Shown piece after piece: positions 1-64,000 of a DNA stretch of 64,000 nt (position 1 is the stretch's first letter; every line of letters starts with the position of its first letter). Both the position numbers and the translations under genes were made by a program. Under the pieces are notes generated by a model. That model had not been told where the DNA came from. It did not search any database and saw only the letters and a list, made by a program, of their open reading frames with translations. Origin of the DNA: Klebsiella pneumoniae (GTDB lineage: Bacteria; Verrucomicrobiota; Verrucomicrobiia; Limisphaerales; SXTU01); the NCBI GenBank assembly GCA_943330855.2, contig CALQJI020000015.1, positions 5,469 through 69,468 of the forward strand. Direction: 5' to 3'.

Positions 1-820
1 TCGTGAGCGCTCGCACGTCCTTGGGCAGGCAGGAGCCGCCGAAGGGGTTGCCGGGCTTCAGGTAGTAGCTGGAGATGTTCAGGCGCGTGTCCTGGCAGAG
101 CAGCGCCATGACGGCGCGCGAGTCCACGGTCAGCGATTTGCCGACGCGGCCAATCTCGTTGGCGAAGGTAATCTTGGCGGCGTGGAAGGCGTTGCAGGTG
201 TATTTCACCATCTCGGCGGTGGGCCAGTTGACCACGGCGGCTTTCTCGCCAAAGAGGTTTTTCATCAAGTCGGCTGGCGGCGCGGAGCCATCGCGCGAGC
301 CGACGACCGCGAGCGAAGGCGTTTCAAAGTCCGCCACCGCCGTGCTCTCGCGGAGGAACTCGGGGTAGTAGAAAACTTGCAGCATCCCGCGCAGGACGAG
401 GTCCGCCAGGAGGGCCTCTACGAGCTTCTCCGTGCTGCCGGGCAGCATGGTGCTGCGGAAGACGAGCGTGTGGTGCTTGGGCGACTTGCGGAGCGCGTCG
501 CCGATTTCGCGGGCGACACCGCGCACGTAGTTGAGGTCCAGTCCGCCCGCCGCGTTCGACGGCGTGCCGACGCAGACGATGGACAGTTCGGTGTCAGCGA
601 TGGCGTCGGGGCAACTCTGCGTGGCGCGGAGCAAGCCCTTGGCCTTCGCGCCCTTCAGCAGTTCGTCCAAGCCTGGCTCGACGATGGGCGGGATGCCGTT
701 GTTGAAGTCCTCGACCTTGGCCGGATGCACGTCCACGCCGACGATGTAATGGCCGTGGCTGGTGAGGCACCCCGCCGTGACCGCTCCCACGTAGCCCAAA
801 CCGAAGATGCTGATTCTCAT
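1..820 (-). CDS. UDP-glucose/GDP-mannose dehydrogenase family protein (AlgD-like); 3' end lies outside the window
   Basis: Manual translation from ATG at 820 gives MRISIFGLGYVGAVTAGCL...GVDVHPAKV...PIVEPGL. The catalytic motif FGGSCLPKD lies near position 20-45. Absent from the ORF track because it runs off the edge. Confidence 0.9.
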   Translation of the reverse strand, partial: MRISIFGLGYVGAVTAGCLTSHGHYIVGVDVHPAKVEDFNNGIPPIVEPGLDELLKGAKAKGLLRATQSCPDAIADTELSIVCVGTPSNAAGGLDLNYVRGVAREIGDALRKSPKHHTLVFRSTMLPGSTEKLVEALLADLVLRGMLQVFYYPEFLRESTAVADFETPSLAVVGSRDGSAPPADLMKNLFGEKAAVVNWPTAEMVKYTCNAFHAAKITFANEIGRVGKSLTVDSRAVMALLCQDTRLNISSYYLKPGNPFGGSCLPKDVRALT

Positions 821-913
821 GCGTCGCGGGAGGCTAGGAAACGGCGAATGAAATGCAAGGCTGCGAGGGCGTCAGCAATTTGAGCAGGTGGCAACTCCGG
901 CGAAATGCACTGT

Positions 914-937
914 CCGCCTGCCTGCTTCGGCGGCTAC
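914..937. repeat. GTAG-REP half element overlapping the stop codon of the DUF1501 gene
   Basis: ccgcctgcctgcttcggcggctac matches the right arm of the family consensus CCGCCTCCTCACCTCGGCGGCTAC. Confidence 0.65.
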
Positions 938-2265
938 AGGAGTTCCTTCATCACTCGGCCGCTGTTGGCGATCATCATCGGGCGTCCCTCGGCGGTGTGC
1001 ATCTCGTCCTGTGGGTCGAGGCCGAGCAGGTGATAGAGCGTCGCGGCCATGTCCTCGGGGCCGTAGGGCGTGTTCGCGGGTTGGGCGGCCCACTTGTCGC
1101 TGGCACCGACGACGCGCCCGCCCTGAATCCCGCCGCCGCCCATGAGCACGGTGAAGCAGGGGCCCCAGTGGTCGCGCCCGGCGTTTTTGTTGATCTTCGG
1201 CGTGCGGCCAAACTCGCCGCTGATGAGCACCAGCGTGTTATCGAGCATGCCCCGGTCGGACAGGTCGCGGAAGAGTGTGGACATCGCGGCGTCGAGCTTC
1301 GGGAGGAGAGCGCCCTTGAGGGTGTTGAAATTGCCGTCGTGCGTGTCCCAGTTTGCGTGGTCAATCGTCACGCAGCGCACGCCGCTCTCGACGAGGCGAC
1401 GCGCGAAGAGGCAGGACTGGCCGAGCGTGTTGCGCCCGTAGTCATCGCGGAGTTTGTCCGGCTCAGAGGCAAGGTCGAAGGCGCGCTTCGCATCGGGAGA
1501 AGTCATCAGGTCGAAGGCGCGCTGGCTGAAGACACTGACGTTGCGGGCACCGGCGTTGGCGGCGGTCTCGGCGGCCTTTTGATACCGATCCACTTGCGCG
1601 AGCAACTCACGGCGGGCTTCGAGGCGGGGCGCGCTGATCAACATCGGCGGCGCGAGGTCGGGGACGGTGAAGTTCGGCGCGCTGGGGTCGTTCTCGATGA
1701 CGAAGGGCACCGCCGCCGCGCCGAGATAGGCCGAGCTGCCGCTGGGGTGCATCCCCGGCAGGCAGACGTAGGGCGGCACGGAGCCGCGCGGCCCGAGCTT
1801 TTGCGCGAGCACGGAGCCGAAGGCGGGATGTTGGTTGTTCGGCTTGAGCCCGGCGTTGAAGCCCGCCGACGGAAAAAAGCCCGTCAGCATATAGTGGTCG
1901 GCAGGACCGTGGTCGGAGGAACGGTGCGCGAAGGAGCGGACTTGTGAGAACTTGTCCATCACGCGGGCGACGCGGGGCAGGTGCTCGCAGACGTGGACGC
2001 CGGGGAGGTTGGTCGGAATGCCTTTGAAGTCGCCGCGCACTTCGACGGGGGCGTCGGGCTTGAGGTCGAACGTGTCAATCGTGCTCAGGCCGCCTTTGAG
2101 GAAGATGTAGATGAGCGACTTGTCCTTCGCGGCGGACGCCGCGCGGGCGGAACCAGAGAGCAAACCCGCGAGCGAAAACTGGGTGCCAAGCACGCCTGCC
2201 GCTCCGATGCGGAGGAAGTCCCGGCGAGCGAATCCGTCGCAGAAGGTGGAAGGAGTGTTGGGCAT
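934..2265 (-). CDS. DUF1501 domain protein (Tat-like N-terminus)
   Basis: RRDFLRIG leader; GGLSTIDTFDLKP, WDTH, GEFGRTP and GRDHW motifs. Start taken at the MPNTPST ATG. Confidence 0.9.
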   Translation of the reverse strand: MPNTPSTFCDGFARRDFLRIGAAGVLGTQFSLAGLLSGSARAASAAKDKSLIYIFLKGGLSTIDTFDLKPDAPVEVRGDFKGIPTNLPGVHVCEHLPRVARVMDKFSQVRSFAHRSSDHGPADHYMLTGFFPSAGFNAGLKPNNQHPAFGSVLAQKLGPRGSVPPYVCLPGMHPSGSSAYLGAAAVPFVIENDPSAPNFTVPDLAPPMLISAPRLEARRELLAQVDRYQKAAETAANAGARNVSVFSQRAFDLMTSPDAKRAFDLASEPDKLRDDYGRNTLGQSCLFARRLVESGVRCVTIDHANWDTHDGNFNTLKGALLPKLDAAMSTLFRDLSDRGMLDNTLVLISGEFGRTPKINKNAGRDHWGPCFTVLMGGGGIQGGRVVGASDKWAAQPANTPYGPEDMAATLYHLLGLDPQDEMHTAEGRPMMIANSGRVMKELL

Positions 2266-2331
2266 GAACGTGTTGAACTGACGGGCACTCCCCGGTGCCA
2301 TTCAACCGGAAACCAGAGCGGCAACCGGCAC

Positions 2332-2420
2332 GCAGCCGCAGAGTTGAGGCGCCGGATTTCTCGGAGAAGGAGATCGTCCTGATTTGTCCGCACCGTCCGC
2401 CTTCCCAGTTCGGCGGCGAC
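2332..2420. repeat. Degenerate GTAG-family REP doublet (intergenic)
   Basis: gcagccgcagagttgaggcgccgg ... ccgccttcccagttcggcggcgac are diverged left and right arms. Confidence 0.6.
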
Positions 2421-2428
2421 GCGGTGCC

Positions 2429-3061
2429 TCAGGGTTTCCGCAATTCCTGCCGTCGAGGCGCGCCGGGCAGTTCCTTGAACTTGATGGTGATGGACAGGTT
2501 GCGAGCCTCGGACCGGCTGCGCGTGTCCTGCACATTGAGCGCGGCGTGAGCCTTGCCCAATTCCCATCCGGTGCTGATGAGCGAGATGCGGTCTCGAGCC
2601 GAGTCATCGAAGTAGAACGTGTGCCCGTCCTCGGCGAGCCGCACGTCGATGGGTTGGCGGTTGGACGCGCGGCCCTGCTGGACGAACTCGATTTCCCTGC
2701 GCTCGCCGCGCACGAGGTCAAAGCGCACCGGCTCATAGGGCTGGTGCTTCCCGTTGATAGCCACATGGCCGCCCTCAATGTTCACGGTGATGACATCGCC
2801 GTAGCGGGCCCGGGCGTAAGCCTCGCGGGTGAGTGCCTTCTGTCGTTCGGCGGCCGCAGCTTCCTTCGCCCGGCGTAGTTCCTCCTCTGCTTCGCGCTGA
2901 ACGCGACGCTGTTCGTTGAGTTGGGTTTGCTGGCGTTGATAATCAGCCTGCTCGGTTGGTGAGAGTGCCATCCACTGCGCTTCGCTCAAGCCCATGGGGA
3001 AAGACTTGCACCCGACGCAAACGAGTCCCGCCAACAACAGAGTAGGAATGAGTTGTTTCAT
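2429..3061 (-). CDS. Hypothetical lipoprotein
   Basis: MKQLIPTLLLAGLVCVGC lipobox-like signal, then a coiled-coil segment and a beta-rich C-terminus. Confidence 0.7.
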   Translation of the reverse strand: MKQLIPTLLLAGLVCVGCKSFPMGLSEAQWMALSPTEQADYQRQQTQLNEQRRVQREAEEELRRAKEAAAAERQKALTREAYARARYGDVITVNIEGGHVAINGKHQPYEPVRFDLVRGERREIEFVQQGRASNRQPIDVRLAEDGHTFYFDDSARDRISLISTGWELGKAHAALNVQDTRSRSEARNLSITIKFKELPGAPRRQELRKP

Positions 3062-3178
3062 AAAGCGCAGCGTAAACACGTTCTTGATTCGTTCGTGGGC
3101 CGATGCTTTCCGGCGTCTCTCCGGCAGCGCCTGCACCCGCTCCAGCGCCGGCTGACAACTTCGCCCCAAGTCCTTGAA

Positions 3179-4105
3179 TTAGCGTCCCAGCAGCTTCCGA
3201 AGTTCCGCCACCGCTCCGTCCGCCGTGATGCCATACCGCGCGAGCAGCGTTGCCTGGGAGCCATACTTATCCGGAAACACATCCGGAATCCCGATGCGCT
3301 TGAAGCGCTTCGGCGTATTGAAATTTGCTTCTGCCAGCGTCTCCGCCACCGCGCTGCCAAGGCCGCCGATGATGGTGTGTTCTTCGATGGAAAGAATCGC
3401 TGGCACGCGGGCCGCCTGTGTGAGCAGTGCCTCGGTGTCGAACGGCTTGACCGTGTGCATATGGAGCACTCCCGCACTGATGCCGCACTGCTCAAGCTGC
3501 GCCGCTGCGGCCAATGCGGGCTGAAGCGTGATGCCCGTCGTGACGATGAGCGCATCCGATCCTTCGCGGACGAGCAGTGCCTTACCAACCTGAAAACCCA
3601 GCTCTGGCCGCGATACGATGGCGTCCCCGCCTTTGCCCAGCCGGATATACATCGGGCCGTCCCAGTCGAGCGTCTGCGGCATGAGACGTTTCATTTCCTC
3701 GGCGTCGCAGGGAGCGACGATGGCCATGCGTGGCAAAGTGCGGAAGAGGGCGATGTCCTCGATGGCCTCATGCGTCGGGCCGAGCGGCGCATACACCACC
3801 CCGCCGCCGCTGCCGATGAGGCGGACGTTGGTGTGATGCAGGCTAAGGTCGAGGCATACCTGTTCGTAGCAGCGGCGCGTGAGAAAGGTGGCGATGGTGT
3901 TGATGTAGACAACCTTGCCCTCCAGAGCTAGCCCCGCAGCCATCGTGACGAGGTGAGCCTCGCTCACGCCTTCCATGAAGAACCGCTCCGGCATCTCGGC
4001 CTTGAATTGCTTCAGGGTGCCGATACCGAGGTCGGAGCCGATGAAGACCACGCGCTGGTCGCGCTTGGCCAACTCATACACCGCGTCGAGACTCGTCTTG
4101 CGCAT
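3179..4105 (-). CDS. Transketolase-like protein, C-terminal (pyrimidine-binding) subunit
   Basis: GVSEAHLVTMAAGLA, GPTHEAIEDIA, YIRLGK and EEHTIIGGLGS motifs. Confidence 0.92.
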   Translation of the reverse strand: MRKTSLDAVYELAKRDQRVVFIGSDLGIGTLKQFKAEMPERFFMEGVSEAHLVTMAAGLALEGKVVYINTIATFLTRRCYEQVCLDLSLHHTNVRLIGSGGGVVYAPLGPTHEAIEDIALFRTLPRMAIVAPCDAEEMKRLMPQTLDWDGPMYIRLGKGGDAIVSRPELGFQVGKALLVREGSDALIVTTGITLQPALAAAAQLEQCGISAGVLHMHTVKPFDTEALLTQAARVPAILSIEEHTIIGGLGSAVAETLAEANFNTPKRFKRIGIPDVFPDKYGSQATLLARYGITADGAVAELRKLLGR

Positions 4106-4962
4106 TAGCGGTCGCCCTCCAGCGCGGTGAGCAGGGACTTAACCTCGTCCTCAGTCACCTTGTTCTTGTGATGCCAGTTCAAATTGTTCTCCACGAACGG
4201 CACGCCCTTGCCCTTGATCGTGTGGCAGATGATGGCGGTGGGCTTGTCTGCGTGGAAGGGGGCGCGAGCCAGCGCCGCGCGCAGAGCCGCTACATCGTGG
4301 CCGTCCACTTCTTCGACGGCCCAGCCGAACGCACGCCACTTGTCGGCGAAGGGGTCGAGATCGAGCACTTCGTAAGTGGTGCTGTAGCTCTGCTGCTTGT
4401 TGTAGTCCACGAGCACCGTGAGGTTCGACAAGCGATGCTTCGCGGCGCTCAACGCCGCCTCCCAAACCGAGCCTTCGTTGGATTCGCCATCGCTGCAAAT
4501 GGCGAAGACCCGATGCGCCGTCTTGTCGATTCGCGCGTTCAATGCGAAGCCGACGGCGAAGGACAATCCGTGGCCCAGGCTGCCCGTGCTGGCCTCGATG
4601 CCGGGGATTTTTCCGAACTCGGGATGCCCACCGAGCATCCCGTCTGGCTTGCAAAACCGCCACAGTTCGGCTTCGGGAAAGAAGCCCTTCTCCGCGAGGA
4701 GCACGTAAAGCGCGAGGCAGCCGTGGCCCTTGCTGAGAACAAAACGGTCGCGTTCCGGCCAGCGAGGGTTCGTCGCGTCGTAGCGCAGCACGTCGTCGTA
4801 GAGCACGCGCAGCATCTCAACGAGGCAGAACGCGGAGCCGACGTGGCCGCGCCCGCCGCGCTCGATGGTTCGCACGATTTGGCGGCGCAGCGCGAGGGAG
4901 CGCTCATCCAGCTTCACGGTGTTGACCGGCGGCGGTTTAGGTGAGGAAAGGGTTGCAGTCAT
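4105..4962 (-). CDS. Transketolase-like protein, N-terminal (ThDP-binding) subunit
   Basis: GHVGS, DRFVLSKGH, STGSLGHGL, SDGESNEGSVWEA and TIKGKG motifs; abuts the C-terminal subunit gene. Confidence 0.92.
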   Translation of the reverse strand: MTATLSSPKPPPVNTVKLDERSLALRRQIVRTIERGGRGHVGSAFCLVEMLRVLYDDVLRYDATNPRWPERDRFVLSKGHGCLALYVLLAEKGFFPEAELWRFCKPDGMLGGHPEFGKIPGIEASTGSLGHGLSFAVGFALNARIDKTAHRVFAICSDGESNEGSVWEAALSAAKHRLSNLTVLVDYNKQQSYSTTYEVLDLDPFADKWRAFGWAVEEVDGHDVAALRAALARAPFHADKPTAIICHTIKGKGVPFVENNLNWHHKNKVTEDEVKSLLTALEGDR

Positions 4963-5992
4963 ACTGCTGTTGGATGCGGCGCAGCATCGCGCGGGATTTG
5001 GTGAGCTGTCGGCGTTGCGCCAGGTCGCGGTCGTTAGCGGCGCGGGCGAACTGCCGGCGCTGGAGGTCGGACGGAAGGAATTCGTTCAGCAGAATCAGGC
5101 ACCACTTGAGGCCGAATAGTGGGAACACGGCCTCGACGCGGCGTCGAAGGCTGGGCTGATCTGAGAAGCGGGAAAAGATTCCCGTGGCGAAGCGGCGCTT
5201 GAGCGCGGCGGTCGCGGGCTTCGCCGGATGCAGCAGGAAATCCACGATCATCTTCGCGGGATCGTCCCAGCCGAAATACTCGAAGTCGAGCCAAACGATC
5301 CCGCCTTCCCGCTGCCGCACTGCGTTATGGAAGCCAAAGTCCGATGGGCTGAGAGTGCGATCTGCGTGCGACAGTTCACGAGTGAATCCGCCGCGCGGCA
5401 GCTTCGCTCGGCTCCATTTCAACAGGAGTGCCAACGCCGGATCAAACTCGTCGCGGAGAAACGTCTGGAGTGCGGCGAGTTGTTTCGTGCTGCCCTCCGC
5501 CGCCGAGAGTCGCTCGCGCCGACGGAGCAGCACGTCCACCATCGCCGCGACGGAGAAGCAGGCTTCCGAGGCCGGGCCGATTTTCCGACAATCGGGCTGT
5601 TCCGTAAGACCGCGAAGGCGCGCGAGGAAATCAACGAGGGCGTCAATGTCCGCCGCCCGAATTTGCCCCGGTTCTCCGCCGGGGATGAATTCATAGAGTG
5701 CGACGCCCGTGCCGCGATGCGCTGCGAGCGGTTGTGGCACGTCACGAAAGCCGTGTTTCCACATCAGTCGGAGCGCGTCGAACTCGACGCCGATTCGGTC
5801 GCGCGGGTCGTTGGGATGGCGGAAGCAGACCTTCACCGCCACGTCTCGTCCGCCGTCCAACTGCGCCCGGAACACGCGGCTGTTGCGCCCGCCCGCGAGG
5901 GGTTCGAGCGTTATCACCCGCGCTCGCGACAGGCGCTCCACGGTGTCGAGCAGGTCGGCGGATGCCGATTCAGTTGGCGCGGGCAAAGACAT
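4937..5992 (-). CDS. Aminoglycoside phosphotransferase (APH)-family kinase
   Basis: GGRNSRVF, LSPSDFGFHN and LDFEYFGWDDP motifs. Confidence 0.8.
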   Translation of the reverse strand: MSLPAPTESASADLLDTVERLSRARVITLEPLAGGRNSRVFRAQLDGGRDVAVKVCFRHPNDPRDRIGVEFDALRLMWKHGFRDVPQPLAAHRGTGVALYEFIPGGEPGQIRAADIDALVDFLARLRGLTEQPDCRKIGPASEACFSVAAMVDVLLRRRERLSAAEGSTKQLAALQTFLRDEFDPALALLLKWSRAKLPRGGFTRELSHADRTLSPSDFGFHNAVRQREGGIVWLDFEYFGWDDPAKMIVDFLLHPAKPATAALKRRFATGIFSRFSDQPSLRRRVEAVFPLFGLKWCLILLNEFLPSDLQRRQFARAANDRDLAQRRQLTKSRAMLRRIQQQYDCNPFLT

Positions 5993-6584
5993 GATTTTCA
6001 ATCTGCGCCCAGCTCGTGAGGACCTTCAGACCTGCGGGCGCGGCGGACTGGCGTTGTGGGGCAAACAGGATTCTTTCCGCGCCGGCTGGAAACTCTGGCT
6101 CACGAAAAACCTCCTCCAAGTCATCAATAAAGATCGTGCAGCCGAGCGCGCGGATGTGGCCGATCTTCTCCAGTCGGGTGGCGCCGAAATGAACGTGGTC
6201 GCGGGGCAGGGCAGGGGAGGTGGAGTCGAAATACCCCGCGTCCTCCAGCCAGCCGATGGCGGCCTCATGCAAGTCGTGTGGCGGACCGAGCACTGGCTGG
6301 CGGGTTTTGTGGCTGACGATATGGACCGCAAGCCCAGCGCGGTGGCAGCGGGCGAAGAAGGCCTTAACGCCGGGGAAGCCCACAGCCTCGCGGATGCGCG
6401 GGCCGTAGACGAGACCCTGTAGCTCGGTCCATTTCTCCTCGCCACCGAGAAGACGTAGGTGGTCGCGCACGGCGGTTTTTTCCATCGGCACTGAGCTGGG
6501 AATTAGCCCGCGTTCGACAGCGATGCGGTGGAACAAGGCATCGTAGCTGACAATGGTGTTGTCGAAGTCAACGCCGATGACCAT
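5970..6584 (-). CDS. HAD-superfamily hydrolase/phosphatase
   Basis: IGVDFDNTI (motif I), IVSHK and FIDD motifs. Confidence 0.8.
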   Translation of the reverse strand: MVIGVDFDNTIVSYDALFHRIAVERGLIPSSVPMEKTAVRDHLRLLGGEEKWTELQGLVYGPRIREAVGFPGVKAFFARCHRAGLAVHIVSHKTRQPVLGPPHDLHEAAIGWLEDAGYFDSTSPALPRDHVHFGATRLEKIGHIRALGCTIFIDDLEEVFREPEFPAGAERILFAPQRQSAAPAGLKVLTSWAQIENHVFARAN

Positions 6585-6602
6585 GGGATTTTTCCGACCG
6601 CG

Positions 6603-7622
6603 TCACGACACCTTCAGTTCCTGCATCCGCTTGATGTTCGAGTAGAGCGTGTGCTTGAACGGCTCGGGAATCTTCCCGGCGCGATAAGCGTTCACGATGC
6701 TCTGGATGGCGTCTTCGATGCCGTATTGCACCTCGAAACCGAGCACCCGCTTCACCTTGTCGGAGTTGACGTGGTAGCTGCGGTTGTCGTCGCTGGGCGT
6801 GTATTCCAGCTCGATGGTCTGGTCGCCAATCGTGTCGCGCACGAGGAAGGCAATCTTCTCAATGGCGAGGTTTTGGAAGCCGATGTTGAAAGCCTCGCGA
6901 TCCACCTTCGCGGCGGGCGCGGCGAGGAAGGTCAGGTAGGCGCGGACCATGTCCTTGATGTTCAGGTTCGGACGGAGCTGCTTGCCGCCGAAGATGCGAA
7001 TCTTGTGATTCACCAGCGCGTGGATGGTGAGGATGTTGACCGAGAGGTCCAGGCGCAGGCGCGGCGCGTAGCCGCACACAGTCGCGGGGCGAATGATGAC
7101 GCGGTCCATGCCGCCCACGTCGGTGCGGGCGAGCAGGTCACGCTCGCAGTCGAGCTTGAAGCGCGAGTAGTCGGTGAGCGGAAGTGGCTCGGCGTCCTCG
7201 CGCACGTCGGGGGTTTCCTTCACGCCGTAGATGCTGGAGGAACTTGCGTAGATGAAGCGCTTCACACCGGCCCCAATCGCGCCGTTCATCAGCCCGGCGA
7301 AGCAGTCGTAGTTGATGGATTTGCCGAGATTCGGGTTCAGCTCGAAGCTCGGGTCGTTGGAAATGCAGGCGAGGTGAATGACGGCGTCCACGCCCTTCAT
7401 GGCTTCGCCGACGCGGTTGGAATCGCGCAAGTCCACCTCCAGTAATTCCAGCTCCGGGCGCTGGGCGTAGTCGCCGAAGACCTGCTTGCCATACCAAAAG
7501 GTGTCGAGCACGCGGACGCGATAGCCGGCGTCGAGCAGCGCCGGCACGAGCGCGCTGCCGACGTAGCCGCCGCCGCCGGTGACGAGGATGGTTTTGTAGC
7601 CGTTGGGATTGGAGTGACTCAT
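6603..7622 (-). CDS. NAD-dependent epimerase/dehydratase (extended SDR)
   Basis: TGGGGYVGS, HLACISND, YASSSSIYG and YxxxK (YSRFK) motifs. Confidence 0.9.
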   Translation of the reverse strand: MSHSNPNGYKTILVTGGGGYVGSALVPALLDAGYRVRVLDTFWYGKQVFGDYAQRPELELLEVDLRDSNRVGEAMKGVDAVIHLACISNDPSFELNPNLGKSINYDCFAGLMNGAIGAGVKRFIYASSSSIYGVKETPDVREDAEPLPLTDYSRFKLDCERDLLARTDVGGMDRVIIRPATVCGYAPRLRLDLSVNILTIHALVNHKIRIFGGKQLRPNLNIKDMVRAYLTFLAAPAAKVDREAFNIGFQNLAIEKIAFLVRDTIGDQTIELEYTPSDDNRSYHVNSDKVKRVLGFEVQYGIEDAIQSIVNAYRAGKIPEPFKHTLYSNIKRMQELKVS

Positions 7623-7655
7623 GGGAATGCTCAGTCTGCGAAAGCGTTTCGTCGC

Positions 7656-9185
7656 CTACTTCATCAGCGACGTGAAGTGGCGGAAGAGGCTGGTCGGATC
7701 AATGAAGCTCCGATGGCCCATGATCATGCACGCCTCTGCGCCGACGACGTTGGCGATGAAGCCGAGCGTCTCCGCCGGGATGCCCAGCGCGGCGCAGGGC
7801 GCGGTCACGGCGAACACGGCGTCACCTGCGCCCACGCGGTCCACGACACGGATGGCGAAGGCGGGCACTTCGGCGATGACTTGATTGCTGTCGCAGCAGT
7901 AACAGCCGGCGCCACCGCGCGTGACGAGGAAATATTGGCTACCCACGCGGGCCGCTGCCGCGCGCGTGATGCCCGCGATGTCCTCGGTCATCTTGCGCGC
8001 GTCGAGTCGCACCTCGGGCTCGCCGAGCGAGACGAAGTCGGCGCGGGGATACTTGGAGATGAGGTTGAAGCCTCGGTTGCCCGCGTTCACCTGCACGTTC
8101 ACGGCGAGGAATTTCGCGCGCGCACAGATGAGATGCACCGCGCGCTCGGTCAGTAATCCGTGCCCGTAGTCGGCGACGACCACCACGTCGTATTGGGGCA
8201 GCAGTTCGTCGAGCTTTGTGAGGAACTGCTCCTCCAATTCGGGCGTGAGGCGCTCGTTCCGCATCTCATAGACCTCGAAGAGCTTGGCCGACAGGTGCTC
8301 CTCGAGGAACCGCCGCTTCACAATCGTAGGCGCGTCGGGCAGGCGGAGGTAGTGGGGGCGGACGTTGCTGTTGAGCTTCGACTGGATGAAGTCTTCGTGA
8401 GAATTCACCGTGCCCAATGCGCTCAAAAGACCGACCTCATCGCAGAAGTTCGAGACGTGGTTGGCGATGGCCAGCACGCCGCCGGCGTAACGCTCGGTGC
8501 GGTTGTGCAGAGCGGCAAGGACCGGCTCCTTGCTGGATTTGCCCAGCACGCTGCAGAATTGATACTCGTCAACAATCGTCTCGCCGATGACGAGGACCTT
8601 TTTCTTCCGAATCGCCTGCAAGTGCCCGATGACTTCCTCCGGTGGATGCTCCACGCGGAAGCGTTCGAGGAAGTCCTTCGTCTTCGGCGTGAAGACATCC
8701 ATGAAGCGGTTGATGAGCGTGGACGCGCTGAAGGTCTCCTCGTCGGTCAGGTGCAGCTTGCCGCCCCCGGCCACCACGGCTGCCTCCTCGTCGGAAATCG
8801 CGGTGGTGTGGTCGCGCTTGCCCTCCTCGCGGACCATGCCTTTCACGTAGAGCGAAGGACGGACAATCTTGATGGTCTCCACCGCAGTGGGCCACTCGGT
8901 GACGGCCACGAAGTCCACGCACGCCAGCGACGCCAGCGCCTCGGCGCGCAGCTTCTCCGGGAACGCCGGTCGGTGCGGCCCCTTGTTCACGAACCGGTCA
9001 GGCGTGGTCGTGACCACGAGCACGTCGCCGAGTTGCTTGGCGGCTTCGAGGTGCTTGATGTGCCCGATGTGCAGCAGGTCGAAGACCCCGTGGCAGTGAA
9101 TGATGATCCTCCCGGCGACGCGGTGGGCTTCCAGCGCGGGGCCGAGGTCGTGAACGCGGAAAATCTTCTTAGCCGTGGCTTCCAT
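7656..9185 (-). CDS. Bifunctional nucleotidyltransferase (N-terminal) / PfkB sugar kinase (C-terminal); HldE-related with reversed domain order
   Basis: HGVFDLLHIGH (HxGH) at the N-terminus; DYGHG and DRVGAGD PfkB signature at the C-terminus. Confidence 0.88.
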   Translation of the reverse strand: MEATAKKIFRVHDLGPALEAHRVAGRIIIHCHGVFDLLHIGHIKHLEAAKQLGDVLVVTTTPDRFVNKGPHRPAFPEKLRAEALASLACVDFVAVTEWPTAVETIKIVRPSLYVKGMVREEGKRDHTTAISDEEAAVVAGGGKLHLTDEETFSASTLINRFMDVFTPKTKDFLERFRVEHPPEEVIGHLQAIRKKKVLVIGETIVDEYQFCSVLGKSSKEPVLAALHNRTERYAGGVLAIANHVSNFCDEVGLLSALGTVNSHEDFIQSKLNSNVRPHYLRLPDAPTIVKRRFLEEHLSAKLFEVYEMRNERLTPELEEQFLTKLDELLPQYDVVVVADYGHGLLTERAVHLICARAKFLAVNVQVNAGNRGFNLISKYPRADFVSLGEPEVRLDARKMTEDIAGITRAAAARVGSQYFLVTRGGAGCYCCDSNQVIAEVPAFAIRVVDRVGAGDAVFAVTAPCAALGIPAETLGFIANVVGAEACMIMGHRSFIDPTSLFRHFTSLMK

Positions 9186-9412
9186 GACAATTAGCGGTGC
9201 AGACGATGAACAACGGGCATGGCGAATGCAATTCTTCTCAAGCTTGAGCCGGCGGATTCACCCAGCATGGGCGATCGAATGACGCCAGCGGGAGTATTCC
9301 AAACTGAAAGGGCGGAGCTCCTCCCCCCCTCTCCGCCTCCATGCCGCTGCTTTCAGCCAGTCACGGTCAATGCCAACAGGTTCGAAACAGGTGCCTGAGC
9401 TGGACGCGGACT

Positions 9413-10288
9413 TCAGCGCCGGGGCCGTGTCTGGCCAGCAGAGTGGAACTGGAGTATCTGCCCCACATCGGTGAACTTGAAGTAGTTGGTGGGAATTTGA
9501 AACAGGGCCTTGGCGAGGACGTTTTCAGCGATGCTTTCCACCGAGCGGATGCGGACGGTGATGAGGCTGTCGCTCACGTCGAACTGAGCCTGTGCTAACT
9601 GCGGAACGGTAGCAGAAGTCTCCCACAGCCGGACCGGGCGTTTCTCCCCAGTCGTGTAGGTGAGCGTGGCTTGGTATTTCTCCATGCCATTGGCGGGGTC
9701 TTTGCCGAGCGAGGTTTTGTCCAAGCGGATCAGCGCGGGGATGTCCTCATCGGGTAGCGCTTGGGTGATGTAGGCCTTGGCGTCCGGGAAAAGCTGCTGC
9801 GTGAGCCTCATGTTAATGGCGGACATGGTCAGCGTGGTGACGCGGTTGATGCCGGCGGCGCGGAGCGAGGCGAACGGCCCGGTGCTATCGATTCGCGTGG
9901 GCAAAGCACTCAGATCAAGTTCTGTGCGCACGCGGCCGTCGATGATGTGCAATGTCAATGGGAGTGTGGTGACCTCGACCTTGCCCGCGTTGGTGACACT
10001 CAACTCGAATTCACCAGTCGCCGTGATGGACTTCATGTCGGCCAAGAGCCTGGCCAGCGAGGTGTCCAAGTTGAAGGACCGAGGTTGCACTCGAATGGAT
10101 TGCGTCGGCAGTTGCGGCGCTGGCTGGGCCGGTGCCAGCAGGAAGGGATTCGGGTTGGCCGGGCTTAGGGAGCGCGCGGGAACTCCAGAGCGTGACGGCA
10201 CTTCGATGCGCTTGGGATTGGTTTGCGCGCTGGTGGCGAAGGCGAAGCCGCATAGTCCGGTGAGCAGGGCTGAAAAGTGAAGTTTCAT
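9413..10288 (-). CDS. Hypothetical exported protein
   Basis: Signal peptide MKLHFSALLTGLCGFAFATSA, Pro-rich linker, C-terminal LFQIPTNY. Confidence 0.65.
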   Translation of the reverse strand: MKLHFSALLTGLCGFAFATSAQTNPKRIEVPSRSGVPARSLSPANPNPFLLAPAQPAPQLPTQSIRVQPRSFNLDTSLARLLADMKSITATGEFELSVTNAGKVEVTTLPLTLHIIDGRVRTELDLSALPTRIDSTGPFASLRAAGINRVTTLTMSAINMRLTQQLFPDAKAYITQALPDEDIPALIRLDKTSLGKDPANGMEKYQATLTYTTGEKRPVRLWETSATVPQLAQAQFDVSDSLITVRIRSVESIAENVLAKALFQIPTNYFKFTDVGQILQFHSAGQTRPRR

Positions 10289-10489
10289 GCGTCGCTGGGT
10301 GTTTCCAGCGTGGCGCAGCGTAGTGAATCTCCCGGTGACAGCCAGAGGAATTTCAGCGCGCACCTCAGCGGGTGGTAACGGTCCTCAGCCCGGAATGACG
10401 ACGAATCACGGCTCTCCTGAATGCGGCGGGGCATTTGCGTCTGGGCTGGAGTTTCCCCCTGTCCCCTTCACTCTGCGCCACCAACGGTC

Positions 10490-11311
10490 ATGAACACCAG
10501 CCCCACCATCCCTGAAGACGCGCACGCGGTGCGCGCCGAAGTCCGCAAAGCCTACGCCGCCGTCGCCGCACGCGCGGCGAACTGCGGGCCGAACGCTGCC
10601 TCCACCTGCTGCGGTGGCGGTGGCCCGCCCGCCATCGGCGCGCAGACACTGGGTTACAGCGCTGAGGAAATCGCCGCTGCGCCCGCCGGTTCCGACCTCG
10701 GGCTGGGCTGCGGCAACCCGCAGGCCATTGCCGCGCTGCGCCCCGGCGAGACGGTGCTCGACCTCGGCAGCGGTGCGGGCTTCGACTGCTTCCTCGCCGC
10801 GCGCGCCGTCGGCCCGACGGGCCGCGTCATCGGCGTGGACATGACGATGGCCATGGTGCTGCAAGCCCGCGCGAACGCGGCGAAGGCCGGCGTCCACCAC
10901 GTCGAGTTCCGGCTCGGCGAAATCGAGTCCCTGCCCGTGGACTCGAACTCAGTGGACGTCATCCTCTCCAACTGCGTCATCAACCTCTCGCCCGACAAGC
11001 CGCGCGTCTTTCGCGACGCCTTCCGCGCACTGAAGCCCGGAGGCCGCCTCGCCCTCGCGGACACCGTGCGCACTGCGGACTTGCCGCCGGGCATCCTCGC
11101 CGACCTCGCAGCCCACTGCGGCTGCGTGGCCGGTGCGGCGTCGGTGGACGAACTGAAAACGATGCTCCGCGCCGCCGGCTTCGTGGACCTCCGCATCACG
11201 CCGATAGACGCGAGCCGCGCGTTCATCCACGGCTGGCTGCCGGGGAAGAACCCGGGGGATTACGTGCTGTCGGCGAGCATCGAGGCGGTCAAGCCGGAAC
11301 GAGGGGAATGA
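10490..11311 (+). CDS. arsM: Arsenite S-adenosylmethionine methyltransferase
   Basis: TCCG, LGLGCGNP, VLDLGSGAGFD, SNCVINLSPDK and HCGCVAGA: the ArsM cysteine pattern plus the SAM motif. Confidence 0.88.
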   Translation: MNTSPTIPEDAHAVRAEVRKAYAAVAARAANCGPNAASTCCGGGGPPAIGAQTLGYSAEEIAAAPAGSDLGLGCGNPQAIAALRPGETVLDLGSGAGFDCFLAARAVGPTGRVIGVDMTMAMVLQARANAAKAGVHHVEFRLGEIESLPVDSNSVDVILSNCVINLSPDKPRVFRDAFRALKPGGRLALADTVRTADLPPGILADLAAHCGCVAGAASVDELKTMLRAAGFVDLRITPIDASRAFIHGWLPGKNPGDYVLSASIEAVKPERGE

Positions 11312-12006
11312 TGAGCGCCCCGACGACCTTGGTGCTCCTGCCTGGGCTGGATGGGACGGAAGTTTTCTTCGCCCCGCTGCTCCGGCACCTGCCGACGTGG
11401 ATCAAGCCGGTCGTCATCCAGTATCCCACGGCGGGTGCCAACGATTACAGGCACTTGTTGGAAATCGTGCGCGAGCAGGTGGCGCCGTTGAGACGCTTCG
11501 CGTTGCTGGGCTGGTCCTTCGGCGTGCCGCTCGCGCTCATGCTCGCCCACCAACGGCCGGGGGATGTTTCCGCCGTCGTGCTCTGCGGCACCTTCGTCAC
11601 GCCGCCGCGGCCCGGGCTGGTTCCGTTCCGGTTCGCACTCCGCGGCCCCGTGGTGGCGACTGTCCGCGCGCTGCGTCGCACTCGGCTGTTGCTTCCAGGT
11701 TATGCGACTACCGAGCTGCGGTAGGCCAAGTCGGTGACCTGGAACCGCGTCGATGCCAGCGTCCTCGCAGCCCGCTCACGGGCTGCGCTGGGCGTGGACG
11801 TGCGGACCCAACTCCGTGAGTGCCGCACCCGGCTGATGTATCTGGCGGCCACGCGGGATGAAGTCGTGGGTCCACGCAGCCGCGATGAAGTTGTCGCCCT
11901 TGCGCCTCAGCTTCAGCTCGCCGAAGTGGAGGGGCCACACCTCGCCCTCTTCACCAATCCGCGACCGGCGGCGGAGCACGTCGCCAGGTTCCTGCGGGAG
12001 AACTGA
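11308..12006 (+). pseudogene. Alpha/beta hydrolase interrupted by one in-frame TAG (11722-11724)
   Basis: LPGLDGT and GWSFG (nucleophile) lie before the stop; RDEVV and GPH (acid, His) lie after it in the same frame. ORFs 11308-11724 and 11734-12006 share a frame. Confidence 0.8.
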
Positions 12007-12114
12007 CTCCTTCAAAGGCAGAACCCGAGGGGCGTGCTCAACGCAAGTTAGCCCGGCAGGCGCCAGCGTCCGCAGCGCCGCTCCGAACACTGAATACCTC
12101 CTCGTCCCGCTCGC

Positions 12115-13392
12115 TCACCCCACCGACGGCGCGACCAACCGCCCCGCCTTCACCACGCCGCCTTGCAACACGGCGAGGATGTTCCGGCGGTCTTCGAGGA
12201 GCGTGATGTCCTTCAACACGTCGCCGTCCACGAGCAGCACGTCGGCGAGCTTGCCCGGTTCGAGGGTTCCGAGGTCGTGCGCGCGGCCCATGATTTCCGC
12301 GCCGGTCTTCGTGGCGCACTTGAGCGTTTCGAGCGGGCTGAAGCCGACGTAGTTCACGAAGAAGGACAACTCCTTGGCGTAGTCGCCGTGCGGGTTCCAG
12401 CCGAAGCCGTAGTCGCCGCCCATGCCGATGCGCCCGCCGGCCTTGAGGATTTTGCGATAGCTCGCCGCGCCGCCTTCGAGCGTTTCCTGATGGCCGTCAA
12501 TCACGCGCTGCGACAGGCCGAACTCCTTCCCACGCACGATGCTCGCTTGCTCGAAGTAAAGCCCCGGCACCACGGGCACGTCGCGCTTCAGCAGCAGCTC
12601 TAGCCCCTCGTCATCAATGAACGTCGCGTGTTCCACCGAGTCGTAGCCGGCGCGCAACGCGTTCTTGATGCCTTCGGTCGCGCGGCAGTGGCCGGTGACC
12701 TTGAGCTTGTGGTTGTGCGCGGTCTGCACCACGGCGTGCATCTCCTCGAAGGTCATGCAGAGCGTGTGGTGGTCGTTCTGGTCGGGCCACGCGGCGTCGC
12801 CGGTGGGGTAAGTCTTCACCCACTCGACGCCGTCCTTCACGAGCGAGCGCACGGCCTTGCGCGCGTCCTCCACGCCGTTGATGCAGAAGACCAGGCCGTC
12901 CATGCCAATCTTGCGGAAGTCAGGATTCCAATCCATCAGGCCGCCCGCGCTGCAAATCTCGCGCCCGCTCGCGACGAGGCGCGGGCCGGGGATGAGGTCT
13001 TCCTCGATGGCTTTCTTCAGCCACACATCGCAGTTGAAGAGGCAGCCGCCGGAGCGCGCGGCGGTGTAGCCGCATTCGAGGACGGTCTTGCAGTTCACCG
13101 AGGCGAGGAGGGAGACGTATTCGACGGGGAATTTGATGTCGAGGTCCTCGAGCTTCTCGATGTTGAAATAGGTCGCGTGGTAATGCGCCTCGACGAGGCC
13201 AGGCAGGATGGTGCCGCCGCGCGCGTCAATGCGCCGCGCGTCCGGCGGCACGGCGGGCGCGTTGGCTGCGGGTCCGGCGTAGGTGATGCGACCGTCAGTG
13301 ATTACCAGCGCGGCGTCGGGCACGGGCGGGGAGCCGGTGCCGTCGAAGAGTTGGCCGTGGGAGATGAGGGTGGTGCCGGGGGCGGTTTTCAT
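12115..13392 (-). CDS. Metal-dependent amidohydrolase (Xaa-Pro dipeptidase-like)
   Basis: PGLVEAHYH, VKTY, TGHC, SVEHATF, GGDYG and GKLAD motifs. Confidence 0.88.
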   Translation of the reverse strand: MKTAPGTTLISHGQLFDGTGSPPVPDAALVITDGRITYAGPAANAPAVPPDARRIDARGGTILPGLVEAHYHATYFNIEKLEDLDIKFPVEYVSLLASVNCKTVLECGYTAARSGGCLFNCDVWLKKAIEEDLIPGPRLVASGREICSAGGLMDWNPDFRKIGMDGLVFCINGVEDARKAVRSLVKDGVEWVKTYPTGDAAWPDQNDHHTLCMTFEEMHAVVQTAHNHKLKVTGHCRATEGIKNALRAGYDSVEHATFIDDEGLELLLKRDVPVVPGLYFEQASIVRGKEFGLSQRVIDGHQETLEGGAASYRKILKAGGRIGMGGDYGFGWNPHGDYAKELSFFVNYVGFSPLETLKCATKTGAEIMGRAHDLGTLEPGKLADVLLVDGDVLKDITLLEDRRNILAVLQGGVVKAGRLVAPSVG

Positions 13393-13408
13393 GGGAGGGG
13401 AGGGAAAA

Positions 13409-13464
13409 GTGATTAGTAATTAGCGCTTAGTCGGCGGGCGTAGGTTCCACTAATTACTAATTAC
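13409..13464. repeat. Inverted heptamer-repeat hairpin (TAATTAG/CTAATTA)
   Basis: gtgattagtaattag ... ctaattactaattac, AT-rich arms in a GC-rich intergenic spacer. Confidence 0.65.
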
Positions 13465-13477
13465 TCTCGGGCTTCGG

Positions 13478-14461
13478 CTATTTCGTCTTCGCCACTTCAG
13501 CGATTTGCTTCTCCAACTCCGCCCACTTCGCCTGCGCCTCGGCCACGGGCACGCCCTTTTTCATGCCGGGTCGCAGGTGGCCGCATTCGTTGAGCCACGC
13601 GTCCTTCATGAGGCCTTGCCGTTGCGCAATGAGCTTGAGCAACTCCGCGCCGCGAGGGTGGATGGACGCGATGAAAGCCACGCCGTCCTTCGCCTCGGCG
13701 AGCTTCTCGGCGGGCGCATCGAACGCGCGGAGCACCTCGCGCGCGATGAGCCAGTGGCCGATGGGGTTGATGTGAACGCCGTCGCCCGCGAGCTTGTAGG
13801 CCGGGTCGCGCTCGCGCTCGGCGGCGATGAACTTCGCCATCGGGAAATGCGCGTCCACCACCACCCAACCCTGCGCGCGCTGGCTCACGAGCCATTCGGA
13901 GTAGCGGTCGAGCACGGTGTTGTAGCCCTCGAAGGGCTGCTTGTATTCGGCGAGGCCGGCGGGCAGCAGCCGCGCCTTGATGGGCACGGGGTCGAAGACC
14001 GGCGGGGTGATGTGAATGACCTTCGCGCCGATGGCTGCGGCCTTTTTGCGGAGCAGCTCCATGCCCTCGCGATACTTGGCGAAGCGCTCGTCACTGAGCG
14101 GGTAATACATCCCGCAGTTCATCCCGTAGCACGCGACGATGAGGTCGGGCTTGGCCTTGGCGAGCACGCGATTGAGCCGTTCGTGGACGGTGGGGCGCGG
14201 GAACTGCCCGCCCGCGTGGCCCGGCTCGCTGAGGCCGCTGACGGTCTCGCTTGGAAGACCGATGTTGATGAACTCGATGGCGCGGCCGGGGTGCTCGACG
14301 CGGAAGGCTGCCTCCAAAATGTCCACATAACCGCCCGCGTAAGTGATGCTGTCGCCGAGAAAGACGACGCGCTTCACGCCGTCGAGGAGCGGCTTGTCAG
14401 CGGCGGAGGTGGTGGTGAAGGCGGCGAGGAACAGCGCGGCGAGGAATGGCAGTGGCTTCAT
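13478..14461 (-). CDS. Secreted SGNH/GDSL hydrolase
   Basis: Signal peptide; FLGDSIT, YGMNC and DGVH motifs. Confidence 0.9.
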   Translation of the reverse strand: MKPLPFLAALFLAAFTTTSAADKPLLDGVKRVVFLGDSITYAGGYVDILEAAFRVEHPGRAIEFINIGLPSETVSGLSEPGHAGGQFPRPTVHERLNRVLAKAKPDLIVACYGMNCGMYYPLSDERFAKYREGMELLRKKAAAIGAKVIHITPPVFDPVPIKARLLPAGLAEYKQPFEGYNTVLDRYSEWLVSQRAQGWVVVDAHFPMAKFIAAERERDPAYKLAGDGVHINPIGHWLIAREVLRAFDAPAEKLAEAKDGVAFIASIHPRGAELLKLIAQRQGLMKDAWLNECGHLRPGMKKGVPVAEAQAKWAELEKQIAEVAKTK

Positions 14462-14531
14462 GGTGAATCAGTGGCGCGAGCGTAAGCGGATGGCTCGGCT
14501 GGCGGCAAGTGCGCGTCGCAGAGTTGGCCAA

Positions 14532-14649
14532 CTCGCATGTGCACCCAGCTTCAGCCGGTTGAACCCGCCGTCGCCGAGTGAAAAACTGTTTAAACAGTTT
14601 TCCACTGCGCCACGTAGAACGCCCGGCCAAAGCTGGGTGCTGATGAGAG
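14532..14649. repeat. Nested palindromic miniature element
   Basis: Outer arms gcacccagctt / aagctgggtgc enclose a near-perfect 28-bp palindrome gtgaaaaactgtttaaacagttttccac. Confidence 0.7.
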
Positions 14650-14682
14650 CTCGCTTTTTCCACAGCAGCCTTCGCGCACCCA

Positions 14683-15426
14683 CTACCGCAGCACCCCCCC
14701 CTGCGCCTTCAGCCAGCGCTCCGCTTCCTCCCAGCGCGGGAACGCCTCCGCCACGTGCCGCCAGTAGCGCGCCGAGTGGTTCATCTCGCGCCGGTGCATC
14801 AGCTCGTGGACGCAGATGTAGTCCCGCACCAACTCTGGCGTCTGCACCAGCCGCCAGTTCAGCGAGATGGTCCCGGCCCGCGAGCAACTGCCCCAGCGCG
14901 ACCGCTGGCTGCGCACCGTGACGCGTTGGACGGTGACGGCGAGCGACGCGGCGAGTTCGAGTAGGCGCGGTGGAAGCTCCTTCGCCGCGAGCCGCCAGAG
15001 ATGCCGCTCGACGGCAGGGCGGAGGTTCGCAGCGGTGTCGCGGAGCAAGACGACTTGGTCGGCGAACAGCACCAAGCAGCCACTCGCGTGCGGCTCCAGT
15101 TCCAACGCGACGCGCTCGCCGCGAAAGAGGATTTCTGTCCCGTGCTGCCACTCGGTTGCGCGATGCGTGCGCGGCGGCTTCGCGAGCTGCTGCTCCAGCC
15201 AAGCCGTCTGCCGCTGGGCGAACGCGAGGGCCTCCGCGCGGTTGCCGGAGCGGGGCACCGTGACGCGCGCCACCCGCTCGGGCGTGAGCCGCAGGATGTA
15301 GCGCCGGGCCTTGGGATTGCGCACGAACTCCACCGGCAGCTCCGTCCCGCCTACGCGCAACGCCGCCGCCGGCGGCGCGGCCGGGCGCACGCGGTTGAGG
15401 AGGCGGGTGAACAAGTCGAGTTGCAC
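14683..15426 (-). CDS. YgjP/DUF45 (SprT-like zincin) metallopeptidase with N-terminal QLDLF
   Basis: RWGSCS, LNWRL and VHELMH...NHS..YW motifs. GTG start at 15426 is supported by an upstream TCGCCT-N17-AACGCT promoter-like element. Confidence 0.85.
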   Translation of the reverse strand: MQLDLFTRLLNRVRPAAPPAAALRVGGTELPVEFVRNPKARRYILRLTPERVARVTVPRSGNRAEALAFAQRQTAWLEQQLAKPPRTHRATEWQHGTEILFRGERVALELEPHASGCLVLFADQVVLLRDTAANLRPAVERHLWRLAAKELPPRLLELAASLAVTVQRVTVRSQRSRWGSCSRAGTISLNWRLVQTPELVRDYICVHELMHRREMNHSARYWRHVAEAFPRWEEAERWLKAQGGVLR

Positions 15427-15478
15427 GGCGGGGAGCGTTCGCAGACCGCGAGCCGGAGGCGAGCCGAAAGCGCACCCG

Positions 15479-15613
15479 GTAGGGTGAGACTTCGTCGACC
15501 CCCATCTTGAGCGCAGCGAGCGGAGCGTAGCGAGCATCTCGGGCAGCACCACACCAGCCAAAAACTTCGTTTCACTCGCGCCTCCGACGTCGGCAAAGGG
15601 AGGCTCGCCCTAC
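15479..15613. repeat. Second GTAG-type REP doublet (GTAGGGCGAG family), degenerate
   Basis: gtagggtgagac ... ggctcgccctac inverted ends. Confidence 0.55.
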
Positions 15614-15634
15614 CGGGATGCCGCCGCGCTGCCG

Positions 15635-16102
15635 TCAGCCGCCCGACGGTTTCAAAAACTTCCGAGCGAGCGCGATAACGTCCTCGCAGACCGCCCCGCC
15701 CTTCCGCTGGAAGTGCTGCGCGTGCGTGGCCACGAAGGCTTGTTCCTCCGCGTTCAGCGGCTTCGCACTGAGCACCACCACCGGCACGGCCTGTCGCTCA
15801 GGCCGACGCCGCAGTTGAGTGAGGAACTTAAAGCCGTCCATCTCCAGCATCATCAGGTCTAGCACAATGAGCGCAGGTAACCCCGACTCCATCAACGCCA
15901 GCGCCTTGGCCCCGCTCTCGGCTTCCAGCACCTTGAACCCCTCGTGCTCCAACGCGCGCCGGAGAATTTGCCGGATGACGGGGTTGTCATCCACGACCAG
16001 GACAGCCCCGGCAAGCACGGGCGCGGACGTGGTGTTTGCTTTGAATTTCACCCCGGCGAAACGCTCGGGCGGTGCGTTGGATTCGTTGTGGTCCGTGCTC
16101 AT
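15635..16102 (-). CDS. Single-domain response regulator (CheY-like)
   Basis: VLVVDD, VLDLMMLEMDG, VVVLSA and RKG receiver motifs; start taken at MSTDHN. Confidence 0.85.
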   Translation of the reverse strand: MSTDHNESNAPPERFAGVKFKANTTSAPVLAGAVLVVDDNPVIRQILRRALEHEGFKVLEAESGAKALALMESGLPALIVLDLMMLEMDGFKFLTQLRRRPERQAVPVVVLSAKPLNAEEQAFVATHAQHFQRKGGAVCEDVIALARKFLKPSGG

Positions 16103-16211
16103 CTTCAGAAACTCCCGACCGCTGAACCGGAGCAAACTCGCCGCGAACACACGTCGCGGTCCGGGATATTGCTCACTCGCCAAGGGCCGTGCGCTCTGCG
16201 ATACACCACCC

Positions 16212-18299
16212 ATGAAGCTGCTGTCCATCTCACTGACACTTGCGCTGACTTTCGCTCTCTGCGAAGCGGCGGACAAGAAAGCCACCGACGCCAAAGCCCC
16301 CGCGAAGAAAGCCCCGCCGGCGAATCTCCAGCCCAACCCCAGGAAGCTCAACCCGCCGCCCGGCGTGGTCGTGCCCGCCGACGTGAAGGCTGAACTCACC
16401 GCCGGAGCCGCCGCGCTGGGGAAGGAGATTGAGGCCTTGCGCGAATCACTGAAGGCCAAGCCCGCGCTGCTCGCCCTCCTGCCCGACGTGCAGATTTACC
16501 ACAACGCCGTCCGCTACGCGCTCGAGGACGACATCTTCACCAGCACGAACCAGTTTAACTCCGCCCGCGCGCTGCTCAAGGTCGGCTCCGAGCGCGCGAA
16601 GCAGCTCGCCGCCGGCAACGCGCCTTGGAATACGAAGGCCGGCCTGCTCGCGCTCAAGAAGGAACTCGAAGGCAAAGCCAAGGCGCCGGCCACGCTCACG
16701 CACATCCCCGTCGTGCGCGGCTACGTGTCGAAGATTGACGGCTCGGTGCAGCCTTACGGACTGAAGGTGCCGGTGACTTACCTGACCGGCGATGACAAGC
16801 CGCGCCGCCTCGACTTCTGGCTGCACGGGCGCGGCGACACGCTCAACGAGATTGCCTTCGTCGAAGGCCAGTCGCGCGCGGGCGGCACGTTCCTGCCCGA
16901 GGACGCGTTCGTGCTGGACCCTTACGGCCGCTTCATGAACGCCTTCAAGTTCGCGGGCGAGACGGACGTGTGGGAAGGCCTCGACCACGCGGCGAAGCAC
17001 TACCCGATTGACCGCAACAAGCTCGCCATGCGCGGCTTCTCGATGGGCGGCGCGGGCGCGTGGCATCTTGGCGCGCATCACCCGGACAAGTTCGCTTCCG
17101 TCAATCCCGGCGCGGGTTTCGTGGACGTGAAGCACTACCAGAAGCTCGGCGACAAGCTCGCCACCATCCCGTGGTGGGAGCAGAAGCTCTGGAACCTCTA
17201 CGACCCGCTCGCGTGCCCCATCAACCTCGCCAACTCGACACTTGTGGCCTACAGCGGCGAGGACGACGCGCAAAAAGCCGCCGCCGACCTCATGGAAGCC
17301 GCGCTGCTCAAAGACGGCGTGAAGATGACCCACATCATCGGCCCCAAGACCGGCCACTCCTACGAGAAGGATGCGAAGGTGGTCGTGGCCAAGCTCGTGG
17401 ACGAGGCGACGAACAAGGGCATCAACCACCAGCCGAAGAAGGTCACGCTGGTGACGCACTCACTGAAGTTTAACAAGGCGCACTGGGTGACGATTGATGC
17501 GCTGGAGAAGCATTGGGATGAAGCGCGAGTGGAGGCCGAAGCAACGGTGAGTGGCGCAAGTATCAAGACCAAAGGTGTCTCCGCCCTCACGGCGCACTTG
17601 ATAACAACCAAGGCCAAAACCATGGCCTCCGTGACGATTGACGGCGAGCGCCTCGCGACTTCGTCTATCGCCTCGCTCGTGAAGGTGGACGGCAAGTGGC
17701 GTGTGCAATCGGAAATCGGAAATCGGAAATCAGAAATCGCCAAGCGCCCCCACCTCCAAGGCCCCATTGACGACGCCTTCATGGACTCGTTCGTGATGGT
17801 GCGGCCCACCGGCCAGCCGTTGAACGCCGCCGTCGGGCAGTGGGCGAAGACCGAGCTGGCGGAGGCCGCGTTCCACTGGCGGCGCTACTTCCGCGGCGAG
17901 CCGCGCGTGAAGGACGACTCCGCCATCACCGATGACGACATCAAGAACAGCAACCTCGTCCTCTGGGGCGACCCGTCGTCGAACAAGCTCCTCGCCCGCA
18001 TCGCCGACAAGTTGCCCATCCAATGGAACGGCAAGGAAATCAAAGTCGACGGCAAGACCTACGACGCCACCAAGCACGCGCCCGCGTTCATCTTCCCGAA
18101 CCCGCTGAACCCGGCGCGCTACGTGGTCATCAACTCCGGCTTTACCTTCCCGCAATATGCCGGCGCCTCGAACTCGCAGCAAACCCCCAAGCTCCCCGAC
18201 TGGGCCATCCTCGACCTCAGCGTCCCGCTGGCCGACCGCGTCTTGGGCAAAGGCGTCGTCGCCGCCGACTTCTTCGGCGAGAAGTGGGAAGTGAAGTGA
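16212..18299 (+). CDS. Secreted alpha/beta hydrolase (prolyl-oligopeptidase-like, PVC type)
   Basis: Signal peptide MKLLSISLTLALTFALCEA; WLHGRG, GFSMGG, GEDD and GH motifs. Confidence 0.8.
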   Translation: MKLLSISLTLALTFALCEAADKKATDAKAPAKKAPPANLQPNPRKLNPPPGVVVPADVKAELTAGAAALGKEIEALRESLKAKPALLALLPDVQIYHNAVRYALEDDIFTSTNQFNSARALLKVGSERAKQLAAGNAPWNTKAGLLALKKELEGKAKAPATLTHIPVVRGYVSKIDGSVQPYGLKVPVTYLTGDDKPRRLDFWLHGRGDTLNEIAFVEGQSRAGGTFLPEDAFVLDPYGRFMNAFKFAGETDVWEGLDHAAKHYPIDRNKLAMRGFSMGGAGAWHLGAHHPDKFASVNPGAGFVDVKHYQKLGDKLATIPWWEQKLWNLYDPLACPINLANSTLVAYSGEDDAQKAAADLMEAALLKDGVKMTHIIGPKTGHSYEKDAKVVVAKLVDEATNKGINHQPKKVTLVTHSLKFNKAHWVTIDALEKHWDEARVEAEATVSGASIKTKGVSALTAHLITTKAKTMASVTIDGERLATSSIASLVKVDGKWRVQSEIGNRKSEIAKRPHLQGPIDDAFMDSFVMVRPTGQPLNAAVGQWAKTELAEAAFHWRRYFRGEPRVKDDSAITDDDIKNSNLVLWGDPSSNKLLARIADKLPIQWNGKEIKVDGKTYDATKHAPAFIFPNPLNPARYVVINSGFTFPQYAGASNSQQTPKLPDWAILDLSVPLADRVLGKGVVAADFFGEKWEVK
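17707..17739. repeat. In-frame heptamer tandem repeat (AATCGGA, about 4.7 units) inside a CDS
   Basis: aatcgga aatcgga aatcgga aatcaga aatcg encodes QSEIGNRKSEI. Confidence 0.85.
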
Positions 18300-20710
18300 G
18301 CGGAGAATGGGGCCAGCCGGAGCGCCAACTTTGGCTATGCTTCCTCGCCGTCATTTCCACCTCACTCCCCGCCCAAAGCTTCCGCGATCCGGCTGACCAG
18401 CCGTTTCGCCGTGCGCCCATGTCCGTGGCGGCGCGCAGCGTGGTCATACCGCTCGCGACGAATATCCACCTCGCCTTCGACACCGAGACGCTCCGCACGC
18501 ACACGGCTTGGCGCGGGCCGGCGCTGAACTTGCACGGCGCGCCCTACGACGGCGCGGCGGGACGCTTCCTCGCGGACTTCGCCGGCGAGTTCATCTTCAC
18601 CAACCCGCCGCTCTTTCCGTGGGCCGGCGGGAAGCCCGCGCGCAACATCCTCACCGACTTCCCGTCGAAGCCGCGCTTCCTCGGCGTCAGCACGCGCGGC
18701 GGCGTCACGACGCTGATGTATGAGCTGCCGCTCGACGCCGAGGAGGTCGTGCGCGTGCATGAGTCGCCGTCGGTGCAGTGGGTGGACGGCGTGCCGGTGG
18801 TGGTCAGACGTTTCGAGCTCTCGGCGAGCTACATGGACCTTGAATTCACCGCGCACATGGAGCCCGGGCGCATGACGGCCATCGGCCAGAACTCCGCTGC
18901 GATGGGCATCCTGCGCGAGAAGGATTTTCTCCTCACCGCGTTCCGGGGCCGTCCGCTGCTGGGCTGGAAACCCGCGACAGCGCAGGCGGATTACGTCATC
19001 GAGCTGCACCGCGAGAAGAACGGCGAGAGCGAAGTCATCCCGCGGCACGTCACCGGCGACGAGACGCACGCGGTCGTTCACATCCCGTCGCATCGCGGGG
19101 AAATCTCGTTTGAAGTCCTGTCCGTCGTGTGCGCGGACAAGGCGGAGGCGGAGCGGTTGTTGCCGAAGCTCATCCCCGCGCGCGTCGCTCCGCCCGAGCT
19201 GATGCGCGTCTCGGAGCCGCCCGCCGCCGCCCCGACGAACCGGCTCGTGCTCTTCGCCGGGTCCACAAACGCGCCTTCGCCTGTTGTCACCAACGCCGGC
19301 TTCCGCATCGAGTCGCTGCCGCTTCCCCGTAGCCGCCGAGGTCAGGAGGCGGAGGGCAACGAACGCCAAAGGAATCCGCCTCCTCACCTCGGCGGCTACG
19401 GCGACTCCGTCACCGGCCTCGACTTCCTGCCCAGCGGCGACCTCGTGCTCTGCACCGCGCTGGGCGAGGTCTTCATCGTGTCGCAACTAGCGAGCCCGAC
19501 GAACGCGCCGGTGTGGCGGCGCTTTGCGCGCGGCCTGATGGAGCCGGGCGGGCTGCGGGTCTTCAGCGGCGAAATCTTCACCGCGCAGAAGTGCGAGCTG
19601 ACGCGCCTGCGCGACACGGACGGCGACGGCGAGGCGGACCTCTTCGAGTGCGTGAGCCAGGCGTGGGGCTTCAATGGCAACGGGCGACAGTTCGCCGTCG
19701 GCCCGGTCGCGGACAAGGAAGGCAAGTTTCACGTCCTCCTCGACGGGCGCGGCAGCCGGTGGGAAGTGCCGTTCCGTGGTTGGGACGCGCGGTTCAGCCG
19801 GGCGGGAAAGGACTTCGAGGGCTGGGCCAGCGGCTTCCGGTCGCCCGGCGGCAGCGGGACCTTCGGCGGTGAGGTTTTTGTGACTGACAACGCGGGGCCG
19901 TGGGTGCCTGCGGCCAAGTTGATTCACGTGCAGGAATCCAAGTTCCAAGGCCACCCTTCCACGCAGCCCGCGCCGCAGGACCAGTTCAAGGAGCCGAAGG
20001 AATTCGCGCCACCCGCCGTGTGGTTTCCGGCGCGGCTGGCGAAGCAAGTGGCGGGCTTCGCGACGGTGCCCGAGAGCTGGAGCGCGTTCGCCGGGCAAGT
20101 GCTCGTGGCCGATGGTGAAGGTCGCTTGTTGCGCGTGCAGTTGGAACAGGTGAACGGCGAGTGGCAGGGCGCGGTGTGGCCCTTCCTGGAAGTAGCCGCC
20201 GAGGTGAGGAGGCTGACGGCAGCGACTCCACCAAGCGCTCCCATTCCGCCCGCTCACCTCGGCGGCTACACCCGCCTCGCGTTTGCGACGGACGGCGAAC
20301 TCTTCGTGGGCGGAGCTGCTGGCCCGAGTCGCATTCGGCCCATCGGTCCCATCGCATTCGAGGTGAAGTCGGTGACGGCATTGGCGGACGGCTTCGAGCT
20401 GACCTTCACGCAGCCGGTGGACGCAGCGAGCGCGGCGAAGGCGGCGAGTTACGAAGTCGCGCAGTTCAACTACCGCCACGAAGTCGGCCCCGGCGCGGAA
20501 CACGACTTCGACGGGCCGGTGAACAAGGCATCGGCGCTGAAGGTATCCGCCGTGAGCATTGCCGCCGATGGCCTGAGCGCGCGGCTCAAGGTGCCCGGCC
20601 TGCGCGCGGGCTTCGTCACGAGCGTCAGCGCCGCTGGCGTGCGCAGCGCGACCGCGCAACCGCTGCGCCACGGCACGTTCTTCTACACGCTAAACCAGTT
20701 GCCGAAGTGA
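18296..20710 (+). CDS. PVC-type exported beta-propeller protein (sorbosone-dehydrogenase-like region) with two in-frame REP insertions
   Basis: GTG start overlapping the upstream stop; hydrophobic N-terminus; ELTRLRDTDGDGEAD, ASGFRSP and TDNAG.WVP motifs. Confidence 0.7.
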   Translation: MSGEWGQPERQLWLCFLAVISTSLPAQSFRDPADQPFRRAPMSVAARSVVIPLATNIHLAFDTETLRTHTAWRGPALNLHGAPYDGAAGRFLADFAGEFIFTNPPLFPWAGGKPARNILTDFPSKPRFLGVSTRGGVTTLMYELPLDAEEVVRVHESPSVQWVDGVPVVVRRFELSASYMDLEFTAHMEPGRMTAIGQNSAAMGILREKDFLLTAFRGRPLLGWKPATAQADYVIELHREKNGESEVIPRHVTGDETHAVVHIPSHRGEISFEVLSVVCADKAEAERLLPKLIPARVAPPELMRVSEPPAAAPTNRLVLFAGSTNAPSPVVTNAGFRIESLPLPRSRRGQEAEGNERQRNPPPHLGGYGDSVTGLDFLPSGDLVLCTALGEVFIVSQLASPTNAPVWRRFARGLMEPGGLRVFSGEIFTAQKCELTRLRDTDGDGEADLFECVSQAWGFNGNGRQFAVGPVADKEGKFHVLLDGRGSRWEVPFRGWDARFSRAGKDFEGWASGFRSPGGSGTFGGEVFVTDNAGPWVPAAKLIHVQESKFQGHPSTQPAPQDQFKEPKEFAPPAVWFPARLAKQVAGFATVPESWSAFAGQVLVADGEGRLLRVQLEQVNGEWQGAVWPFLEVAAEVRRLTAATPPSAPIPPAHLGGYTRLAFATDGELFVGGAAGPSRIRPIGPIAFEVKSVTALADGFELTFTQPVDAASAAKAASYEVAQFNYRHEVGPGAEHDFDGPVNKASALKVSAVSIAADGLSARLKVPGLRAGFVTSVSAAGVRSATAQPLRHGTFFYTLNQLPK
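19329..19399. repeat. GTAG REP doublet (REPIN-like), in frame within a CDS
   Basis: gtagccgccgaggtcaggaggcgg ... ccgcctcctcacctcggcggctac, read as RSRRGQEA...PPPHLGGY. Confidence 0.92.
20192..20269. repeat. GTAG REP doublet (REPIN-like), in frame within a CDS
   Basis: 78 bp: gtagccgccgaggtgaggagg ... ccgcccgctcacctcggcggctac, read as VAAEVRRL...PPAHLGGY. Confidence 0.92.
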
Positions 20711-20730
20711 GTTTCGACCGGCGGAACTCG

Positions 20731-20866
20731 AACCACAGAGACACAGAGGACACAGAGGGGAGCGGCATGCTGGGTGCAAACGCACACAGACCGAACATCC
20801 ACGGGCTCCGGATTTCCTTCGGCCTTCAGAGGCGTCTCTCTCTGTGTCCTCTGTGTCTCTGTGGTT
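20731..20866. repeat. Miniature inverted-repeat element with perfect 27-bp arms built from CACAGAG units
   Basis: aaccacagagacacagaggacacagag (20731-20757) is the exact reverse complement of 20840-20866. Confidence 0.92.
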
Positions 20867-20928
20867 ATCTGCCCAAGGCCCGCACTTGCCCGTTGTCACC
20901 GGCGGCGGCTTCGCTACCCTTCCGCGAC

Positions 20929-22104
20929 ATGAAGCCACTGAGTTTGATTCTGCTCGGCACCACGCTGGCCGCCGCCCCGGTCCACGCTGATTTCAAGTCC
21001 GACATTGCCGCCATCCGCCAAGTCGGCGCGGAGGGGAAGGGCAACCCGCCCGCTGCCGCTGCGTGGAAGAGCCTCGCGAAGGCCGATGCCAAGTCGCTCG
21101 TCCCGCTGCTCACCGCGATGGACGATGCCAATGACCTCGCCGCGAATTACCTCCGCTCCGCCGTGGACGCCATCGCCGACCGCGAGCTGGCGGCGGGTCG
21201 CAAGTTGCCGCAGTCGGACTTGGAGAAGTTCCTCGCGGAGAAGCAGCACAATCCCCGCGCGCGGCGGCTGGCTTACGAGCTGATTGCCCGCGTGTCGCCG
21301 GCCACGGGCGAGAAGCTGCTGCCCACGTTCGCCAACGACCCGAGCGTCGAGCTGCGACGCGACGCGGTGCAGCAGTTGATTGACGCGGCGGACAAGGCGC
21401 TCGCGGCGCAGGACAAGGCGGCTGCCACGAAGGAGTTTTCCCACGCGCTGACCTACGCGCGCGACGAGGCGCAAATCAAGAAGGTCGCGGGCGAGCTGCG
21501 GAAGCTCGGGCAGGCGGTGGACCTGCCGAAGCACTTCGGCTTCCTCACGCACTGGAAGCTCCTCGGCGCGTTCGACAACACGAAGCTCGTAGGTTTCGAC
21601 ACCGCCTACGCGCCGGAGAAGGCGGTGGACCTGGCGGCGACTTATGACGGGAAACTCGACCAAGCGCGCTGGGTGGATGTGGCGACGCCGCACGACTACG
21701 GGATGGTGGATTTTAACAAGTCGTTCGGCGACCTCAAGGGCGTGACGGGCTACGCGTTCACGGAGTTTAACGCGGCGGCGGCGGGTCCGGCGGAGCTCCG
21801 GTTGGGCTGCAAAAATGGATGGAAGGTGTGGTTTAACGGCACGCTGCTCTTCGGGCGCGACGAGTATCATCGCGGCTCGCGCATCGACCAGTATCGGCTG
21901 CCGGTCACGCTGAAGGCGGGCAAGAACACCATCCTCGTGAAGGCCTGCCAGAACGAGGAGGTGAAGGACTGGACGAAGGAATGGGAGTTCCAGCTCCGCG
22001 TGTGCGATGCGAGCGGGACGGCGATTTTAGCGAAGGATAGGCCGGCGACGCCGAAGGGCGGAGTGGACAACACCAAGGCAGACACGAAGAAAGGAACAAA
22101 ATAA
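20929..22104 (+). CDS. Hypothetical secreted protein (helical HEAT-like N-half, beta-sandwich C-half)
   Basis: Signal peptide ending VHA; DPSVELRRDAV; KVWFNG and LKAGKNTILVK. Confidence 0.7.
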   Translation: MKPLSLILLGTTLAAAPVHADFKSDIAAIRQVGAEGKGNPPAAAAWKSLAKADAKSLVPLLTAMDDANDLAANYLRSAVDAIADRELAAGRKLPQSDLEKFLAEKQHNPRARRLAYELIARVSPATGEKLLPTFANDPSVELRRDAVQQLIDAADKALAAQDKAAATKEFSHALTYARDEAQIKKVAGELRKLGQAVDLPKHFGFLTHWKLLGAFDNTKLVGFDTAYAPEKAVDLAATYDGKLDQARWVDVATPHDYGMVDFNKSFGDLKGVTGYAFTEFNAAAAGPAELRLGCKNGWKVWFNGTLLFGRDEYHRGSRIDQYRLPVTLKAGKNTILVKACQNEEVKDWTKEWEFQLRVCDASGTAILAKDRPATPKGGVDNTKADTKKGTK

Positions 22105-23309
22105 TGAAAGCCGTTATCGTCGCATCACTCGTCGGCGCTTTGTGCGCCCAGCTTCATGCCGCCGACTGGCTCCAGTTCCGTGGCCCGGGCGGCACCGGTA
22201 TTGCCACCGACGCCAAGCTCACCACGCAGCTCGACGAGAAGAGCGTCGCTTGGAAAATCAGCTTGCCGGGGCGCGGTCTCTCCAGCCCGGTCATCGTCGG
22301 CGACAAGGTGTTTCTCACCGCGTCGAGCGGCACGGAGCAGGACCGGCTGCACGTCCTCTGTTTCAGCGCGAAGAGCGGCGCGAAGCTGTGGGAGCGCCAG
22401 TTCTGGGCCACGGGCCGCACGATGACTTTCCCCAAGACCTGCGTCGCCGCCAACTCGCCGTGCAGCGACGGCCAGCGGCTCTTCTGCCTCTTCTCTTCGA
22501 ACGACCTACTCTGCCTCGACCTCGACGGCAACGTGCTCTGGCTGCGCGGGCTGACGCGCGATTATCCGAACGCGAGCAACAGCCTCGGCATGGCGGCCTC
22601 GCCCATCGTGGTGGGCGACACGCTCGTGGTGCCGGTGGAGAATGACAGCGAGTCGTTCGCGGTGGGCATTGATGTGGCGACCGGAGCGAACCGCTGGAAG
22701 AACAACCGCCCCAAGGTTGCGTGCTGGGCGACGCCCGTGGTCGTGCCCGACGCGAAGTCCGGCCAGCCGCTCGTCGTGTTGCAATCCGGCCCCGGCCTGA
22801 GCGTCGTAAACGCGCGCACGGGCCAAGAGGCGTGGTATTTCACCGACGGCGCTTCGACGATGTCGTCGAGCGTGCTGGTGGGCGGCGTCTTGTATGTGCC
22901 CTCGAAAGGCATGACGGCGATGAAGCCCGGCGCGGCGGGCGCGCACCCGGAAGTGCTCTGGCAGAACGCCCAACTCGCACCGTCCACCGCCAGTCCGGTC
23001 GTGCTGGGGGACAAGGTGTTCACGTTGAACGCCGCTGGCATTCTCAGCGCGGCGGCCCTCAAGGACGGCAAGCGCCTCTGGCAGCTCCGCACCACGGGGC
23101 CTTACAGCGCCACGCCGGTGGGGGTCGGCAAGTTCCTCTACCTCGCGAACGAGAAGGGCCTCGTGCAAGTCGTGGACACCGCCGCTCCCGAAGGCGCGGT
23201 GGTCAGCTCGCTCGACTTGAAGGACACCTTCATCGGCACGCCCAGCATCGGGGCGGGCGCGCTCTTTATTCGTAGTGACAAGGCGCTGGTGAAGCTGGGT
23301 GGCTCCTGA
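22104..23309 (+). CDS. PQQ-like (BamB-like) beta-propeller repeat protein
   Basis: Signal peptide, DWLQFRGP, and repeated SSP/ASP plus G..LW blades. Confidence 0.88.
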   Translation: MKAVIVASLVGALCAQLHAADWLQFRGPGGTGIATDAKLTTQLDEKSVAWKISLPGRGLSSPVIVGDKVFLTASSGTEQDRLHVLCFSAKSGAKLWERQFWATGRTMTFPKTCVAANSPCSDGQRLFCLFSSNDLLCLDLDGNVLWLRGLTRDYPNASNSLGMAASPIVVGDTLVVPVENDSESFAVGIDVATGANRWKNNRPKVACWATPVVVPDAKSGQPLVVLQSGPGLSVVNARTGQEAWYFTDGASTMSSSVLVGGVLYVPSKGMTAMKPGAAGAHPEVLWQNAQLAPSTASPVVLGDKVFTLNAAGILSAAALKDGKRLWQLRTTGPYSATPVGVGKFLYLANEKGLVQVVDTAAPEGAVVSSLDLKDTFIGTPSIGAGALFIRSDKALVKLGGS

Positions 23310-23363
23310 GTCCTCGCGAAGTTGCCCCACCGCTCGTCCGTCAGATTCGCCAACAACTCAGTC

Positions 23364-24830
23364 ATGTCGCTCTCCCCGGACCAAGCATTCGCCGCCCACC
23401 TCACGCGCCGCCAACTCTTCGGTCGTGGCGCTACAGGGCTCGGGGTTGCCGCCTTGGCCTCCCTGCTCAAACAAGATTCCAACGCCGCCCCTGCGGCTGG
23501 GAATGCCTCCGGTCTCCCCGGTCTTCCGCACTTCGCCGCCAAGGCCAAGCGCGTCATCTACCTCTTCCAGAACGGTGCGCCGACGCACGTGGACTTGTGG
23601 GACTACAAGCCCAAGCTCCAAGAACTCCACGGCCAGCCCGTCCCGGAGAGCTACGTCGCGGGCAAGCGCTTCAGCACGATGACTGGCGCGCCCAGCGGCA
23701 AGCTCATGCTCCAGCCCGTCGAGCCGTTCGCGCAGCACGGGCAGAGCGGCGCGTGGGTGAGCCGCTTCATGCCTTACACGGCGGCCATTGCAGACAAGTT
23801 GTGCTTCATCAAGTCCATGCACACCGAAGCCGTGAACCACGCGCCCGGCATCACCTTCCTCCTCACCGGTTCCGAGATGCCCGGACGCCCCAGCCTCGGC
23901 GCGTGGATGAGTTACGGCCTCGGCCTCGAGACGCAGGAGTTGCCCGGCTACGTCGTGATGACCTCCATCAGCAAGGACACGAGTTGCGGCCAGATTTTCT
24001 ACGACTTCTACTGGAGCAGCGGATTTCTCCCGACTCGCCACAGCGGCGTGAAGTTCCGTGGCAGCGGCGAGCCGGTGCTTTACCTGAGTAACCCCGACGG
24101 CATGTCCGCCCAAGTCCGGCGCGGACTCCTCGACGACCTTGCGCAGCTCAACGAACTGAAACTCCGCGAGTTCGGTGACCCGGAAATCGCCACGCGCATC
24201 GCGCAATACGAGATGGCCTACCGGATGCAGACCAGCGTTCCCGAACTCACCGACCTCTCGAAGGAAACGGACGCCACCCTCGCCCTCTACGGTCCGAACG
24301 CGAAGCAGCAGGGCACCTTTGCCTACAACTGCCTCATGGCCCGCCGCCTCATCGAGCGCGGGGTCCGCTGCGTGCAGGTCATGCACGCCGGCTGGGACCA
24401 GCACAACTCCCTCACCACCGAGCTTTACAGCCAGTGCCGCGACACTGACCAACCCAGCGCCGGCCTTGTCCTCGACCTCGCGCAGCGCGGCCTGCTGGAG
24501 GACACGCTGGTCATTTGGGGCGGCGAGTTCGGGCGCACGCCCTTCATCCAAGGCGACATCAAGGAACGCAAGCGCTGGGGCCGCGACCATCATCCCTACG
24601 CGTTCACGATTTGGATGGCGGGCGGCGGCGTGAAGCCCGGCATCACCTACGGCGAGTCCGACGACCTCGCGATGAACGTCGCGAAAGACCCCGTCCACGT
24701 GCACGACCTCCAAGCCACGCTGTTGCACCAACTGGGCATCGACCACGAGCGCCTGACCTTCAAATTCCAAGGCCGCAACTTCCGCCTCACCGACGTGCAT
24801 GGGCAGGTGGTGAAGGGGATTTTAGCGTAA
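23364..24830 (+). CDS. DUF1501 domain protein (Tat-like N-terminus)
   Basis: LTRRQLF, KAKRVIYLFQNGAP, WDQH, GEFGRTP, GRDHHP and RLTDVHG motifs. Confidence 0.92.
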   Translation: MSLSPDQAFAAHLTRRQLFGRGATGLGVAALASLLKQDSNAAPAAGNASGLPGLPHFAAKAKRVIYLFQNGAPTHVDLWDYKPKLQELHGQPVPESYVAGKRFSTMTGAPSGKLMLQPVEPFAQHGQSGAWVSRFMPYTAAIADKLCFIKSMHTEAVNHAPGITFLLTGSEMPGRPSLGAWMSYGLGLETQELPGYVVMTSISKDTSCGQIFYDFYWSSGFLPTRHSGVKFRGSGEPVLYLSNPDGMSAQVRRGLLDDLAQLNELKLREFGDPEIATRIAQYEMAYRMQTSVPELTDLSKETDATLALYGPNAKQQGTFAYNCLMARRLIERGVRCVQVMHAGWDQHNSLTTELYSQCRDTDQPSAGLVLDLAQRGLLEDTLVIWGGEFGRTPFIQGDIKERKRWGRDHHPYAFTIWMAGGGVKPGITYGESDDLAMNVAKDPVHVHDLQATLLHQLGIDHERLTFKFQGRNFRLTDVHGQVVKGILA

Positions 24831-24912
24831 GGGGAGGGGCCTACGCTTGGAGCAGGGTCCTCATCCACCCCTCGATGGTTACGAAAGCCGGGCCGGTCGC
24901 CTGCCGGCCCGG

Positions 24913-26103
24913 TTACAGCACGCGCTGGGCGGCGAGCTGGGCTTTGAGCAGGTAGCTCAAGGACTTCACACTGAGTTCTACGAAGGCGAAGGGTTTCGCG
25001 ATGAGGTCGTTTGCGCCGCTGAGGGTCGAGCGAGCGCGGCTTTGGAAGTCGCTCAGGCCGGTGACGAAGATGACGGGGGTGTCCTTGTAGCTGGGTAGGG
25101 CGCGCAGTTTCGTGCACAGCTCGTAGCCGTTCATGTCGGGCATATCCACGTCCAGCACGATGAGGTCGAAGTGGGTCTCGCGGGCTTTCTCGAAGGCGGT
25201 GGACCCACTGTTGCAGGCGATGCCGCGCACCCCGGCCTTTTCGATGGAGAACAGCACGGCGCGCCGGGAGATTTCCTCGTCGTCCACGGCGAGCACGACG
25301 GGATCGAAGGCGGCGAGGCCTGGCAGGCTCGCGGCCTTCTCCAGCAGCGAGGAGATGAAGAAGAGGGTCTGCGTCGAAGTGCGCGTGGTGGAGGCGTTGA
25401 TGTTGGCGGGCTTGTCCTGCATTTCCTTGAGCAGTGCCTCGTAGGCGGCGGAGATGCGCGCGATGACGTCCGCGCCGACGAGGCCCGCGCCGCCGGTGAG
25501 GGCGTGGATGTGCCTGTAGAGTTCGCCGACGGCGGTGGTCTTGGCGGCCCGGTCCTCGGTTTTGAGGAAGGTCTGGTGGAGGTCGCGGATGGCTTGGCCG
25601 AACTTCGGGAGGCTGGCGAGGAATTGCCGACGGTGTTCGATTTGAAACGCATCTTCGTCGCGCGTGGCGGGAGCTGTCGTAGGCGACGGGGCGGCGGGCC
25701 GAGGGGCGGCGGCGGATGAAGGGGTTTTGGGTTCCAATTTCGCGAGCAGCTCGTGGAGCGTCTCGGTGAGCTTCTTGGGGCTGGTGTTGGATTTGGTCAG
25801 CACCGTGGTCGCGCCCGCCTTCCACGCGGAGTCGATGACGGTGGTCATGTAGGCGTTCGAGAAGACGATGATAGGCAGGTGCTGGAATTCGGGGGTCGCG
25901 CGGACGCGGGCGAGGATTTCCAGTCCGTTGAGCTTGGGCAGCATCAAGTCCAGCAGGACGATGTCGGGGCGGAAGGCGAGGATGCGCTCCAAGCCGGTCT
26001 GCCCGTCCTCGGCGACTTCGACGTTGAAGCCTTCAGCGGAAAACTTCTTCGAGTAGATGCTCCCGATGATGCGGTCGTCTTCGATGATGAGGAGCTTTCT
26101 CAT
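24913..26103 (-). CDS. Response regulator with REC-HPt-like-REC architecture
   Basis: N- and C-terminal receiver domains; central helical region LYRHIHALTGGAG. Confidence 0.85.
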   Translation of the reverse strand: MRKLLIIEDDRIIGSIYSKKFSAEGFNVEVAEDGQTGLERILAFRPDIVLLDLMLPKLNGLEILARVRATPEFQHLPIIVFSNAYMTTVIDSAWKAGATTVLTKSNTSPKKLTETLHELLAKLEPKTPSSAAAPRPAAPSPTTAPATRDEDAFQIEHRRQFLASLPKFGQAIRDLHQTFLKTEDRAAKTTAVGELYRHIHALTGGAGLVGADVIARISAAYEALLKEMQDKPANINASTTRTSTQTLFFISSLLEKAASLPGLAAFDPVVLAVDDEEISRRAVLFSIEKAGVRGIACNSGSTAFEKARETHFDLIVLDVDMPDMNGYELCTKLRALPSYKDTPVIFVTGLSDFQSRARSTLSGANDLIAKPFAFVELSVKSLSYLLKAQLAAQRVL

Positions 26104-26120
26104 GCGCGGGGTAGGGTTGT

Positions 26121-28601
<2,481 letters not shown>

Positions 28602-28771
28602 GTGAGGTGTGGAAAGGCTTTCAATACCGTGAGGCTAAAACACAGCGCGGTGGCTATTCCAGCGCATTTTTCCCCGCCCGAGCGAGCCGGCGCATCGCGA
28701 CACGCGCCGCCTGCGCTGCGGACCTGGAAACACGCTTGCTCGCCTCCGTCACGGTCAGTAGCGTGGCAATC

Positions 28772-29953
28772 ATGGAACCGAGTGAGAATCCGTTGACGCC
28801 TTCGTCCCAGCCAACGCCACCGCCGATCGCGCCTCCAGCGGCCACCCCGCCGCCCCCGCTTCCGGCTGCGCCCCAGCAGTTCTGCGTGCCGATGAAAGCT
28901 CAACCACCGTGTCGCAGCCGGGCGTGGATTTGGCTGCTGCTGTTGGGCGTGCTGGCGGCGGGCGGGGTGATGGTGATGAGTCTGGGCCTAGGCTTCGGGG
29001 GCGGGCATTCGCGCGCGGGAGGGCTCGCTGGGAAGTCTTATCAGGAGCAGGCGCTGACGCACAAGGACACCAGCGACAAGATCGTGGTGATAGATGTGCA
29101 GGGAATTATCACGAGCCATGACCTCGACGGGTCGGGCGATATGGTCGAGCGCGTGAAGGACCAGTTGGAGTTGGCGGAACACGATGAGCAGGTCAAGGCC
29201 GTCATCCTCAAGGTGGATTCACCCGGCGGTGAAGTGCTGGCGTCGGACGAGATTTACCGCGCCATCCAGGCGTTTCAGGACGGCTCCAGCAAACCGGTGG
29301 TGGCGCAGATGGGCAGCCTCGCGGCGTCGGGCGGCTACTACGTGAGCGCGCCTTGCCGTTGGATCGTGGCCAACGAGTTGACGCTCACCGGGAGTATCGG
29401 GGTGATCATGTCGGGGATGAACTTCCGCGGCTTGATGGACAAGGTCGGCATCCGCCCCGAGGTCTATAAGAGCGGGAAGTTCAAGGACATGATGAGCAGC
29501 ACGCGCCGGCCCGAGGACGTGCCCGCCGGTGAGCGTGAAATGATGCAGGCGCTGATTGACGAGACATATTCCACGTTCAAAGGCGTGGTGCGCAAGGGGC
29601 GCGCGGAGTCGCACGTCGCAAACAAGAAGGCCGGCGACGAGAAGGACAGCCGCGAGTTGGCGAGCGATTGGGAAACGTATGCGGACGGGCGGATCTTCTC
29701 CGGCAAAGAGGCGCATCGCTTGGGCTTCGTGGACGAGTTGGGCAACTTCGACGTGGCGGTGAAGCGCGCCAAGAAGCTCGCGGACATCAGCGAGGCGAAC
29801 CTCGTGAAGTATCAGCAACCCTTCGCGTTCGGGAATTTTTTCCGACTATTGGGTAAAGCCGAGGCGCCAGCAGTGAAGGTGGACCTGGGTTTCGACTTCC
29901 CGCGCTTGCAGGCGGGGCGGATGTATTTCCTATCGTTCAACGTCGTGCAGTGA
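28772..29953 (+). CDS. sppA: Signal peptide peptidase SppA (S49)
   Basis: Single TM segment; VDSPGG, AASGGYY, TGSIGV and DGRIFSG motifs. Confidence 0.9.
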   Translation: MEPSENPLTPSSQPTPPPIAPPAATPPPPLPAAPQQFCVPMKAQPPCRSRAWIWLLLLGVLAAGGVMVMSLGLGFGGGHSRAGGLAGKSYQEQALTHKDTSDKIVVIDVQGIITSHDLDGSGDMVERVKDQLELAEHDEQVKAVILKVDSPGGEVLASDEIYRAIQAFQDGSSKPVVAQMGSLAASGGYYVSAPCRWIVANELTLTGSIGVIMSGMNFRGLMDKVGIRPEVYKSGKFKDMMSSTRRPEDVPAGEREMMQALIDETYSTFKGVVRKGRAESHVANKKAGDEKDSRELASDWETYADGRIFSGKEAHRLGFVDELGNFDVAVKRAKKLADISEANLVKYQQPFAFGNFFRLLGKAEAPAVKVDLGFDFPRLQAGRMYFLSFNVVQ

Positions 29954-29962
29954 AGCCACCGA

Positions 29963-30044
29963 AGGAGCAGGATTAGGATCAAGATCAGGAGCAGGAGACG
30001 GTGACGGTTCTCCTGCTCGTAATCATAAGCCTGATCCTGCTCCT
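29963..30044. repeat. Inverted hexamer-repeat hairpin (GAGCAG/GATTAG type)
   Basis: aggagcaggattaggatcaagatcaggagcaggag ... ctcctgctcgtaatcataagcctgatcctgctcct. Confidence 0.75.
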
Positions 30045-30055
30045 CTCCCTCCCCC

Positions 30056-30679
30056 ATGAAAAACTTCACCGTCATCACCCACCCGCTCATCCAGCAAAAC
30101 CTCACGCGCCTCCGCGACCAGGCCACGCAACCGGAAGAGTTCCGCCGCGCGCTCGGCGAAGTCGCAGCGCTGATGGTGTATGAAGCCACGCGCACCTTCG
30201 CCACGCAGCCCGTGACCGTGCAGACGCCCTTGGAGAAAACTCGCGGCTACCGGCTCCGGCGCGAGGTCTTGCTGGTGCCCGTGTTGCGCGCGGGCTTGGG
30301 GATGCTGGACCCGATCCTGCGCCTACTTCCGCATGCGCGCGTCGGCTTCATCGGGCTGAAGCGCAACGAGCACACGCTCGAAGCGGCGACGTATCACAAG
30401 AGCTTGCCGGAAGACTTGAGCGGCTTTGAGATCATCCTCATGGACCCGATGCTCGCGACCGGCGGCAGCGCGGTGTCGGCACTGGACCTCATGGCAGAGC
30501 GCAAGGCGAAGCGCGTGCGGTTGGTGAACCTGCTGGCCGCGCCGGAGGGGATCAAGTTCGTCCACCAGCACCATCCCGAGGTGCCCATCTTCACCGCCGC
30601 GCTGGACCGCAAGCTGAACCACCAAGGCTACATCGTCCCCGGCCTCGGCGACGCGGGCGACCGGCTGTTTGGCGTGTGA
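30056..30679 (+). CDS. upp: Uracil phosphoribosyltransferase
   Basis: PVLRAGLGM, DPMLATGGSA and YIVPGLGDAGDRLFG motifs. Confidence 0.97.
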   Translation: MKNFTVITHPLIQQNLTRLRDQATQPEEFRRALGEVAALMVYEATRTFATQPVTVQTPLEKTRGYRLRREVLLVPVLRAGLGMLDPILRLLPHARVGFIGLKRNEHTLEAATYHKSLPEDLSGFEIILMDPMLATGGSAVSALDLMAERKAKRVRLVNLLAAPEGIKFVHQHHPEVPIFTAALDRKLNHQGYIVPGLGDAGDRLFGV

Positions 30680-30868
30680 GTGCGGCGGGCGCCGTTCGGC
30701 GTTGGAATTTTTCCGAATCGTCCGTTGCCTTCCGCGCAAAACCGCCTATAAATCCGCCGCCTGAATTCCAGTGGGCGGCGCGCGCGACTCCGGCTGAACT
30801 GAACGCGCCTTCGGCAACGGCTGTCAAAGCCACCAACAATCTCGGGCAACTGAACAACTGAACAAGTC

Positions 30869-31813
30869 ATGAAAAACTTCGCGCAAATGGGCAAACGGTT
30901 CTTCCTCCTCATCGCAGTGAACCTGCTGGTGATGGTCACGCTCTACATCGTCCTGAGCGTGGTGCTGCACTTCTTCCCGCAGTTTGGCCGCGGGGGCGGC
31001 GGCAACTGGCTCGGCTACTTCGCCATCTTCAGCCTCGTCTTCGGCATGGGCGGGGCCTTCATCTCGCTCGCCATTTCGCGGATGATGGCCAAGTGGATGA
31101 TGGGCGTGCAGGTGATTGACCCGAACACGAATGACCCCGAGGCGCGTGAATTAGTCCGCATGGTGCATGGCTACGCGCAGCGCGCTGGGCTGCCCGCGAT
31201 GCCTCAGGTGGGCATCTACGATTCTCCGGAGGTCAACGCATTCGCCACCGGGCCGACCAAGTCCCGCTCGCTCGTGGCGGTCTCCACGGGCCTGCTCCAC
31301 CAGATGAACCGGACCGAGACGGAAGGCGTCATCGCTCACGAAGTCGCACACATCGCCAACGGCGACATGGTCACGATGACCCTCGTGCAAGGCATCATTA
31401 ACGCTTTCGTCATGTTCCTCTCGCGTGTGCTGGCCTTCCTCGCAGCCCAAGCCCTGAGCGGCAACCGCAACAATGACGACCGCCCCAGCCTGAGCCACTC
31501 CATCTTAGAAATGGTCCTCGGCATCATCTTTCAAATCTTCTTCACCCTTCTCGGATCCATCGTGGTCGCGTGGTTCTCCCGGAAGCGCGAGTTCCGCGCG
31601 GACGCCGGTGGGATGCTGCTCGCAGGCAAAGCCCAGATGGTGGGCGCGCTGCGCGGCTTGCAGCGCATCTACGATCCTCGCCACGCCGCCGAGGGCAGCC
31701 CCGGCTTCCAGTCGTTCAAAATCTCTGGGCAATCCGGCGGCTTCATGGCGCTGCTCTCCACGCACCCGCCGCTGGAGGAGCGCATCGCGCGCTTGGAAAA
31801 TCTGGGGCGCTGA
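30869..31813 (+). CDS. htpX: Membrane zinc protease HtpX
   Basis: NAFATG, AHEVAHIANGDMVT, SRKREFRAD and THPPLEERI motifs. Confidence 0.95.
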   Translation: MKNFAQMGKRFFLLIAVNLLVMVTLYIVLSVVLHFFPQFGRGGGGNWLGYFAIFSLVFGMGGAFISLAISRMMAKWMMGVQVIDPNTNDPEARELVRMVHGYAQRAGLPAMPQVGIYDSPEVNAFATGPTKSRSLVAVSTGLLHQMNRTETEGVIAHEVAHIANGDMVTMTLVQGIINAFVMFLSRVLAFLAAQALSGNRNNDDRPSLSHSILEMVLGIIFQIFFTLLGSIVVAWFSRKREFRADAGGMLLAGKAQMVGALRGLQRIYDPRHAAEGSPGFQSFKISGQSGGFMALLSTHPPLEERIARLENLGR

Positions 31814-31882
31814 GCGGTGCGGAACGCGGTCGGGAATTCTGCTTGCCGCGCGAGACAACACTGACGAATTCTTCGCCTTAAT

Positions 31883-33004
31883 ATGGCTGCGCGAAAATCC
31901 AAGGCGAAGAGGACCAAGCCGCGTATCTCCGTGCCCCCTCCCAGCAAGCCCGTGAGCAAGCCTGCGCACAAAATTGAGCGTAAATCCGCTCCGTCCAAAC
32001 CCGCTCCGCGTAGGCCCGCCGGTCCCTTCAACGTCTTCCGCCCGAGTCCGCGTCCTATTTCGCAGAAACCGCCGCCCGCCGTGTCGGAGATCCCCGGCGC
32101 CGCCATCAGTGTGCCGCGCGTGGAGTTGCCCACGTCGCGCGAATCCTCCGAGCGCATCCGCACGCCCTACGACGGCGAGAGCGCCATCCGCCTCTACCTC
32201 CGCGAAATCGGCCTAGTGCCGCTGCTAACCGTCCAAGAAGAGATCGTGTTGGCTGCCAAGATTCAAAAGGGGGACAAGGCCGCCCGCGAGTTGATGATCA
32301 AGGCCAACCTCCGCCTCGTCGTGAAGATTGCGCACGACTACGACTGGCTCGGGATGCCGCTGCTCGACCTCATCAACGAGGGCAACATCGGCCTGATGAA
32401 AGCCGTCGAGCGCTTCGACCCCAAGAAGGGCGGCAAACTCTCCACCTACGGCGCGTGGTGGATCAAGCAGTCCATCAAGCGCGCCCTCGCCAACCAGGGC
32501 AAAACCATCCGCCTCCCCGTGCATCTGGTGGACAAGATTTCCAAGCTGCGCCGCGTGGCCATGAAGCTACAGGAAGCTTTGGGCCGCGAGCCAACCGACG
32601 AGGAGGTCGCTCAGGAAATGGGCATGACCGCCAGTCGGGTCGCTCAACTCCGCACTGCCGCCATCCGCCCCGCTTCTCTCGATGCGCCCGTCGGCGATGA
32701 GGGCGATTCGCACCTCTTCGGGGAGATCATCGAGGACGAGCACGCGGAAACGCCCTACGAACAGTTGGAGGAAAAGACGGTCACCGCCATGCTGCGCGAG
32801 ATGGTCAAGACTCTGGCACCGCGCGAAGCGACCATCCTCACCTTCCGCTTCGGCCTCGATGGTGGGAACGAGCGCACGCTCGCGGAGGTCGGCCAGAAAT
32901 TTCACGTCACCCGCGAGCGCATTCGCCAGATTCAAAACATCGCCCTCCGCAAAATGCGCCGGATGATCGAGAAGCGCGAAGCGCAGACCACTTCAACCCC
33001 ATGA
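31883..33004 (+). CDS. Sigma-70 factor, RpoD/RpoS-like (regions 1.2-4, basic Pro-rich N-terminus)
   Basis: YLREIG, ANLRLVVKIA, EGNIGLMKAVERFD, WWIKQSI and TRERIRQIQ motifs. Confidence 0.93.
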   Translation: MAARKSKAKRTKPRISVPPPSKPVSKPAHKIERKSAPSKPAPRRPAGPFNVFRPSPRPISQKPPPAVSEIPGAAISVPRVELPTSRESSERIRTPYDGESAIRLYLREIGLVPLLTVQEEIVLAAKIQKGDKAARELMIKANLRLVVKIAHDYDWLGMPLLDLINEGNIGLMKAVERFDPKKGGKLSTYGAWWIKQSIKRALANQGKTIRLPVHLVDKISKLRRVAMKLQEALGREPTDEEVAQEMGMTASRVAQLRTAAIRPASLDAPVGDEGDSHLFGEIIEDEHAETPYEQLEEKTVTAMLREMVKTLAPREATILTFRFGLDGGNERTLAEVGQKFHVTRERIRQIQNIALRKMRRMIEKREAQTTSTP

Positions 33005-33537
33005 GCCACGCCCCTGTTACCCCTGCCGACCTCGCCGCTGCCATCCGCAACGTGCCGGACTTTCCCAAGCCCGGCATCCAGTTCAAAGACATCACCCCCG
33101 TGCTCGCGGACGGACGCCTGTTCGCCGGGACAATTGACCTTCTCTGCCAGAGCTACAAACCCGGCGACGTGGACGCGGTGGTAGGAATAGACGCGCGCGG
33201 CTTCATCTTCGCTGCGGCTGTGGCGCTGCGGCTGGGCGCGGGTTTCGTGCCCGTGCGCAAACAGGGCAAGCTCCCCTACGCCACGCACGAGCAGAGCTAC
33301 GACCTCGAATACGGCTCCAACACCGTGGCCATCCACATTGACGCCGTGAAGCCCGGGGCCCGCGTGCTCCTCGTGGACGACCTTCTCGCCACCGGTGGCA
33401 CGGCCTCGGCGGCGGTCCATCTGCTGGAGAAAATTGGCGCGAAGATTTTGGAAGTTCACTTCCTGATCGAGCTGCCGTTCCTCCAAGGACGCAGCAAGCT
33501 CAAGGGGTATCCGGTCAAGTCCCTCGTGGTGTATTGA
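33001..33537 (+). CDS. apt: Adenine phosphoribosyltransferase
   Basis: PDFPKPGIQFKDIT, ARGF, LEYG and VDDLLATGGT motifs; ATGA overlap with the sigma gene. Confidence 0.96.
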   Translation: MSHAPVTPADLAAAIRNVPDFPKPGIQFKDITPVLADGRLFAGTIDLLCQSYKPGDVDAVVGIDARGFIFAAAVALRLGAGFVPVRKQGKLPYATHEQSYDLEYGSNTVAIHIDAVKPGARVLLVDDLLATGGTASAAVHLLEKIGAKILEVHFLIELPFLQGRSKLKGYPVKSLVVY

Positions 33538-33814
33538 GGGAGCCCGCGCGGGCACGCGCCTGCCTGACGCAGCCGGAGTTCCGGTGACTCGACGGCGAAG
33601 AAGTTTTTTTGGGGTTGGCCACCAATGTCGCCCTCAATTCCTGGCCGAACACGCCCTTCGTCATCCTCAACCCACTGTTGCGGACGAACACGTTCGTGGC
33701 TGCGCGTGCGAGAGGAGTATCAGCAGGGCTTGGGCAGTTGCGCGGAACTGGCGCGACGGACACGGCCTGGGCGCGGGCGCGGTGTCCTCCCGGTGCAAGC
33801 GCGAGAAATGGCGC

Positions 33815-34189
33815 ATGGCCGTGCCCCAACTTGACCAAAAGCTGGACCAACGTCTTGTCCAATTGACCACGGCCAAGGCTGAAACCCTCGCCGAGCGCGC
33901 GGCGCGCTTCCGTAACCGGACGCTGACAGAATCCGAGGAGTGGCTGGACCACATTCAGCGTGCCAAGGCGCCCGTGGTCGAGAATGACACGCAAGGGCTG
34001 AAGGAACTCGTCGGCGCGTGGCAAATCCCCGTGCAGGTCGGGGCGAAGCTGCTGCACTTCGATGAACCGTCCGTGGAACGCCCGCGCATCCTCATCGGCA
34101 TCGTCGGCGAACTCCGGGAAACCATGCGCCGGCAATCCCCGCACGAACCGCCGCCGATAGATGTGGCCACGGCGAGTGCTGGCGAGTGA
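33815..34189 (+). CDS. Hypothetical protein
   Basis: 124-aa ORF from ATG at 33815 (MAVPQLDQKL...) with typical codon usage; no family recognised. Confidence 0.55.
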   Translation: MAVPQLDQKLDQRLVQLTTAKAETLAERAARFRNRTLTESEEWLDHIQRAKAPVVENDTQGLKELVGAWQIPVQVGAKLLHFDEPSVERPRILIGIVGELRETMRRQSPHEPPPIDVATASAGE

Positions 34190-34275
34190 CGCGCCGGGCC
34201 GTTTTGCAGGCTCCCCAACCCGGAGCTTCCCCGCCGTCACTGACAAGCCTGAACACCTTTGAAGCGGTTGGAAGT

Positions 34276-34299
34276 GTTAGCAGTGGGCGTTAGCAGTGG
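34276..34299. repeat. 11-bp direct repeat GTTAGCAGTGG x2 downstream of tRNA-Phe (possible integrase arm sites)
   Basis: Copies at 34276-34286 and 34289-34299, next to an AT-rich tract adjoining the tRNA 3' end. Confidence 0.5.
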
Positions 34300-34358
34300 T
34301 GCCATTCCGAAACTCGAAAAATGCCTAAACCCTTGATTCTATTGATCGAAAAGTGAAG

Positions 34359-34434
34359 TGGTGGCTGCGGCCGGAATTGAACCGGCGACACGCGGATTTT
34401 CAATCCGCTGCTCTACCAACTGAGCTACACAGCC
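34359..34434 (-). tRNA. tRNA-Phe (GAA)
   Basis: Reverse complement is GGCTGTGTAGCTCAGTTGGTAGAGCAGCGGATTGAAAATCCGCGTGTCGCCGGTTCAATTCCGGCCGCAGCCACCA: 76 nt, cloverleaf, encoded CCA. Confidence 0.97.
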
Positions 34435-34643
34435 AACTCTCTCATTCTGCGAGGTTCGCAGCGCGAACGACGTAGTAAACTACAACCGTTCAACACCACC
34501 ACTTTATGCGTTGCCAAAAAGAGCCGACAAGCAATTTCGCCTGTCGTCTCGTTGAAATTACGGTGCTCACCAGGAGGTGTTTCGAGGTCCGGCTTGCGAA
34601 GATTGAACTTTGAACCGCCCCGCCCGCTCCTTATAAGAGAACC

Positions 34644-35297
34644 ATGCTGCCGACGTTACTCTCCGCGGGCGGGCCGGTTGTGTGGCTCCTGTTGCTCCTG
34701 AGCGCGGTGGCTATCGCTGTGTTTGTCGAGCGGGTGCTTCACTTTCACCGTGCGCAAATCAACTCCGCCGAGTTCCTCGCTGGCGTCCGCACGGTGCTCA
34801 AGCGCGACAATATCGTCGAGGCGCTCTCTATCTGCGATGCCACGCCCGGGCCCGTCGCACGCCTCGTGAAGAACGCCATTCTCAGCCGCGAACGAGGACG
34901 CGAGGGCGTGCGCGAGGCTCTGGAGGATACGGGGCTTCAGGAAGTTCCCCGACTCGAGGAGAAGCTCAACCTCCTCGCCACCATCGCGCAGATCGCGCCG
35001 CTGCTGGGCCTGCTCGGCACCGCGTTGGGCTTCATCAAGATGTTTGGCGTGATGGAAAAGGAAGGTCAGTTCGCCCATGCCGCGCTGCTCACCGGCGGCG
35101 TTTGGCAGGCGCTGGTCTGCACGGCAATGGGGCTGGCCGTGGCGATTCCCTGCTACGTCGGCTACAACTACCTCATCGGTCGCGTGAACCAAATCGTCCT
35201 CGATATGGAGAAGTCGTCGAACGAAATCCTGAACCTCGTGACGGGCGAGGGGGGGAAAGCAGCGAACAGTGGTCAGCGGTCGGCGGTCGGCGAATAA
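34644..35297 (+). CDS. MotA/TolQ/ExbB proton channel protein
   Basis: APLLGLLGT and ALVCTAMGLAVAIP motifs. Confidence 0.92.
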   Translation: MLPTLLSAGGPVVWLLLLLSAVAIAVFVERVLHFHRAQINSAEFLAGVRTVLKRDNIVEALSICDATPGPVARLVKNAILSRERGREGVREALEDTGLQEVPRLEEKLNLLATIAQIAPLLGLLGTALGFIKMFGVMEKEGQFAHAALLTGGVWQALVCTAMGLAVAIPCYVGYNYLIGRVNQIVLDMEKSSNEILNLVTGEGGKAANSGQRSAVGE

Positions 35298-35335
35298 CCA
35301 CGACACTCTTTCTCCATTCATCGTTCGGCATTCCC

Positions 35336-35782
35336 ATGCGATTCCACCGCCACGCGCGCATCTTCCGCGGCCAGCTCGACGCTGCGCCATTCGCGGGCGT
35401 GTTTTTCCTCGTCCTGATCTTCATCACGTTCAACTCGCAACTCGTCTTCACGCCTGGCGTGCGCGTGGAGCTGCCGGTGGCGGACGGCTTGCCGGGCACC
35501 GCGAATCCGACGCTCTCCGTGGTCGTGGACCGCAGTGGACAATTTTACTTCGAGAACCAAGTTGTCACCGAAGCTGATCTGAAGGGACGGCTCCGCACGG
35601 CTGCTGACAAAGCAAAAAGCCGGGGCGCGCAGCTCACGCTCGTGGTGCTTGCGGATATGCTCACGCCCAACGCTGTGCTTTTCCAACTCGGCGAGCTGGC
35701 GCGCGAGGCTGGCATCCGCGAGTTGTTGCAGGCCACGCGCCCGCGCACCACTCCGGCGCCGCTCAACGTCTCTCCGCCATGA
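35336..35782 (+). CDS. ExbD/TolR family protein
   Basis: Single TM after LDAAPFAGV (the usual TM Asp appears to be replaced by Gly); VELP and LAD motifs. Confidence 0.85.
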   Translation: MRFHRHARIFRGQLDAAPFAGVFFLVLIFITFNSQLVFTPGVRVELPVADGLPGTANPTLSVVVDRSGQFYFENQVVTEADLKGRLRTAADKAKSRGAQLTLVVLADMLTPNAVLFQLGELAREAGIRELLQATRPRTTPAPLNVSPP

Positions 35783-36561
35783 GTGGGGTTGCTTCTGACA
35801 CTGCCGTTTGGTCCCGACGGCGATGGGGCACGGTGGTCCTGGCCATTTTTTCCCTGCACATCGGGGTGCTTTTTTTGGTGTCGTCACGCGCAGGGAAAGT
35901 TCAGCCGCGCGCGCAGTCACGAGCTTCTGTCCACTGGCTGACCGACCCTCTGGCTGCACGCAGGACGCTCGATGTCCTCCTGCTCACCGACCCGGCGCAG
36001 TTTGCGATGGTGCATGCGCGGGGCTTCTCCGGCGCGGCGTGGCTGCGGACGCAATCGCCGGGGTTCCGCCCCACGGAGTGGAGCGATGCGGAACGTTCGC
36101 TCGCGCAGCCCACCGAGCTTTTGGGCGGCGCGTTTCGGCAGGTGTCCACGGTGGGCGAGCCGCCCGCGTTTGACCCCGCGCGCAAGCCCGCCGCCGCGCC
36201 GCCCGCCCTCGCTGTCCCCCAACCGCCGCTCCGGGATCGTTCGCAGTTGTTCGTGGAAGGCGCGGCCCGTCTGCGCCCGCTGGTGCAGCCTCCACTGCTC
36301 AAATCCTGGCCCCACTCCGACGTGCTCGCGGACACGCGCGTGCAGGTGTTGGTCACCGCAGAGGGGCTGGTCTTTTCGCCACGCTTGGCGGGTAGCACCA
36401 ACACGAAGGATCCGGTGCAACGTGCCGCCGACCTTCACGCGCTGGAGTTGGCCCGACAATTTCGTTTTGAGCCGGCGGTGAAGGACAGCCGTGCTTCCAT
36501 CGAGGGCTTGTTGATCTTTCAATGGCACACGACCGCGCCGCCCGCGCCTGCAACGCCGTGA
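35779..36561 (+). CDS. TonB/TolA-like energy transducer (TM anchor plus TonB C-terminal-like domain)
   Basis: SLH-containing N-terminal TM, Pro-rich linker, AD..ALELARQFRFEP; follows exbBD. Confidence 0.6.
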   Translation: MSGVASDTAVWSRRRWGTVVLAIFSLHIGVLFLVSSRAGKVQPRAQSRASVHWLTDPLAARRTLDVLLLTDPAQFAMVHARGFSGAAWLRTQSPGFRPTEWSDAERSLAQPTELLGGAFRQVSTVGEPPAFDPARKPAAAPPALAVPQPPLRDRSQLFVEGAARLRPLVQPPLLKSWPHSDVLADTRVQVLVTAEGLVFSPRLAGSTNTKDPVQRAADLHALELARQFRFEPAVKDSRASIEGLLIFQWHTTAPPAPATP

Positions 36562-36562
36562 C

Positions 36563-36787
36563 ATGACGCCCGACGCCGTCCTCTTCGCCTATGTGGTCGT
36601 GTTGATGGGAGCCGTGACCGCCGTCGGCGTGTTTCATGAGCGTCGGCGTCGGCGCTTCGAGCCGGAGCCGACCGAGGACCACATCTTCCGCTGCTCGAAG
36701 TGCAGCTATGTCTACACCGATGACGAGGATGTGGAGTTGTCGCGCTGTCCCCAATGCGGTGCGTCGAACGAGGTGGTGGAGTTTTAG
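36563..36787 (+). CDS. Small membrane-anchored zinc-ribbon protein
   Basis: N-terminal TM followed by CSKC...CPQC. Confidence 0.75.
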   Translation: MTPDAVLFAYVVVLMGAVTAVGVFHERRRRRFEPEPTEDHIFRCSKCSYVYTDDEDVELSRCPQCGASNEVVEF

Positions 36788-36924
36788 GGACGGAGGGGAG
36801 AGAACGCACGGCCCGCCAACTGCCGCTCCGTTTCATGGGTAGGACAGAGGACGGCCTGCGTTCGGACTGACGCTCGTCATCCGACGACGGGACGCTTCTG
36901 ACTTCGGACTTCCGCCCTCTGCCC

Positions 36925-38493
<1,569 letters not shown>

Positions 38494-38617
38494 GCCATTT
38501 AATGCCCGGCGCGAGTAGCGGGTGGCAAGCGGGAACTGCGGTTGAGCCGCTGGGTGAAGTGTCGCGCCAACCACCTTCCACCGCATCCGAAACAACCCGC
38601 CCTCGTTCCCTTGCGGC

Positions 38618-39100
38618 TCAGTAATTCCGTTTGCGCGCCTTCACGCGGAGGGGCGGCGCTTGGTTGGTGGGCGAGAGGTCCAGCGTCACCCCCGGCTGCC
38701 AGACGCGCTCCAGCCGGTCCACCACCAGGCCGCGCTGGATGAGTTCCACTTCATGGTTGAAGGCCAGCAGCGTCACGGTGCCGGGCAGGTAAGTTGCGTC
38801 TTGGAAGCGCAACTCGCCAAACGCGGGCTTCGTGTTCGGCTGCGTGAAGCGCACAGTGACAGGCCCGTTCGTCAGCCCGCCCTGCTCGCCGGGGAAGCGC
38901 ACCTTCACGTCGCGCACACCCAGCGTGGGCTGATTTACGAGCAGGTAGGGCGTGCCGTTGGTTTCCGTGGCGAAGGTGACTTCCCACGGGCCTTTGCGCG
39001 TGCGTAAGTGGCTGTCGAGTGCGTAGAGGCTGAAGTAGCCCACCACCGCGATGACGCCGACGATGGCGACGTGCTTGAGGATGTTGTCCGGTCTCTGCAT
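38618..39100 (-). CDS. Hypothetical membrane-anchored protein
   Basis: Start MQRPDN; one TM segment, then a beta-rich domain. Confidence 0.65.
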
Positions 39101-39257
39101 AGGGGCCGGAGGGTTCGACAGGAGTGGGGGACAAGTCAAGCGGGGCGGGGCGGGTGAGAAAGTGAGAGGGCGTGAGTGTGGGCGGGTTGAGCGGGGCAGA
39201 GTGACGCTCGGATGCCGTCTCACTTTCCCGCCTGCGCATTTTCCCCATCGGGTGCGC

Positions 39258-40976
39258 TCACGCGCCGCGCAGGTCGGTCACCTTCAACTGCACGTTGCGA
39301 TTGCCCCGGAACTCGTTCACCTCGGCGGTGAAGGCGAGGTCGAAGCTGGCAGGTGGCACGAAGCTCTTCGGCACGTTCCACCAGACGGCTTCGCGGATGT
39401 CGTTGCCGTCGGTCACATGAAGTTTCAGGTGCTGCTGCTCCTTGCCCATGCGTAGCGGCGCGCGGTGGAGGCGTAGGCCGGTGGCGCAGAACTGAAGCGC
39501 GGGATTGCCCATACCGGTCGGCGCGAGGCGGTCCAGCTCGGCTAGCCGTTCCACGGTCAGTTCGCGCAGCATCACTTCGGCGTCGAGCTTGAGCACGGGT
39601 TGAAGCTGGTCGGGGCGCAGCGTGCGGCGGGCGTGGGCGTTGAGGCGGTCGCGGAAGACGCCGACGTTCGCCGGGTCAATGGTGATGCCGGCGGCCATCG
39701 CGTGGCCGCCGTGCTTGACCAGCAGGTCGTCGCACTCGCGCAGTGCGGCGGCGAGGTCGAAGCCCTCGATGCTGCGGCCCGACCCGCGCCATTGCGCCGC
39801 GTCGCCGCCGAGGATGAGCGTGGGCCGGTGGAACTCGCGCAACACGCGGGAGGCCACGATGCCCACGACGCCGATGTGCCAGAGCAGTTGCCCCTCGACG
39901 ATGACGAAGTCGCGCGCGGGGTCGAAGCGCGCGCGAATGGCCCCGATGACTTCGTCGGTGATGGTGCGCTCGATGGCCTGGCGCTCGCGGTTGCGGTGAT
40001 CGAGCGCAAGGGCGATGGGCTCGGCGGTGGCGAGGTCGGGGGCGCGGAGGAGTTCGAGGGCTTCGGCGGCGTTCTCCAATCGTCCGGCAGCGTTGAGGCG
40101 TGGGCCGAGCTGGAAGCCGACTTCGTAGGTGCCGATGGTGCCCTCGATGCCAGCGGCGGTCTTGAGCGCCAGCAGACCGGGGCGACGGGTGCTGTTCAGC
40201 CGCTCCAGCCCGGCGGTGACGAGGATGCGATTCTCACCGATGAGTGGCACAAGGTCCGCGATGGTGCCGAGCGCGACGAGGTCCAGCAGCGGGCGGATGT
40301 CGAAGCCGGCGAACTCGGCGAGCTGAAGTTCGCGTCCGCGCTTCACGAGCGCGTGGGCGAGCTTGAAGGCCAACCCGGCCGAACAAAGCTCGGTGAAATC
40401 GCTGCCTGCTTGCTTCGCCAACTGCGGATTCACCAGCGCGTGCGCCGCCGGCGCGGGGTCGGAGACTTGATGGTGATCCAGCACGAGCACGTCCACGCCG
40501 CGCTGGTTCAGCCAGCCGATGGTCTCGACGGCGGTCGAGCCGCAGTCCACGGCGAGGAGTAACTTCGTGGCGTGGAATTTAGAAAAGCAGTTCTCCACGC
40601 CGTCCTGGCTGAGGCCGTAACCCTCGTCCATGCGGTGTGGTAGGTAGAAGTCCACCGCCCAGCCGAGCGAGCTGAGGACTTCGAGGAGCAAGGAGGTGGA
40701 GGTCACGCCGTCCACATCGTAGTCACCGAAGATGACCAGCGGTTCGGCCCGCTCACGCGCGGCGAAAAGGCGGTCCACGGCGGCGGCCATGTTCGGCAAC
40801 GCGAAGGGATCGGCGAGGGCGCGGAGGCGCGGTTCGAGGAAGCGCGCGACGGCCTCTGGCTCGCTGTGGCCGCGGTTGAGGAGGCACTGCGCGAGCAGCG
40901 GGCAGATGCCGAGTTGCTGCGTCAGCGCGGCGGCGAGCGCGGGTTGCGACGGGGCGATGGACCAACGGTATTTCAT
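39258..40976 (-). CDS. recJ: ssDNA-specific exonuclease RecJ
   Basis: GDYDVDG, VDCG, DHH, GTIADLVPL, PRLNAAGR, RGSGRS and GGHAMAAG motifs. Confidence 0.97.
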   Translation of the reverse strand: MKYRWSIAPSQPALAAALTQQLGICPLLAQCLLNRGHSEPEAVARFLEPRLRALADPFALPNMAAAVDRLFAARERAEPLVIFGDYDVDGVTSTSLLLEVLSSLGWAVDFYLPHRMDEGYGLSQDGVENCFSKFHATKLLLAVDCGSTAVETIGWLNQRGVDVLVLDHHQVSDPAPAAHALVNPQLAKQAGSDFTELCSAGLAFKLAHALVKRGRELQLAEFAGFDIRPLLDLVALGTIADLVPLIGENRILVTAGLERLNSTRRPGLLALKTAAGIEGTIGTYEVGFQLGPRLNAAGRLENAAEALELLRAPDLATAEPIALALDHRNRERQAIERTITDEVIGAIRARFDPARDFVIVEGQLLWHIGVVGIVASRVLREFHRPTLILGGDAAQWRGSGRSIEGFDLAAALRECDDLLVKHGGHAMAAGITIDPANVGVFRDRLNAHARRTLRPDQLQPVLKLDAEVMLRELTVERLAELDRLAPTGMGNPALQFCATGLRLHRAPLRMGKEQQHLKLHVTDGNDIREAVWWNVPKSFVPPASFDLAFTAEVNEFRGNRNVQLKVTDLRGA

Positions 40977-41004
40977 GGGCGCGGCACGGTGACGGGAAAT
41001 CCTT

Positions 41005-41089
41005 TTTTAGACACGGATGAAACACGGATTCAACACGGAGGAAAGCAGCCCTTCGCCGTGGGCCCAATCATTGTTCATCGGTGGCTAAA
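41005..41089. repeat. CACGGAT-unit inverted-repeat element (compact copy)
   Basis: tttagacacggatgaaacacggattcaacacgga ... tgttcatcggtggctaaa. Confidence 0.7.
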
Positions 41090-41129
41090 GCTCGGCGAAC
41101 AGTTGCCAGGGATGCCGTTTAGCTCAGGG

Positions 41130-42155
41130 CTACAAGGCTTTCTCGATTTGCTTGTGCCGCTGATTTTTGGCTTCGCCCACGGCGGTCTTGAAGCGTTCGA
41201 TGCTCTTGAGGTCAGAGGTATCCGCGGGGCGGGGCGGGGTAGGGGTGCCGTTGTTCGGGCAGTTCAGAGCCTGGCTTGGGCCGACTTCCATTTGGCCGCC
41301 GCTCTTGGTGGCGGTGACAGTGACCTTGCCGGTGGCGACGGTGACGAAGGTTTGTTTGACGGTGTCCGAGAGGACCGAGAAGTCGGTGCCGACGATGCTG
41401 GTGGTCGCGGCGGGAGTGCGGATTTTGAACTTCGTTTTCGACGTGTGCTGGACCGAACCGATGACCCTGCCCATGTCCACCTCGATCGTCGTCGTCGTCT
41501 CGCCTACGGCGACGATTCGGACATGACTCAATGGGCGGACGGCGAGGAAGCTGTTTTCACCAAGAATCAGGGTGATGGAGGAGTCGGCCTTCGTGACGAT
41601 TTCCGCACCGATGGGCAGGCCGATGCGGCGGTTTTGCATTTCCTCCAGTGCTTCGCCCTTCGCGAGGCGGTAGGAGACGGAGCCTTTGAAGTCCGCCACG
41701 CGGGCCATCGGCGGGCCGTAGTGCGTGAAGCCGAGGTCGGCGAAAAACACGACCAGTGCAGAGACCATCAGTGCCGTGACATACGCAGAGGCGGTCGCCG
41801 CGTAGCCGCACTTCATCAGGAACTTGCCGATGGGCGCGGCGACGGCGAGCAGCATCAGCGCGAGCACGCCGCCGGCGTAAGCGGGGTAGGGGACGTCTTT
41901 CGGCACGTTGGGCAGCACGAAGATGTCTGCGGCGGCCAGTCCACCCAGCATCGCGGCGAGGCCCAGTCCGTAGGAAATGATTGCCATCAGCAACGTCCAG
42001 TTCGAGGCGCCGAGGCTCTCGGCCATCTTGCGATATGAGAGGATGCCGAACACGAGGCAAAGGCCGACTACGGTGCCGGTGTGCTCTGGCACCACGGGCT
42101 CGAGCATGAGCCACGCGGCGGCGTCGAGCATTTTGGAAGGCAAGGAATCGTTCAT
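41130..42155 (-). CDS. Multi-TM protein with C-terminal FecR-like domain
   Basis: About four TM helices, then FKIRTPAATTSIVGTDF and VTVATGKVTV. Confidence 0.75.
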   Translation of the reverse strand: MNDSLPSKMLDAAAWLMLEPVVPEHTGTVVGLCLVFGILSYRKMAESLGASNWTLLMAIISYGLGLAAMLGGLAAADIFVLPNVPKDVPYPAYAGGVLALMLLAVAAPIGKFLMKCGYAATASAYVTALMVSALVVFFADLGFTHYGPPMARVADFKGSVSYRLAKGEALEEMQNRRIGLPIGAEIVTKADSSITLILGENSFLAVRPLSHVRIVAVGETTTTIEVDMGRVIGSVQHTSKTKFKIRTPAATTSIVGTDFSVLSDTVKQTFVTVATGKVTVTATKSGGQMEVGPSQALNCPNNGTPTPPRPADTSDLKSIERFKTAVGEAKNQRHKQIEKAL

Positions 42156-42320
42156 GATCTGGATGTTATAGGAGGCACCGTGGCTGGCGAGGAGGGGTTC
42201 GACGAGAGGGTAGTTGCGGGGCGGCGGACGCCGTGCGTTTAGAGTGCGGATGGCCGTCTCGGCGAGCGCGTTGTTAGCCCGACACGAGTTGTGGACGCAG
42301 GCGTCCGCACGCCATCACAG

Positions 42321-43691
42321 TCAGCGCTCGCTCGCCGGGATATGCACCACCGTCAGCGCGCAGGAGTCCCAAACCTTCGTGCCGCGACTGCAATTCCAGG
42401 TGATGAAAAGCGTCTCGCCCTTCGCATCGAGCGCCACGCTGTAGGTGCCGCGCGGCATCACACCATACTTCTGCTCGTAGAACGGATGCAGGAACGCGAT
42501 GACCTTCCGCGTCCGGGTCTTCGTGTCGTATTGCACGACCGCCGAGTGGTCCGCCTCACTGCCGCCGTGCGCGCCGGGGACGTAGTAGAGGAAGCGCCCG
42601 GTCGGGTCGGCGTCGAGGGTTGTGATGTATTGGTTCGTGCCGATGGCTACAGGGCCGAGTGTTTCGATGCGCTCGGTCTTGGTGTGGAACGCGTAGAGCT
42701 GCGACTCCGTGCCCTTCAACGGATGCGGCACAGTGTAGATGATTCCCTGCGGCGTTTCGTCGCTCGCGGTGCGCAGGCCGATGACTCCGGGAACGGGCGT
42801 GGGTTTACCCGGCTGCGCGGGGTCGAAACGCACGAGGTCGGTGCCGTGGAGGGAGTCTACGTTGAACCAGATGCGCCCGGTGGCTGGGGAGAACATCATG
42901 GCGCGTGCTGGGCCGCCGAAGCCGGACCAAATCATCTTCCGCGCCGCGAGATCGTAGGCGAAGAAGGTCACGCTCTTTTCGCCCGCGCGTGTCTCCGGCT
43001 CCGTGCCGCCGTAGAAGATGAGGCGCTGCGGGTCGGTCAAGCCGGTGGGGATGCAATGGCCGGGCACTGGGCCTTCCGAGATGATTTCCGCCTTCGCCGT
43101 GACAGGGTGGACACGGATGAGCCAGTCGCCTTTGTAATCCTTGTCGCCGTCCGTCGCGCGCGTGCCGCCGCGATGGGTGCCGCAGTAAATCCAGCCGTCG
43201 CGCGCGAGGGCGAGCTGCGTGTGAATCTTCCCCGGCGTGTAGCGCCCGGCGGGCAGGCCGAGCAGTTTCTTCACGTCGAGAAGTAGGCGGAACTTTTTCG
43301 TCGTGGGGTCGAACTCGTAGATAAACGCGGAGCCACTGGGCGCGAGGTGGTCGCCGATGGAGGCGTAGTATTTGCCGTTGGCGAAGAGGCTGTCGCCCCA
43401 GTTGGACCACGGATTACCGCGATGGTCTTGGCCGGGGAAGTAGGCGAAGTCCACGGTCGGTGCGGTCTTCGCGATCGTGACGCCGGGCAACAGCGTGGCG
43501 GGTGGCTTCAGGAAATCCGGCGAGGTGTCGGTGACGAGTTCCTTCCCGCCGGGAAGCGTGGGTGGGTAGGAAACTTCCGGCTCGGGCTTGGGTTTTGGCT
43601 TGGCGGGCTTGGGCGTGGTGGCCTTTGGAGTCTGGGCTGGCGCGGCGAGGCAAAGGCCCAGAGAGAGGGCCAGCAGGAGGGCGGATTTCAT
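42321..43691 (-). CDS. Hypothetical secreted beta-propeller protein
   Basis: Signal peptide MKSALLLALSLGLCLAAPA, Pro/Lys linker, repeated YD/FD blades. Confidence 0.7.
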   Translation of the reverse strand: MKSALLLALSLGLCLAAPAQTPKATTPKPAKPKPKPEPEVSYPPTLPGGKELVTDTSPDFLKPPATLLPGVTIAKTAPTVDFAYFPGQDHRGNPWSNWGDSLFANGKYYASIGDHLAPSGSAFIYEFDPTTKKFRLLLDVKKLLGLPAGRYTPGKIHTQLALARDGWIYCGTHRGGTRATDGDKDYKGDWLIRVHPVTAKAEIISEGPVPGHCIPTGLTDPQRLIFYGGTEPETRAGEKSVTFFAYDLAARKMIWSGFGGPARAMMFSPATGRIWFNVDSLHGTDLVRFDPAQPGKPTPVPGVIGLRTASDETPQGIIYTVPHPLKGTESQLYAFHTKTERIETLGPVAIGTNQYITTLDADPTGRFLYYVPGAHGGSEADHSAVVQYDTKTRTRKVIAFLHPFYEQKYGVMPRGTYSVALDAKGETLFITWNCSRGTKVWDSCALTVVHIPASER

Positions 43692-43739
43692 GTGGGGGAC
43701 TTCGACTTGGGAAGGCGGGCGGGGCTTCACGGATGATTC

Positions 43740-43825
43740 GTAGCCGCCGAGGTGAGGCGGCGGGGCTTTCGAGCAAAACAAGTTTCCAGACTCGGCACGG
43801 TCCGCTTTCTTACCTCGGCGGCTAC
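43740..43825. repeat. GTAG REP doublet supplying the TAG stop of the adjacent gene
   Basis: gtagccgccgaggtgaggcggcgg ... ccgctttcttacctcggcggctac; cta at 43822-43824 is the stop codon. Confidence 0.9.
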
Positions 43826-45003
43826 AACCCGCGCCAAATCATCTCCAGCGCGATGAGGGAGTAGCTCGTCGTTAGCGCGGTTTCCTTTTCCCACCAACGG
43901 GCGTTGTCGTTGCTCCATGAACCGTCTTTCTGCTGGAGGTTCATCAAGCGCAGAGCAACGTCTCGCCGCCAGTTCACGCGCTTGCCGTCCTTCGTTTCCA
44001 GCTCGTGGACCTGCGCGGCGGTCAGGCCCTTCGTTAGCAGGTGCAGGTAGTAATAGAGCCCCTGCGGCCCCATGCCGGGGTTTTCCTCCAGCGTGTAGTT
44101 GGCGCGCAGCCAGTCCAGCACAGCGGTCACACGCGCGTCGTCGCGCTTCAGGTCGGTGTAGATGTAACTGAGCAAGCCCGCGTAGCTCGCGCTGCCGTAG
44201 GAACGAAGGGCGACGCGGCCCGTCGCGGAATTTGTGGTGCCGCCCGCCATGCTGTGGCCGGGGTAGTAGATGAATCCGCCCTTGTTCGTCGCGTCGCCGG
44301 AGGCCCATGACTCGGGGTTGGAGCCGGGCAAATTCTGGCAGTGCTGGAGGAAGCGGATCGCGGCTTGCCAGTCGAGGTCCTTGGTATCGGCGAGCTTCGT
44401 GTCGGCCACGAGGCGCTTGCTGTGATAGAGAGCTTCGAGGGCGATGAGCGTGTTGTTCAGGTCGGAGTGCGCATACTTATTCCCGTAGCCCACGCCGCCA
44501 TCGAAGGGCGTGTCGAGCCGCCCCTTCTCGCCGAAGTCCACTTGTGAGCCGACGACGAACGCACGGGCCTTGCGTGCGGCAGCGTCGTATTCGGGCCGAG
44601 CGGCGGACACGAGCGCGAGGAGGGAGAGCGAGGTGTTGTAGTTCGCCATGTTGGTGGCGTAGATGCCGCCGTCGGGCTTGGCGCTGGCTAGGAGGAAGGC
44701 GTAGCCGCGCTGGATTTGCGGCGGGGGATTTTTCAGAAACTTGCCCGACGGCTCGCCGTTGAGCGCGACCAGCGGGAGCGCGGTGACGGCCGGATGGTCG
44801 GGCGTGGTCCACCAGCCGTTGGAGTTTTGGTTCGTGAGCAGCCAAGCGATGCCTCGGTCAATGGCGCGCTGGACCTCATGACGCAGCGACTCGTCATGGG
44901 CGAACGGCACGGGGAGCAGCGAAGGCTTCGGAGCTTCGGCAGCGAAGGCACTTGGCACGAGGCAGACGACAAGAGCGAGGGCGAATATAATTGGCAGACG
45001 CAT
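43822..45003 (-). CDS. Secreted prenyltransferase/squalene-oxidase-repeat protein
   Basis: Signal peptide; QNSNGWW, DGGVGY, DLNNT and QQKDGSW repeats. Confidence 0.82.
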   Translation of the reverse strand: MRLPIIFALALVVCLVPSAFAAEAPKPSLLPVPFAHDESLRHEVQRAIDRGIAWLLTNQNSNGWWTTPDHPAVTALPLVALNGEPSGKFLKNPPPQIQRGYAFLLASAKPDGGIYATNMANYNTSLSLLALVSAARPEYDAAARKARAFVVGSQVDFGEKGRLDTPFDGGVGYGNKYAHSDLNNTLIALEALYHSKRLVADTKLADTKDLDWQAAIRFLQHCQNLPGSNPESWASGDATNKGGFIYYPGHSMAGGTTNSATGRVALRSYGSASYAGLLSYIYTDLKRDDARVTAVLDWLRANYTLEENPGMGPQGLYYYLHLLTKGLTAAQVHELETKDGKRVNWRRDVALRLMNLQQKDGSWSNDNARWWEKETALTTSYSLIALEMIWRGL

Positions 45004-45089
45004 ATCAGTTCAGCAGTCGTGACTGGTTAGCAGACGCGGGTGTTCAACACGAGCGGCAATCAGTCGCCCAACGGTCAACCGGAAGCATT

Positions 45090-45125
45090 TTTTAGCCATG
45101 GATGGAACAGAGTTGAACCACGGAT
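45090..45125. repeat. Orphan left arm of the CACGGAT-unit element
   Basis: ttttagccatggatggaacagagttgaaccacggat. Confidence 0.65.
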
Positions 45126-45221
45126 GGGGACAAGCCGCATCCAGCGATTGCCCCGGAACGCGGCGCTCCGGCCTGTTTCCTGATTGCGAATTCCAACTCC
45201 TCACCTATCGTCCGGCCCGCC

Positions 45222-46526
45222 ATGACAAAAATGACGTTCGCTTTTTCCTCCACACTCGTCGCCACGCTTGCGGCGGCCACTCTCGCCCAAGCGGCGGATT
45301 GGCCGCAGTATCGCGGCCCAAACCTCGACGGTTCCACCTCTGAAAAGATTTCCACCAAGTGGCCCGCCGGTGGGCCCAAGGCGGTTTGGAAAGCCCCGAC
45401 CACGGACGGCTTCAGCTCCTTCACTGTTAGCGGTGGGCAGGCGTTCACGCTCGTGCTGCGCGACATCGAAGGCACCCCGCAGGAGGTCTGCATAGCGCTC
45501 GATGCGAACACGGGCAAGGAACTGTGGAAGACTCCGCTCGGCACGCTGAAGCTCGGCGACGGCGGCCAGGCCGGGGCCAAGGATAACGGCGGCGGCGACG
45601 GCCCGCGCTCCACCCCGACCGTCAGCGACGGCAAGGTATATGTGATGTCCGCCAAGCTGGTCTTGAGCTGCTTCGACGCGAAGACGGGCAAGTCGGTTTG
45701 GCAGCACGACCTGCTCAAGGACTTCGCCGGTCGCAACATCAGTTGGCAAAACGCTGCTTCGCCGCTGGTGGAAGGCAGCTTGGTCTTGGTCGCAGGTGGC
45801 GGCGCAGGGCAGTCCATTCTCGCGTTCAACAAGCAGACGGGGGCCGTGGCTTGGAAAGCTCACGACGAGAAAATCACGCACTCCACGCCCGTGGCCGCGA
45901 CCATCCACGGCGTGCGGCAGGTCATTTTCTTCTGCCAGAGCGGCCTCGTCTCCGTGGACGTGAAGGACGGCAAGGCCTTGTGGAAACGCCCGTTCAAGTT
46001 CGCTGTCTCCACCGCGATGACGCCCATCGTGGCGGGTGACCTCGTGTTCTGCTCCGCCGGCTACGGCGTGGGCGGCGGCGCGGCGCGCATCACCAAGGAT
46101 GCGTCGGGCTTCAAGGCCGAGGAAACTTGGTTCGTGGCGGGCAACGCTGGTCCCGATGCCGTGGCTAACCACTGGAGCACGCCCGTTTACAAGGAAGGCC
46201 ACCTCTACGGCATGTTCCAGTTCAAGGAATACGGCTCCGGACCGCTCAAGTGCGTAGAGCTGGCCACTGGCAAGGTCAAGTGGAGCAAGCCCGGCTTCGG
46301 GCCCGGCAACGTTATCTTGCTCGGCGACCAAGTCCTCGCGCTCTCCGACGCGGGTGAGCTCGTCGTCGCCGAGGCCACGCCCGGCGCATACAAGGAAGTC
46401 AGCCGCGCCAAGGTCCTCGCCGGCAAGTGCTGGTCCACCCCCGTCGTGAGCAACGGCCGCATCTATGTGCGCAGCACGAAGGAAGCGGTGTGCCTCGACG
46501 TGTCGGCCAAGTCAGCGCAGCGCTGA
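45222..46526 (+). CDS. PQQ-like (BamB-like) beta-propeller repeat protein
   Basis: Signal peptide, DWPQYRGP, GPRSTP and CWSTPVVSNGRIYVR. Confidence 0.88.
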   Translation: MTKMTFAFSSTLVATLAAATLAQAADWPQYRGPNLDGSTSEKISTKWPAGGPKAVWKAPTTDGFSSFTVSGGQAFTLVLRDIEGTPQEVCIALDANTGKELWKTPLGTLKLGDGGQAGAKDNGGGDGPRSTPTVSDGKVYVMSAKLVLSCFDAKTGKSVWQHDLLKDFAGRNISWQNAASPLVEGSLVLVAGGGAGQSILAFNKQTGAVAWKAHDEKITHSTPVAATIHGVRQVIFFCQSGLVSVDVKDGKALWKRPFKFAVSTAMTPIVAGDLVFCSAGYGVGGGAARITKDASGFKAEETWFVAGNAGPDAVANHWSTPVYKEGHLYGMFQFKEYGSGPLKCVELATGKVKWSKPGFGPGNVILLGDQVLALSDAGELVVAEATPGAYKEVSRAKVLAGKCWSTPVVSNGRIYVRSTKEAVCLDVSAKSAQR

Positions 46527-46949
46527 ACCAAGCCTCTTTCGCAGGCGGGTTGGCCCAGCGTGGTCAGCCCGCCTTTTGCTTTTCCTGCCTGAAATTCCGG
46601 AGCCAAACCCAATTTCTTCCGCTCTGCGCCTTTGCGTTGACTGCCGTTTCCAAGTTTAAGTGCTTGGCTCAAGCTGGAGTGAAATTTTCTCCTCGGCCGC
46701 GTCCCCGCCCGAGAAAACTCGTTGTCCTCAGTGAGGACGTGCTCACAGGGAGTAACTAGTTTTCAACCTGGATCAGGCTGCCGCGCATGAAACATTCTCA
46801 ACCAAAGAGCTTCCATCTCGCCCGGACTTCCGCGCGGCGCACACGGCTGGCGCGGACCGCAAATCTCGGAGCACTACCCGCTCTGCATGGCGCAGCAGGT
46901 GGAGTTCCTCTCCGTCCCGGCGTCGGTGCTCTGCGGGCGCTCGTTCCTG

Positions 46950-47445
46950 GCCCCTCCGCGCACCTGCGCTATGAGAACTACGGCAGCGTCGCCGTGCCGA
47001 CGACGGCCTATTTTTTCATTTCCAACCCCGCCCTGAAGCCGGAGCAGCTTCAGACCTTGGAACTGAGTTTGTCACACCGGCTCACCGAGGGCCTGACCCT
47101 CGGGGCAGTGGCGTTTTACACCTTGATGAGTCAGACCATCAGTTCGGCGCGACTTGGAACTACAACGCCCGCTTCCTCCCCACGCCGTCGGTGAACTAGA
47201 ACGGCCCGCAGGCCGGAGCCGCCTCGCCGGGCACCGTTGGCTTCGGCACGCGGACGCCGGCCTTCCAGATGGTGAACCTCCACGCGGAGTTGCGCAACGC
47301 CCGGGAAAACTTCACCCTCTTTCTCCGCGCGGACAACCTGCTCGACCGGCGCTACTACCACGCCGGCTTCGGCGGGGGCTTCAACTTCTACGCCACGCCG
47401 CAGGACGCGCGCGCCGTCACCGTGGGGCTGCGCGGCGGTTTATGA
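46950..47445 (+). pseudogene. TonB-dependent receptor remnant (C-terminal fragments)
   Basis: Fragment 1 reads NPALKPEQLQTLEL...AFY. After a frame change, fragment 2 has a TAG at 47197-47199 and ends ADNLLDRRYY...PQDARAVTVGLRGGL. Left boundary is approximate. Confidence 0.75.
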
Positions 47446-47566
47446 GCGGAAGAGGATGCGGTTGGAGCGCCAGCTTCGAACCGGCTTCACGCGTCCGGAC
47501 AAAGAACGTGCGCGCTTAGGGTTGCGAGTGGTGGAGTCGGCGAATTTCTGCTTCATCAACTTCCTC

Positions 47567-47591
47567 GTAACCCCCTACGTTCCCGCGCGTC
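47567..47591 (+). promoter_or_regulatory. Putative ECF-sigma autoregulatory promoter
   Basis: GTAAC-N16-CGTC about 35 bp upstream of the ECF sigma start; matches the generic AAC/CGT ECF pattern. Confidence 0.55.
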
Positions 47592-47626
47592 ACCAGTCCC
47601 GTGCGGGTTTGGGTTCCGAATGACTT

Positions 47627-48220
47627 ATGGGTGAGCAGCCCGGCTTGGATGTCGCGGTGTGCCTGGCGCGCGTGCGCGAGCGTGATGAGGACGCCGCCCG
47701 CGCGCTGGTCGAGCATCTCTATCCACTCGTCATCAAGATTGTCCGCGCGCACCTGCCCCGGGCACTCGACGAAGAAGATTTGTCGCAGGAGATTTTTATG
47801 AAGTTGTTCGCCAACGCCGCGCAGTATCGGGGCGAAGTGCCTTTCGCCCACTGGGTGTCGCGCATCGCGGTGAGCACGTGCATTGACCGGCTCCGCGCGC
47901 AAAAGCGCCGGCCCGAGTGGCGCTGGGCGGACTTGTCCGAGCGCGAGGCGGACGTGCTGGATGCCGTGCTCCACACCGAGCACGAGCCTGACACCGCACT
48001 GGCGATCGACGCGGGCGAACTCGTCGGCAAGCTGATGCAAACGCTCAACGCCGAGGACCAACTCGTCATCCGGCTGTTGGATTTGGAAGAACGCACCGTG
48101 GCGGAAATCGCCGCGCAGACCGGTTGGAGCCAGACGCTGGTGAAAGTCCGCGCCTTCCGCGCGCGACGAAAATTACGGAAGCAACTTGAACAGCTCGAAA
48201 AACAGAAGCGCCATGAGTGA
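47627..48220 (+). CDS. ECF sigma-70 factor
   Basis: EDLSQEIF, WVSRIA..CIDRLR and EIA..TGWS...VKVRAFRAR motifs. Confidence 0.92.
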   Translation: MGEQPGLDVAVCLARVRERDEDAARALVEHLYPLVIKIVRAHLPRALDEEDLSQEIFMKLFANAAQYRGEVPFAHWVSRIAVSTCIDRLRAQKRRPEWRWADLSEREADVLDAVLHTEHEPDTALAIDAGELVGKLMQTLNAEDQLVIRLLDLEERTVAEIAAQTGWSQTLVKVRAFRARRKLRKQLEQLEKQKRHE

Positions 48221-48512
48221 ACCGAAAGAAAACTGGCAGAAACTCGCCCGCCTCGCGCGCCAAGCGCCGAAGTCTGCCGAGTCCGCCGCGCCGTTCGGCT
48301 TCGCCACCCGCGTCGGGGCGCGCTGGGCCACCGGCGAATCGCCCGAGCCTTCCACTTGGGATGTGCTGGAACAGTTCTCCCTCCGCAGCCTCGTGGTTGC
48401 GGGCGCGCTGATGGTCGCCGTGGTGTTCGCGAGTCACGACCTCGCCACGCCCGGCTGGACGCAGCAATACACCGTGGCCGACGCGACCTTCGACCCCCTC
48501 TTCGAGCAATGA
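48213..48512 (+). CDS. Putative single-TM anti-sigma factor
   Basis: Overlaps the ECF gene; APFGFATRV followed by one TM segment. Confidence 0.7.
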   Translation: MSEPKENWQKLARLARQAPKSAESAAPFGFATRVGARWATGESPEPSTWDVLEQFSLRSLVVAGALMVAVVFASHDLATPGWTQQYTVADATFDPLFEQ

Positions 48513-48988
48513 GCTGGCTCCGACATTGGAAGGTGACGCTGGCGCTCCTGGGGCTGTTCCTCCTGGGCGCGGCGACCGGCGCCGTCGTGACCCTCAAGGT
48601 CGTCAAGCGCTACATCGAGTCCCGCACCAACCCGGAGCGGATGTCGCAGAGTTTGCTTCAGGAGTATCAACGCCGCTTGCGCCTCACGCCTGAGCAGGTC
48701 GAGCGCATCCGTCCCATCCTTCAGCGCACCGGGCGCGAGATGTGGGAGCTGCGCACCGAGATGGCCGGGCGCACGTTCCAGGTCATCCGCCTCTCGCACG
48801 AGGAAATCGCCGCTGAGCTGCTGCCCGAGCAGCGCGAGGAGTTCGCGCGCGTGAACAAGGAGATGCGCGAGCGCTACCGCCAGCCAGGGCCACCGGCGCC
48901 GAAGGGGATGCCGCCGATTAAGGGACCGCGCTTGTTCGGTGCGCCCGGCCCGAAAGGCGAACCGAAGGATTTCGAGAAGGCCAAATGA
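48509..48988 (+). CDS. Spy/CpxP-like periplasmic helical protein
   Basis: TM segment, then LRLTPEQ and LLPEQREEF (LTxxQ-type) repeats. Confidence 0.7.
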   Translation: MSWLRHWKVTLALLGLFLLGAATGAVVTLKVVKRYIESRTNPERMSQSLLQEYQRRLRLTPEQVERIRPILQRTGREMWELRTEMAGRTFQVIRLSHEEIAAELLPEQREEFARVNKEMRERYRQPGPPAPKGMPPIKGPRLFGAPGPKGEPKDFEKAK

Positions 48989-49563
48989 CACGTTTCTCCT
49001 TCATCCTGCTTGTCGCTTCCGTCCTCTCGGTCGTCGCCGCCGAGTCCCCAAAACTTTCGGACACCCACGGCAAGCTTCATGACCCGCTCAAGACCGTCGC
49101 CGACCGCACGGCCACCGTCATCATCTTCACGCTGCCGGACTGTCCCATCGCCAACGCCTACGCCCCGGAGATAAACCGCCTCGTCGCCGACTACTCCGCG
49201 AAGGGCGTCGCCTTCTACCTCGCTCATGTGGACCGCGACCTGACCGCCGCCGCCGCGCGTCAGCACGCGAAGGATTTCGGCCTCCAGTGCCCCGTGCTGC
49301 TCGACTCCCAGCACGCGCTCGTGAAGGCCCTCGGCGCGACCAAGACCCCGCAAGCCTTCCTCCTCGGCCCCGATGGCAAGCCCCGCTATCAAGGCCGCAT
49401 CAATAATCTCTTCGCCGACTACGGCCAGCGCCGGCAGACCGTCACGCAACACGACTTGCGCCACGCCCTCGACGCCGTGCTCGCGGGTAAACCTGTTTTG
49501 CAGCCAGTCACCGAAGTCATCGGCTGCCACATCCAAACGACTTCCGAAAACAAGCAGCCATGA
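48985..49563 (+). CDS. Exported redoxin (AhpC/TSA-like thioredoxin fold)
   Basis: Signal peptide; DCPIANAY, TPQAF, YQGRI and GC motifs. Confidence 0.85.
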   Translation: MTRFSFILLVASVLSVVAAESPKLSDTHGKLHDPLKTVADRTATVIIFTLPDCPIANAYAPEINRLVADYSAKGVAFYLAHVDRDLTAAAARQHAKDFGLQCPVLLDSQHALVKALGATKTPQAFLLGPDGKPRYQGRINNLFADYGQRRQTVTQHDLRHALDAVLAGKPVLQPVTEVIGCHIQTTSENKQP

Positions 49564-50939
49564 ACTCACGCCTCCTCCTCGGCCTCACTTGCGCCGCCGC
49601 ACTCCTCGCCCTCGCCGCCCCGCGCGCGAAGTCCAATCCCAGACCCCAGACGCCAGACCCCAAGCTCATCCCCTACTCCCCGCGCCCCGCGAACACGCTG
49701 ACCTTCACGAAGGACATCGCGCCCATTCTCTTCGCCAACTGCGCCTCGTGTCATCGCACCGGCGAGGTCGCGCCGTTCAACCTCACGAGCTACGCCGACG
49801 CCGCCAAACGAGCGAAGACCATCGCCAGCGTGGTCGGGAAACGCGTGATGCCGCCGTGGAAGGCGGCTCCCGGCCCCGTCTACGTGGACGAGTGCCGCCT
49901 GACGGAGGACCAGATTGGAGTCATTCAACAATGGGCCGCCGAAGGCGTGAAGGAAGGCAACGCCGCCGACCTGCCCGCGTTGCCGAAGTTCCCCGACGGC
50001 TGGCGCAACGGCGAACCCGACCTCGTCATCGAGATGCCTGAGGCTTTCACCATCCCCGCCGAGGGCCGCGACATCTACCGCAACTTCGTCATCCCCACTG
50101 GCTTCACCGAGGACAAGTGGCTGGCCGCCGTCGAGATTCGCCCCGGCAATCGCCGCGTCGTCCACCACGTCCTCGTCCACCTCGATGTCTCCGGCAAGGC
50201 CCGGGAGCTGGATGCTAAAGACCCCGGCCCCGGCTACCGCACCGGCGGTGGCGTGGGCTTCCCGAGCGCCGGGCAAATCGGCGGCTGGGCCCCCGGCAAC
50301 GTCGCGCGTCGCTCGCCCGACGGCATCGGCGTAAACGTGCCGAAGCACTCCGACATCGTGATCCAGGTCCACTACAACTTGAACGGCAAGCCCGAGACCG
50401 ACCGCACGAAGGTTGGTCTCTACTTCGCCAAAGGCCCCGTGGACCAGCGCGCCCGCCTCTTCCCGTTGGCCAGCCGCATCAACATCCCCGCCGGCGACGC
50501 CGACTACCGCGTCACCTCCTCCATGCCCGTGCCCGCCGACGTGACCTTGCGCAGCGTGATGCCGCACATGCACCTGCTCGGCCGCGAGATGAAAGTATTT
50601 GCCACGCTGCCTGACGGCACGGAATTGCCGTTGGTCCATGTGCCCGAGTGGGATTTCAACTGGCAGAACAGCTACGCGTTTGCGGAGCCGGTGAAACTCC
50701 CGCGCGGCTCGAAGGTCACGCTCGAAGCTCGCTACGACAACTCCGCCGCCAACCCGCGCAACCCAAACTCTCCGCCCAAGGCCGTCCGCTGGGGCGAGCA
50801 GACCACCGACGAGATGTGCCTGGCCTACCTGAACTTCACCGTGGACAGCGAGAGCCTAACGCAGGGCAGGGCCGCCCCGAACGTCACGGACATTCTCCGC
50901 CAGCTCGGCGAGGCGCGGAAGAAGAAGCAGGACAAGTAG
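49560..50939 (+). CDS. Exported heme-c plus copper type II ascorbate-dependent monooxygenase-like protein
   Basis: CASCH heme motif, MPPW, VVHH, QVHY, PHMHLLG, WDFNWQ and DEMC. Confidence 0.85.
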   Translation: MNSRLLLGLTCAAALLALAAPRAKSNPRPQTPDPKLIPYSPRPANTLTFTKDIAPILFANCASCHRTGEVAPFNLTSYADAAKRAKTIASVVGKRVMPPWKAAPGPVYVDECRLTEDQIGVIQQWAAEGVKEGNAADLPALPKFPDGWRNGEPDLVIEMPEAFTIPAEGRDIYRNFVIPTGFTEDKWLAAVEIRPGNRRVVHHVLVHLDVSGKARELDAKDPGPGYRTGGGVGFPSAGQIGGWAPGNVARRSPDGIGVNVPKHSDIVIQVHYNLNGKPETDRTKVGLYFAKGPVDQRARLFPLASRINIPAGDADYRVTSSMPVPADVTLRSVMPHMHLLGREMKVFATLPDGTELPLVHVPEWDFNWQNSYAFAEPVKLPRGSKVTLEARYDNSAANPRNPNSPPKAVRWGEQTTDEMCLAYLNFTVDSESLTQGRAAPNVTDILRQLGEARKKKQDK

Positions 50940-51095
50940 TCAGGGGCCGTCGCATCCCACGGAAGGAATTCAAGTTGGCTCGGTCGTTCTTCCGTGGCGC
51001 TCGTCGCTTTTATTCCCGACTACTGATCCTAGCGACACGGGAGCCGACGCGGGCTTCCCAACAATGTCCGAGTTGTTATTCTCGCGCCCGTTCAC

Positions 51096-52424
51096 ATGAG
51101 CAACTCCGCCGCCGAATCGCCCGCTCCGGTTTCTCCCGCTGCACCTCCCAGCCCGCGCCTTATGTCGCTCGATGCGCTGCGGGGCTTCGATATGTTTTGG
51201 ATTCTCGGCGGAGATTTCGTGGTCACCACGGCGGGCAAGATGTCCGGCGGCAACGAGCAGACGTGGACACTCTTCGGCTGGCTCGCGGGCCAGTTCCGGC
51301 ACAAGGAATGGGATGGGTTCGCGTTCTATGATCTGATTTTCCCGCTGTTCGTTTTCATCTCAGGCGTGTCGGTCGTCTTCTCGCTCACGAAGGAAACGCA
51401 GCTCCACGGGCGGGCCGGCGCGCTGCAACGTGTGGTGCGGCGCGCGGCGCTGCTCTTCGTGCTGGGCATCTTTTACTCCGGCGGGTTTACGAAAGAGTGG
51501 CCGGAAATCCGCGTGCTCGGGGTGTTGCAACGCATCGCGCTCGCGTATCTCGGCGCGGGGTTGGTCTTCTGTTTCATCGGTGCGCGGATGAAGGCGCTGG
51601 CCGCGGTCATCGCGGGGATTCTAGTCGGCTACTGGGGGTTGATGAGCTTCGTGCCGATCCGCGACATCGCGTTGGACAAAGCCAAGCTCGCCGAGCTGGC
51701 CGAGAAGGCTGGCGACGCGCGCGGGGCCATCGTGTTGAAGTCCGAGACGAACCCATCCGCGACGAAGAACAGCCGCGCGTGGGCGAAGGCGGAGGAGTTG
51801 TTCGCCAAGACGACGGCCACGACGACCGGCCAGTTTGCGCCCGGCCACAACCTCGCCAACCACCTCGATTTCCAGCTTCTGCCGGGGCGCAAGTATGACC
51901 TGTTCTACGACCCCGAAGGCATCCTCAGCACGCTGCCCGCGGTGGCGACGTGCCTGCTCGGCGTGCTTGCCGGAGTGTGGTTGCGACGCGAGGACTTCTG
52001 CGACCAGTGGAAGGTGATTTATCTTCTGAGCTTCGGCGCGTTGGCGGTGCTCGTGGGCTTCGCGTGGGGGATGTCGTTCCCCGTCGTGAAGAAAATTTGG
52101 ACCTCGAGCTTCGTGCTCGTGGCGGGCGGCTACAGCGCGATGTTGTTGGGCGTGTTCTATCAGGTCGTGGACGTGTGGCAGTGGCGCGCGTGGTGTCAGC
52201 CGTTCGTGTGGATTGGCGTCAACTCCATCACGATCTACGTGGCGAACAACCTCCTTCAGTTCCGTGCCGTGGCGAACCGCTTCGTGGGCGGGGACGTGAA
52301 GCGGTGGCTGGACGTGAACCTCACCGACGGCGCGGGGAACCTGGCCATCGCGGTCGTCGGCTTCGCACTCATCTTTTGGTTCGTTAGTTTCCTCTACCGA
52401 CGGAAGATTTTTCTGAGGCTGTAG
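51096..52424 (+). CDS. HGSNAT/DUF5009-family membrane acyltransferase
   Basis: RLMSLDALRGFDM, DLIFPLF, GVLQRIA, DPEGILST and KKIWTSSF motifs. Confidence 0.88.
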   Translation: MSNSAAESPAPVSPAAPPSPRLMSLDALRGFDMFWILGGDFVVTTAGKMSGGNEQTWTLFGWLAGQFRHKEWDGFAFYDLIFPLFVFISGVSVVFSLTKETQLHGRAGALQRVVRRAALLFVLGIFYSGGFTKEWPEIRVLGVLQRIALAYLGAGLVFCFIGARMKALAAVIAGILVGYWGLMSFVPIRDIALDKAKLAELAEKAGDARGAIVLKSETNPSATKNSRAWAKAEELFAKTTATTTGQFAPGHNLANHLDFQLLPGRKYDLFYDPEGILSTLPAVATCLLGVLAGVWLRREDFCDQWKVIYLLSFGALAVLVGFAWGMSFPVVKKIWTSSFVLVAGGYSAMLLGVFYQVVDVWQWRAWCQPFVWIGVNSITIYVANNLLQFRAVANRFVGGDVKRWLDVNLTDGAGNLAIAVVGFALIFWFVSFLYRRKIFLRL

Positions 52425-52441
52425 TTCAACCCCCTGGCTGA

Positions 52442-52477
52442 CTCCGCGTTTAGCCCGTGTTCCATCCGTGGCTAAAA
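52442..52477. repeat. Orphan right arm of the CACGGAT-unit element
   Basis: ctccgcgtttagcccgtgttccatccgtggctaaaa; 52458-52477 matches the reverse complement of 45090-45109 at 19 of 20 positions. Confidence 0.65.
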
Positions 52478-52586
52478 GTTCAGCAGCTACAGCAAACACC
52501 CGGTTTGACGGGAATCCCCGATCCGCGTAAATACATTGTCGTGACACCGCACGGTCAATGGACATACAGCAGGAACCGGATGGTTT

Positions 52587-52880
52587 ATGGAATTTGATTG
52601 GGCAAATCCTTCGTTCGCCCCGGCGGGTGAGCTGACGCAACTGGACGTGGAAGAGTCCTTCGAGGACGCGTTCGTGGTGCGACTGCTGCCTGATTCGGCG
52701 CGGTTCGCCGGGCAGGCGCGGTATTTCAACTTGGGCCGCTCGGCGCGCGGGGTGGGCGTGCTCAGTTTGTATCGCACGAACGGGAAGCAGGTGCGGGTGA
52801 TTTACGCGCGGGAGTTTTTGCAGGAAGAGCAGTTCTTCTACAAGCGGCGCGTGACGCAGTTGCTGGATCACAGAGACTAA
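52587..52880 (+). CDS. BrnT-like protein (divergent toxin fold)
   Basis: MEFDW start, EESFED, RYFNLG and VRVIYARE...E..FY pattern. Confidence 0.7.
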   Translation: MEFDWANPSFAPAGELTQLDVEESFEDAFVVRLLPDSARFAGQARYFNLGRSARGVGVLSLYRTNGKQVRVIYAREFLQEEQFFYKRRVTQLLDHRD

Positions 52881-52882
52881 CC

Positions 52883-53167
52883 ATGACGGCCATTTCCAAC
52901 TGGGATGCGGTGCCCGCCTTCAGCAGCGAAGAGGAAGAGGCGGACTACTGGCGCGAGCACCGGCTGGACTTACGGCTGATGGACGCGGCGCTGGTCGCGG
53001 GTGCGGAGTCCACGGAATCGGTGACGGTGACGTTGCGGATGGATCCGCGGATGCTCTCGCGGATCAAGCGGCTGGCGCGGTCGCGGTTCTTAAATTATCA
53101 GAGCATGGTCAAGCAGTGGTTGAGCGAACGGATGGAGCAGGAACTTCGGGAACGAGGCATGAAATGA
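52883..53167 (+). CDS. BrnA/CopG-like antitoxin
   Basis: PAFSSEEEEADYW, VTLRMD and YQSMVKQWL (ribbon-helix-helix-like). Confidence 0.75.
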   Translation: MTAISNWDAVPAFSSEEEEADYWREHRLDLRLMDAALVAGAESTESVTVTLRMDPRMLSRIKRLARSRFLNYQSMVKQWLSERMEQELRERGMK

Positions 53168-53826
53168 AGACGACAACGAACAACTTAAAGGCAGGGCAGG
53201 GGACGCGGGCGTTCACGCTGGTGGAACTGCTCGTGGTCATTTCCATCATCGGTATCATCGCCGCGATGTCGGTTGCGGGCATCCGCTCGGCCTCCATGAA
53301 ACGGGATCAGTCGGCGGTCGAGGCGCAGAAGGCAAAACTGATTTTGGCGTTGGAGGACTACAAGGGGAAGTTCGGGTCCTATCCGCCGGATCGTCCCGGG
53401 ACGACGGTAACCAATGCCGTCTGGAATCCGCTGGCGTATGAGTTGGGTGGCATGCGGCGGTCGGGGGTGAATTTTCAGGCCGAGACTGACCCCAGTCACG
53501 TCGTTACCCCGGCGATGTTGCTCTCCTATTACGGCCTGACCGGGCTGTTGAACGCCACTCCGTCCGCGACGGTGCGCGGCAAGTCTTTCCTCAATCTCAA
53601 GGGGGGAGCCGGCAAAACGGCGGACTACGTGGTCGTCACCAATGGCGTGCCTGGCATGCCCCCGGTGATGCTGCTGAAGGTTGCGGCGGACCATCCGGCC
53701 TTGTCCGAGAACGTCTGGCGCTATCGTTCGTATCCCACCAACGGCCACAATCCGAAGAGCTACGACCTGTGGGCGGAAATTAAGAAGAGCAACGGCACCA
53801 CCAACACGATCAGCAACTGGAAGTGA
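53164..53826 (+). CDS. Prepilin-type (GspG-like) protein
   Basis: RA|FTLVELLVVISIIGII class III signal; NPKSYDLW; ends SNWK. Confidence 0.9.
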   Translation: MKTTTNNLKAGQGTRAFTLVELLVVISIIGIIAAMSVAGIRSASMKRDQSAVEAQKAKLILALEDYKGKFGSYPPDRPGTTVTNAVWNPLAYELGGMRRSGVNFQAETDPSHVVTPAMLLSYYGLTGLLNATPSATVRGKSFLNLKGGAGKTADYVVVTNGVPGMPPVMLLKVAADHPALSENVWRYRSYPTNGHNPKSYDLWAEIKKSNGTTNTISNWK

Positions 53827-53840
53827 ACCTGAATTTACCC

Positions 53841-54656
53841 ATGAAACATCATCCTCATCGCACTCACCCACGGCAGCGAGCCATGACGCTCATTGAGCTG
53901 CTCGTGGTCATTAGCATCATCGGCGTGCTGGCCGGTCTCATTCTTCCAGCCGTGGGTAACGTGAAGAAAAAGGCCCGCGTGGTGCAGGCTCAGAAGGACA
54001 TGGCGGACATGAAGGGCGCGATCAGTGTCTATCAGCATGATTACAGCCGTCTGCCGGCCTCTGGGGCTCCCGTCGCGCCTGATGTGGTGCAGGGAGCCGG
54101 CATTGCGGGCACGGATTTCACCTTCGGCACGACTGGCACTGGATACGGGACCAACGTTTACAACAACGGCAACGCGCCTGGCAGCTACCAACAGAGTAAC
54201 CGTGAGTTGATGGTGATTCTGACCGCCTCTGGTTTTACCGGCTACACGCCACATTCCTCGGTGCAGTTAGACAGGCGCAATCCGCGCAAGACCGGCTACT
54301 TCAACGCCAAGTCCTCGGGGGCAAGTGGTGCCACCGCCGGTAAGGGGTTGGGCGATGACGGAGTGATGCGCGACCCGTGGGGCAACCCCTACATCATCGC
54401 ATTGGACCTGAACTACGATGGGTGGGTCTCGAACTCGGTTTACAACCACAACACCGTGAACAACGGCGTCACCCCGAGCACAGGTTTGGTGCGGCAGGGC
54501 GCGGCGGGCACGCACACGTGGGCGTTGAAGGACTCGGTGATGATCATGTCGTTCGGTGCGGACGGGCAGTTCGGCCCAAGCAGCGGCGCCCCGGTGGTGG
54601 CGGCCGCTGCGGCCAATGCAGATCCCAACAAAGACAACGTCCTGAGCTGGAAATGA
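53841..54656 (+). CDS. Prepilin-type (GspG-like) protein
   Basis: RA|MTLIELLVVISIIGVLAG; DPWGNPY, SFGADG and DNVLSW motifs. Confidence 0.9.
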   Translation: MKHHPHRTHPRQRAMTLIELLVVISIIGVLAGLILPAVGNVKKKARVVQAQKDMADMKGAISVYQHDYSRLPASGAPVAPDVVQGAGIAGTDFTFGTTGTGYGTNVYNNGNAPGSYQQSNRELMVILTASGFTGYTPHSSVQLDRRNPRKTGYFNAKSSGASGATAGKGLGDDGVMRDPWGNPYIIALDLNYDGWVSNSVYNHNTVNNGVTPSTGLVRQGAAGTHTWALKDSVMIMSFGADGQFGPSSGAPVVAAAAANADPNKDNVLSWK

Positions 54657-54660
54657 GTTT

Positions 54661-55656
54661 ATGAAGCTCGCCGCCAATCTTGTAGCCGCTGAGGTCACGA
54701 GGCGGGGCGTATGGGAGGCTGAAAGTTCCGCCTCCTCCCCTCGGCGGCTACGGGAGCAAGTGGCGTTCACCCTCATCGAGATGCTCGTGGTGCTGGGCAT
54801 CATCGGCATCCTCGCGGCGATGACGCTGCCTTCCTTCAAAAACGCGGGGAAGGGGAACGTGACCGAGTCCGCCATGCGGCAGTTGACCGACCATCTGGCG
54901 CTCGCGCGGATGAAGGCCATGACCCAGCGGACCAAGGTGTATGTGGTGTTCTCGCCGGACCTTAATTACTTCTTTGGCGCCAACCCGCTGAGTGTGACCG
55001 CATCGAACTTTCTGAGGACCAACATTGCGGCGAACAACTTGGTCGGTGGCCAGCTTACGGCCTACGCATTGTATTCGCCTCGGATGGTCGGGGAACAGCC
55101 GGGCCAGAGCACGCCCCGCTACCTGTCGGAATGGCATGATCTGCCCGCAGGCGCATTTATTCCGGCGGGCGCGTTTCGGAACCCAGCCATCTTCCACAAC
55201 GCCTTCGGTGCGCCGCTTACCAACGTGATGGTCTTTCTCGATGACAGCTACGCTTTGGGCGGCACGGTTCCTTTGCCTTTCATTGCTTTCGACGAATCCG
55301 GACGGCTCTTCGGGCGCACCGCGAACGTGATGTTGCCAATCCTCGAAGGCAGCGTGATGCACCCCAAGGACACCAACGAGATGAACCTTGTCGTCAACAC
55401 CGACGCAGTGGAGACGGCCGCTCCGATCTCGTCTGGCGGCATCGTGTCGGGCGTAGAGTATCTAGTGGCTGGCACGGTGGGGTCGCGGATCAACTATCCG
55501 TCCGTCGGCCTCATCACCGCCGGCCAGACCTTCACCGGCACCGCGACGACTACCTACACCGTCGCCGCAGGCGCACCCCGCGTGGTGCAACTCTACGGCG
55601 TGCGGATTGATTGGGTGACAGGCCGGGGCAAGGGCATTCGACCGGAGCTACAATGA
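54661..55656 (+). CDS. Minor pilin, GspH/FimT-like (Verru_Chthon D-like)
   Basis: VA|FTLIEML; LARMKAM; IAFDESGRL; IDWVTGR. Confidence 0.85.
   Translation: MKLAANLVAAEVTRRGVWEAESSASSPRRLREQVAFTLIEMLVVLGIIGILAAMTLPSFKNAGKGNVTESAMRQLTDHLALARMKAMTQRTKVYVVFSPDLNYFFGANPLSVTASNFLRTNIAANNLVGGQLTAYALYSPRMVGEQPGQSTPRYLSEWHDLPAGAFIPAGAFRNPAIFHNAFGAPLTNVMVFLDDSYALGGTVPLPFIAFDESGRLFGRTANVMLPILEGSVMHPKDTNEMNLVVNTDAVETAAPISSGGIVSGVEYLVAGTVGSRINYPSVGLITAGQTFTGTATTTYTVAAGAPRVVQLYGVRIDWVTGRGKGIRPELQ
54682..54751. repeat. GTAG REP doublet within a prepilin leader
   Basis: gtagccgctgaggtcacgaggcgg ... ccgcctcctcccctcggcggctac encodes VAAEVTRR...SASSPRRL. Confidence 0.9.
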
Positions 55657-56435
55657 ACTTCACCCGCAAACCCGCCGCCGTGTGTCCCGTAGCCGCCGAG
55701 GTGCGGAGGCGGACGCTGGTGCGTTCGAACGACTCCGCCTCCTTATCTCGGCGGCTACGGGGGACAGAGATGCCCGCCCGCCGGACGCGCGCCTTCACCA
55801 TGGTGGAGGTAGCCCTCAGCCTCGCCATCGTCGCCTTCGCGATGGTGGCCATCATCGGCGTGATGCCGATGGGCTTGAACGTGCAGAAGGAGAACCGCGA
55901 GGAAACCATCATTTCCCAAGACGCGGCGGTCATTCTCGAAGCCATTCGCGGCGGCAACGCCAGCGCGAACATCGCTTCGTTGCCCGCCTCCTGCCTGCAG
56001 ATGCAAGGCATTCACCCGACGATTGTGCCGAACGCGACGGCCACCGCGTTGGACATTGTGCACAGACTCAGCATCCCGCGCTGGGACACGGGCTATCTCA
56101 CGAATTTGGTGCAAGCCCACTTCCGCGCCATGAGCGGCAACCTCGCGGACACGGCGACGGCCGGTTCGCAGATGTCTTTTAGCTACGTGCTGACCTCCGA
56201 GGTGACGAACTACACCGCCAGCCCGACGATGCCCACCAACGGCGTCGCGTTCCTCACCAACAACCTTTACGAGGTGAAGCTCACCTTCCAGTGGCCAGTG
56301 TATGATGGCGGCGCCGGCGTGTTCCCCACGCGCGTGGGCGAGAAGCGCCTCGTGGTTCGCACCTTCGTCAGTGGACAACTGGTCCGGGAAACCAACGGTT
56401 ACTCCTTCCGAGGCGTGACTTACCAAGGCCAATGA
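55653..56435 (+). CDS. Minor pilin, GspI/PilV-like (Verru_Chthon B-like)
   Basis: RA|FTMVEVALSLAIVAFAMVAIIGVMPMGL; YEVKLTFQWP. Confidence 0.88.
   Translation: MNFTRKPAAVCPVAAEVRRRTLVRSNDSASLSRRLRGTEMPARRTRAFTMVEVALSLAIVAFAMVAIIGVMPMGLNVQKENREETIISQDAAVILEAIRGGNASANIASLPASCLQMQGIHPTIVPNATATALDIVHRLSIPRWDTGYLTNLVQAHFRAMSGNLADTATAGSQMSFSYVLTSEVTNYTASPTMPTNGVAFLTNNLYEVKLTFQWPVYDGGAGVFPTRVGEKRLVVRTFVSGQLVRETNGYSFRGVTYQGQ
55689..55758. repeat. GTAG REP doublet within a prepilin leader
   Basis: gtagccgccgaggtgcggaggcgg ... ccgcctccttatctcggcggctac encodes VAAEVRRR...SASLSRRL. Confidence 0.9.
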
Positions 56436-57259
56436 ACTTGTCCGCCGCCAACTCTGTGCCTCAACTACGTCGGCGGGTGCGCGCCGTCACCATCCTCGAG
56501 TTGTTGGTGGCGGTGAGCCTCATCTCCTTCATCATCCTGGCGCTCTACCAGATGTTTGACACTACGCAGACGCAGATGCGCCGCACCGTCCGTGAAGTGG
56601 ACAAGTTCGAGTCCGGGCGCGCGGCAGCGGAGCTGATCAAGCGTGATTTCGCACAGATGGTCGCCGGGAACTCCACCGCCGGTGGCCTGGCCGCCAACTT
56701 CTTCGCCGGCACCAACTTTGGCGGCACCGACTGGTCCGCCGGTGCGTTCGTGATGACCAACAACGGCACCAACATCGTGCTGCAGAACACCCTGCAAGTG
56801 GCCTACTTCGTCTCCTTTGATCCGGCGGCCACCCCCACCAACTGGACCGCTGTGGCCTACCGCGTGGCCAGCAGCACCAACCCCACGACCATTGCCGGCT
56901 ACGGACTGGGCACGCTCTACCGCTGGTCGGTGAACTCAAACCGCTTCTCCACGAACTTGCAGAACACCTACTTCAGCGGCCCGCCCGTCAGCTCCTTCCA
57001 GCGGATTGCGGACAACGTCGTTCACTTCCGAGTCACCGGCATCACCAACGGCGTGGCGGTGCCTGTGAACGGCTACCTCACCAACACCAGTCTCCCCTCC
57101 CACGTCGAGATTGAGCTGGGCTACCTGGACTCGCGGACCGCCGAGCGCGCGCGCGGGATGCTGCCCAACACCAACGCCGTGCGGGCCGCCCTCGCCACCA
57201 ACGTCGCCAACGTCCACCTCTTCCGCCTCCAGATACCCATCCGCCCCGGCCAGCAATGA
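56432..57259 (+). CDS. Minor pilin, GspJ/PilW-like (Verru_Chthon C-like)
   Basis: RA|VTILELLVAV; IADNVVHF; LPSHVEIELG.LD. Confidence 0.88.
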   Translation: MNLSAANSVPQLRRRVRAVTILELLVAVSLISFIILALYQMFDTTQTQMRRTVREVDKFESGRAAAELIKRDFAQMVAGNSTAGGLAANFFAGTNFGGTDWSAGAFVMTNNGTNIVLQNTLQVAYFVSFDPAATPTNWTAVAYRVASSTNPTTIAGYGLGTLYRWSVNSNRFSTNLQNTYFSGPPVSSFQRIADNVVHFRVTGITNGVAVPVNGYLTNTSLPSHVEIELGYLDSRTAERARGMLPNTNAVRAALATNVANVHLFRLQIPIRPGQQ

Positions 57260-60200
57260 AAACGCGTTTCCAAACCAACCTGGGCGTGCAGCGGAAACAA
57301 CCGGTGCACGCGGTGCCAACTGCGGCCGTCGCCGGCAACGCTCGCCGAAGCCGCTCGGAGATTGCCAATTTGCAATTTGCAATTCGCAGTTTGAAATTCC
57401 CGCAAACCCCCCGCTCCGGCGTCGCCCTCGTGGCCACGCTCATCATGCTCTCGCTCGTCACCTTCATGGTGGTGGCCTTCCTCAGCGTGGCCCGTCGCGA
57501 GCGGCAGTCCGTGGCCGCGAGCCTCACCATCAACGAGGCGCGCGCCGCGATGGAGGCCGGACTGGGCCGAGCGCAGGCAGACATCGCCGCCCGCCTACTC
57601 ACGTTGGGCGACCCGTGGAGCTACGGCCTGATGGTGCCTACCAACTACCAGAACAGTGTGTTCAACGCCGCCGTCATCCCCGCCAACATTAGCCCCACCA
57701 ACGTCAACGACGTCCTCGCCCTTCAGGCCGCCGGCCAGCCCACGCCGTGGCTGCTGCATTTGGGCAACCTCCAGTATGACCCGCGCGCGCCGGTGTTCTC
57801 GACTTACTTCACCAACCGCACCCCCTACAACCTGCTCGCCAGCGAGACGAACTTGGGCCGCTACTACCTCGACTTCAACCGGGACACCATGTTTGAGAGC
57901 ACGGACAGTTTTCAGACGGGCGACCCGCAGTGGATTTCCATGCTCGAGTATCCAGGCGTGCCGCACAGCGCCACCAACCAGTTCACCAGCCGTTACACCT
58001 ACCTCGTGGCTCCGGTGGGCAAGACGATGGATCTGAACTTCATGCACAACCAGTCCAAGCGCTCCAATGGCGTGGTCACGGCCGAGGGATACTTGCGGAA
58101 CCTCGGGGTCGGCCCACACGAGCTGAATCTTTCCGCGATGCTCACGGAGTTGAATCCGTTCTGGATCTACAACTACAACACTGGCGCGGGCGTTTCTGGC
58201 ACCGGGACACCCAATGACGCCTTCACAAACGCGCTCCGGCTCGTGCTCTTCCGGAATAACAACGGCTTCAACAATCTCGACAACTTGACCGGTCAGTTTG
58301 GAGCGGGACCTGCCCTGAACCTGGCCAGCGCGCAGTTCGACGTGTTTGGCGACGGCCCTTTGATGGCAGCCTCCAATCTGACGGCCAACGTGGAGGTGAC
58401 GAACTTCCCCCGGCCCGGCGGCAATAACACCAACGCGCTGGCGCAGCGGTTCTTCGATCTGAACGAGCTGTTCATGACCACGCGCGGCTACTCGGCGACA
58501 TTCCAATCGAACCTGAACCGACTTGGCACCAACGACATCACGGCAACCCCCGCCGGTGACGCTTCCCGCCGCACTTACTACAACCTCCTCTCCACTCTCG
58601 GCGTGGAGTCGTGGCCGCAGACGGACAAGCTGAACCTGAACTGGCTGGGCACGCGGTTTCTCTACTTCAGCAACTCCGCTCCCGGCGCCTTCTACGATCT
58701 GACTTGGTCGAACGCGCCGAGCACTTCCGTCGGCGGGGAATACTTCGGGTTTGTGAACTGGACGGCGGATGAGTTTTTCAACACCGCTGCCGAGCGGATG
58801 CTCCGCGCCAGCATCACCCCCTCCGTCCTGTTCGACACCAACTGGACCGGCTTCGGCGGTGGCGGGGCCAACGTGCTCCTGACGAACTACTACTTCGGCA
58901 ACACCTTTGTCGGCATCAGCAACAACGCGACCCTCAGCGTCACGAACATCCCCATCTTCCCCGCGAGCTACTACACGCCGGAGGTCCACCGCATCCTTCA
59001 GCTCGCCGCGAACATCTACGACGCCACCACCACGAACGCCGCTGCGCCAGCCTACCCGACGCTTTTTCGCCCGGTGTTCGGGTTCAATTCCAATGGCTGG
59101 CCGAACACCGACCGCATCTTCATCAAGGGCTACTTCAACAACGGCACGGATGCCACGACCCTCCTGAGTCTCCCGGAAGTGGACTTGAGCGATCCCAACA
59201 GCCGGCTGCAGATGTATTCTACCGCCAATTCCAACCTCGGTGGCTCCGACTTCTGCCTCGTCCGGGGCACCCCCGTCGTCATCGGCGCGCGGAAGGGCTA
59301 CCCGAACTTCAACGAGTTTGCGGTGCAGTCGCTCCTGTCGGTGACCCGTCGCTTGGAGTTCGTGAAGACCAACGCGACGAACATCGGGCCGATGAATGCC
59401 GCCGGTCGCCCGCTGACTTGGACCAACCAGTCCCTCATCCTCGGGATGACGAACATTTTAGGCTTCGAGGCGTGGAACTCCTACACCGGCGCGTTCCCGC
59501 GTGCGCTCCAATTGGTGGCCACGAACGTCTCCGATGTCACCGTGGGCTTCTTTGTGAACCGGCATCTGACCACCAGCGCCGCGCAGTTCTCAGCGACGAA
59601 CTTCCTGCTGCTCTACACCAACCGCACGGTCAACGGCGTCGTGTCCAACATGGCCGCGAGCGCTTGGACCGGCACCGTGAACCCGAACGGGAACTTCAAG
59701 AGCTTCTTCTTCACCAACGCCCCGCAGTTCTCCAGCAACGCCGCTGCGGGCTACGCCTTCGCGACCAATTATCCGCCTTTGCCAGGCTTCACAAACGGCG
59801 GCTTCGCACCTGCCAGCGCGGTCGTCCCCGGCCTCGCCATCTTCAACCGCACGAACGGCTTTCCTGACCTGCGGCTGCACATCACCATCACCAACTCCAT
59901 CCGCTACGCGCTCATTGAGCCGGTAGCCAACCGAGTGGTGGACTTCGTGAACCTCGGCAACATGATCATTGGCACGAATATCTTGGCGCCGATGCCGGTG
60001 GTGGTGGCGGCAGGAAAACTGTTTCGCGCCGCACACGGGCTGCTGGATGGGATGGAGGTGCAGTTCTACACCACGGGGACTTTGCCGCCCCCGCTGTTCC
60101 CCAACACCTCGTATTTCGTGCGGAACGCCACGCTCAACGACTTCAGCGTGGCGAGCATCTCTGGCGGCGCTGCTATCGGCCTCGGCTTTGGTCTCGGGTC

Positions 60201-62274
60201 CAGTTGGGTCATCCCGCCGACTGAAGAAAACCTCGGCCTCGCGCTGGGCACCGGCGGCACCAACAACGGTGGTTCCTACTGGCTGACCACTGGACGCGTC
60301 GGCGGTGTGATGAACCCGACGGCGGGCATCAGCAACCAGATCGCGATGTGCCTCGATACGAACATCAGCGTCGGCAGCTCGAACGCGTCTGTCTGGCGGC
60401 AATACAGTCTCAACACGCCGGTGCTGCGCGAGATTGACCGCTTCCGCAAATGGATGGGCACCACCGGGGTTTTGCCCTTCAACCAAGCGATGAATACAAA
60501 CGTCACCTCCATCCAGTCGCCGTTCAATCCGACCCGTGTGGTGTCCTTGAGCGCGACCTGGGAGGCGAACGACCCGCTGGTGCATTACACGTTGGCGGAC
60601 TTGGAGAACCAGTTCCTGCCGCTACTGATCACCAACCATCCGACGCGCACGGCCATCGCCCCGCCCGGCTCCCTCTACCGCGTTGATTTCCTGATCAACC
60701 GGTTCTTCACGAACTACGGCGTCAACTTCGCATTTCAGCCGTGGGGCACGGTGCCGGATATCACGCGTTACGCGGCCTATCAGAACATCGCGAATTTCCG
60801 CACGGCGGAAGGGCAGGGCTACTACGCCGTCGCGCCCCCCGCCTACGACCAGCGGCTGAAGGACGCCGGCGTTTTCCGCTCCGACCAGTGGGATTTCCCG
60901 CAGCGCAAGTTCGCCAACCTCGGCTGGCTCGGGCGAGTCCATCGCGGGACGCCGTGGCAGACCTTCTACCTCAAGTCCGACGGGCCCAATCCGACCAACT
61001 GGCTTTACTGGGCGCACAGCGTCGAGACCAACCCGACCAACGATTGGCGGCTCGCGGAGGTCTTCACCGCCGCCATTGACTCGGACGCCACGCGCGGCCT
61101 GCTCTCAGTGAACCAGACCAACCCCGCCGCGTGGTCGGCCCTCCTGTCCGGCACGCTGGTGCTGACGAATACCAGCGTGAGCATTCCCGCGCAGGCGATG
61201 CTGATCGCCCCCGCTTCCAGGCAACTCACCAACATCATAGGCGGGCTCACCAACGGCCTGTTGAACGCGAAGCTCTCCGTCCCGATGTGGATTCCGACCG
61301 CGAACTACAGCTCCAACGATGTGGTGGCCTACTGGTCCGCTCCCTACTCGGTGCTTCCTGCGGATGCGACGACGCAGACGAAGCGCTATTACCGCGCGCT
61401 GAATGCTACGAACTTCGTTTTGGCTCCGAACGTGAGTCAAAATCCGTTCGTGCAGACATCCACGCCGAGCTTCTCCTACACATATTGGACGAATGTGAAT
61501 TACTGGGCGGGATCCCCGGTGGCCTATGCGGCGGGGGATTACGTGATCTTCCGTGATGTCTCCTACATCTCTTTGGGTGGCGGTAACTCTGGGTTCCGGC
61601 CCGACGTCTCGCCCACCTTCTGGGAGCCCGCACCGCTGCGCTCCTTCACTAAGCTGGGCTATGTGCTGCGCACCCCGGAGTTGAGCGTGCAGTCACCGTA
61701 TCTCAACGCGGGCCGCCCGTGGCAGACCGGCACGGCTTACCCCGTCGGCACCCGTGTTTACTGGCAGGGCTGGTATTATCAGGCGGTCGGAACGGGTGCC
61801 CCTGCCAATCAGCCGCCGAACCCCTACCTGAATTACGCCGATCTGCGCACGCTGGTGCAGACTTACTGGTGGCCGTTGGAGTCGCCGCCGATCGCGCGCA
61901 ACGGAGCCACGGTGGACCCCCTCACCGACGTTTTCATCGAGCGCATCCCGCAGCAGACGCTCGGCCTCATGCACTTGGAGCCCAGCCCGCGCGTGGCCAT
62001 CTACGCCTATGGCCAGTCTCTGAAACCCGCCGAGCGCGGCGTGTATGTCGGCGGCGGCCCCTATCAAGGCATCACGACGAACTACCAGGTGACCGGCGAG
62101 CAGGCCTCCCGCTCGGTGGTGCGGATTGACGGACTGGCGGAGCCGGGTCTGCTGCCGCCTTCGCGTCTGCCCGCTCCGCCGCACTTGCCCGTAAGTTGGG
62201 TCACGCCCGTGCCGCCGTTGGTTTTTCCGCGCTTCATCATCGAAAGCTTCAAGCTAACTCCGGCTGATTATTGA
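57256..62274 (+). CDS. Giant GspK/PilX-like pilin (Verru_Chthon A-like), 1672 aa, with putative carbohydrate-binding modules
   Basis: SG|VALVATLIMLSLV (no Glu5, as in the K/X class); last gene of an ATGA-coupled cassette; Trp/Tyr modules near the C-terminus. Confidence 0.85.
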   Translation: MKTRFQTNLGVQRKQPVHAVPTAAVAGNARRSRSEIANLQFAIRSLKFPQTPRSGVALVATLIMLSLVTFMVVAFLSVARRERQSVAASLTINEARAAMEAGLGRAQADIAARLLTLGDPWSYGLMVPTNYQNSVFNAAVIPANISPTNVNDVLALQAAGQPTPWLLHLGNLQYDPRAPVFSTYFTNRTPYNLLASETNLGRYYLDFNRDTMFESTDSFQTGDPQWISMLEYPGVPHSATNQFTSRYTYLVAPVGKTMDLNFMHNQSKRSNGVVTAEGYLRNLGVGPHELNLSAMLTELNPFWIYNYNTGAGVSGTGTPNDAFTNALRLVLFRNNNGFNNLDNLTGQFGAGPALNLASAQFDVFGDGPLMAASNLTANVEVTNFPRPGGNNTNALAQRFFDLNELFMTTRGYSATFQSNLNRLGTNDITATPAGDASRRTYYNLLSTLGVESWPQTDKLNLNWLGTRFLYFSNSAPGAFYDLTWSNAPSTSVGGEYFGFVNWTADEFFNTAAERMLRASITPSVLFDTNWTGFGGGGANVLLTNYYFGNTFVGISNNATLSVTNIPIFPASYYTPEVHRILQLAANIYDATTTNAAAPAYPTLFRPVFGFNSNGWPNTDRIFIKGYFNNGTDATTLLSLPEVDLSDPNSRLQMYSTANSNLGGSDFCLVRGTPVVIGARKGYPNFNEFAVQSLLSVTRRLEFVKTNATNIGPMNAAGRPLTWTNQSLILGMTNILGFEAWNSYTGAFPRALQLVATNVSDVTVGFFVNRHLTTSAAQFSATNFLLLYTNRTVNGVVSNMAASAWTGTVNPNGNFKSFFFTNAPQFSSNAAAGYAFATNYPPLPGFTNGGFAPASAVVPGLAIFNRTNGFPDLRLHITITNSIRYALIEPVANRVVDFVNLGNMIIGTNILAPMPVVVAAGKLFRAAHGLLDGMEVQFYTTGTLPPPLFPNTSYFVRNATLNDFSVASISGGAAIGLGFGLGSSWVIPPTEENLGLALGTGGTNNGGSYWLTTGRVGGVMNPTAGISNQIAMCLDTNISVGSSNASVWRQYSLNTPVLREIDRFRKWMGTTGVLPFNQAMNTNVTSIQSPFNPTRVVSLSATWEANDPLVHYTLADLENQFLPLLITNHPTRTAIAPPGSLYRVDFLINRFFTNYGVNFAFQPWGTVPDITRYAAYQNIANFRTAEGQGYYAVAPPAYDQRLKDAGVFRSDQWDFPQRKFANLGWLGRVHRGTPWQTFYLKSDGPNPTNWLYWAHSVETNPTNDWRLAEVFTAAIDSDATRGLLSVNQTNPAAWSALLSGTLVLTNTSVSIPAQAMLIAPASRQLTNIIGGLTNGLLNAKLSVPMWIPTANYSSNDVVAYWSAPYSVLPADATTQTKRYYRALNATNFVLAPNVSQNPFVQTSTPSFSYTYWTNVNYWAGSPVAYAAGDYVIFRDVSYISLGGGNSGFRPDVSPTFWEPAPLRSFTKLGYVLRTPELSVQSPYLNAGRPWQTGTAYPVGTRVYWQGWYYQAVGTGAPANQPPNPYLNYADLRTLVQTYWWPLESPPIARNGATVDPLTDVFIERIPQQTLGLMHLEPSPRVAIYAYGQSLKPAERGVYVGGGPYQGITTNYQVTGEQASRSVVRIDGLAEPGLLPPSRLPAPPHLPVSWVTPVPPLVFPRFIIESFKLTPADY
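57366..57398. repeat. Heptamer tandem repeat (CAATTTG type) within a prepilin leader
   Basis: caatttg caatttg caattcg cagtttg aaatt encodes NLQFAIRSLK. Confidence 0.8.
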
Positions 62275-62329
62275 GGGTCTGACTTTGGAATTTGTGACTG
62301 CGAACGAAACACAACCAGCGCCCTCCGGG

Positions 62330-62410
62330 GTAGCCGCCGCGGTAAGGAGGCGGAGCATGAATTCGGAATTCGGAATTCGGAATTCGATATGGAAGGAATC
62401 CGCCCCCTCC
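62330..62410. repeat. GTAG REP left arm with nested GAATTCG x4 and a decayed right arm
   Basis: gtagccgccgcggtaaggaggcgg; heptamers at 62359-62386; then tccgccccctcc. Confidence 0.8.
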
Positions 62411-62487
62411 CTCCCGTTCAGCAATAGACCGTATTGCTCACCTTCCCGCGACCGCCGTAGTGTGTTGGCACCGTCGCGCACCCGCGT

Positions 62488-64000
62488 ATGAAAAGCCGAT
62501 ATTGGTTCCTGATCAGCCTGCTCCTCTTCGGGCTAGCCGCGCTCTGCTGGCAACACGGCGACCGCGTTCGTCTGCGCGATCAGCCCCGCGACAGCGCGAC
62601 CAACGCCACAGCCAAACCCACGGTTTGGGAGCGCTTCACCCGCCTGCCCGACGTCCTCGCGGGCCGCACCACGCCGCGCGAACCCGCCGCGACCGCCGCT
62701 CCCGGTGTGCCGGAACTCCTTTCCCTCAACCGCGACCCCCGCCTCCCGTTCCGCCTCCGCAACTCTCAGAAGCCCGACGCCGAGTTCTTCCGCAGCGAGA
62801 CCGCCGTGCTGCTGCGCAACGCGCTCGTCGAGACGCAGGAGCCGCTGGATATGAAAATGCCGGCGCACCTCCGCGCCGGGGAAGAACCGGGCAGTTGGCT
62901 CGTGCAGGCGCGCGGGGCGATTGACCAGGGTTTCCGCGACGTGCTGCGCGGCGCGGGCGCGGAGATCGTCAGCTACGTGCCGAACAACGCCTACCTCGTG
63001 CGCGGCAGCGCGAACTTCGCCCAACAACTCCGCGCCTCGCGCCGCGTGCAGAGCGTCCTGCCCTTTGAGCCTTACTATAAATTGGACATGACACTCCTCC
63101 CGCTGGCCGTCCGTCAGGACGACTTGCCCGAGGGCCGCTGGCTGAACGTGGTGCTCTTCTCCGGCACGCAGGAGAAGGCGAAGGCCGACCTGCTCGCACT
63201 CGGCGCGGAAGTGAAGTCCGAGCAGCGTTTCCCCTTCGGCCATGTCGTCACCATCGCCCCCCGCGCCGACAGCCTCGTGGCGCTCGCGCGGATGCCCGCC
63301 GTGCAGAACATTGAGGCGTATCACGCACCGGTTCTGATGAACGACCTCTCTCGCGTTCGACTGGATGTCTCCACAAACACCACGTCAACCGCGCCCGGCG
63401 GCAACTGGCTCAACCTCACTGGCAGCGGCGTCACGGTCGGCCTCGTGGACTCCGGTATTGACCTCGCGCACGGTCAGCTCGCGGGGCGGATTTTCTCCAA
63501 TCAGAACAGCCCCATCAACGATACGAATCTCCTCAACCCCGGCCACGGCACGTTCATCGCCGGCGTCATCGTCGCCCGGGACACCACAGACAGCGCTGCC
63601 GTGAATGGCTCGCTCAACGGCACGACCTATCGCGGCATCGCCCCCGGCGCGCAGGTGTATCCGCTCTCCCTCTTCCACACCGACTACACGAACTACGGCA
63701 ACGTCTGGCTGATCACCAACACCGCCCTCGCCACCAACATCAACATCGTCAACAACAGTTGGGGCTACCCCGTCTCCGCCTACGACATCAACTCTGCGCT
63801 CTTCGACGAGGCCGTGCGGGATTCGCAGCCCTTTCTCCCGCACGACCAGCCCATGACCCACGTCTTCTCCGTGGGCAACTCCGGCAATGCCAACACCGGC
63901 GGCACCGGCGGCACGGCGGACACCATCGCATCGCCGGCTAACGGCAAGAACGTCATCTCGGTCGGCGCGTCGGAGCAGTTCCGCCTCGTCTTTGGCACGA
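62488..64000 (+). CDS. S8 (subtilase) serine protease; 3' end lies outside the window
   Basis: Manual translation gives MKSRYWFLISLLLFGLAALC, a prodomain with SYVPNNAY, catalytic VDSGID (about 63445) and GHGTFIAG (63541), VGNSG, and SPANGKNVISVGASE. Confidence 0.92.
   Translation, partial: MKSRYWFLISLLLFGLAALCWQHGDRVRLRDQPRDSATNATAKPTVWERFTRLPDVLAGRTTPREPAATAAPGVPELLSLNRDPRLPFRLRNSQKPDAEFFRSETAVLLRNALVETQEPLDMKMPAHLRAGEEPGSWLVQARGAIDQGFRDVLRGAGAEIVSYVPNNAYLVRGSANFAQQLRASRRVQSVLPFEPYYKLDMTLLPLAVRQDDLPEGRWLNVVLFSGTQEKAKADLLALGAEVKSEQRFPFGHVVTIAPRADSLVALARMPAVQNIEAYHAPVLMNDLSRVRLDVSTNTTSTAPGGNWLNLTGSGVTVGLVDSGIDLAHGQLAGRIFSNQNSPINDTNLLNPGHGTFIAGVIVARDTTDSAAVNGSLNGTTYRGIAPGAQVYPLSLFHTDYTNYGNVWLITNTALATNINIVNNSWGYPVSAYDINSALFDEAVRDSQPFLPHDQPMTHVFSVGNSGNANTGGTGGTADTIASPANGKNVISVGASEQFRLVFGT

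Follow-up and report, generated by a model that had tools for sequence, protein, structure and literature searches.

A lineage-restricted excess of Thr-Asn in exported proteins of a verrucomicrobial order: a candidate recognition motif

The dipeptide Thr-Asn (TN) is in real and strong excess in the exported proteins of a genome from an order of Verrucomicrobiota, represented here by a window of 64,000 nucleotides (the whole stretch covered by the preliminary description) and by wider genome sequence. The pattern resembles the recognition site of a putative protein modification. We put at about one in two the probability that TN is a selected short recognition motif on which lineage-specific machinery acts outside the cytoplasm, through a putative modifying enzyme whose most probable activity is glycosylation. 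Few groups of bacteria are known to use short sequons to single out exported proteins for modification, and a lineage-restricted motif that follows membrane topology in a largely uncultured order offers a testable hypothesis, together with a map of sites, from sequence alone.

A directional excess at the amino-acid level

Expected TN counts were derived from composition and tested by within-protein shuffling (1000 shuffles). The genome encodes 4066 TN and 2828 NT against an expectation of 3042. Across all proteins of the exported class, TN occurs 2630 times compared with 1910 ± 44 after shuffling (z = 16) and NT 1674 times (z = -5.4), whereas the cytoplasmic class holds 732 TN against 665 ± 25 (z = 2.7). 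The excess thus survives shuffling within exported proteins, and the preliminary description was right that the order of the two residues matters. TN ranks third in over-representation among the 400 dipeptides of exported proteins (z = 15.9), with observed/expected ratios of 0.88 for NT, 0.87 for SN, 0.98 for TxN, and 1.03 for TD; the excess is therefore directional and specific to Thr, since neither NT nor SN is enriched.

In the same proteins, the main Thr × Asn codon pairs (ACC-AAC, ACG-AAC, ACC-AAT, and ACG-AAT) all reach ratios of 1.39–1.65, and the hexamers ACCAAC and ACGAAC show no rise out of frame. Because all four codon pairs are enriched and the off-frame hexamers are flat, the signal resides at the amino-acid level, not the DNA level. 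The 37 significantly enriched proteins together hold 635 TN and 165 NT (195 expected); families found in the 20 of them that were scanned include S8, NHL, Ig, TIG, TPR, PBP2 insert, AsmA, and CHAT. This Pfam spread and an all-helical TPR protein rule out a single fold or family as the source.

Carrier proteins in the window

Carriers in the window comprise a run of pilin-like genes, the start of a large subtilase gene, and four further genes for exported proteins:

53164..53826, + strand, GspG-like pseudopilin with a prepilin N-methylation motif (Pfam N_methyl); TN 5, NT 1; shuffle z = 3.7
53823..54656, + strand, second GspG-like pseudopilin (Pfam N_methyl and T2SSG); TN 1, NT 1
54661..55656, + strand, GspH-like or Verru_Chthon D-like pseudopilin (family matches below cut-off); TN 3, NT 1
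55611..56435, + strand, Verru_Chthon B-like pilin-like protein (TIGR02598, 23.8 bits against a cut-off of 51.4); TN 5, NT 0; shuffle z = 4.0
56432..57259, + strand, GspJ-like or Verru_Chthon C-like pilin-like protein, 275 aa; TN 10, NT 4, expected 2.2
57256..62274, + strand, giant pilin-like protein, 1672 aa; TN 42, NT 9, expected 13.2
62488..64000, + strand, first part of a secreted S8 subtilase, 2949 aa in full, containing NHL repeats and a P-domain and continuing past the window end
18296..20710, + strand, exported protein, 804 aa; TN 6, NT 0, expected 1.0
38618..39100, - strand, small exported protein; TN 3, NT 1, expected 0.8
43822..45003, - strand, signal-peptide protein; TN 4, NT 2, expected 1.2
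9413..10288, - strand, signal-peptide protein; TN 3, NT 0, expected 1.0

Recounting from the translations reproduced the hand counts of the preliminary description for the 1672-aa protein (about 42 TN and 9 NT) and for the J-like, I-like, and first G-like pilins (10, 5, and 5 TN); the "several" TN it saw in the subtilase fragment number 6, and the clusters it placed in the last four genes listed were all recovered. With a later start (1656 aa), the giant pilin-like protein has 41 TN compared with 13.2 ± 3.4 after shuffling (maximum 25). The 275-aa protein reaches z = 5.9 (maximum 8 TN in 1000 shuffles), and one of the six pilin-like proteins, at 53823–54656, is without TN excess.

The subtilase part inside the window (62488–63999) has 6 TN and 3 NT (2.3 expected), and the whole protein 82 TN and 16 NT against 24.3 ± 4.4 TN after shuffling (maximum 41; z = 13.2). 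Most of this excess lies outside the S8 domain, with 74 TN in the other 2580 residues; the catalytic domain holds 7 TN and 4 NT (2.9 expected), a figure from one protein, comparable domains being too few. The densest TN carriers are secreted giants that share a C-terminal tail and are encoded beside the pseudopilin cassette; the tail domain holds a conserved TN.

The excess is extracytoplasmic

Observed/expected TN rises from 1.09–1.10 in cytoplasmic to 1.36–1.41 in signal-peptide proteins and 1.65–1.91 in lipoproteins, the ranges spanning two classifiers. Export classes and gene calls are crude home-made heuristics: the first missed many true signal peptides, and the second is over-inclusive, placing 49% of proteins in the exported class and so diluting the contrast, but the direction of the result is the same with both. 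Membrane proteins give the same picture. In 244 proteins with ≥ 3 membrane spans, outside loops contain 168 TN against 129.4 expected (1.30), and inside loops 145 against 149.4 (0.97). The excess is thus extracytoplasmic and tracks membrane topology, which bears out its earlier assignment to exported proteins, as does the higher signal-peptide than cytoplasmic ratio. Window proteins classed as cytoplasmic mostly have 0 or 1 TN each, close to the "none or one" first reported.

The proposal of a densely decorated surface proteome needs correcting, as the distribution of the excess is uneven. Widely conserved exported housekeeping proteins show a weak excess or none, and exported proteins with orthologues in G087, another member of the order, total 22 TN and 14 NT against 21.8 expected, although these counts are small. 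Conserved exported proteins having little excess, the signal lies mainly in lineage-specific proteins, concentrated in large surface or secreted ones.

Lineage restriction and turnover of sites

Neither the 200-kb samples taken from six other Verrucomicrobiota genomes nor 100 kb of a seventh show the excess, and the exported proteins of all seven together sum to 336 TN and 372 NT (370 expected). Exported proteins in 250 kb of E. coli contain 50 TN and 58 NT (69 expected), and its large surface proteins YeeJ (TN 11, NT 13, expected 19.7) and Ag43 (TN 4, NT 8, expected 8.3) are similar. The giant surface proteins of the comparison genomes, including S8 giants of sister orders, likewise lack it. 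A universal trait of exported or beta-rich proteins is thereby ruled out: TN lies at or below NT in such proteins of these genomes, and the excess is restricted to certain lineages, including an order of Verrucomicrobiota. Within the order, a 220-kb sample of G087 shows no proteome-wide excess. The samples of G076 and G082 contain the pilin locus, which inflates their TN values.

All 12 orthologues of the 1672-aa protein from related MAGs are TN-rich (TN 8–51, NT 2–12), and more distant orthologues (∼30% identity), from further families of the order, still carry TN at 3–5 times expectation. In their alignment, TN is retained as TN in 245 of 406 cells and replaced by SN in only 23; Thr is conserved at 65% in TN compared with 43% elsewhere, and Asn at 76% compared with 60%. 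An all-helical, YbgF/BamD-like periplasmic TPR protein shows the excess as well: it holds in each of the 29 orthologues that come from further genomes of the order (in sum TN 338, NT 55, expected 49), as its description as lineage-wide had implied. Sixteen TPR homologues from outside the order hold 25 TN and 12 NT (about 10 expected), and their Thr and Asn content is halved. In the TPR family TN falls in 94 distinct alignment columns, of which 46 are confined to a single sequence and 6 recur in ≥ 18 of the 30; sequences without TN at a site have typical loop dipeptides there. The alignments indicate that TN sites are under purifying selection and partly conserved, while still being gained and lost.

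Sequence context and structural setting

TN occurs in the approximate context [F/W/G/V]-T-N-[A/S/W/Y]-[V/T/I], uncharged on both sides. At position -1 to Thr, two before Asn, Asp and Glu fall to 0.54 and 0.30 of expectation. Downstream comes an alternation of hydrophobic residues (V at N+2, Y/I at N+4, F at N+6) with charged ones excluded; at N+2 the enrichment is strongest for V (2.07), followed by T (1.46) and I (1.32), with none for Ser. Exported proteins as a class show ratios of 1.16 for NxT, 1.05 for NxS, and 0.84 for DT. An N-x-S/T sequon with Thr at -1 is ruled out by the NxS ratio and by Val, not Ser, at N+2.

In the predicted structure of the TPR protein (pLDDT 90.9), 12 of 20 TN Asn residues lie in loops, which make up 24% of residues; 9 TN sit 1–4 residues ahead of a helix start, and 13 of the 20 Asn fall between 4 residues before and 4 after one. 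The preliminary description had expected TN in exposed loops, and the loop placement agrees, but the siting at helix caps, like the alternating hydrophobics, would suit a capping role as well as exposure. A model of the 1672-aa protein (residues 60–1159, 23-row alignment) had a mean pLDDT of 50.7, with 4 TN in blocks of pLDDT ≥ 70, and was set aside.

Competing explanations

Codon bias is excluded by the amino-acid level of the excess, composition by its resistance to shuffling, and a universal structural preference by its lineage restriction. The reading that fits best, though unproven, is that TN serves this lineage as a recognition motif, most plausibly as a sequon for modification. Once a protein had passed through the inner membrane, those of its TN sites that lie exposed, whether in loops or where helices and strands start, would be recognized and modified outside the cytoplasm, and selection would retain useful sites and add new ones, most densely on large secreted and surface proteins. 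We infer both the covalent modification after recognition and the residue modified, Thr or Asn. In its most specific form, to which we give tentative credence at somewhat under even odds, this reading would make T-N, when its surroundings are uncharged, the sequon of a general extracytoplasmic glycosylation common to the whole order (at least 45 sampled genera) and perhaps patchy in other classes of the phylum, placing thousands of glycans on each proteome and dozens on each giant surface protein. The exclusion of Ser, the failure to find an enzyme, and the small excess in conserved exported proteins count against a sequon.

An artefact has next to no probability left and is already refuted. 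Home-made gene calling and a small cytoplasmic asymmetry (1.10 against 0.90), partly from avoidance of TA-containing codon pairs, would favor one, but Pfam domains are present in the enriched reading frames, whose orthologues share the bias. Shuffling within proteins, which in no case attains the observed counts, rules out composition; regional clustering of the two residues is ruled out by the unraised NT, TxN, and SN, and codon-pair or DNA-motif bias by four main codon pairs enriched in frame only and flat off-frame hexamers. A more serious, though still unlikely, alternative is a lineage-specific structural habit without modification, in which TN caps helix and strand starts and has spread through fast-evolving secreted proteins by descent and convergence. 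The downstream alternation of hydrophobics with exclusion of charge, the helix-start siting in the TPR model, the conserved TN in the shared tail domain, and the near absence of excess from widely conserved exported proteins all agree with such a habit. It should, however, be universal, yet TN does not exceed NT in exported and beta-rich proteins of seven other Verrucomicrobiota genomes and of E. coli, and the TPR family outside the order has almost no TN. All-alpha and all-beta folds both carry the excess, which follows topology inside single membrane proteins, and nearly half of the TN columns in the TPR family (46 of 94) were gained in one lineage, at sites where other sequences hold ordinary loop dipeptides.

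TN could instead be a binding motif for a non-modifying extracytoplasmic factor such as a chaperone in the periplasm, a factor for secretion or sorting, or a matrix partner resembling a lectin, much as aromatic-x-aromatic motifs mark SurA clients; we consider this slightly less probable again than a structural habit. It would likewise account for the export restriction, lineage restriction, and conservation, and it fits the densest carriers being secreted giants with a common tail next to a pseudopilin cassette. Against it, the enrichment extends to inner-membrane proteins, in their periplasmic loops, and to a TPR protein of the periplasm that may not be secreted at all. A targeting signal would not need dozens of sites in each protein, and no candidate factor was identified.

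Comparison with known modification systems

Short bacterial sequons include D/E-x-N-x-S/T in Campylobacter and D-(S/T)-(A/I/L/V/M/T) in Bacteroidota. Exclusion of Ser is unusual among O-glycosyltransferases. In the portions of a 2025 review that bear on Bacteroidota, non-cytoplasmic proteins are glycosylated at a three-residue motif, the system is called the sole known motif-driven bacterial O-glycosylation, and its transferase is described as still undiscovered (PMC12871550). The TN pattern resembles that system in its very short motif, its limitation to non-cytoplasmic proteins and presence in a large share of them, its phylogenetic restriction, the uncharged or hydrophobic residue that follows, and, as far as those portions go, the missing transferase. 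The limitation to non-cytoplasmic proteins is seen for TN as motif enrichment (1.10, 1.36, and 1.65 across the three protein classes), not as use. Unlike the Bacteroidota motif, TN has no Asp before Thr (exported DT being depleted), rejects Ser, and requires Asn after Thr, and its putative glycosylation would belong to an order of Verrucomicrobiota.

PglB-type N-glycosylation of Campylobacter shares a periplasmic, Asn-containing sequon, and TN has Thr mildly enriched at N+2. In contrast to that system, acidic residues are depleted upstream of the TN Asn rather than required, Val and not Ser tops N+2, and no STT3 was found in the TN genome (85.75% complete). The eukaryotic O-mannosyltransferases TMEM260 and TMTC combine a GT-C fold with TPRs, as do two TMEM260-like proteins of the TN genome. 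Part of a preprint describes a preference of eukaryotic TMEM260 for Thr acceptors on folded Ig-like domains (bioRxiv 10.64898/2026.09.21.753134). The eukaryotic sequon, Px6Px3Px2GGx3T, differs in having no Asn rule, and TN-negative genomes also encode members of the bacterial family, with no loss of similarity. Our literature search returned no function for any bacterial TMEM260-like member, and no text on a T-N sequon, a verrucomicrobial glycoproteome, or the Verru_Chthon cassette.

Candidate enzymes

A search for STT3/PglB (PF02516) gave 0 matches in the genome, and the control gave matches in four archaea. The genome encodes five Wzy_C proteins, one with TPR; an orthologue of the latter is present in G087, whose 220-kb sample shows no excess, and none was found in G086, whose TPR orthologue carries 8 TN and 0 NT. 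For PMT_2+TPR, the best orthologue is that of G060, a TN-negative genome, and in TN-positive G082 no transferase part was found. TMEM260-like proteins, which in the TN genome have TPR tails, are encoded by every genome of the order (46 of 46), by 2 of 20 from other orders of the class, and by 21 of 40 from other classes; TN-negative G005, G023, G035, and G041 also have them. Among the genomes compared, none of these three candidates separates TN-positive from TN-negative ones, and profiling oligosaccharyltransferase-like genes against the bias did not lead to an enzyme. The lineage-wide periplasmic modification first proposed, probably glycosylation, is partly supported, in that the excess depends on residue order, belongs to exported proteins, and is lineage-wide; none of the three candidate transferases tracks it.

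A contrast set for the enzyme search is available in the order and its sister orders, in G087, and in possible independent carriers in other classes. Should the sequon reading be true, TN would mark a general O-glycosylation of which bacteria are known to have just one other motif-driven example, or else an Asn-linked system of a new type, working without STT3; if there is no modification, the pattern is still a strong, unexplained lineage-specific rule for writing secreted proteins.

The pilin-like operon

The operon at 53164–62274 resembles the Verru_Chthon cassette (TIGR02596, TIGR02598–TIGR02600) in joining pilin-like proteins to a giant last protein and in matching cassette proteins D, B, C, and A at the N termini. 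It differs in that matches cover the N-terminal helix only and lie far under the curated NCBIfam cut-offs, none being above (bits/cut-off: A 23.6/332.3, B 23.8/51.4, C 29.7/256.5, D 34.9/70). Sub-threshold matches for 53164..53826 are to GspG and Verru_Chthon protein D. The 1672-aa protein matched no family in a Pfam scan, and its likeness to cassette protein A is confined to the N terminus. This resemblance bears on the carriers of the motif, not on TN itself.

Thr-Asn excess in proteins of the window

The preliminary description had proposed the Thr-Asn dipeptide (TN) as a modification sequon of exported proteins. Its hand counts were confirmed when TN and the reverse order (NT) were recounted from translated reading frames (window GC, 61–67%). 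Positions 53164–62274 hold a row of six pilin-like genes, the last encoding a 1672-aa giant; comparison of this operon with the Verru_Chthon cassette proteins D, B, C, and A gave sub-threshold matches, N-terminal only.

TN and NT in window proteins (expected counts are from composition)
53164–53826, pilin-like: TN 5, NT 1
53823–54656, pilin-like: TN 1, NT 1
54661–55656, pilin-like: TN 3, NT 1
55611–56435, pilin-like: TN 5, NT 0
56432–57259, pilin-like: TN 10, NT 4, expected 2.2
57256–62274, 1672-aa pilin-like giant: TN 42, NT 9, expected 13.2
62488–63999, S8 subtilase fragment: TN 6, NT 3, expected 2.3
18296–20710, further protein: TN 6, NT 0

The full subtilase (2949 aa), whose frame extends past the window end, has TN 82, NT 16, and 24.3 expected. 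In 1000 within-protein shuffles per protein, TN reached at most 41 in the subtilase and 25 in the pilin-like giant. The excess therefore survives the shuffling that had been named as a check, and composition is excluded as its cause; regional clustering of Thr and Asn was also excluded by direct test.

Proteome-wide excess and localization

Genes of the source genome, G000 (5.42 Mb, 153 contigs, 85.75% complete), were called with a purpose-written frame-aware Markov caller (3780 genes, 87% of the genome covered). Export class was assigned by two purpose-written rule-based classifiers, a strict one that misses many true signal peptides and a loose, over-inclusive one that places 1857 of the 3780 proteins in the exported class. 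Both were run unchanged on all other genomes, so comparisons between genomes are like for like and absolute class sizes are unreliable.

Genome-wide, TN occurs 4066 times and NT 2828 times, with 3042 expected. Under the strict classifier, observed/expected TN was 1.09 in cytoplasmic proteins, 1.41 in signal-peptide proteins, and 1.91 in lipoproteins (NT 0.91, 0.86, and 0.90), and under the loose one 1.10, 1.36, and 1.65 (NT 0.90, 0.86, and 0.88). The predicted difference between exported and cytoplasmic proteins thus appears with both. Among the 400 dipeptides, TN ranks third by z in exported proteins (z = 15.9), below CH and GK, compared with z = 3.3 in cytoplasmic proteins. Residue order matters, as had been claimed: SN (0.87), NT (0.88), TxN (0.98), TD (1.03), and TQ (0.86) are not raised in the exported class, and NxT is slightly up (1.16).

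The excess is concentrated in few proteins yet also broad. Thirty-seven proteins with Poisson p < 0.001 together hold TN 635, NT 165, and 195 expected; without them, observed/expected TN is still 1.24 in exported versus 1.03 in cytoplasmic proteins. Loops were compared in 244 proteins predicted to cross the membrane three times or more, all with a clear positive-inside bias: those inside carry 145 TN versus 149.4 expected (0.97) and those outside 168 versus 129.4 (1.30); in proteins with one or two spans the ratios are 1.25 inside and 1.58 outside.

CH (3.65 times expectation) and CxxC/CxxxH are the top over-represented patterns of the exported class across the whole genome. The CH signal corresponds to haem-binding CxxCH, and these patterns point to a large complement of c-type cytochromes.

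Codon level and motif context

All four codon pairs analyzed are enriched in exported proteins (ACC-AAC 1.54, ACG-AAC 1.65, ACC-AAT 1.39, and ACG-AAT 1.65 times expectation), and in the other two frames the same hexamers are no commoner in exported than in cytoplasmic genes, which rules out a codon or DNA effect as the cause. A slight baseline asymmetry in all genes tracks avoidance of codon pairs that create TA.

Motif context was computed on 633 TN sites in the 37 enriched proteins. Thr precedes Asn 3.4 times as often as expected, and a Thr lies directly before ∼30% of all Asn. Immediately after Asn, W, Y, A, and S are preferred and E, M, H, K, and P are avoided. One residue further on, V (2.07), T (1.46), and I (1.32) are preferred and charge is nearly absent (K 0.13, R 0.15, E 0.17, D 0.25). 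The two positions preceding Thr are poor in acidic residues and Lys. The Val preference is absent from Asn without a preceding Thr.

Carrier proteins

A Pfam scan of 20 of the 37 enriched proteins returned unrelated families, including S8 peptidases, NHL propellers, Ig and TIG domains, TPR proteins, an AsmA-like protein, a CHAT-TPR protein, and PBP2; a single fold or family as the cause was excluded by direct test. In PBP2, TN sites lie in a lineage-specific insert and the C-terminal tail, with none in the transpeptidase domain. This homologue (contig 34, 17238–19373) carries the insert, ∼80 residues, in its N-terminal domain as short strand-like segments with one TN each (7 TN), and its C-terminal end reads TTNRTN.

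A C-terminal tail ending in RFYR-like residues is common to ∼32 proteins; a regular expression matched 39, which together have TN 452, NT 134, and 227 expected. The tail spans ∼40 residues, roughly NW..(L/V)TN....F.D......R(F/Y)YR(V/I)...P. Many large secreted proteins end in it, among them the subtilase starting at 62488 (past the window end) and ∼30 others. In the proteins scanned, the tail fell under no Pfam or NCBIfam model, and it appears to be a sorting or anchoring domain not described before.

An all-helical carrier is a periplasmic YbgF/BamD-like TPR protein (886 aa, contig 39), with TN 20, NT 0, and 2.2 expected. Among 46 genomes searched within the order (Limisphaerales), 45 gave a match, and 29 orthologues taken (31–66% identity) sum to TN 338, NT 55, and 49 expected. 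Sixteen homologous frames outside the order (22–29% identity) sum to TN 25, NT 12, and ∼10 expected, with about half the Thr and Asn content. The alignment within the order has 94 distinct TN columns, 46 of them with TN in a single sequence and six in 18–22 of 30 sequences; where TN is lacking, the columns hold GD, PG, PQ, EK, AG, and similar dipeptides. AlphaFold predicts an all-helical fold with confidence (mean pLDDT 90.9). The preliminary description expected TN in exposed loops. The model places Asn in a loop for 12 of 20 TN, while loops make up 24% of residues and hold 7 of 22 other Asn. Nine TN are modelled 1–4 residues ahead of a helix start.

Conservation of the 1672-aa protein

All 12 relatives of the 1672-aa protein in public genomes (47–66% identity) show the same bias, the ten long ones having TN 37–51, NT 7–12, and 10.6–12.8 expected. 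TN of the window protein is kept as TN in 245 of 406 aligned orthologue cells and becomes SN in 23; in the reverse comparison, 48 of 106 cells aligned to SN of the window protein hold TN. Across cells, conservation of Thr is 65% within TN and 43% elsewhere; the corresponding values for Asn are 76% and 60%. A search of 31 relatives matched the protein in 28, among them every one of the 12 other families drawn from the order, and orthologues from other families at ∼30% identity still have TN at 3–5 times expectation. The bias is weaker in G087 (TN 14 versus NT 5, in two pieces) and G086 (9 versus 3).

Distribution across Verrucomicrobiota

Other genomes were sampled at ∼160–220 kb with an identical pipeline.

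Exported-class observed/expected ratios in other Verrucomicrobiota genomes
G076, same genus: TN 2.00, NT 0.58 (inflated, since the sample includes the pilin locus)
G082, another family of the order: TN 2.04, NT 0.84 (inflated for the same reason)
G087, same order, 41% GC: TN 0.84, NT 1.12
G060, other order of the class: TN 0.94, NT 0.96
G054, other order of the class: TN 0.91, NT 1.25
G045, other order of the class: TN 0.93, NT 0.67
G007, other class: TN 1.10, NT 0.99
G023, other class: TN 0.60, NT 1.04
G005, another order: TN 0.90, NT 0.76 (100 kb only)

Summed over the seven negative genomes, the counts are TN 336, NT 372, and 370 expected. TN is not in excess in the S8 giants of sister orders (TN/NT/expected: G057 5/9/8.9, G060 6/6/5.8, G045 7/3/7.4), nor in giants of other classes in G035 (2/8/10.3) and G041 (9/6/8.3). 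Three S8 giants in other classes, from three families (2956–4178 aa), have TN at 2.6–3.0 times expectation (G038 45/16/17.3, G050 55/28/18.5, G032 58/17/19.2); the trait may thus extend beyond one order, with a patchy distribution in the phylum. In 120 kb of G032, exported proteins minus the giant (26/16/19.1) versus cytoplasmic proteins (15/14/13.4) are only suggestive of a broader excess.

An equal excess in unrelated beta-rich proteins, which had been named as evidence against the sequon, is absent from Escherichia coli YeeJ (11/13/19.7) and Ag43 (4/8/8.3), and exported proteins in 250 kb of E. coli K-12 show none (50/58/69.2). Together with the negative Verrucomicrobiota samples, this test excludes a universal structural preference.

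Interpretation and candidate transferases

With composition, codon bias, clustering, fold, family, and universal preference excluded, a lineage-specific selective force remains, one that acts at exposed, exclusively extracytoplasmic sites on a dipeptide that is directional and Thr-specific; it keeps TN sites and goes on creating new ones. A purely structural habit of the lineage would be one source of such a force, which we regard as unlikely, and a binding partner that does not modify its target is another, which we consider rather improbable. All of these observations fit a motif recognized by a modifying enzyme, for which there is precedent, and we give this reading about an even chance (∼0.5). 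The modified residue would be the Thr or the Asn; Asn is better conserved than Thr, and Ser is no substitute for Thr.

The literature searched yielded no T-N sequon or verrucomicrobial glycoproteome. According to the accessible portion of PMC12871550, the Bacteroidota motif is the only known motif-driven bacterial O-glycosylation and its transferase is undiscovered. The available text of PMC12645811 tabulates sequon properties for four O-OTase families (TfpO/PilO, TfpM, PglS, and PglL), with a T-N rule in none and Verrucomicrobia unmentioned there; the words motif, sequon, and consensus are absent from the accessible part of PMC5088730.

No STT3 was found in the 85.75% complete G000 with PF02516, for which four archaea served as positive control. 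Wzy_C gave five matches in the genome and PMT_2 five or six. A Wzy_C+TPR protein has orthologues in G076 (77%), G082 (45%), and G087 (36%), and none was found in G086 or G060; the best orthologue of a PMT_2+TPR protein lies in TN-negative G060. The genome also encodes two membrane proteins of the TMEM260-like GT-C type, each with a TPR tail:

Contig 6, 82676–87249: TMEM260-like GT-C with TPR tail
Contig 102, 7464–10330: TMEM260-like GT-C with TPR tail

All 46 genomes of the order have this family, as do 2 of 20 from other orders of the class (one below cut-off) and 21 of 40 from other classes; among 14 control genomes only Bacteroides thetaiotaomicron matched. However, TN-negative G005, G023, G035, and G041 also carry it, and sequence similarity within the family does not separate genomes with the TN excess from those without. 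The TMEM260 sequon is given as Px6Px3Px2GGx3T in the available part of bioRxiv 10.64898/2026.09.21.753134.

G087 has no proteome-wide TN excess, the TPR protein search gave no match there, and its giant pilin-like protein keeps a weaker excess; to identify the responsible gene, this genome provides a natural contrast.

Follow-up and report, generated by a model that had tools for sequence, protein, structure and literature searches.

In an uncultured freshwater Verrucomicrobium, two neighbouring genes for minor pseudopilins, one H-like and one I-like, each carry at the 5′ end a copy of a 70-bp palindromic repeat (REP-A), and these copies are probably tolerated as in-frame parts of leaders that would be translated and then cleaved. 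The window, the whole 64,000-nucleotide stretch of DNA that was analysed, belongs to a MAG of 153 contigs and 5.42 Mb (86% complete, 64% GC). The genes form part of a tightly packed operon with the order G-G-H-I-J-K and a distant resemblance to the Verru_Chthon cassette. Consecutive operon genes are joined by ATGA overlaps, so that intergenic DNA is absent and the leader-coding stretch is the sole place where added DNA spares the mature protein. We propose that two REP-A copies landed in the 5′ coding segments of the H-like and I-like genes, that only stop-free, in-frame insertions persist, and that translation from the conserved, coupled start would yield a class III leader enlarged to 35 (H) or 47 (I) amino acids, which the genome's A24 prepilin peptidase presumably cuts at A|F, so that the mature pseudopilin is unaltered. 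The heptamer array in the K leader may likewise be additional in-frame sequence that is tolerated; the J leader has none.

Table 1. Features of the pseudopilin operon, in window coordinates
Feature	Position	Strand	Basis
H-like minor pseudopilin ORF	54661..55656	+	ORF list; N_methyl 26.4 bits six-frame
H leader, 35 codons, MKLAANL[VAAEVTRRGVWEAESSASSPRRL]REQVA|F	54661..54765	+	sequence and genus comparison
REP-A doublet in H leader, 70 bp	54682..54751	.	nhmmer 48.9 bits, E 4.8e-15
I-like minor pseudopilin ORF	55653..56435	+	matches in 35/41 genomes searched
I leader, 47 codons	55653..55793	+	compared with repeat-free G013 leader
REP-A doublet in I leader, 70 bp	55689..55758	.	nhmmer 60.3 bits, E 1.3e-18
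Alternative in-frame ATG of gene I, downstream of repeat	55770..55772	+	sequence; chosen by crude gene model
J-like minor pseudopilin ORF	56432..57259	+	ORF list, genus comparison, profiles
Claimed decayed REP arm in J leader	56458..56480	+	unsupported
K-like large ORF, 1672 aa	57256..62274	+	ORF list, genus comparison; Verru_Chthon_A at N-terminus only
Heptamer array CAATTTG x4.7 in K leader	57366..57398	.	TRF period 7, score 45
Single REP-A arm (half element) downstream of K stop	62329..62358	.	nhmmer E 4.7e-06

The minor pseudopilin genes and their predicted leaders

Class III leaders are basic, are followed by [G/A]|[F/M/V]-T-L-x-E and a hydrophobic helix, are cut by an A24 prepilin peptidase and typically measure 5–30 aa. 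In a six-frame search with the N_methyl profile (PF07963; cut-off 21.2 bits) H scored 26.4, J 23.7 and I 20.9 bits (21.4 with neighbours), while the full-length H, J and I proteins fell slightly under the cut-off (20.3, 17.7 and 19.8 bits). The K protein gave no Pfam match; it has G|VALVATL and is missing the Glu at +5. The predicted mature parts of H and I open with FTLIEML at 54766 and FTMVEVA at 55794, and the conserved part of K with VALVATL at 57421. A point against our reading is that the −1 residue is Ala in place of the canonical Gly, as it also is in many of the 69 other prepilin-like genes of the host genome, where N_methyl has 71 matches. A Peptidase_A24 gene (PF01478; C16:56444-57067, 38.5 and 30.5 bits within one 381-aa open frame) is present in the genome, in keeping with the proposal of the first-pass annotation that a prepilin peptidase removes these leaders. 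At 35, 47 and 55 aa, the translated leaders of H, I and K (K, 57256-57420) would exceed the typical range, and the shortest-ATG leaders of the host genome's prepilin-like genes have a median of 14 aa. The J leader is ordinary (18 codons, 56432-56485), the repeat-free J leaders of relatives having 14–23 aa.

Verru_Chthon profiles were the best or second-best family for all four proteins, pairing H with D, I with B, J with C and K with A (TIGR02596, TIGR02598, TIGR02599, TIGR02600). Each aligned from the predicted mature N-terminus and covered the N-terminal helix only, with scores against cut-offs of 34.9/70 (H), 23.9/51.4 (I), 29.7/256.5 (J) and 23.6/332.3 (K). GspH likewise matched only the N-terminus of H, below its cut-off, and no cut-off of the T2SS GspH/GspJ or Verru_Chthon NCBIfam profiles was passed. 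Judged by these profiles, the operon resembles the Verru_Chthon cassette and is not a member of it.

REP-A is a high-copy GTAG-tagged REP

GTAG REPs are short GC-rich palindromes with GTAG outermost on each arm that form inverted dimers; they occur in high copy mainly downstream of ORFs, to which their TAG often supplies the stop codon (Di Nocera, De Gregorio and Rocco 2013; PMC3733652). REP-A has all of these properties. It is an interspersed, GC-rich, inverted dimer of about 70 bp with the consensus GTAGCCGCCGAGGTGAGGAGGCGGA - ~20 nt - TCCGCCTCCTCACCTCGGCGGCTAC, and the host genome holds 98 strictly paired copies (modal length 70 nt) among the 151 loci found with an nhmmer family profile. 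According to our own crude codon-likelihood gene map, 80 of these loci are intergenic, 40 touch a gene end and 31 lie inside genes. Many gene-end copies overlap the 3′ end of the gene by ~5 nt, donating the stop, and on the same crude map 83 of 101 copies (≥55 nt, not deep in a gene) have a gene tail no more than 150 nt away. REP-A is also multi-copy in all five relatives tested. A search of Rfam with REP-A gave no significant match. The 86%-complete genome has two Y1_Tnp matches, of which C18:20421-20654 (36.7 bits) passes the cut-off and the other does not; neither has REP-A within 3 kb, and no REP-flanked RAYT gene was found in it.

The complete 70-bp doublets that had been claimed in the H and I leaders were borne out by the REP-A profile and by their inverted repeats. 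In H the element begins 21 nt past the ATG, its two inverted GTAG-tagged arms (54682-54705/54728-54751) separated by a loop of ~20 nt, and the RNA is predicted to fold at −67.9 kcal/mol (z −5.4). In I it begins 36 nt past the ATG (inverted repeats 55681-55713/55734-55766; −74.6 kcal/mol, z −4.7). Both copies read as VAAEV.RR...SAS..RRLR, as had been stated. Since the left arm carries TAG and TGA in frame 2, only two frames are open and the shared frame is a 1-in-2 event.

It is hardly credible that the repeats were collapsed or mis-joined during assembly. The MAG is fragmented into 153 contigs, and contigs assembled from other runs often end at the repeats, none of those listed bridging the H repeat. 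However, contigs from two other studies (X9 record 24, X11 record 5) span the I repeat with its flanks, the identical H site carries REP-A in two independently assembled relatives (G015 and G007), and the reading frames continue straight through both elements.

Translation starts lie most likely upstream of the repeats

The comparison set comprised 13 other genomes of the genus (14 in all), with 15 genus loci, 52 leaders and ~93 kb of operon DNA. Orthologues of H occur at 11 other genus loci. The H ATG stands 7 nt from the stop codon of the G2-like gene in 11 of 12 loci and one base closer in the twelfth. The I start overlaps the H stop as ATGA in 12/12 genus loci, as in the window, and additionally as GTGA in G012, and starts overlap the upstream stop in 13/14 loci for J and in 12/13 for K, as the window's K ATG does.

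The main alternative places the true starts after the repeats, at GTG 54760 for H and at ATG 55770 for I, in which case the REPs would be untranslated spacers or 5′-UTR hairpins between cistrons and the long open frames a chance product of 64% GC. For gene I this may hold: ATG 55770 would give a textbook 8-aa leader, MPARRTRA|FTMVE, preceded 5 nt upstream by the SD-like GGGGGA. GGGAG stands ahead of GTG 54760, the codon-likelihood gene model favours both downstream starts, 120 of the 151 REP-A copies are extragenic, and REPs at N-terminal coding ends are regarded as probable, and often actual, annotation errors in PMC3733652. Against this, the GTG at position −2, the only second in-frame start in the H leader, would leave a two-residue leader, M-A|F, and G007 has CTG at that position. 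Three repeat-bearing leaders, H of G017 and both J and K of G011, offer no second in-frame ATG, GTG or TTG beyond the coupled start. In all 52 genus leaders the reading frame stays open between the coupled start and the cleavage site. As a control, we took 46 REP-A copies of the host genome that point towards the head of a gene: only 10 of them, H and I counted, are open-through with an upstream start. Length differences between orthologues are moreover multiples of three: the I leader exceeds the repeat-free G013 leader MNLPRHATPVCPRRPTRA by 87 nt (29 codons), the H loop is 15 nt longer in G015, and the K array exceeds that of G015 by 21 nt (3 units, 7 codons). Given a start at the upstream stop that is genus-wide, a frame that is kept open and several relatives that lack any other start, the repeats most likely belong to translated leaders and are not intergenic; we consider downstream starts unlikely. 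The earlier placing of the starts upstream of the repeats thus stands on conserved coupling, open frames and start-less relatives, with ATG 55770 of gene I counting against it.

Repeats recur in leaders across the genus

Multi-copy segments, defined as matches to at least five loci of the host genome, were detected in 15 of the 52 leaders by an objective scan, and repeats in 19 by eye. The 18 segments in those 15 leaders compare with none in the mature parts past the N-methyl motif (~93 kb), and the best REP-A matches in the window's mature pilin parts have E≥0.32, so the reported absence of repeats there holds for REP-A. About five families are represented (REP-A, REP-B, REP-C, REP-D and REP-E), and much of the length of the translated leaders, which would reach 77–84 aa in relatives, is repeat-encoded. 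BLAST of the repeat-free leaders matched nothing. A tally by eye gave at least 11 separate insertion events, for which preservation of a free frame would have a probability of (1/3)^11 = 6e-6, a count whose independence is overstated because the relatives are kin.

Might the hairpins instead be selected regulatory elements, 21–36 nt past the coupled starts, that throttle translational coupling or mark RNA processing and so set the ratio of the minor pseudopilins, the leader peptide being a by-product? Their stability is high, repeats from several unrelated families return to the same three or four junctions throughout the genus, leader occupancy (15–19/52) exceeds the 14.8% of host-genome intergenic regions that hold repeats, and the same H site holds REP-A in three genomes whose H proteins are 60–69% identical to that of the window. 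Yet the presence of repeats varies among close relatives (the I gene of G013 has no insert, and 33–37 of the 52 leaders are empty), the elements are generic genome-wide repeats with no dedicated motif, and outgroup operons work with leaders of 8–39 aa. An RNA run yielded three short contigs that do not show transcription. We regard such a regulatory role as very improbable.

A bolder form of the proposal is that the leaders of the four minor pseudopilins are landing pads maintained by selection, colonised independently by at least five unrelated families of palindromic or tandem repeats and thereby giving translated leaders of up to ~84 aa, with hairpins that set coupling strength and stoichiometry, an Arg-rich frame that acts as the basic n-region, and perhaps a similar role for some Sec signal peptides (C41:26380, C42:18595, C71:414, C89:13600). 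This appears quite unlikely. The earlier suggestion that the Arg-rich frame was co-opted finds a weak hint in its use by 3/3 leader copies versus 9/28 in-body copies (Fisher P=0.049). In the host genome alone, the refutation test set in the first-pass annotation goes against its proposal: leaders are no denser in REP-A than non-coding DNA (two copies seen, 0.71 expected; P=0.16). They are denser in it than average coding DNA (P=3e-4).

The leaders of K and J

The CAATTTG array that had been noticed in the K leader was recovered by TRF. Period-7 arrays with a score of at least 40 number 347 in the host genome, with a modal length of 30–33 nt, and CAATTTG occurs as a unit once among them. A decayed right arm of REP had further been claimed in the J leader. 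This candidate was rejected: nhmmer --max over 53001-62400 (E≤100) returned no REP-A match at its position, BLAST of the J leader against the host genome matched no repeat, and its fold is unremarkable (z +1.07). The description of repeats in four consecutive genes accordingly reduces to two genes with REPs and one with a heptamer array.

Comparison with known intragenic repeats

Intragenic GTAG REPs have already been published for Verrucomicrobia: a minority lie in frame inside known proteins, where they encode 20–30 aa, and the highest count was in Opitutus terrae, a Verrucomicrobium (PMC3733652). The present case differs from the REPs described there in that comparative data place REPs inside what would be translated class III leaders, recurring at the same genes with several families. 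That selfish palindromes can sit in frame within bacterial genes has been clear since the description of the Rickettsia palindromic elements (RPEs; Ogata et al. 2000), which occur in unrelated genes and measure ~150 bp (reviewed in PMC10969869). REP-A behaves in the same way, residing in DAO, aminotransferases, GatB and a Mur ligase; it is set apart from the RPE sequence family by its length of 70 bp, its GTAG tag (RPEs carry CGTC; PMC3733652) and its phylum. The available text of the review does not mention RPEs gathering preferentially in cleaved signal peptides (PMC10969869).

The comparison, over 14 genomes, of an operon that lacks intergenic DNA provides a fairly clean case for repeats as real parts of a translated, removable signal peptide: leaders accept repeats repeatedly and the mature protein stays free of them. 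If this reading is true, these genes offer a natural test of the length and arbitrariness that a prepilin leader can reach and still be processed, warn gene callers against trimming such starts, and add one documented example of where compact genomes can harbour selfish DNA.

Repeats inside ordinary proteins

In the first-pass annotation, the insertions were thought to survive because they are cut off. Their confinement to leaders within the operon agrees with this. However, cleavage is unnecessary for survival, since ~29 REP-A copies and ~110 heptamer arrays are read in frame within ordinary proteins of the host genome, the REP-A hosts including the FAD oxidoreductase DAO, aminotransferases, GatB, a Mur ligase and others. 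Most of the 31 intragenic REP-A copies have strong same-frame coding scores on both flanks (crude genes). Pfam searches covered 20 of the 28 host genes, which between them carry 21 of the 31 copies; a Pfam family was assigned to 19. As with RPEs, recognisable domains extend across the insert or border it, the examples being DAO, Aminotran_3 (two inserts), Mur ligase, GatB, an ABC exporter, a sulfatase and HTTM. Such in-frame repeats in ordinary enzymes may be of greater general interest than those in the leaders.

Genomic setting of the operon

The genome that contains the window (G000) comprises 5.42 Mb in 153 contigs with 64% GC. Among named genomes, uncultured Verrucomicrobia MAGs stand closest to it, and the runs containing the window stretch are lake and freshwater metagenomes. 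G000 encodes 71 N_methyl matches and an A24 prepilin peptidase. Six genes in the window, all in the same direction, form an operon in which two GspG-like pseudopilins precede four minor-pseudopilin-like genes, H to K (see the table). A prepilin N-methyl motif is present in H, I and J. The best or second-best NCBIfam families for H, I, J and K are Verru_Chthon cassettes D, B, C and A, respectively; however, every match is far under the cut-off and aligns the N-terminal helix alone, and hence indicates likeness and not membership. An Rfam scan of 54500-57600 gave a spurious miRNA model alone (E 0.22).

Locations of genes and repeats (window positions unless a contig of G000 is named)
Feature	Location	Strand	Remarks
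Operon	53116-62274		six genes
GspG-like pseudopilins (two)	within 53116-62274		first operon genes
H-like	54661-55656
I-like	55653-56435
J-like	56432-57259
K-like	57256-62274		1672 aa
REP-A, H leader	54682-54751		70 bp
REP-A, I leader	55689-55758		70 bp
Variable segment, J leader	56437-56479
Heptamer array, K leader	57366-57398		CAATTTG x4.7
ORF with two REP-A copies	18296-20710	+	804 aa
REP-A, first copy in ORF	19328-19400		read SRRGQEAEGNERQRNPPPHLGGY
REP-A, second copy in ORF	20191-20270		read VAAEVRRLTAATPPSAPIPPAHLGGY
REP-A at gene 3' end	43738-43826
Heptamer array	C11:70453-70482
Heptamer array	C1:137475-137507
Array in/just before prepilin-like leader	C79:4634-4699	+	leader MRPFAIRHSPLAIRTA, mature FTLIELL
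Array in/just before prepilin-like leader	C20:30503-30577	-	leader ..PIRQSAIGNRQSA, mature FTLIE
REP-A before Sec-like h-region	C41:26380-26452	+
REP-A before Sec-like h-region	C42:18595-18665	-
REP-A before Sec-like h-region	C71:414-485	+
REP-A before Sec-like h-region	C89:13600-13671	-
REP-A before Sec-like h-region	C23:42005-42076	-

Repeats in the leaders of the window

The first-pass annotation placed repeats in four consecutive leaders, the predicted class III peptides that precede the prepilin cleavage site. This holds for two REP elements (H and I) and one heptamer array (K), but not for J. The elements in H and I are genuine, complete doublets of a family termed REP-A, in which a GTAG-tagged arm, GTAGCCGCCGAGGTGAGGAGGCGGA, is followed by a loop of ∼20 nt and the reverse complement of the arm. 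In G000, strict pairing yields 98 REP-A copies. Search with an nhmmer profile yields 151 loci, of which 126 reach 60 nt or more; by score, the copies in H and I rank at the 34th and 75th percentiles of these. Both are read as VAAEV.RR...SAS..RRLR, as had been described; because TAG and TGA close one of the three arm frames, two copies would share a frame by chance in one case out of two. Their RNA hairpins are very stable (z of −5.4 for H and −4.7 for I), and a regulatory role is a lead only. G000 has a Y1 transposase gene, but no REP-A copy lies within 3 kb of it, and any REPtron link is putative.

Repeats of this kind might arise as an assembly artefact. Contigs of two other studies span the I repeat; among the public-run contigs listed, which tend to end at repeats and are uninformative on start codon position, none spans the H repeat and none carries a REP-less allele with a joint skipping the element. 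REP-A occupies the identical site in the H leaders of the window and of two other genomes of the genus, G015 and G007, the G015 copy having a heptamer-like loop that is 15 nt longer. These orthologous insertions argue against an artefact, which is disfavoured as the source of the repeats. An RNA library contributed three short contigs that map to the H gene, which is not evidence of transcription.

The CAATTTG array of the K leader was confirmed and exceeds that of G015 by 21 nt, equal to three heptamers or seven codons. The decayed REP arm proposed for the J leader was rejected: the REP-A profile with filters off gave zero matches even at E≤100, BLAST gave no match to repeats, the fold is ordinary (z +1.07) and the length of 18 aa is typical of repeat-free J leaders of relatives (14–23 aa). 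Contigs from two other studies (X9 and X11) differ from or replace 41 nt of this leader while the flanks match; from strain to strain, the leader of J seems to be hypervariable.

Start codons and reading frame across the genus

If the true starts lay downstream of the repeats, the insertions would be intergenic. The operon was also located in 13 further genomes of the genus and four of the same order, and start codon positions are conserved within the genus. Gene I begins in an ATGA overlap with the H stop in 12 of 12 genus loci, and in a GTGA overlap in G012; the J and K starts overlap the upstream stop in 13/14 and 12/13 loci, respectively, and 7 nt separate the H ATG from the stop codon of the second GspG-like gene in 11/12. 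All 52 genus leaders (H 12, I 13, J 14, K 13) keep an open frame between coupled start and cleavage site. As a control, only 10 of 46 head-facing REP-A copies in G000 are open-through with an upstream start, H and I included. The H leader of G017 and the J and K leaders of G011 contain zero other in-frame ATG, GTG or TTG codons, and a GTG at −2 is the sole other in-frame start of the window H gene; initiation there would give a leader of just two residues. For I alone, translation could begin downstream of the repeat at ATG 55770, with MPARRTRA as leader and F as the first mature residue. The insert-free I leader of G013 reads MNLPRHATPVCPRRPTRA before the cleavage site and FTMVEV after it, and the window I leader is this leader plus 87 nt (29 codons), 70 nt of them REP. 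At least 11 separate leader insertion events were counted by eye, for which the probability would be (1/3)^11, or ∼6e-6, were the frame unconstrained, a figure made rough by the kinship of the genomes. Conserved coupled starts and frame preservation across the genus thus indicate that the repeats most likely lie inside translated leaders and are not intergenic, translation being read from sequence comparison.

The same four leaders host further repeat families across the genus. REP-B is found in H of G013 and G017 and in J of G017 (frame GARPSGRR...PEGRAP), and REP-D in I of G017, G007, G014 and G012 and in K of G017, G004 and G014 (frame SLSLCGARGEGRGEG...FSPRSAKGEG). REP-A occurs in J of G011, REP-C in J of G008 with a similar element in K of G007, and REP-E in K of G011. 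The genus inserts match 57–135 (REP-A), 58–84 (REP-D), 53 (REP-E) and 13–18 (REP-B) loci in G000 and repeat-free leaders match zero; REP-A and REP-D are multi-copy in the relatives' own genomes too. Outgroup leaders are short (K 8–9 aa, J 13–17 aa), and genus leaders reach 77–84 aa. The I leader of G012 (L029 3245-3500) has 84 codons and a GTG start overlapping the H stop; the loop of its REP-D variant is swapped for (GGCAAAA)x4 and (CTTTTTC)x4 arrays with the frame kept.

Leaders compared with mature regions

Operon DNA of 15 genus loci (∼93 kb) was scanned for segments matching at least five loci of G000. Eighteen such segments fall in 15 leaders of the H, I, J and K genes, and four lie outside the operon. 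Eight others fall on the N-methyl motif and represent gene-family conservation; three labelled as mature parts of the second GspG-like gene are all at most ∼50 nt from the mature N-terminus and, by coordinates, are the N-methyl motif again. Elsewhere in mature parts there are none, which upholds the earlier impression that mature pilin sequence is free of repeats. Within the operon, therefore, repeats are restricted to leaders, and they recur across the genus.

Whether leaders are enriched depends on the baseline. The prepilin leaders of G000 contain two REP-A copies in ∼4.2 kb, against 0.026 expected at the in-body coding rate (P=3e-4) but 0.71 at the non-coding rate (P=0.16); in REP-A density these leaders resemble non-coding DNA and are no better. 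Across the genus, 15 to 19 of 52 leaders bear repeats, the higher figure including diverged copies recognised by eye. By comparison, 14.8% of G000 intergenic regions have a repeat run by a crude mask of 14-mers present at least six times, applied to this intergenic baseline only; in coding DNA the mask is too unspecific because the FTLIELL gene-family motif is flagged.

Repeats inside ordinary genes

On a crude codon-likelihood gene map (3997 genes, 87% of G000), the 151 REP-A loci divide into 80 intergenic, 40 at gene ends and 31 inside genes. Copies at gene ends often provide the TAG stop: at one site in the window and ∼40 loci genome-wide, REP-A overlaps the crude gene 3' end by ∼5 nt, so that its GTAG gives the stop codon. 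The 31 intragenic copies lie in 28 genes, most with strong same-frame coding scores on both sides. Pfam was run on 20 of these genes (21 copies), and 19 had a family. Inserts lie inside a DAO domain, an Aminotran_3 domain (two in one gene) and a Mur ligase catalytic domain, and in inter-domain linkers of GatB, an ABC exporter and an HTTM protein; a sulfatase is a further host (example loci L040, L054, L056, L047, L042, L052 and L049). One window ORF has two in-frame copies flanked by positive same-frame coding scores; its Pfam matches are sub-threshold DUF6797 and DUF7133 alone, and in-frame insertion was therefore validated on other genes. At genome scale, this is RPE-like behaviour.

G000 also contains 347 heptamer tandem arrays (score ≥40; ∼4.5 copies; modal length 30–33 nt) with 102 different units. 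Of 164 arrays at least 150 nt within genes of the crude map, 110 are flanked on either side by coding in the same frame, one of them in an ABC/UvrA-like 'FIFDEPTTGL' context. Twelve adjacent pairs have reverse-complement units, and in two more prepilin-like genes an array of heptamer type lies within or immediately ahead of the leader.

Interpretation

There is no intergenic DNA in the operon, so leader codons are the sole slack. In-frame, stop-free insertions there would be translated, and the enlarged leader would then presumably be removed by the A24 peptidase. The first-pass proposal that insertions survive because they are cut off does not hold as a general reason for tolerance, since REP-A persists in frame in the uncleaved DAO, Aminotran_3, Mur ligase and GatB proteins. 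This class of event is already known. PMC3733652 describes in-frame GTAG REPs inside genes, which are most numerous in the Verrucomicrobium Opitutus terrae, and GTAG REPs that give the TAG stop at gene ends, and REP-A resembles them in both respects; RPE-like in-frame insertion is noted in a review (PMC10969869). A literature search that covered PMC3733652 apart from its supplementary target list returned no prior report of REPs in prepilin or signal-peptide leaders, and the novelty lies in the comparative argument that class III leaders bear REPs and do so recurrently.

Co-option of the Arg-rich frame as leader, also proposed in the first-pass annotation, is a lead and not a finding: this frame is used by 3/3 leader copies against 9/28 in-body copies (P=0.049), and P=0.008 is reached only when five eye-picked Sec-like N-termini are added. 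In these five, whose start codons are uncertain, REP-A directly precedes Sec h-region-like hydrophobic stretches, as in MRPP[VAAEVRRRISCVAKAVRLLTSAAT]LFCLLTLPCPAQ, and may supply the basic n-region of Sec-like signal peptides.
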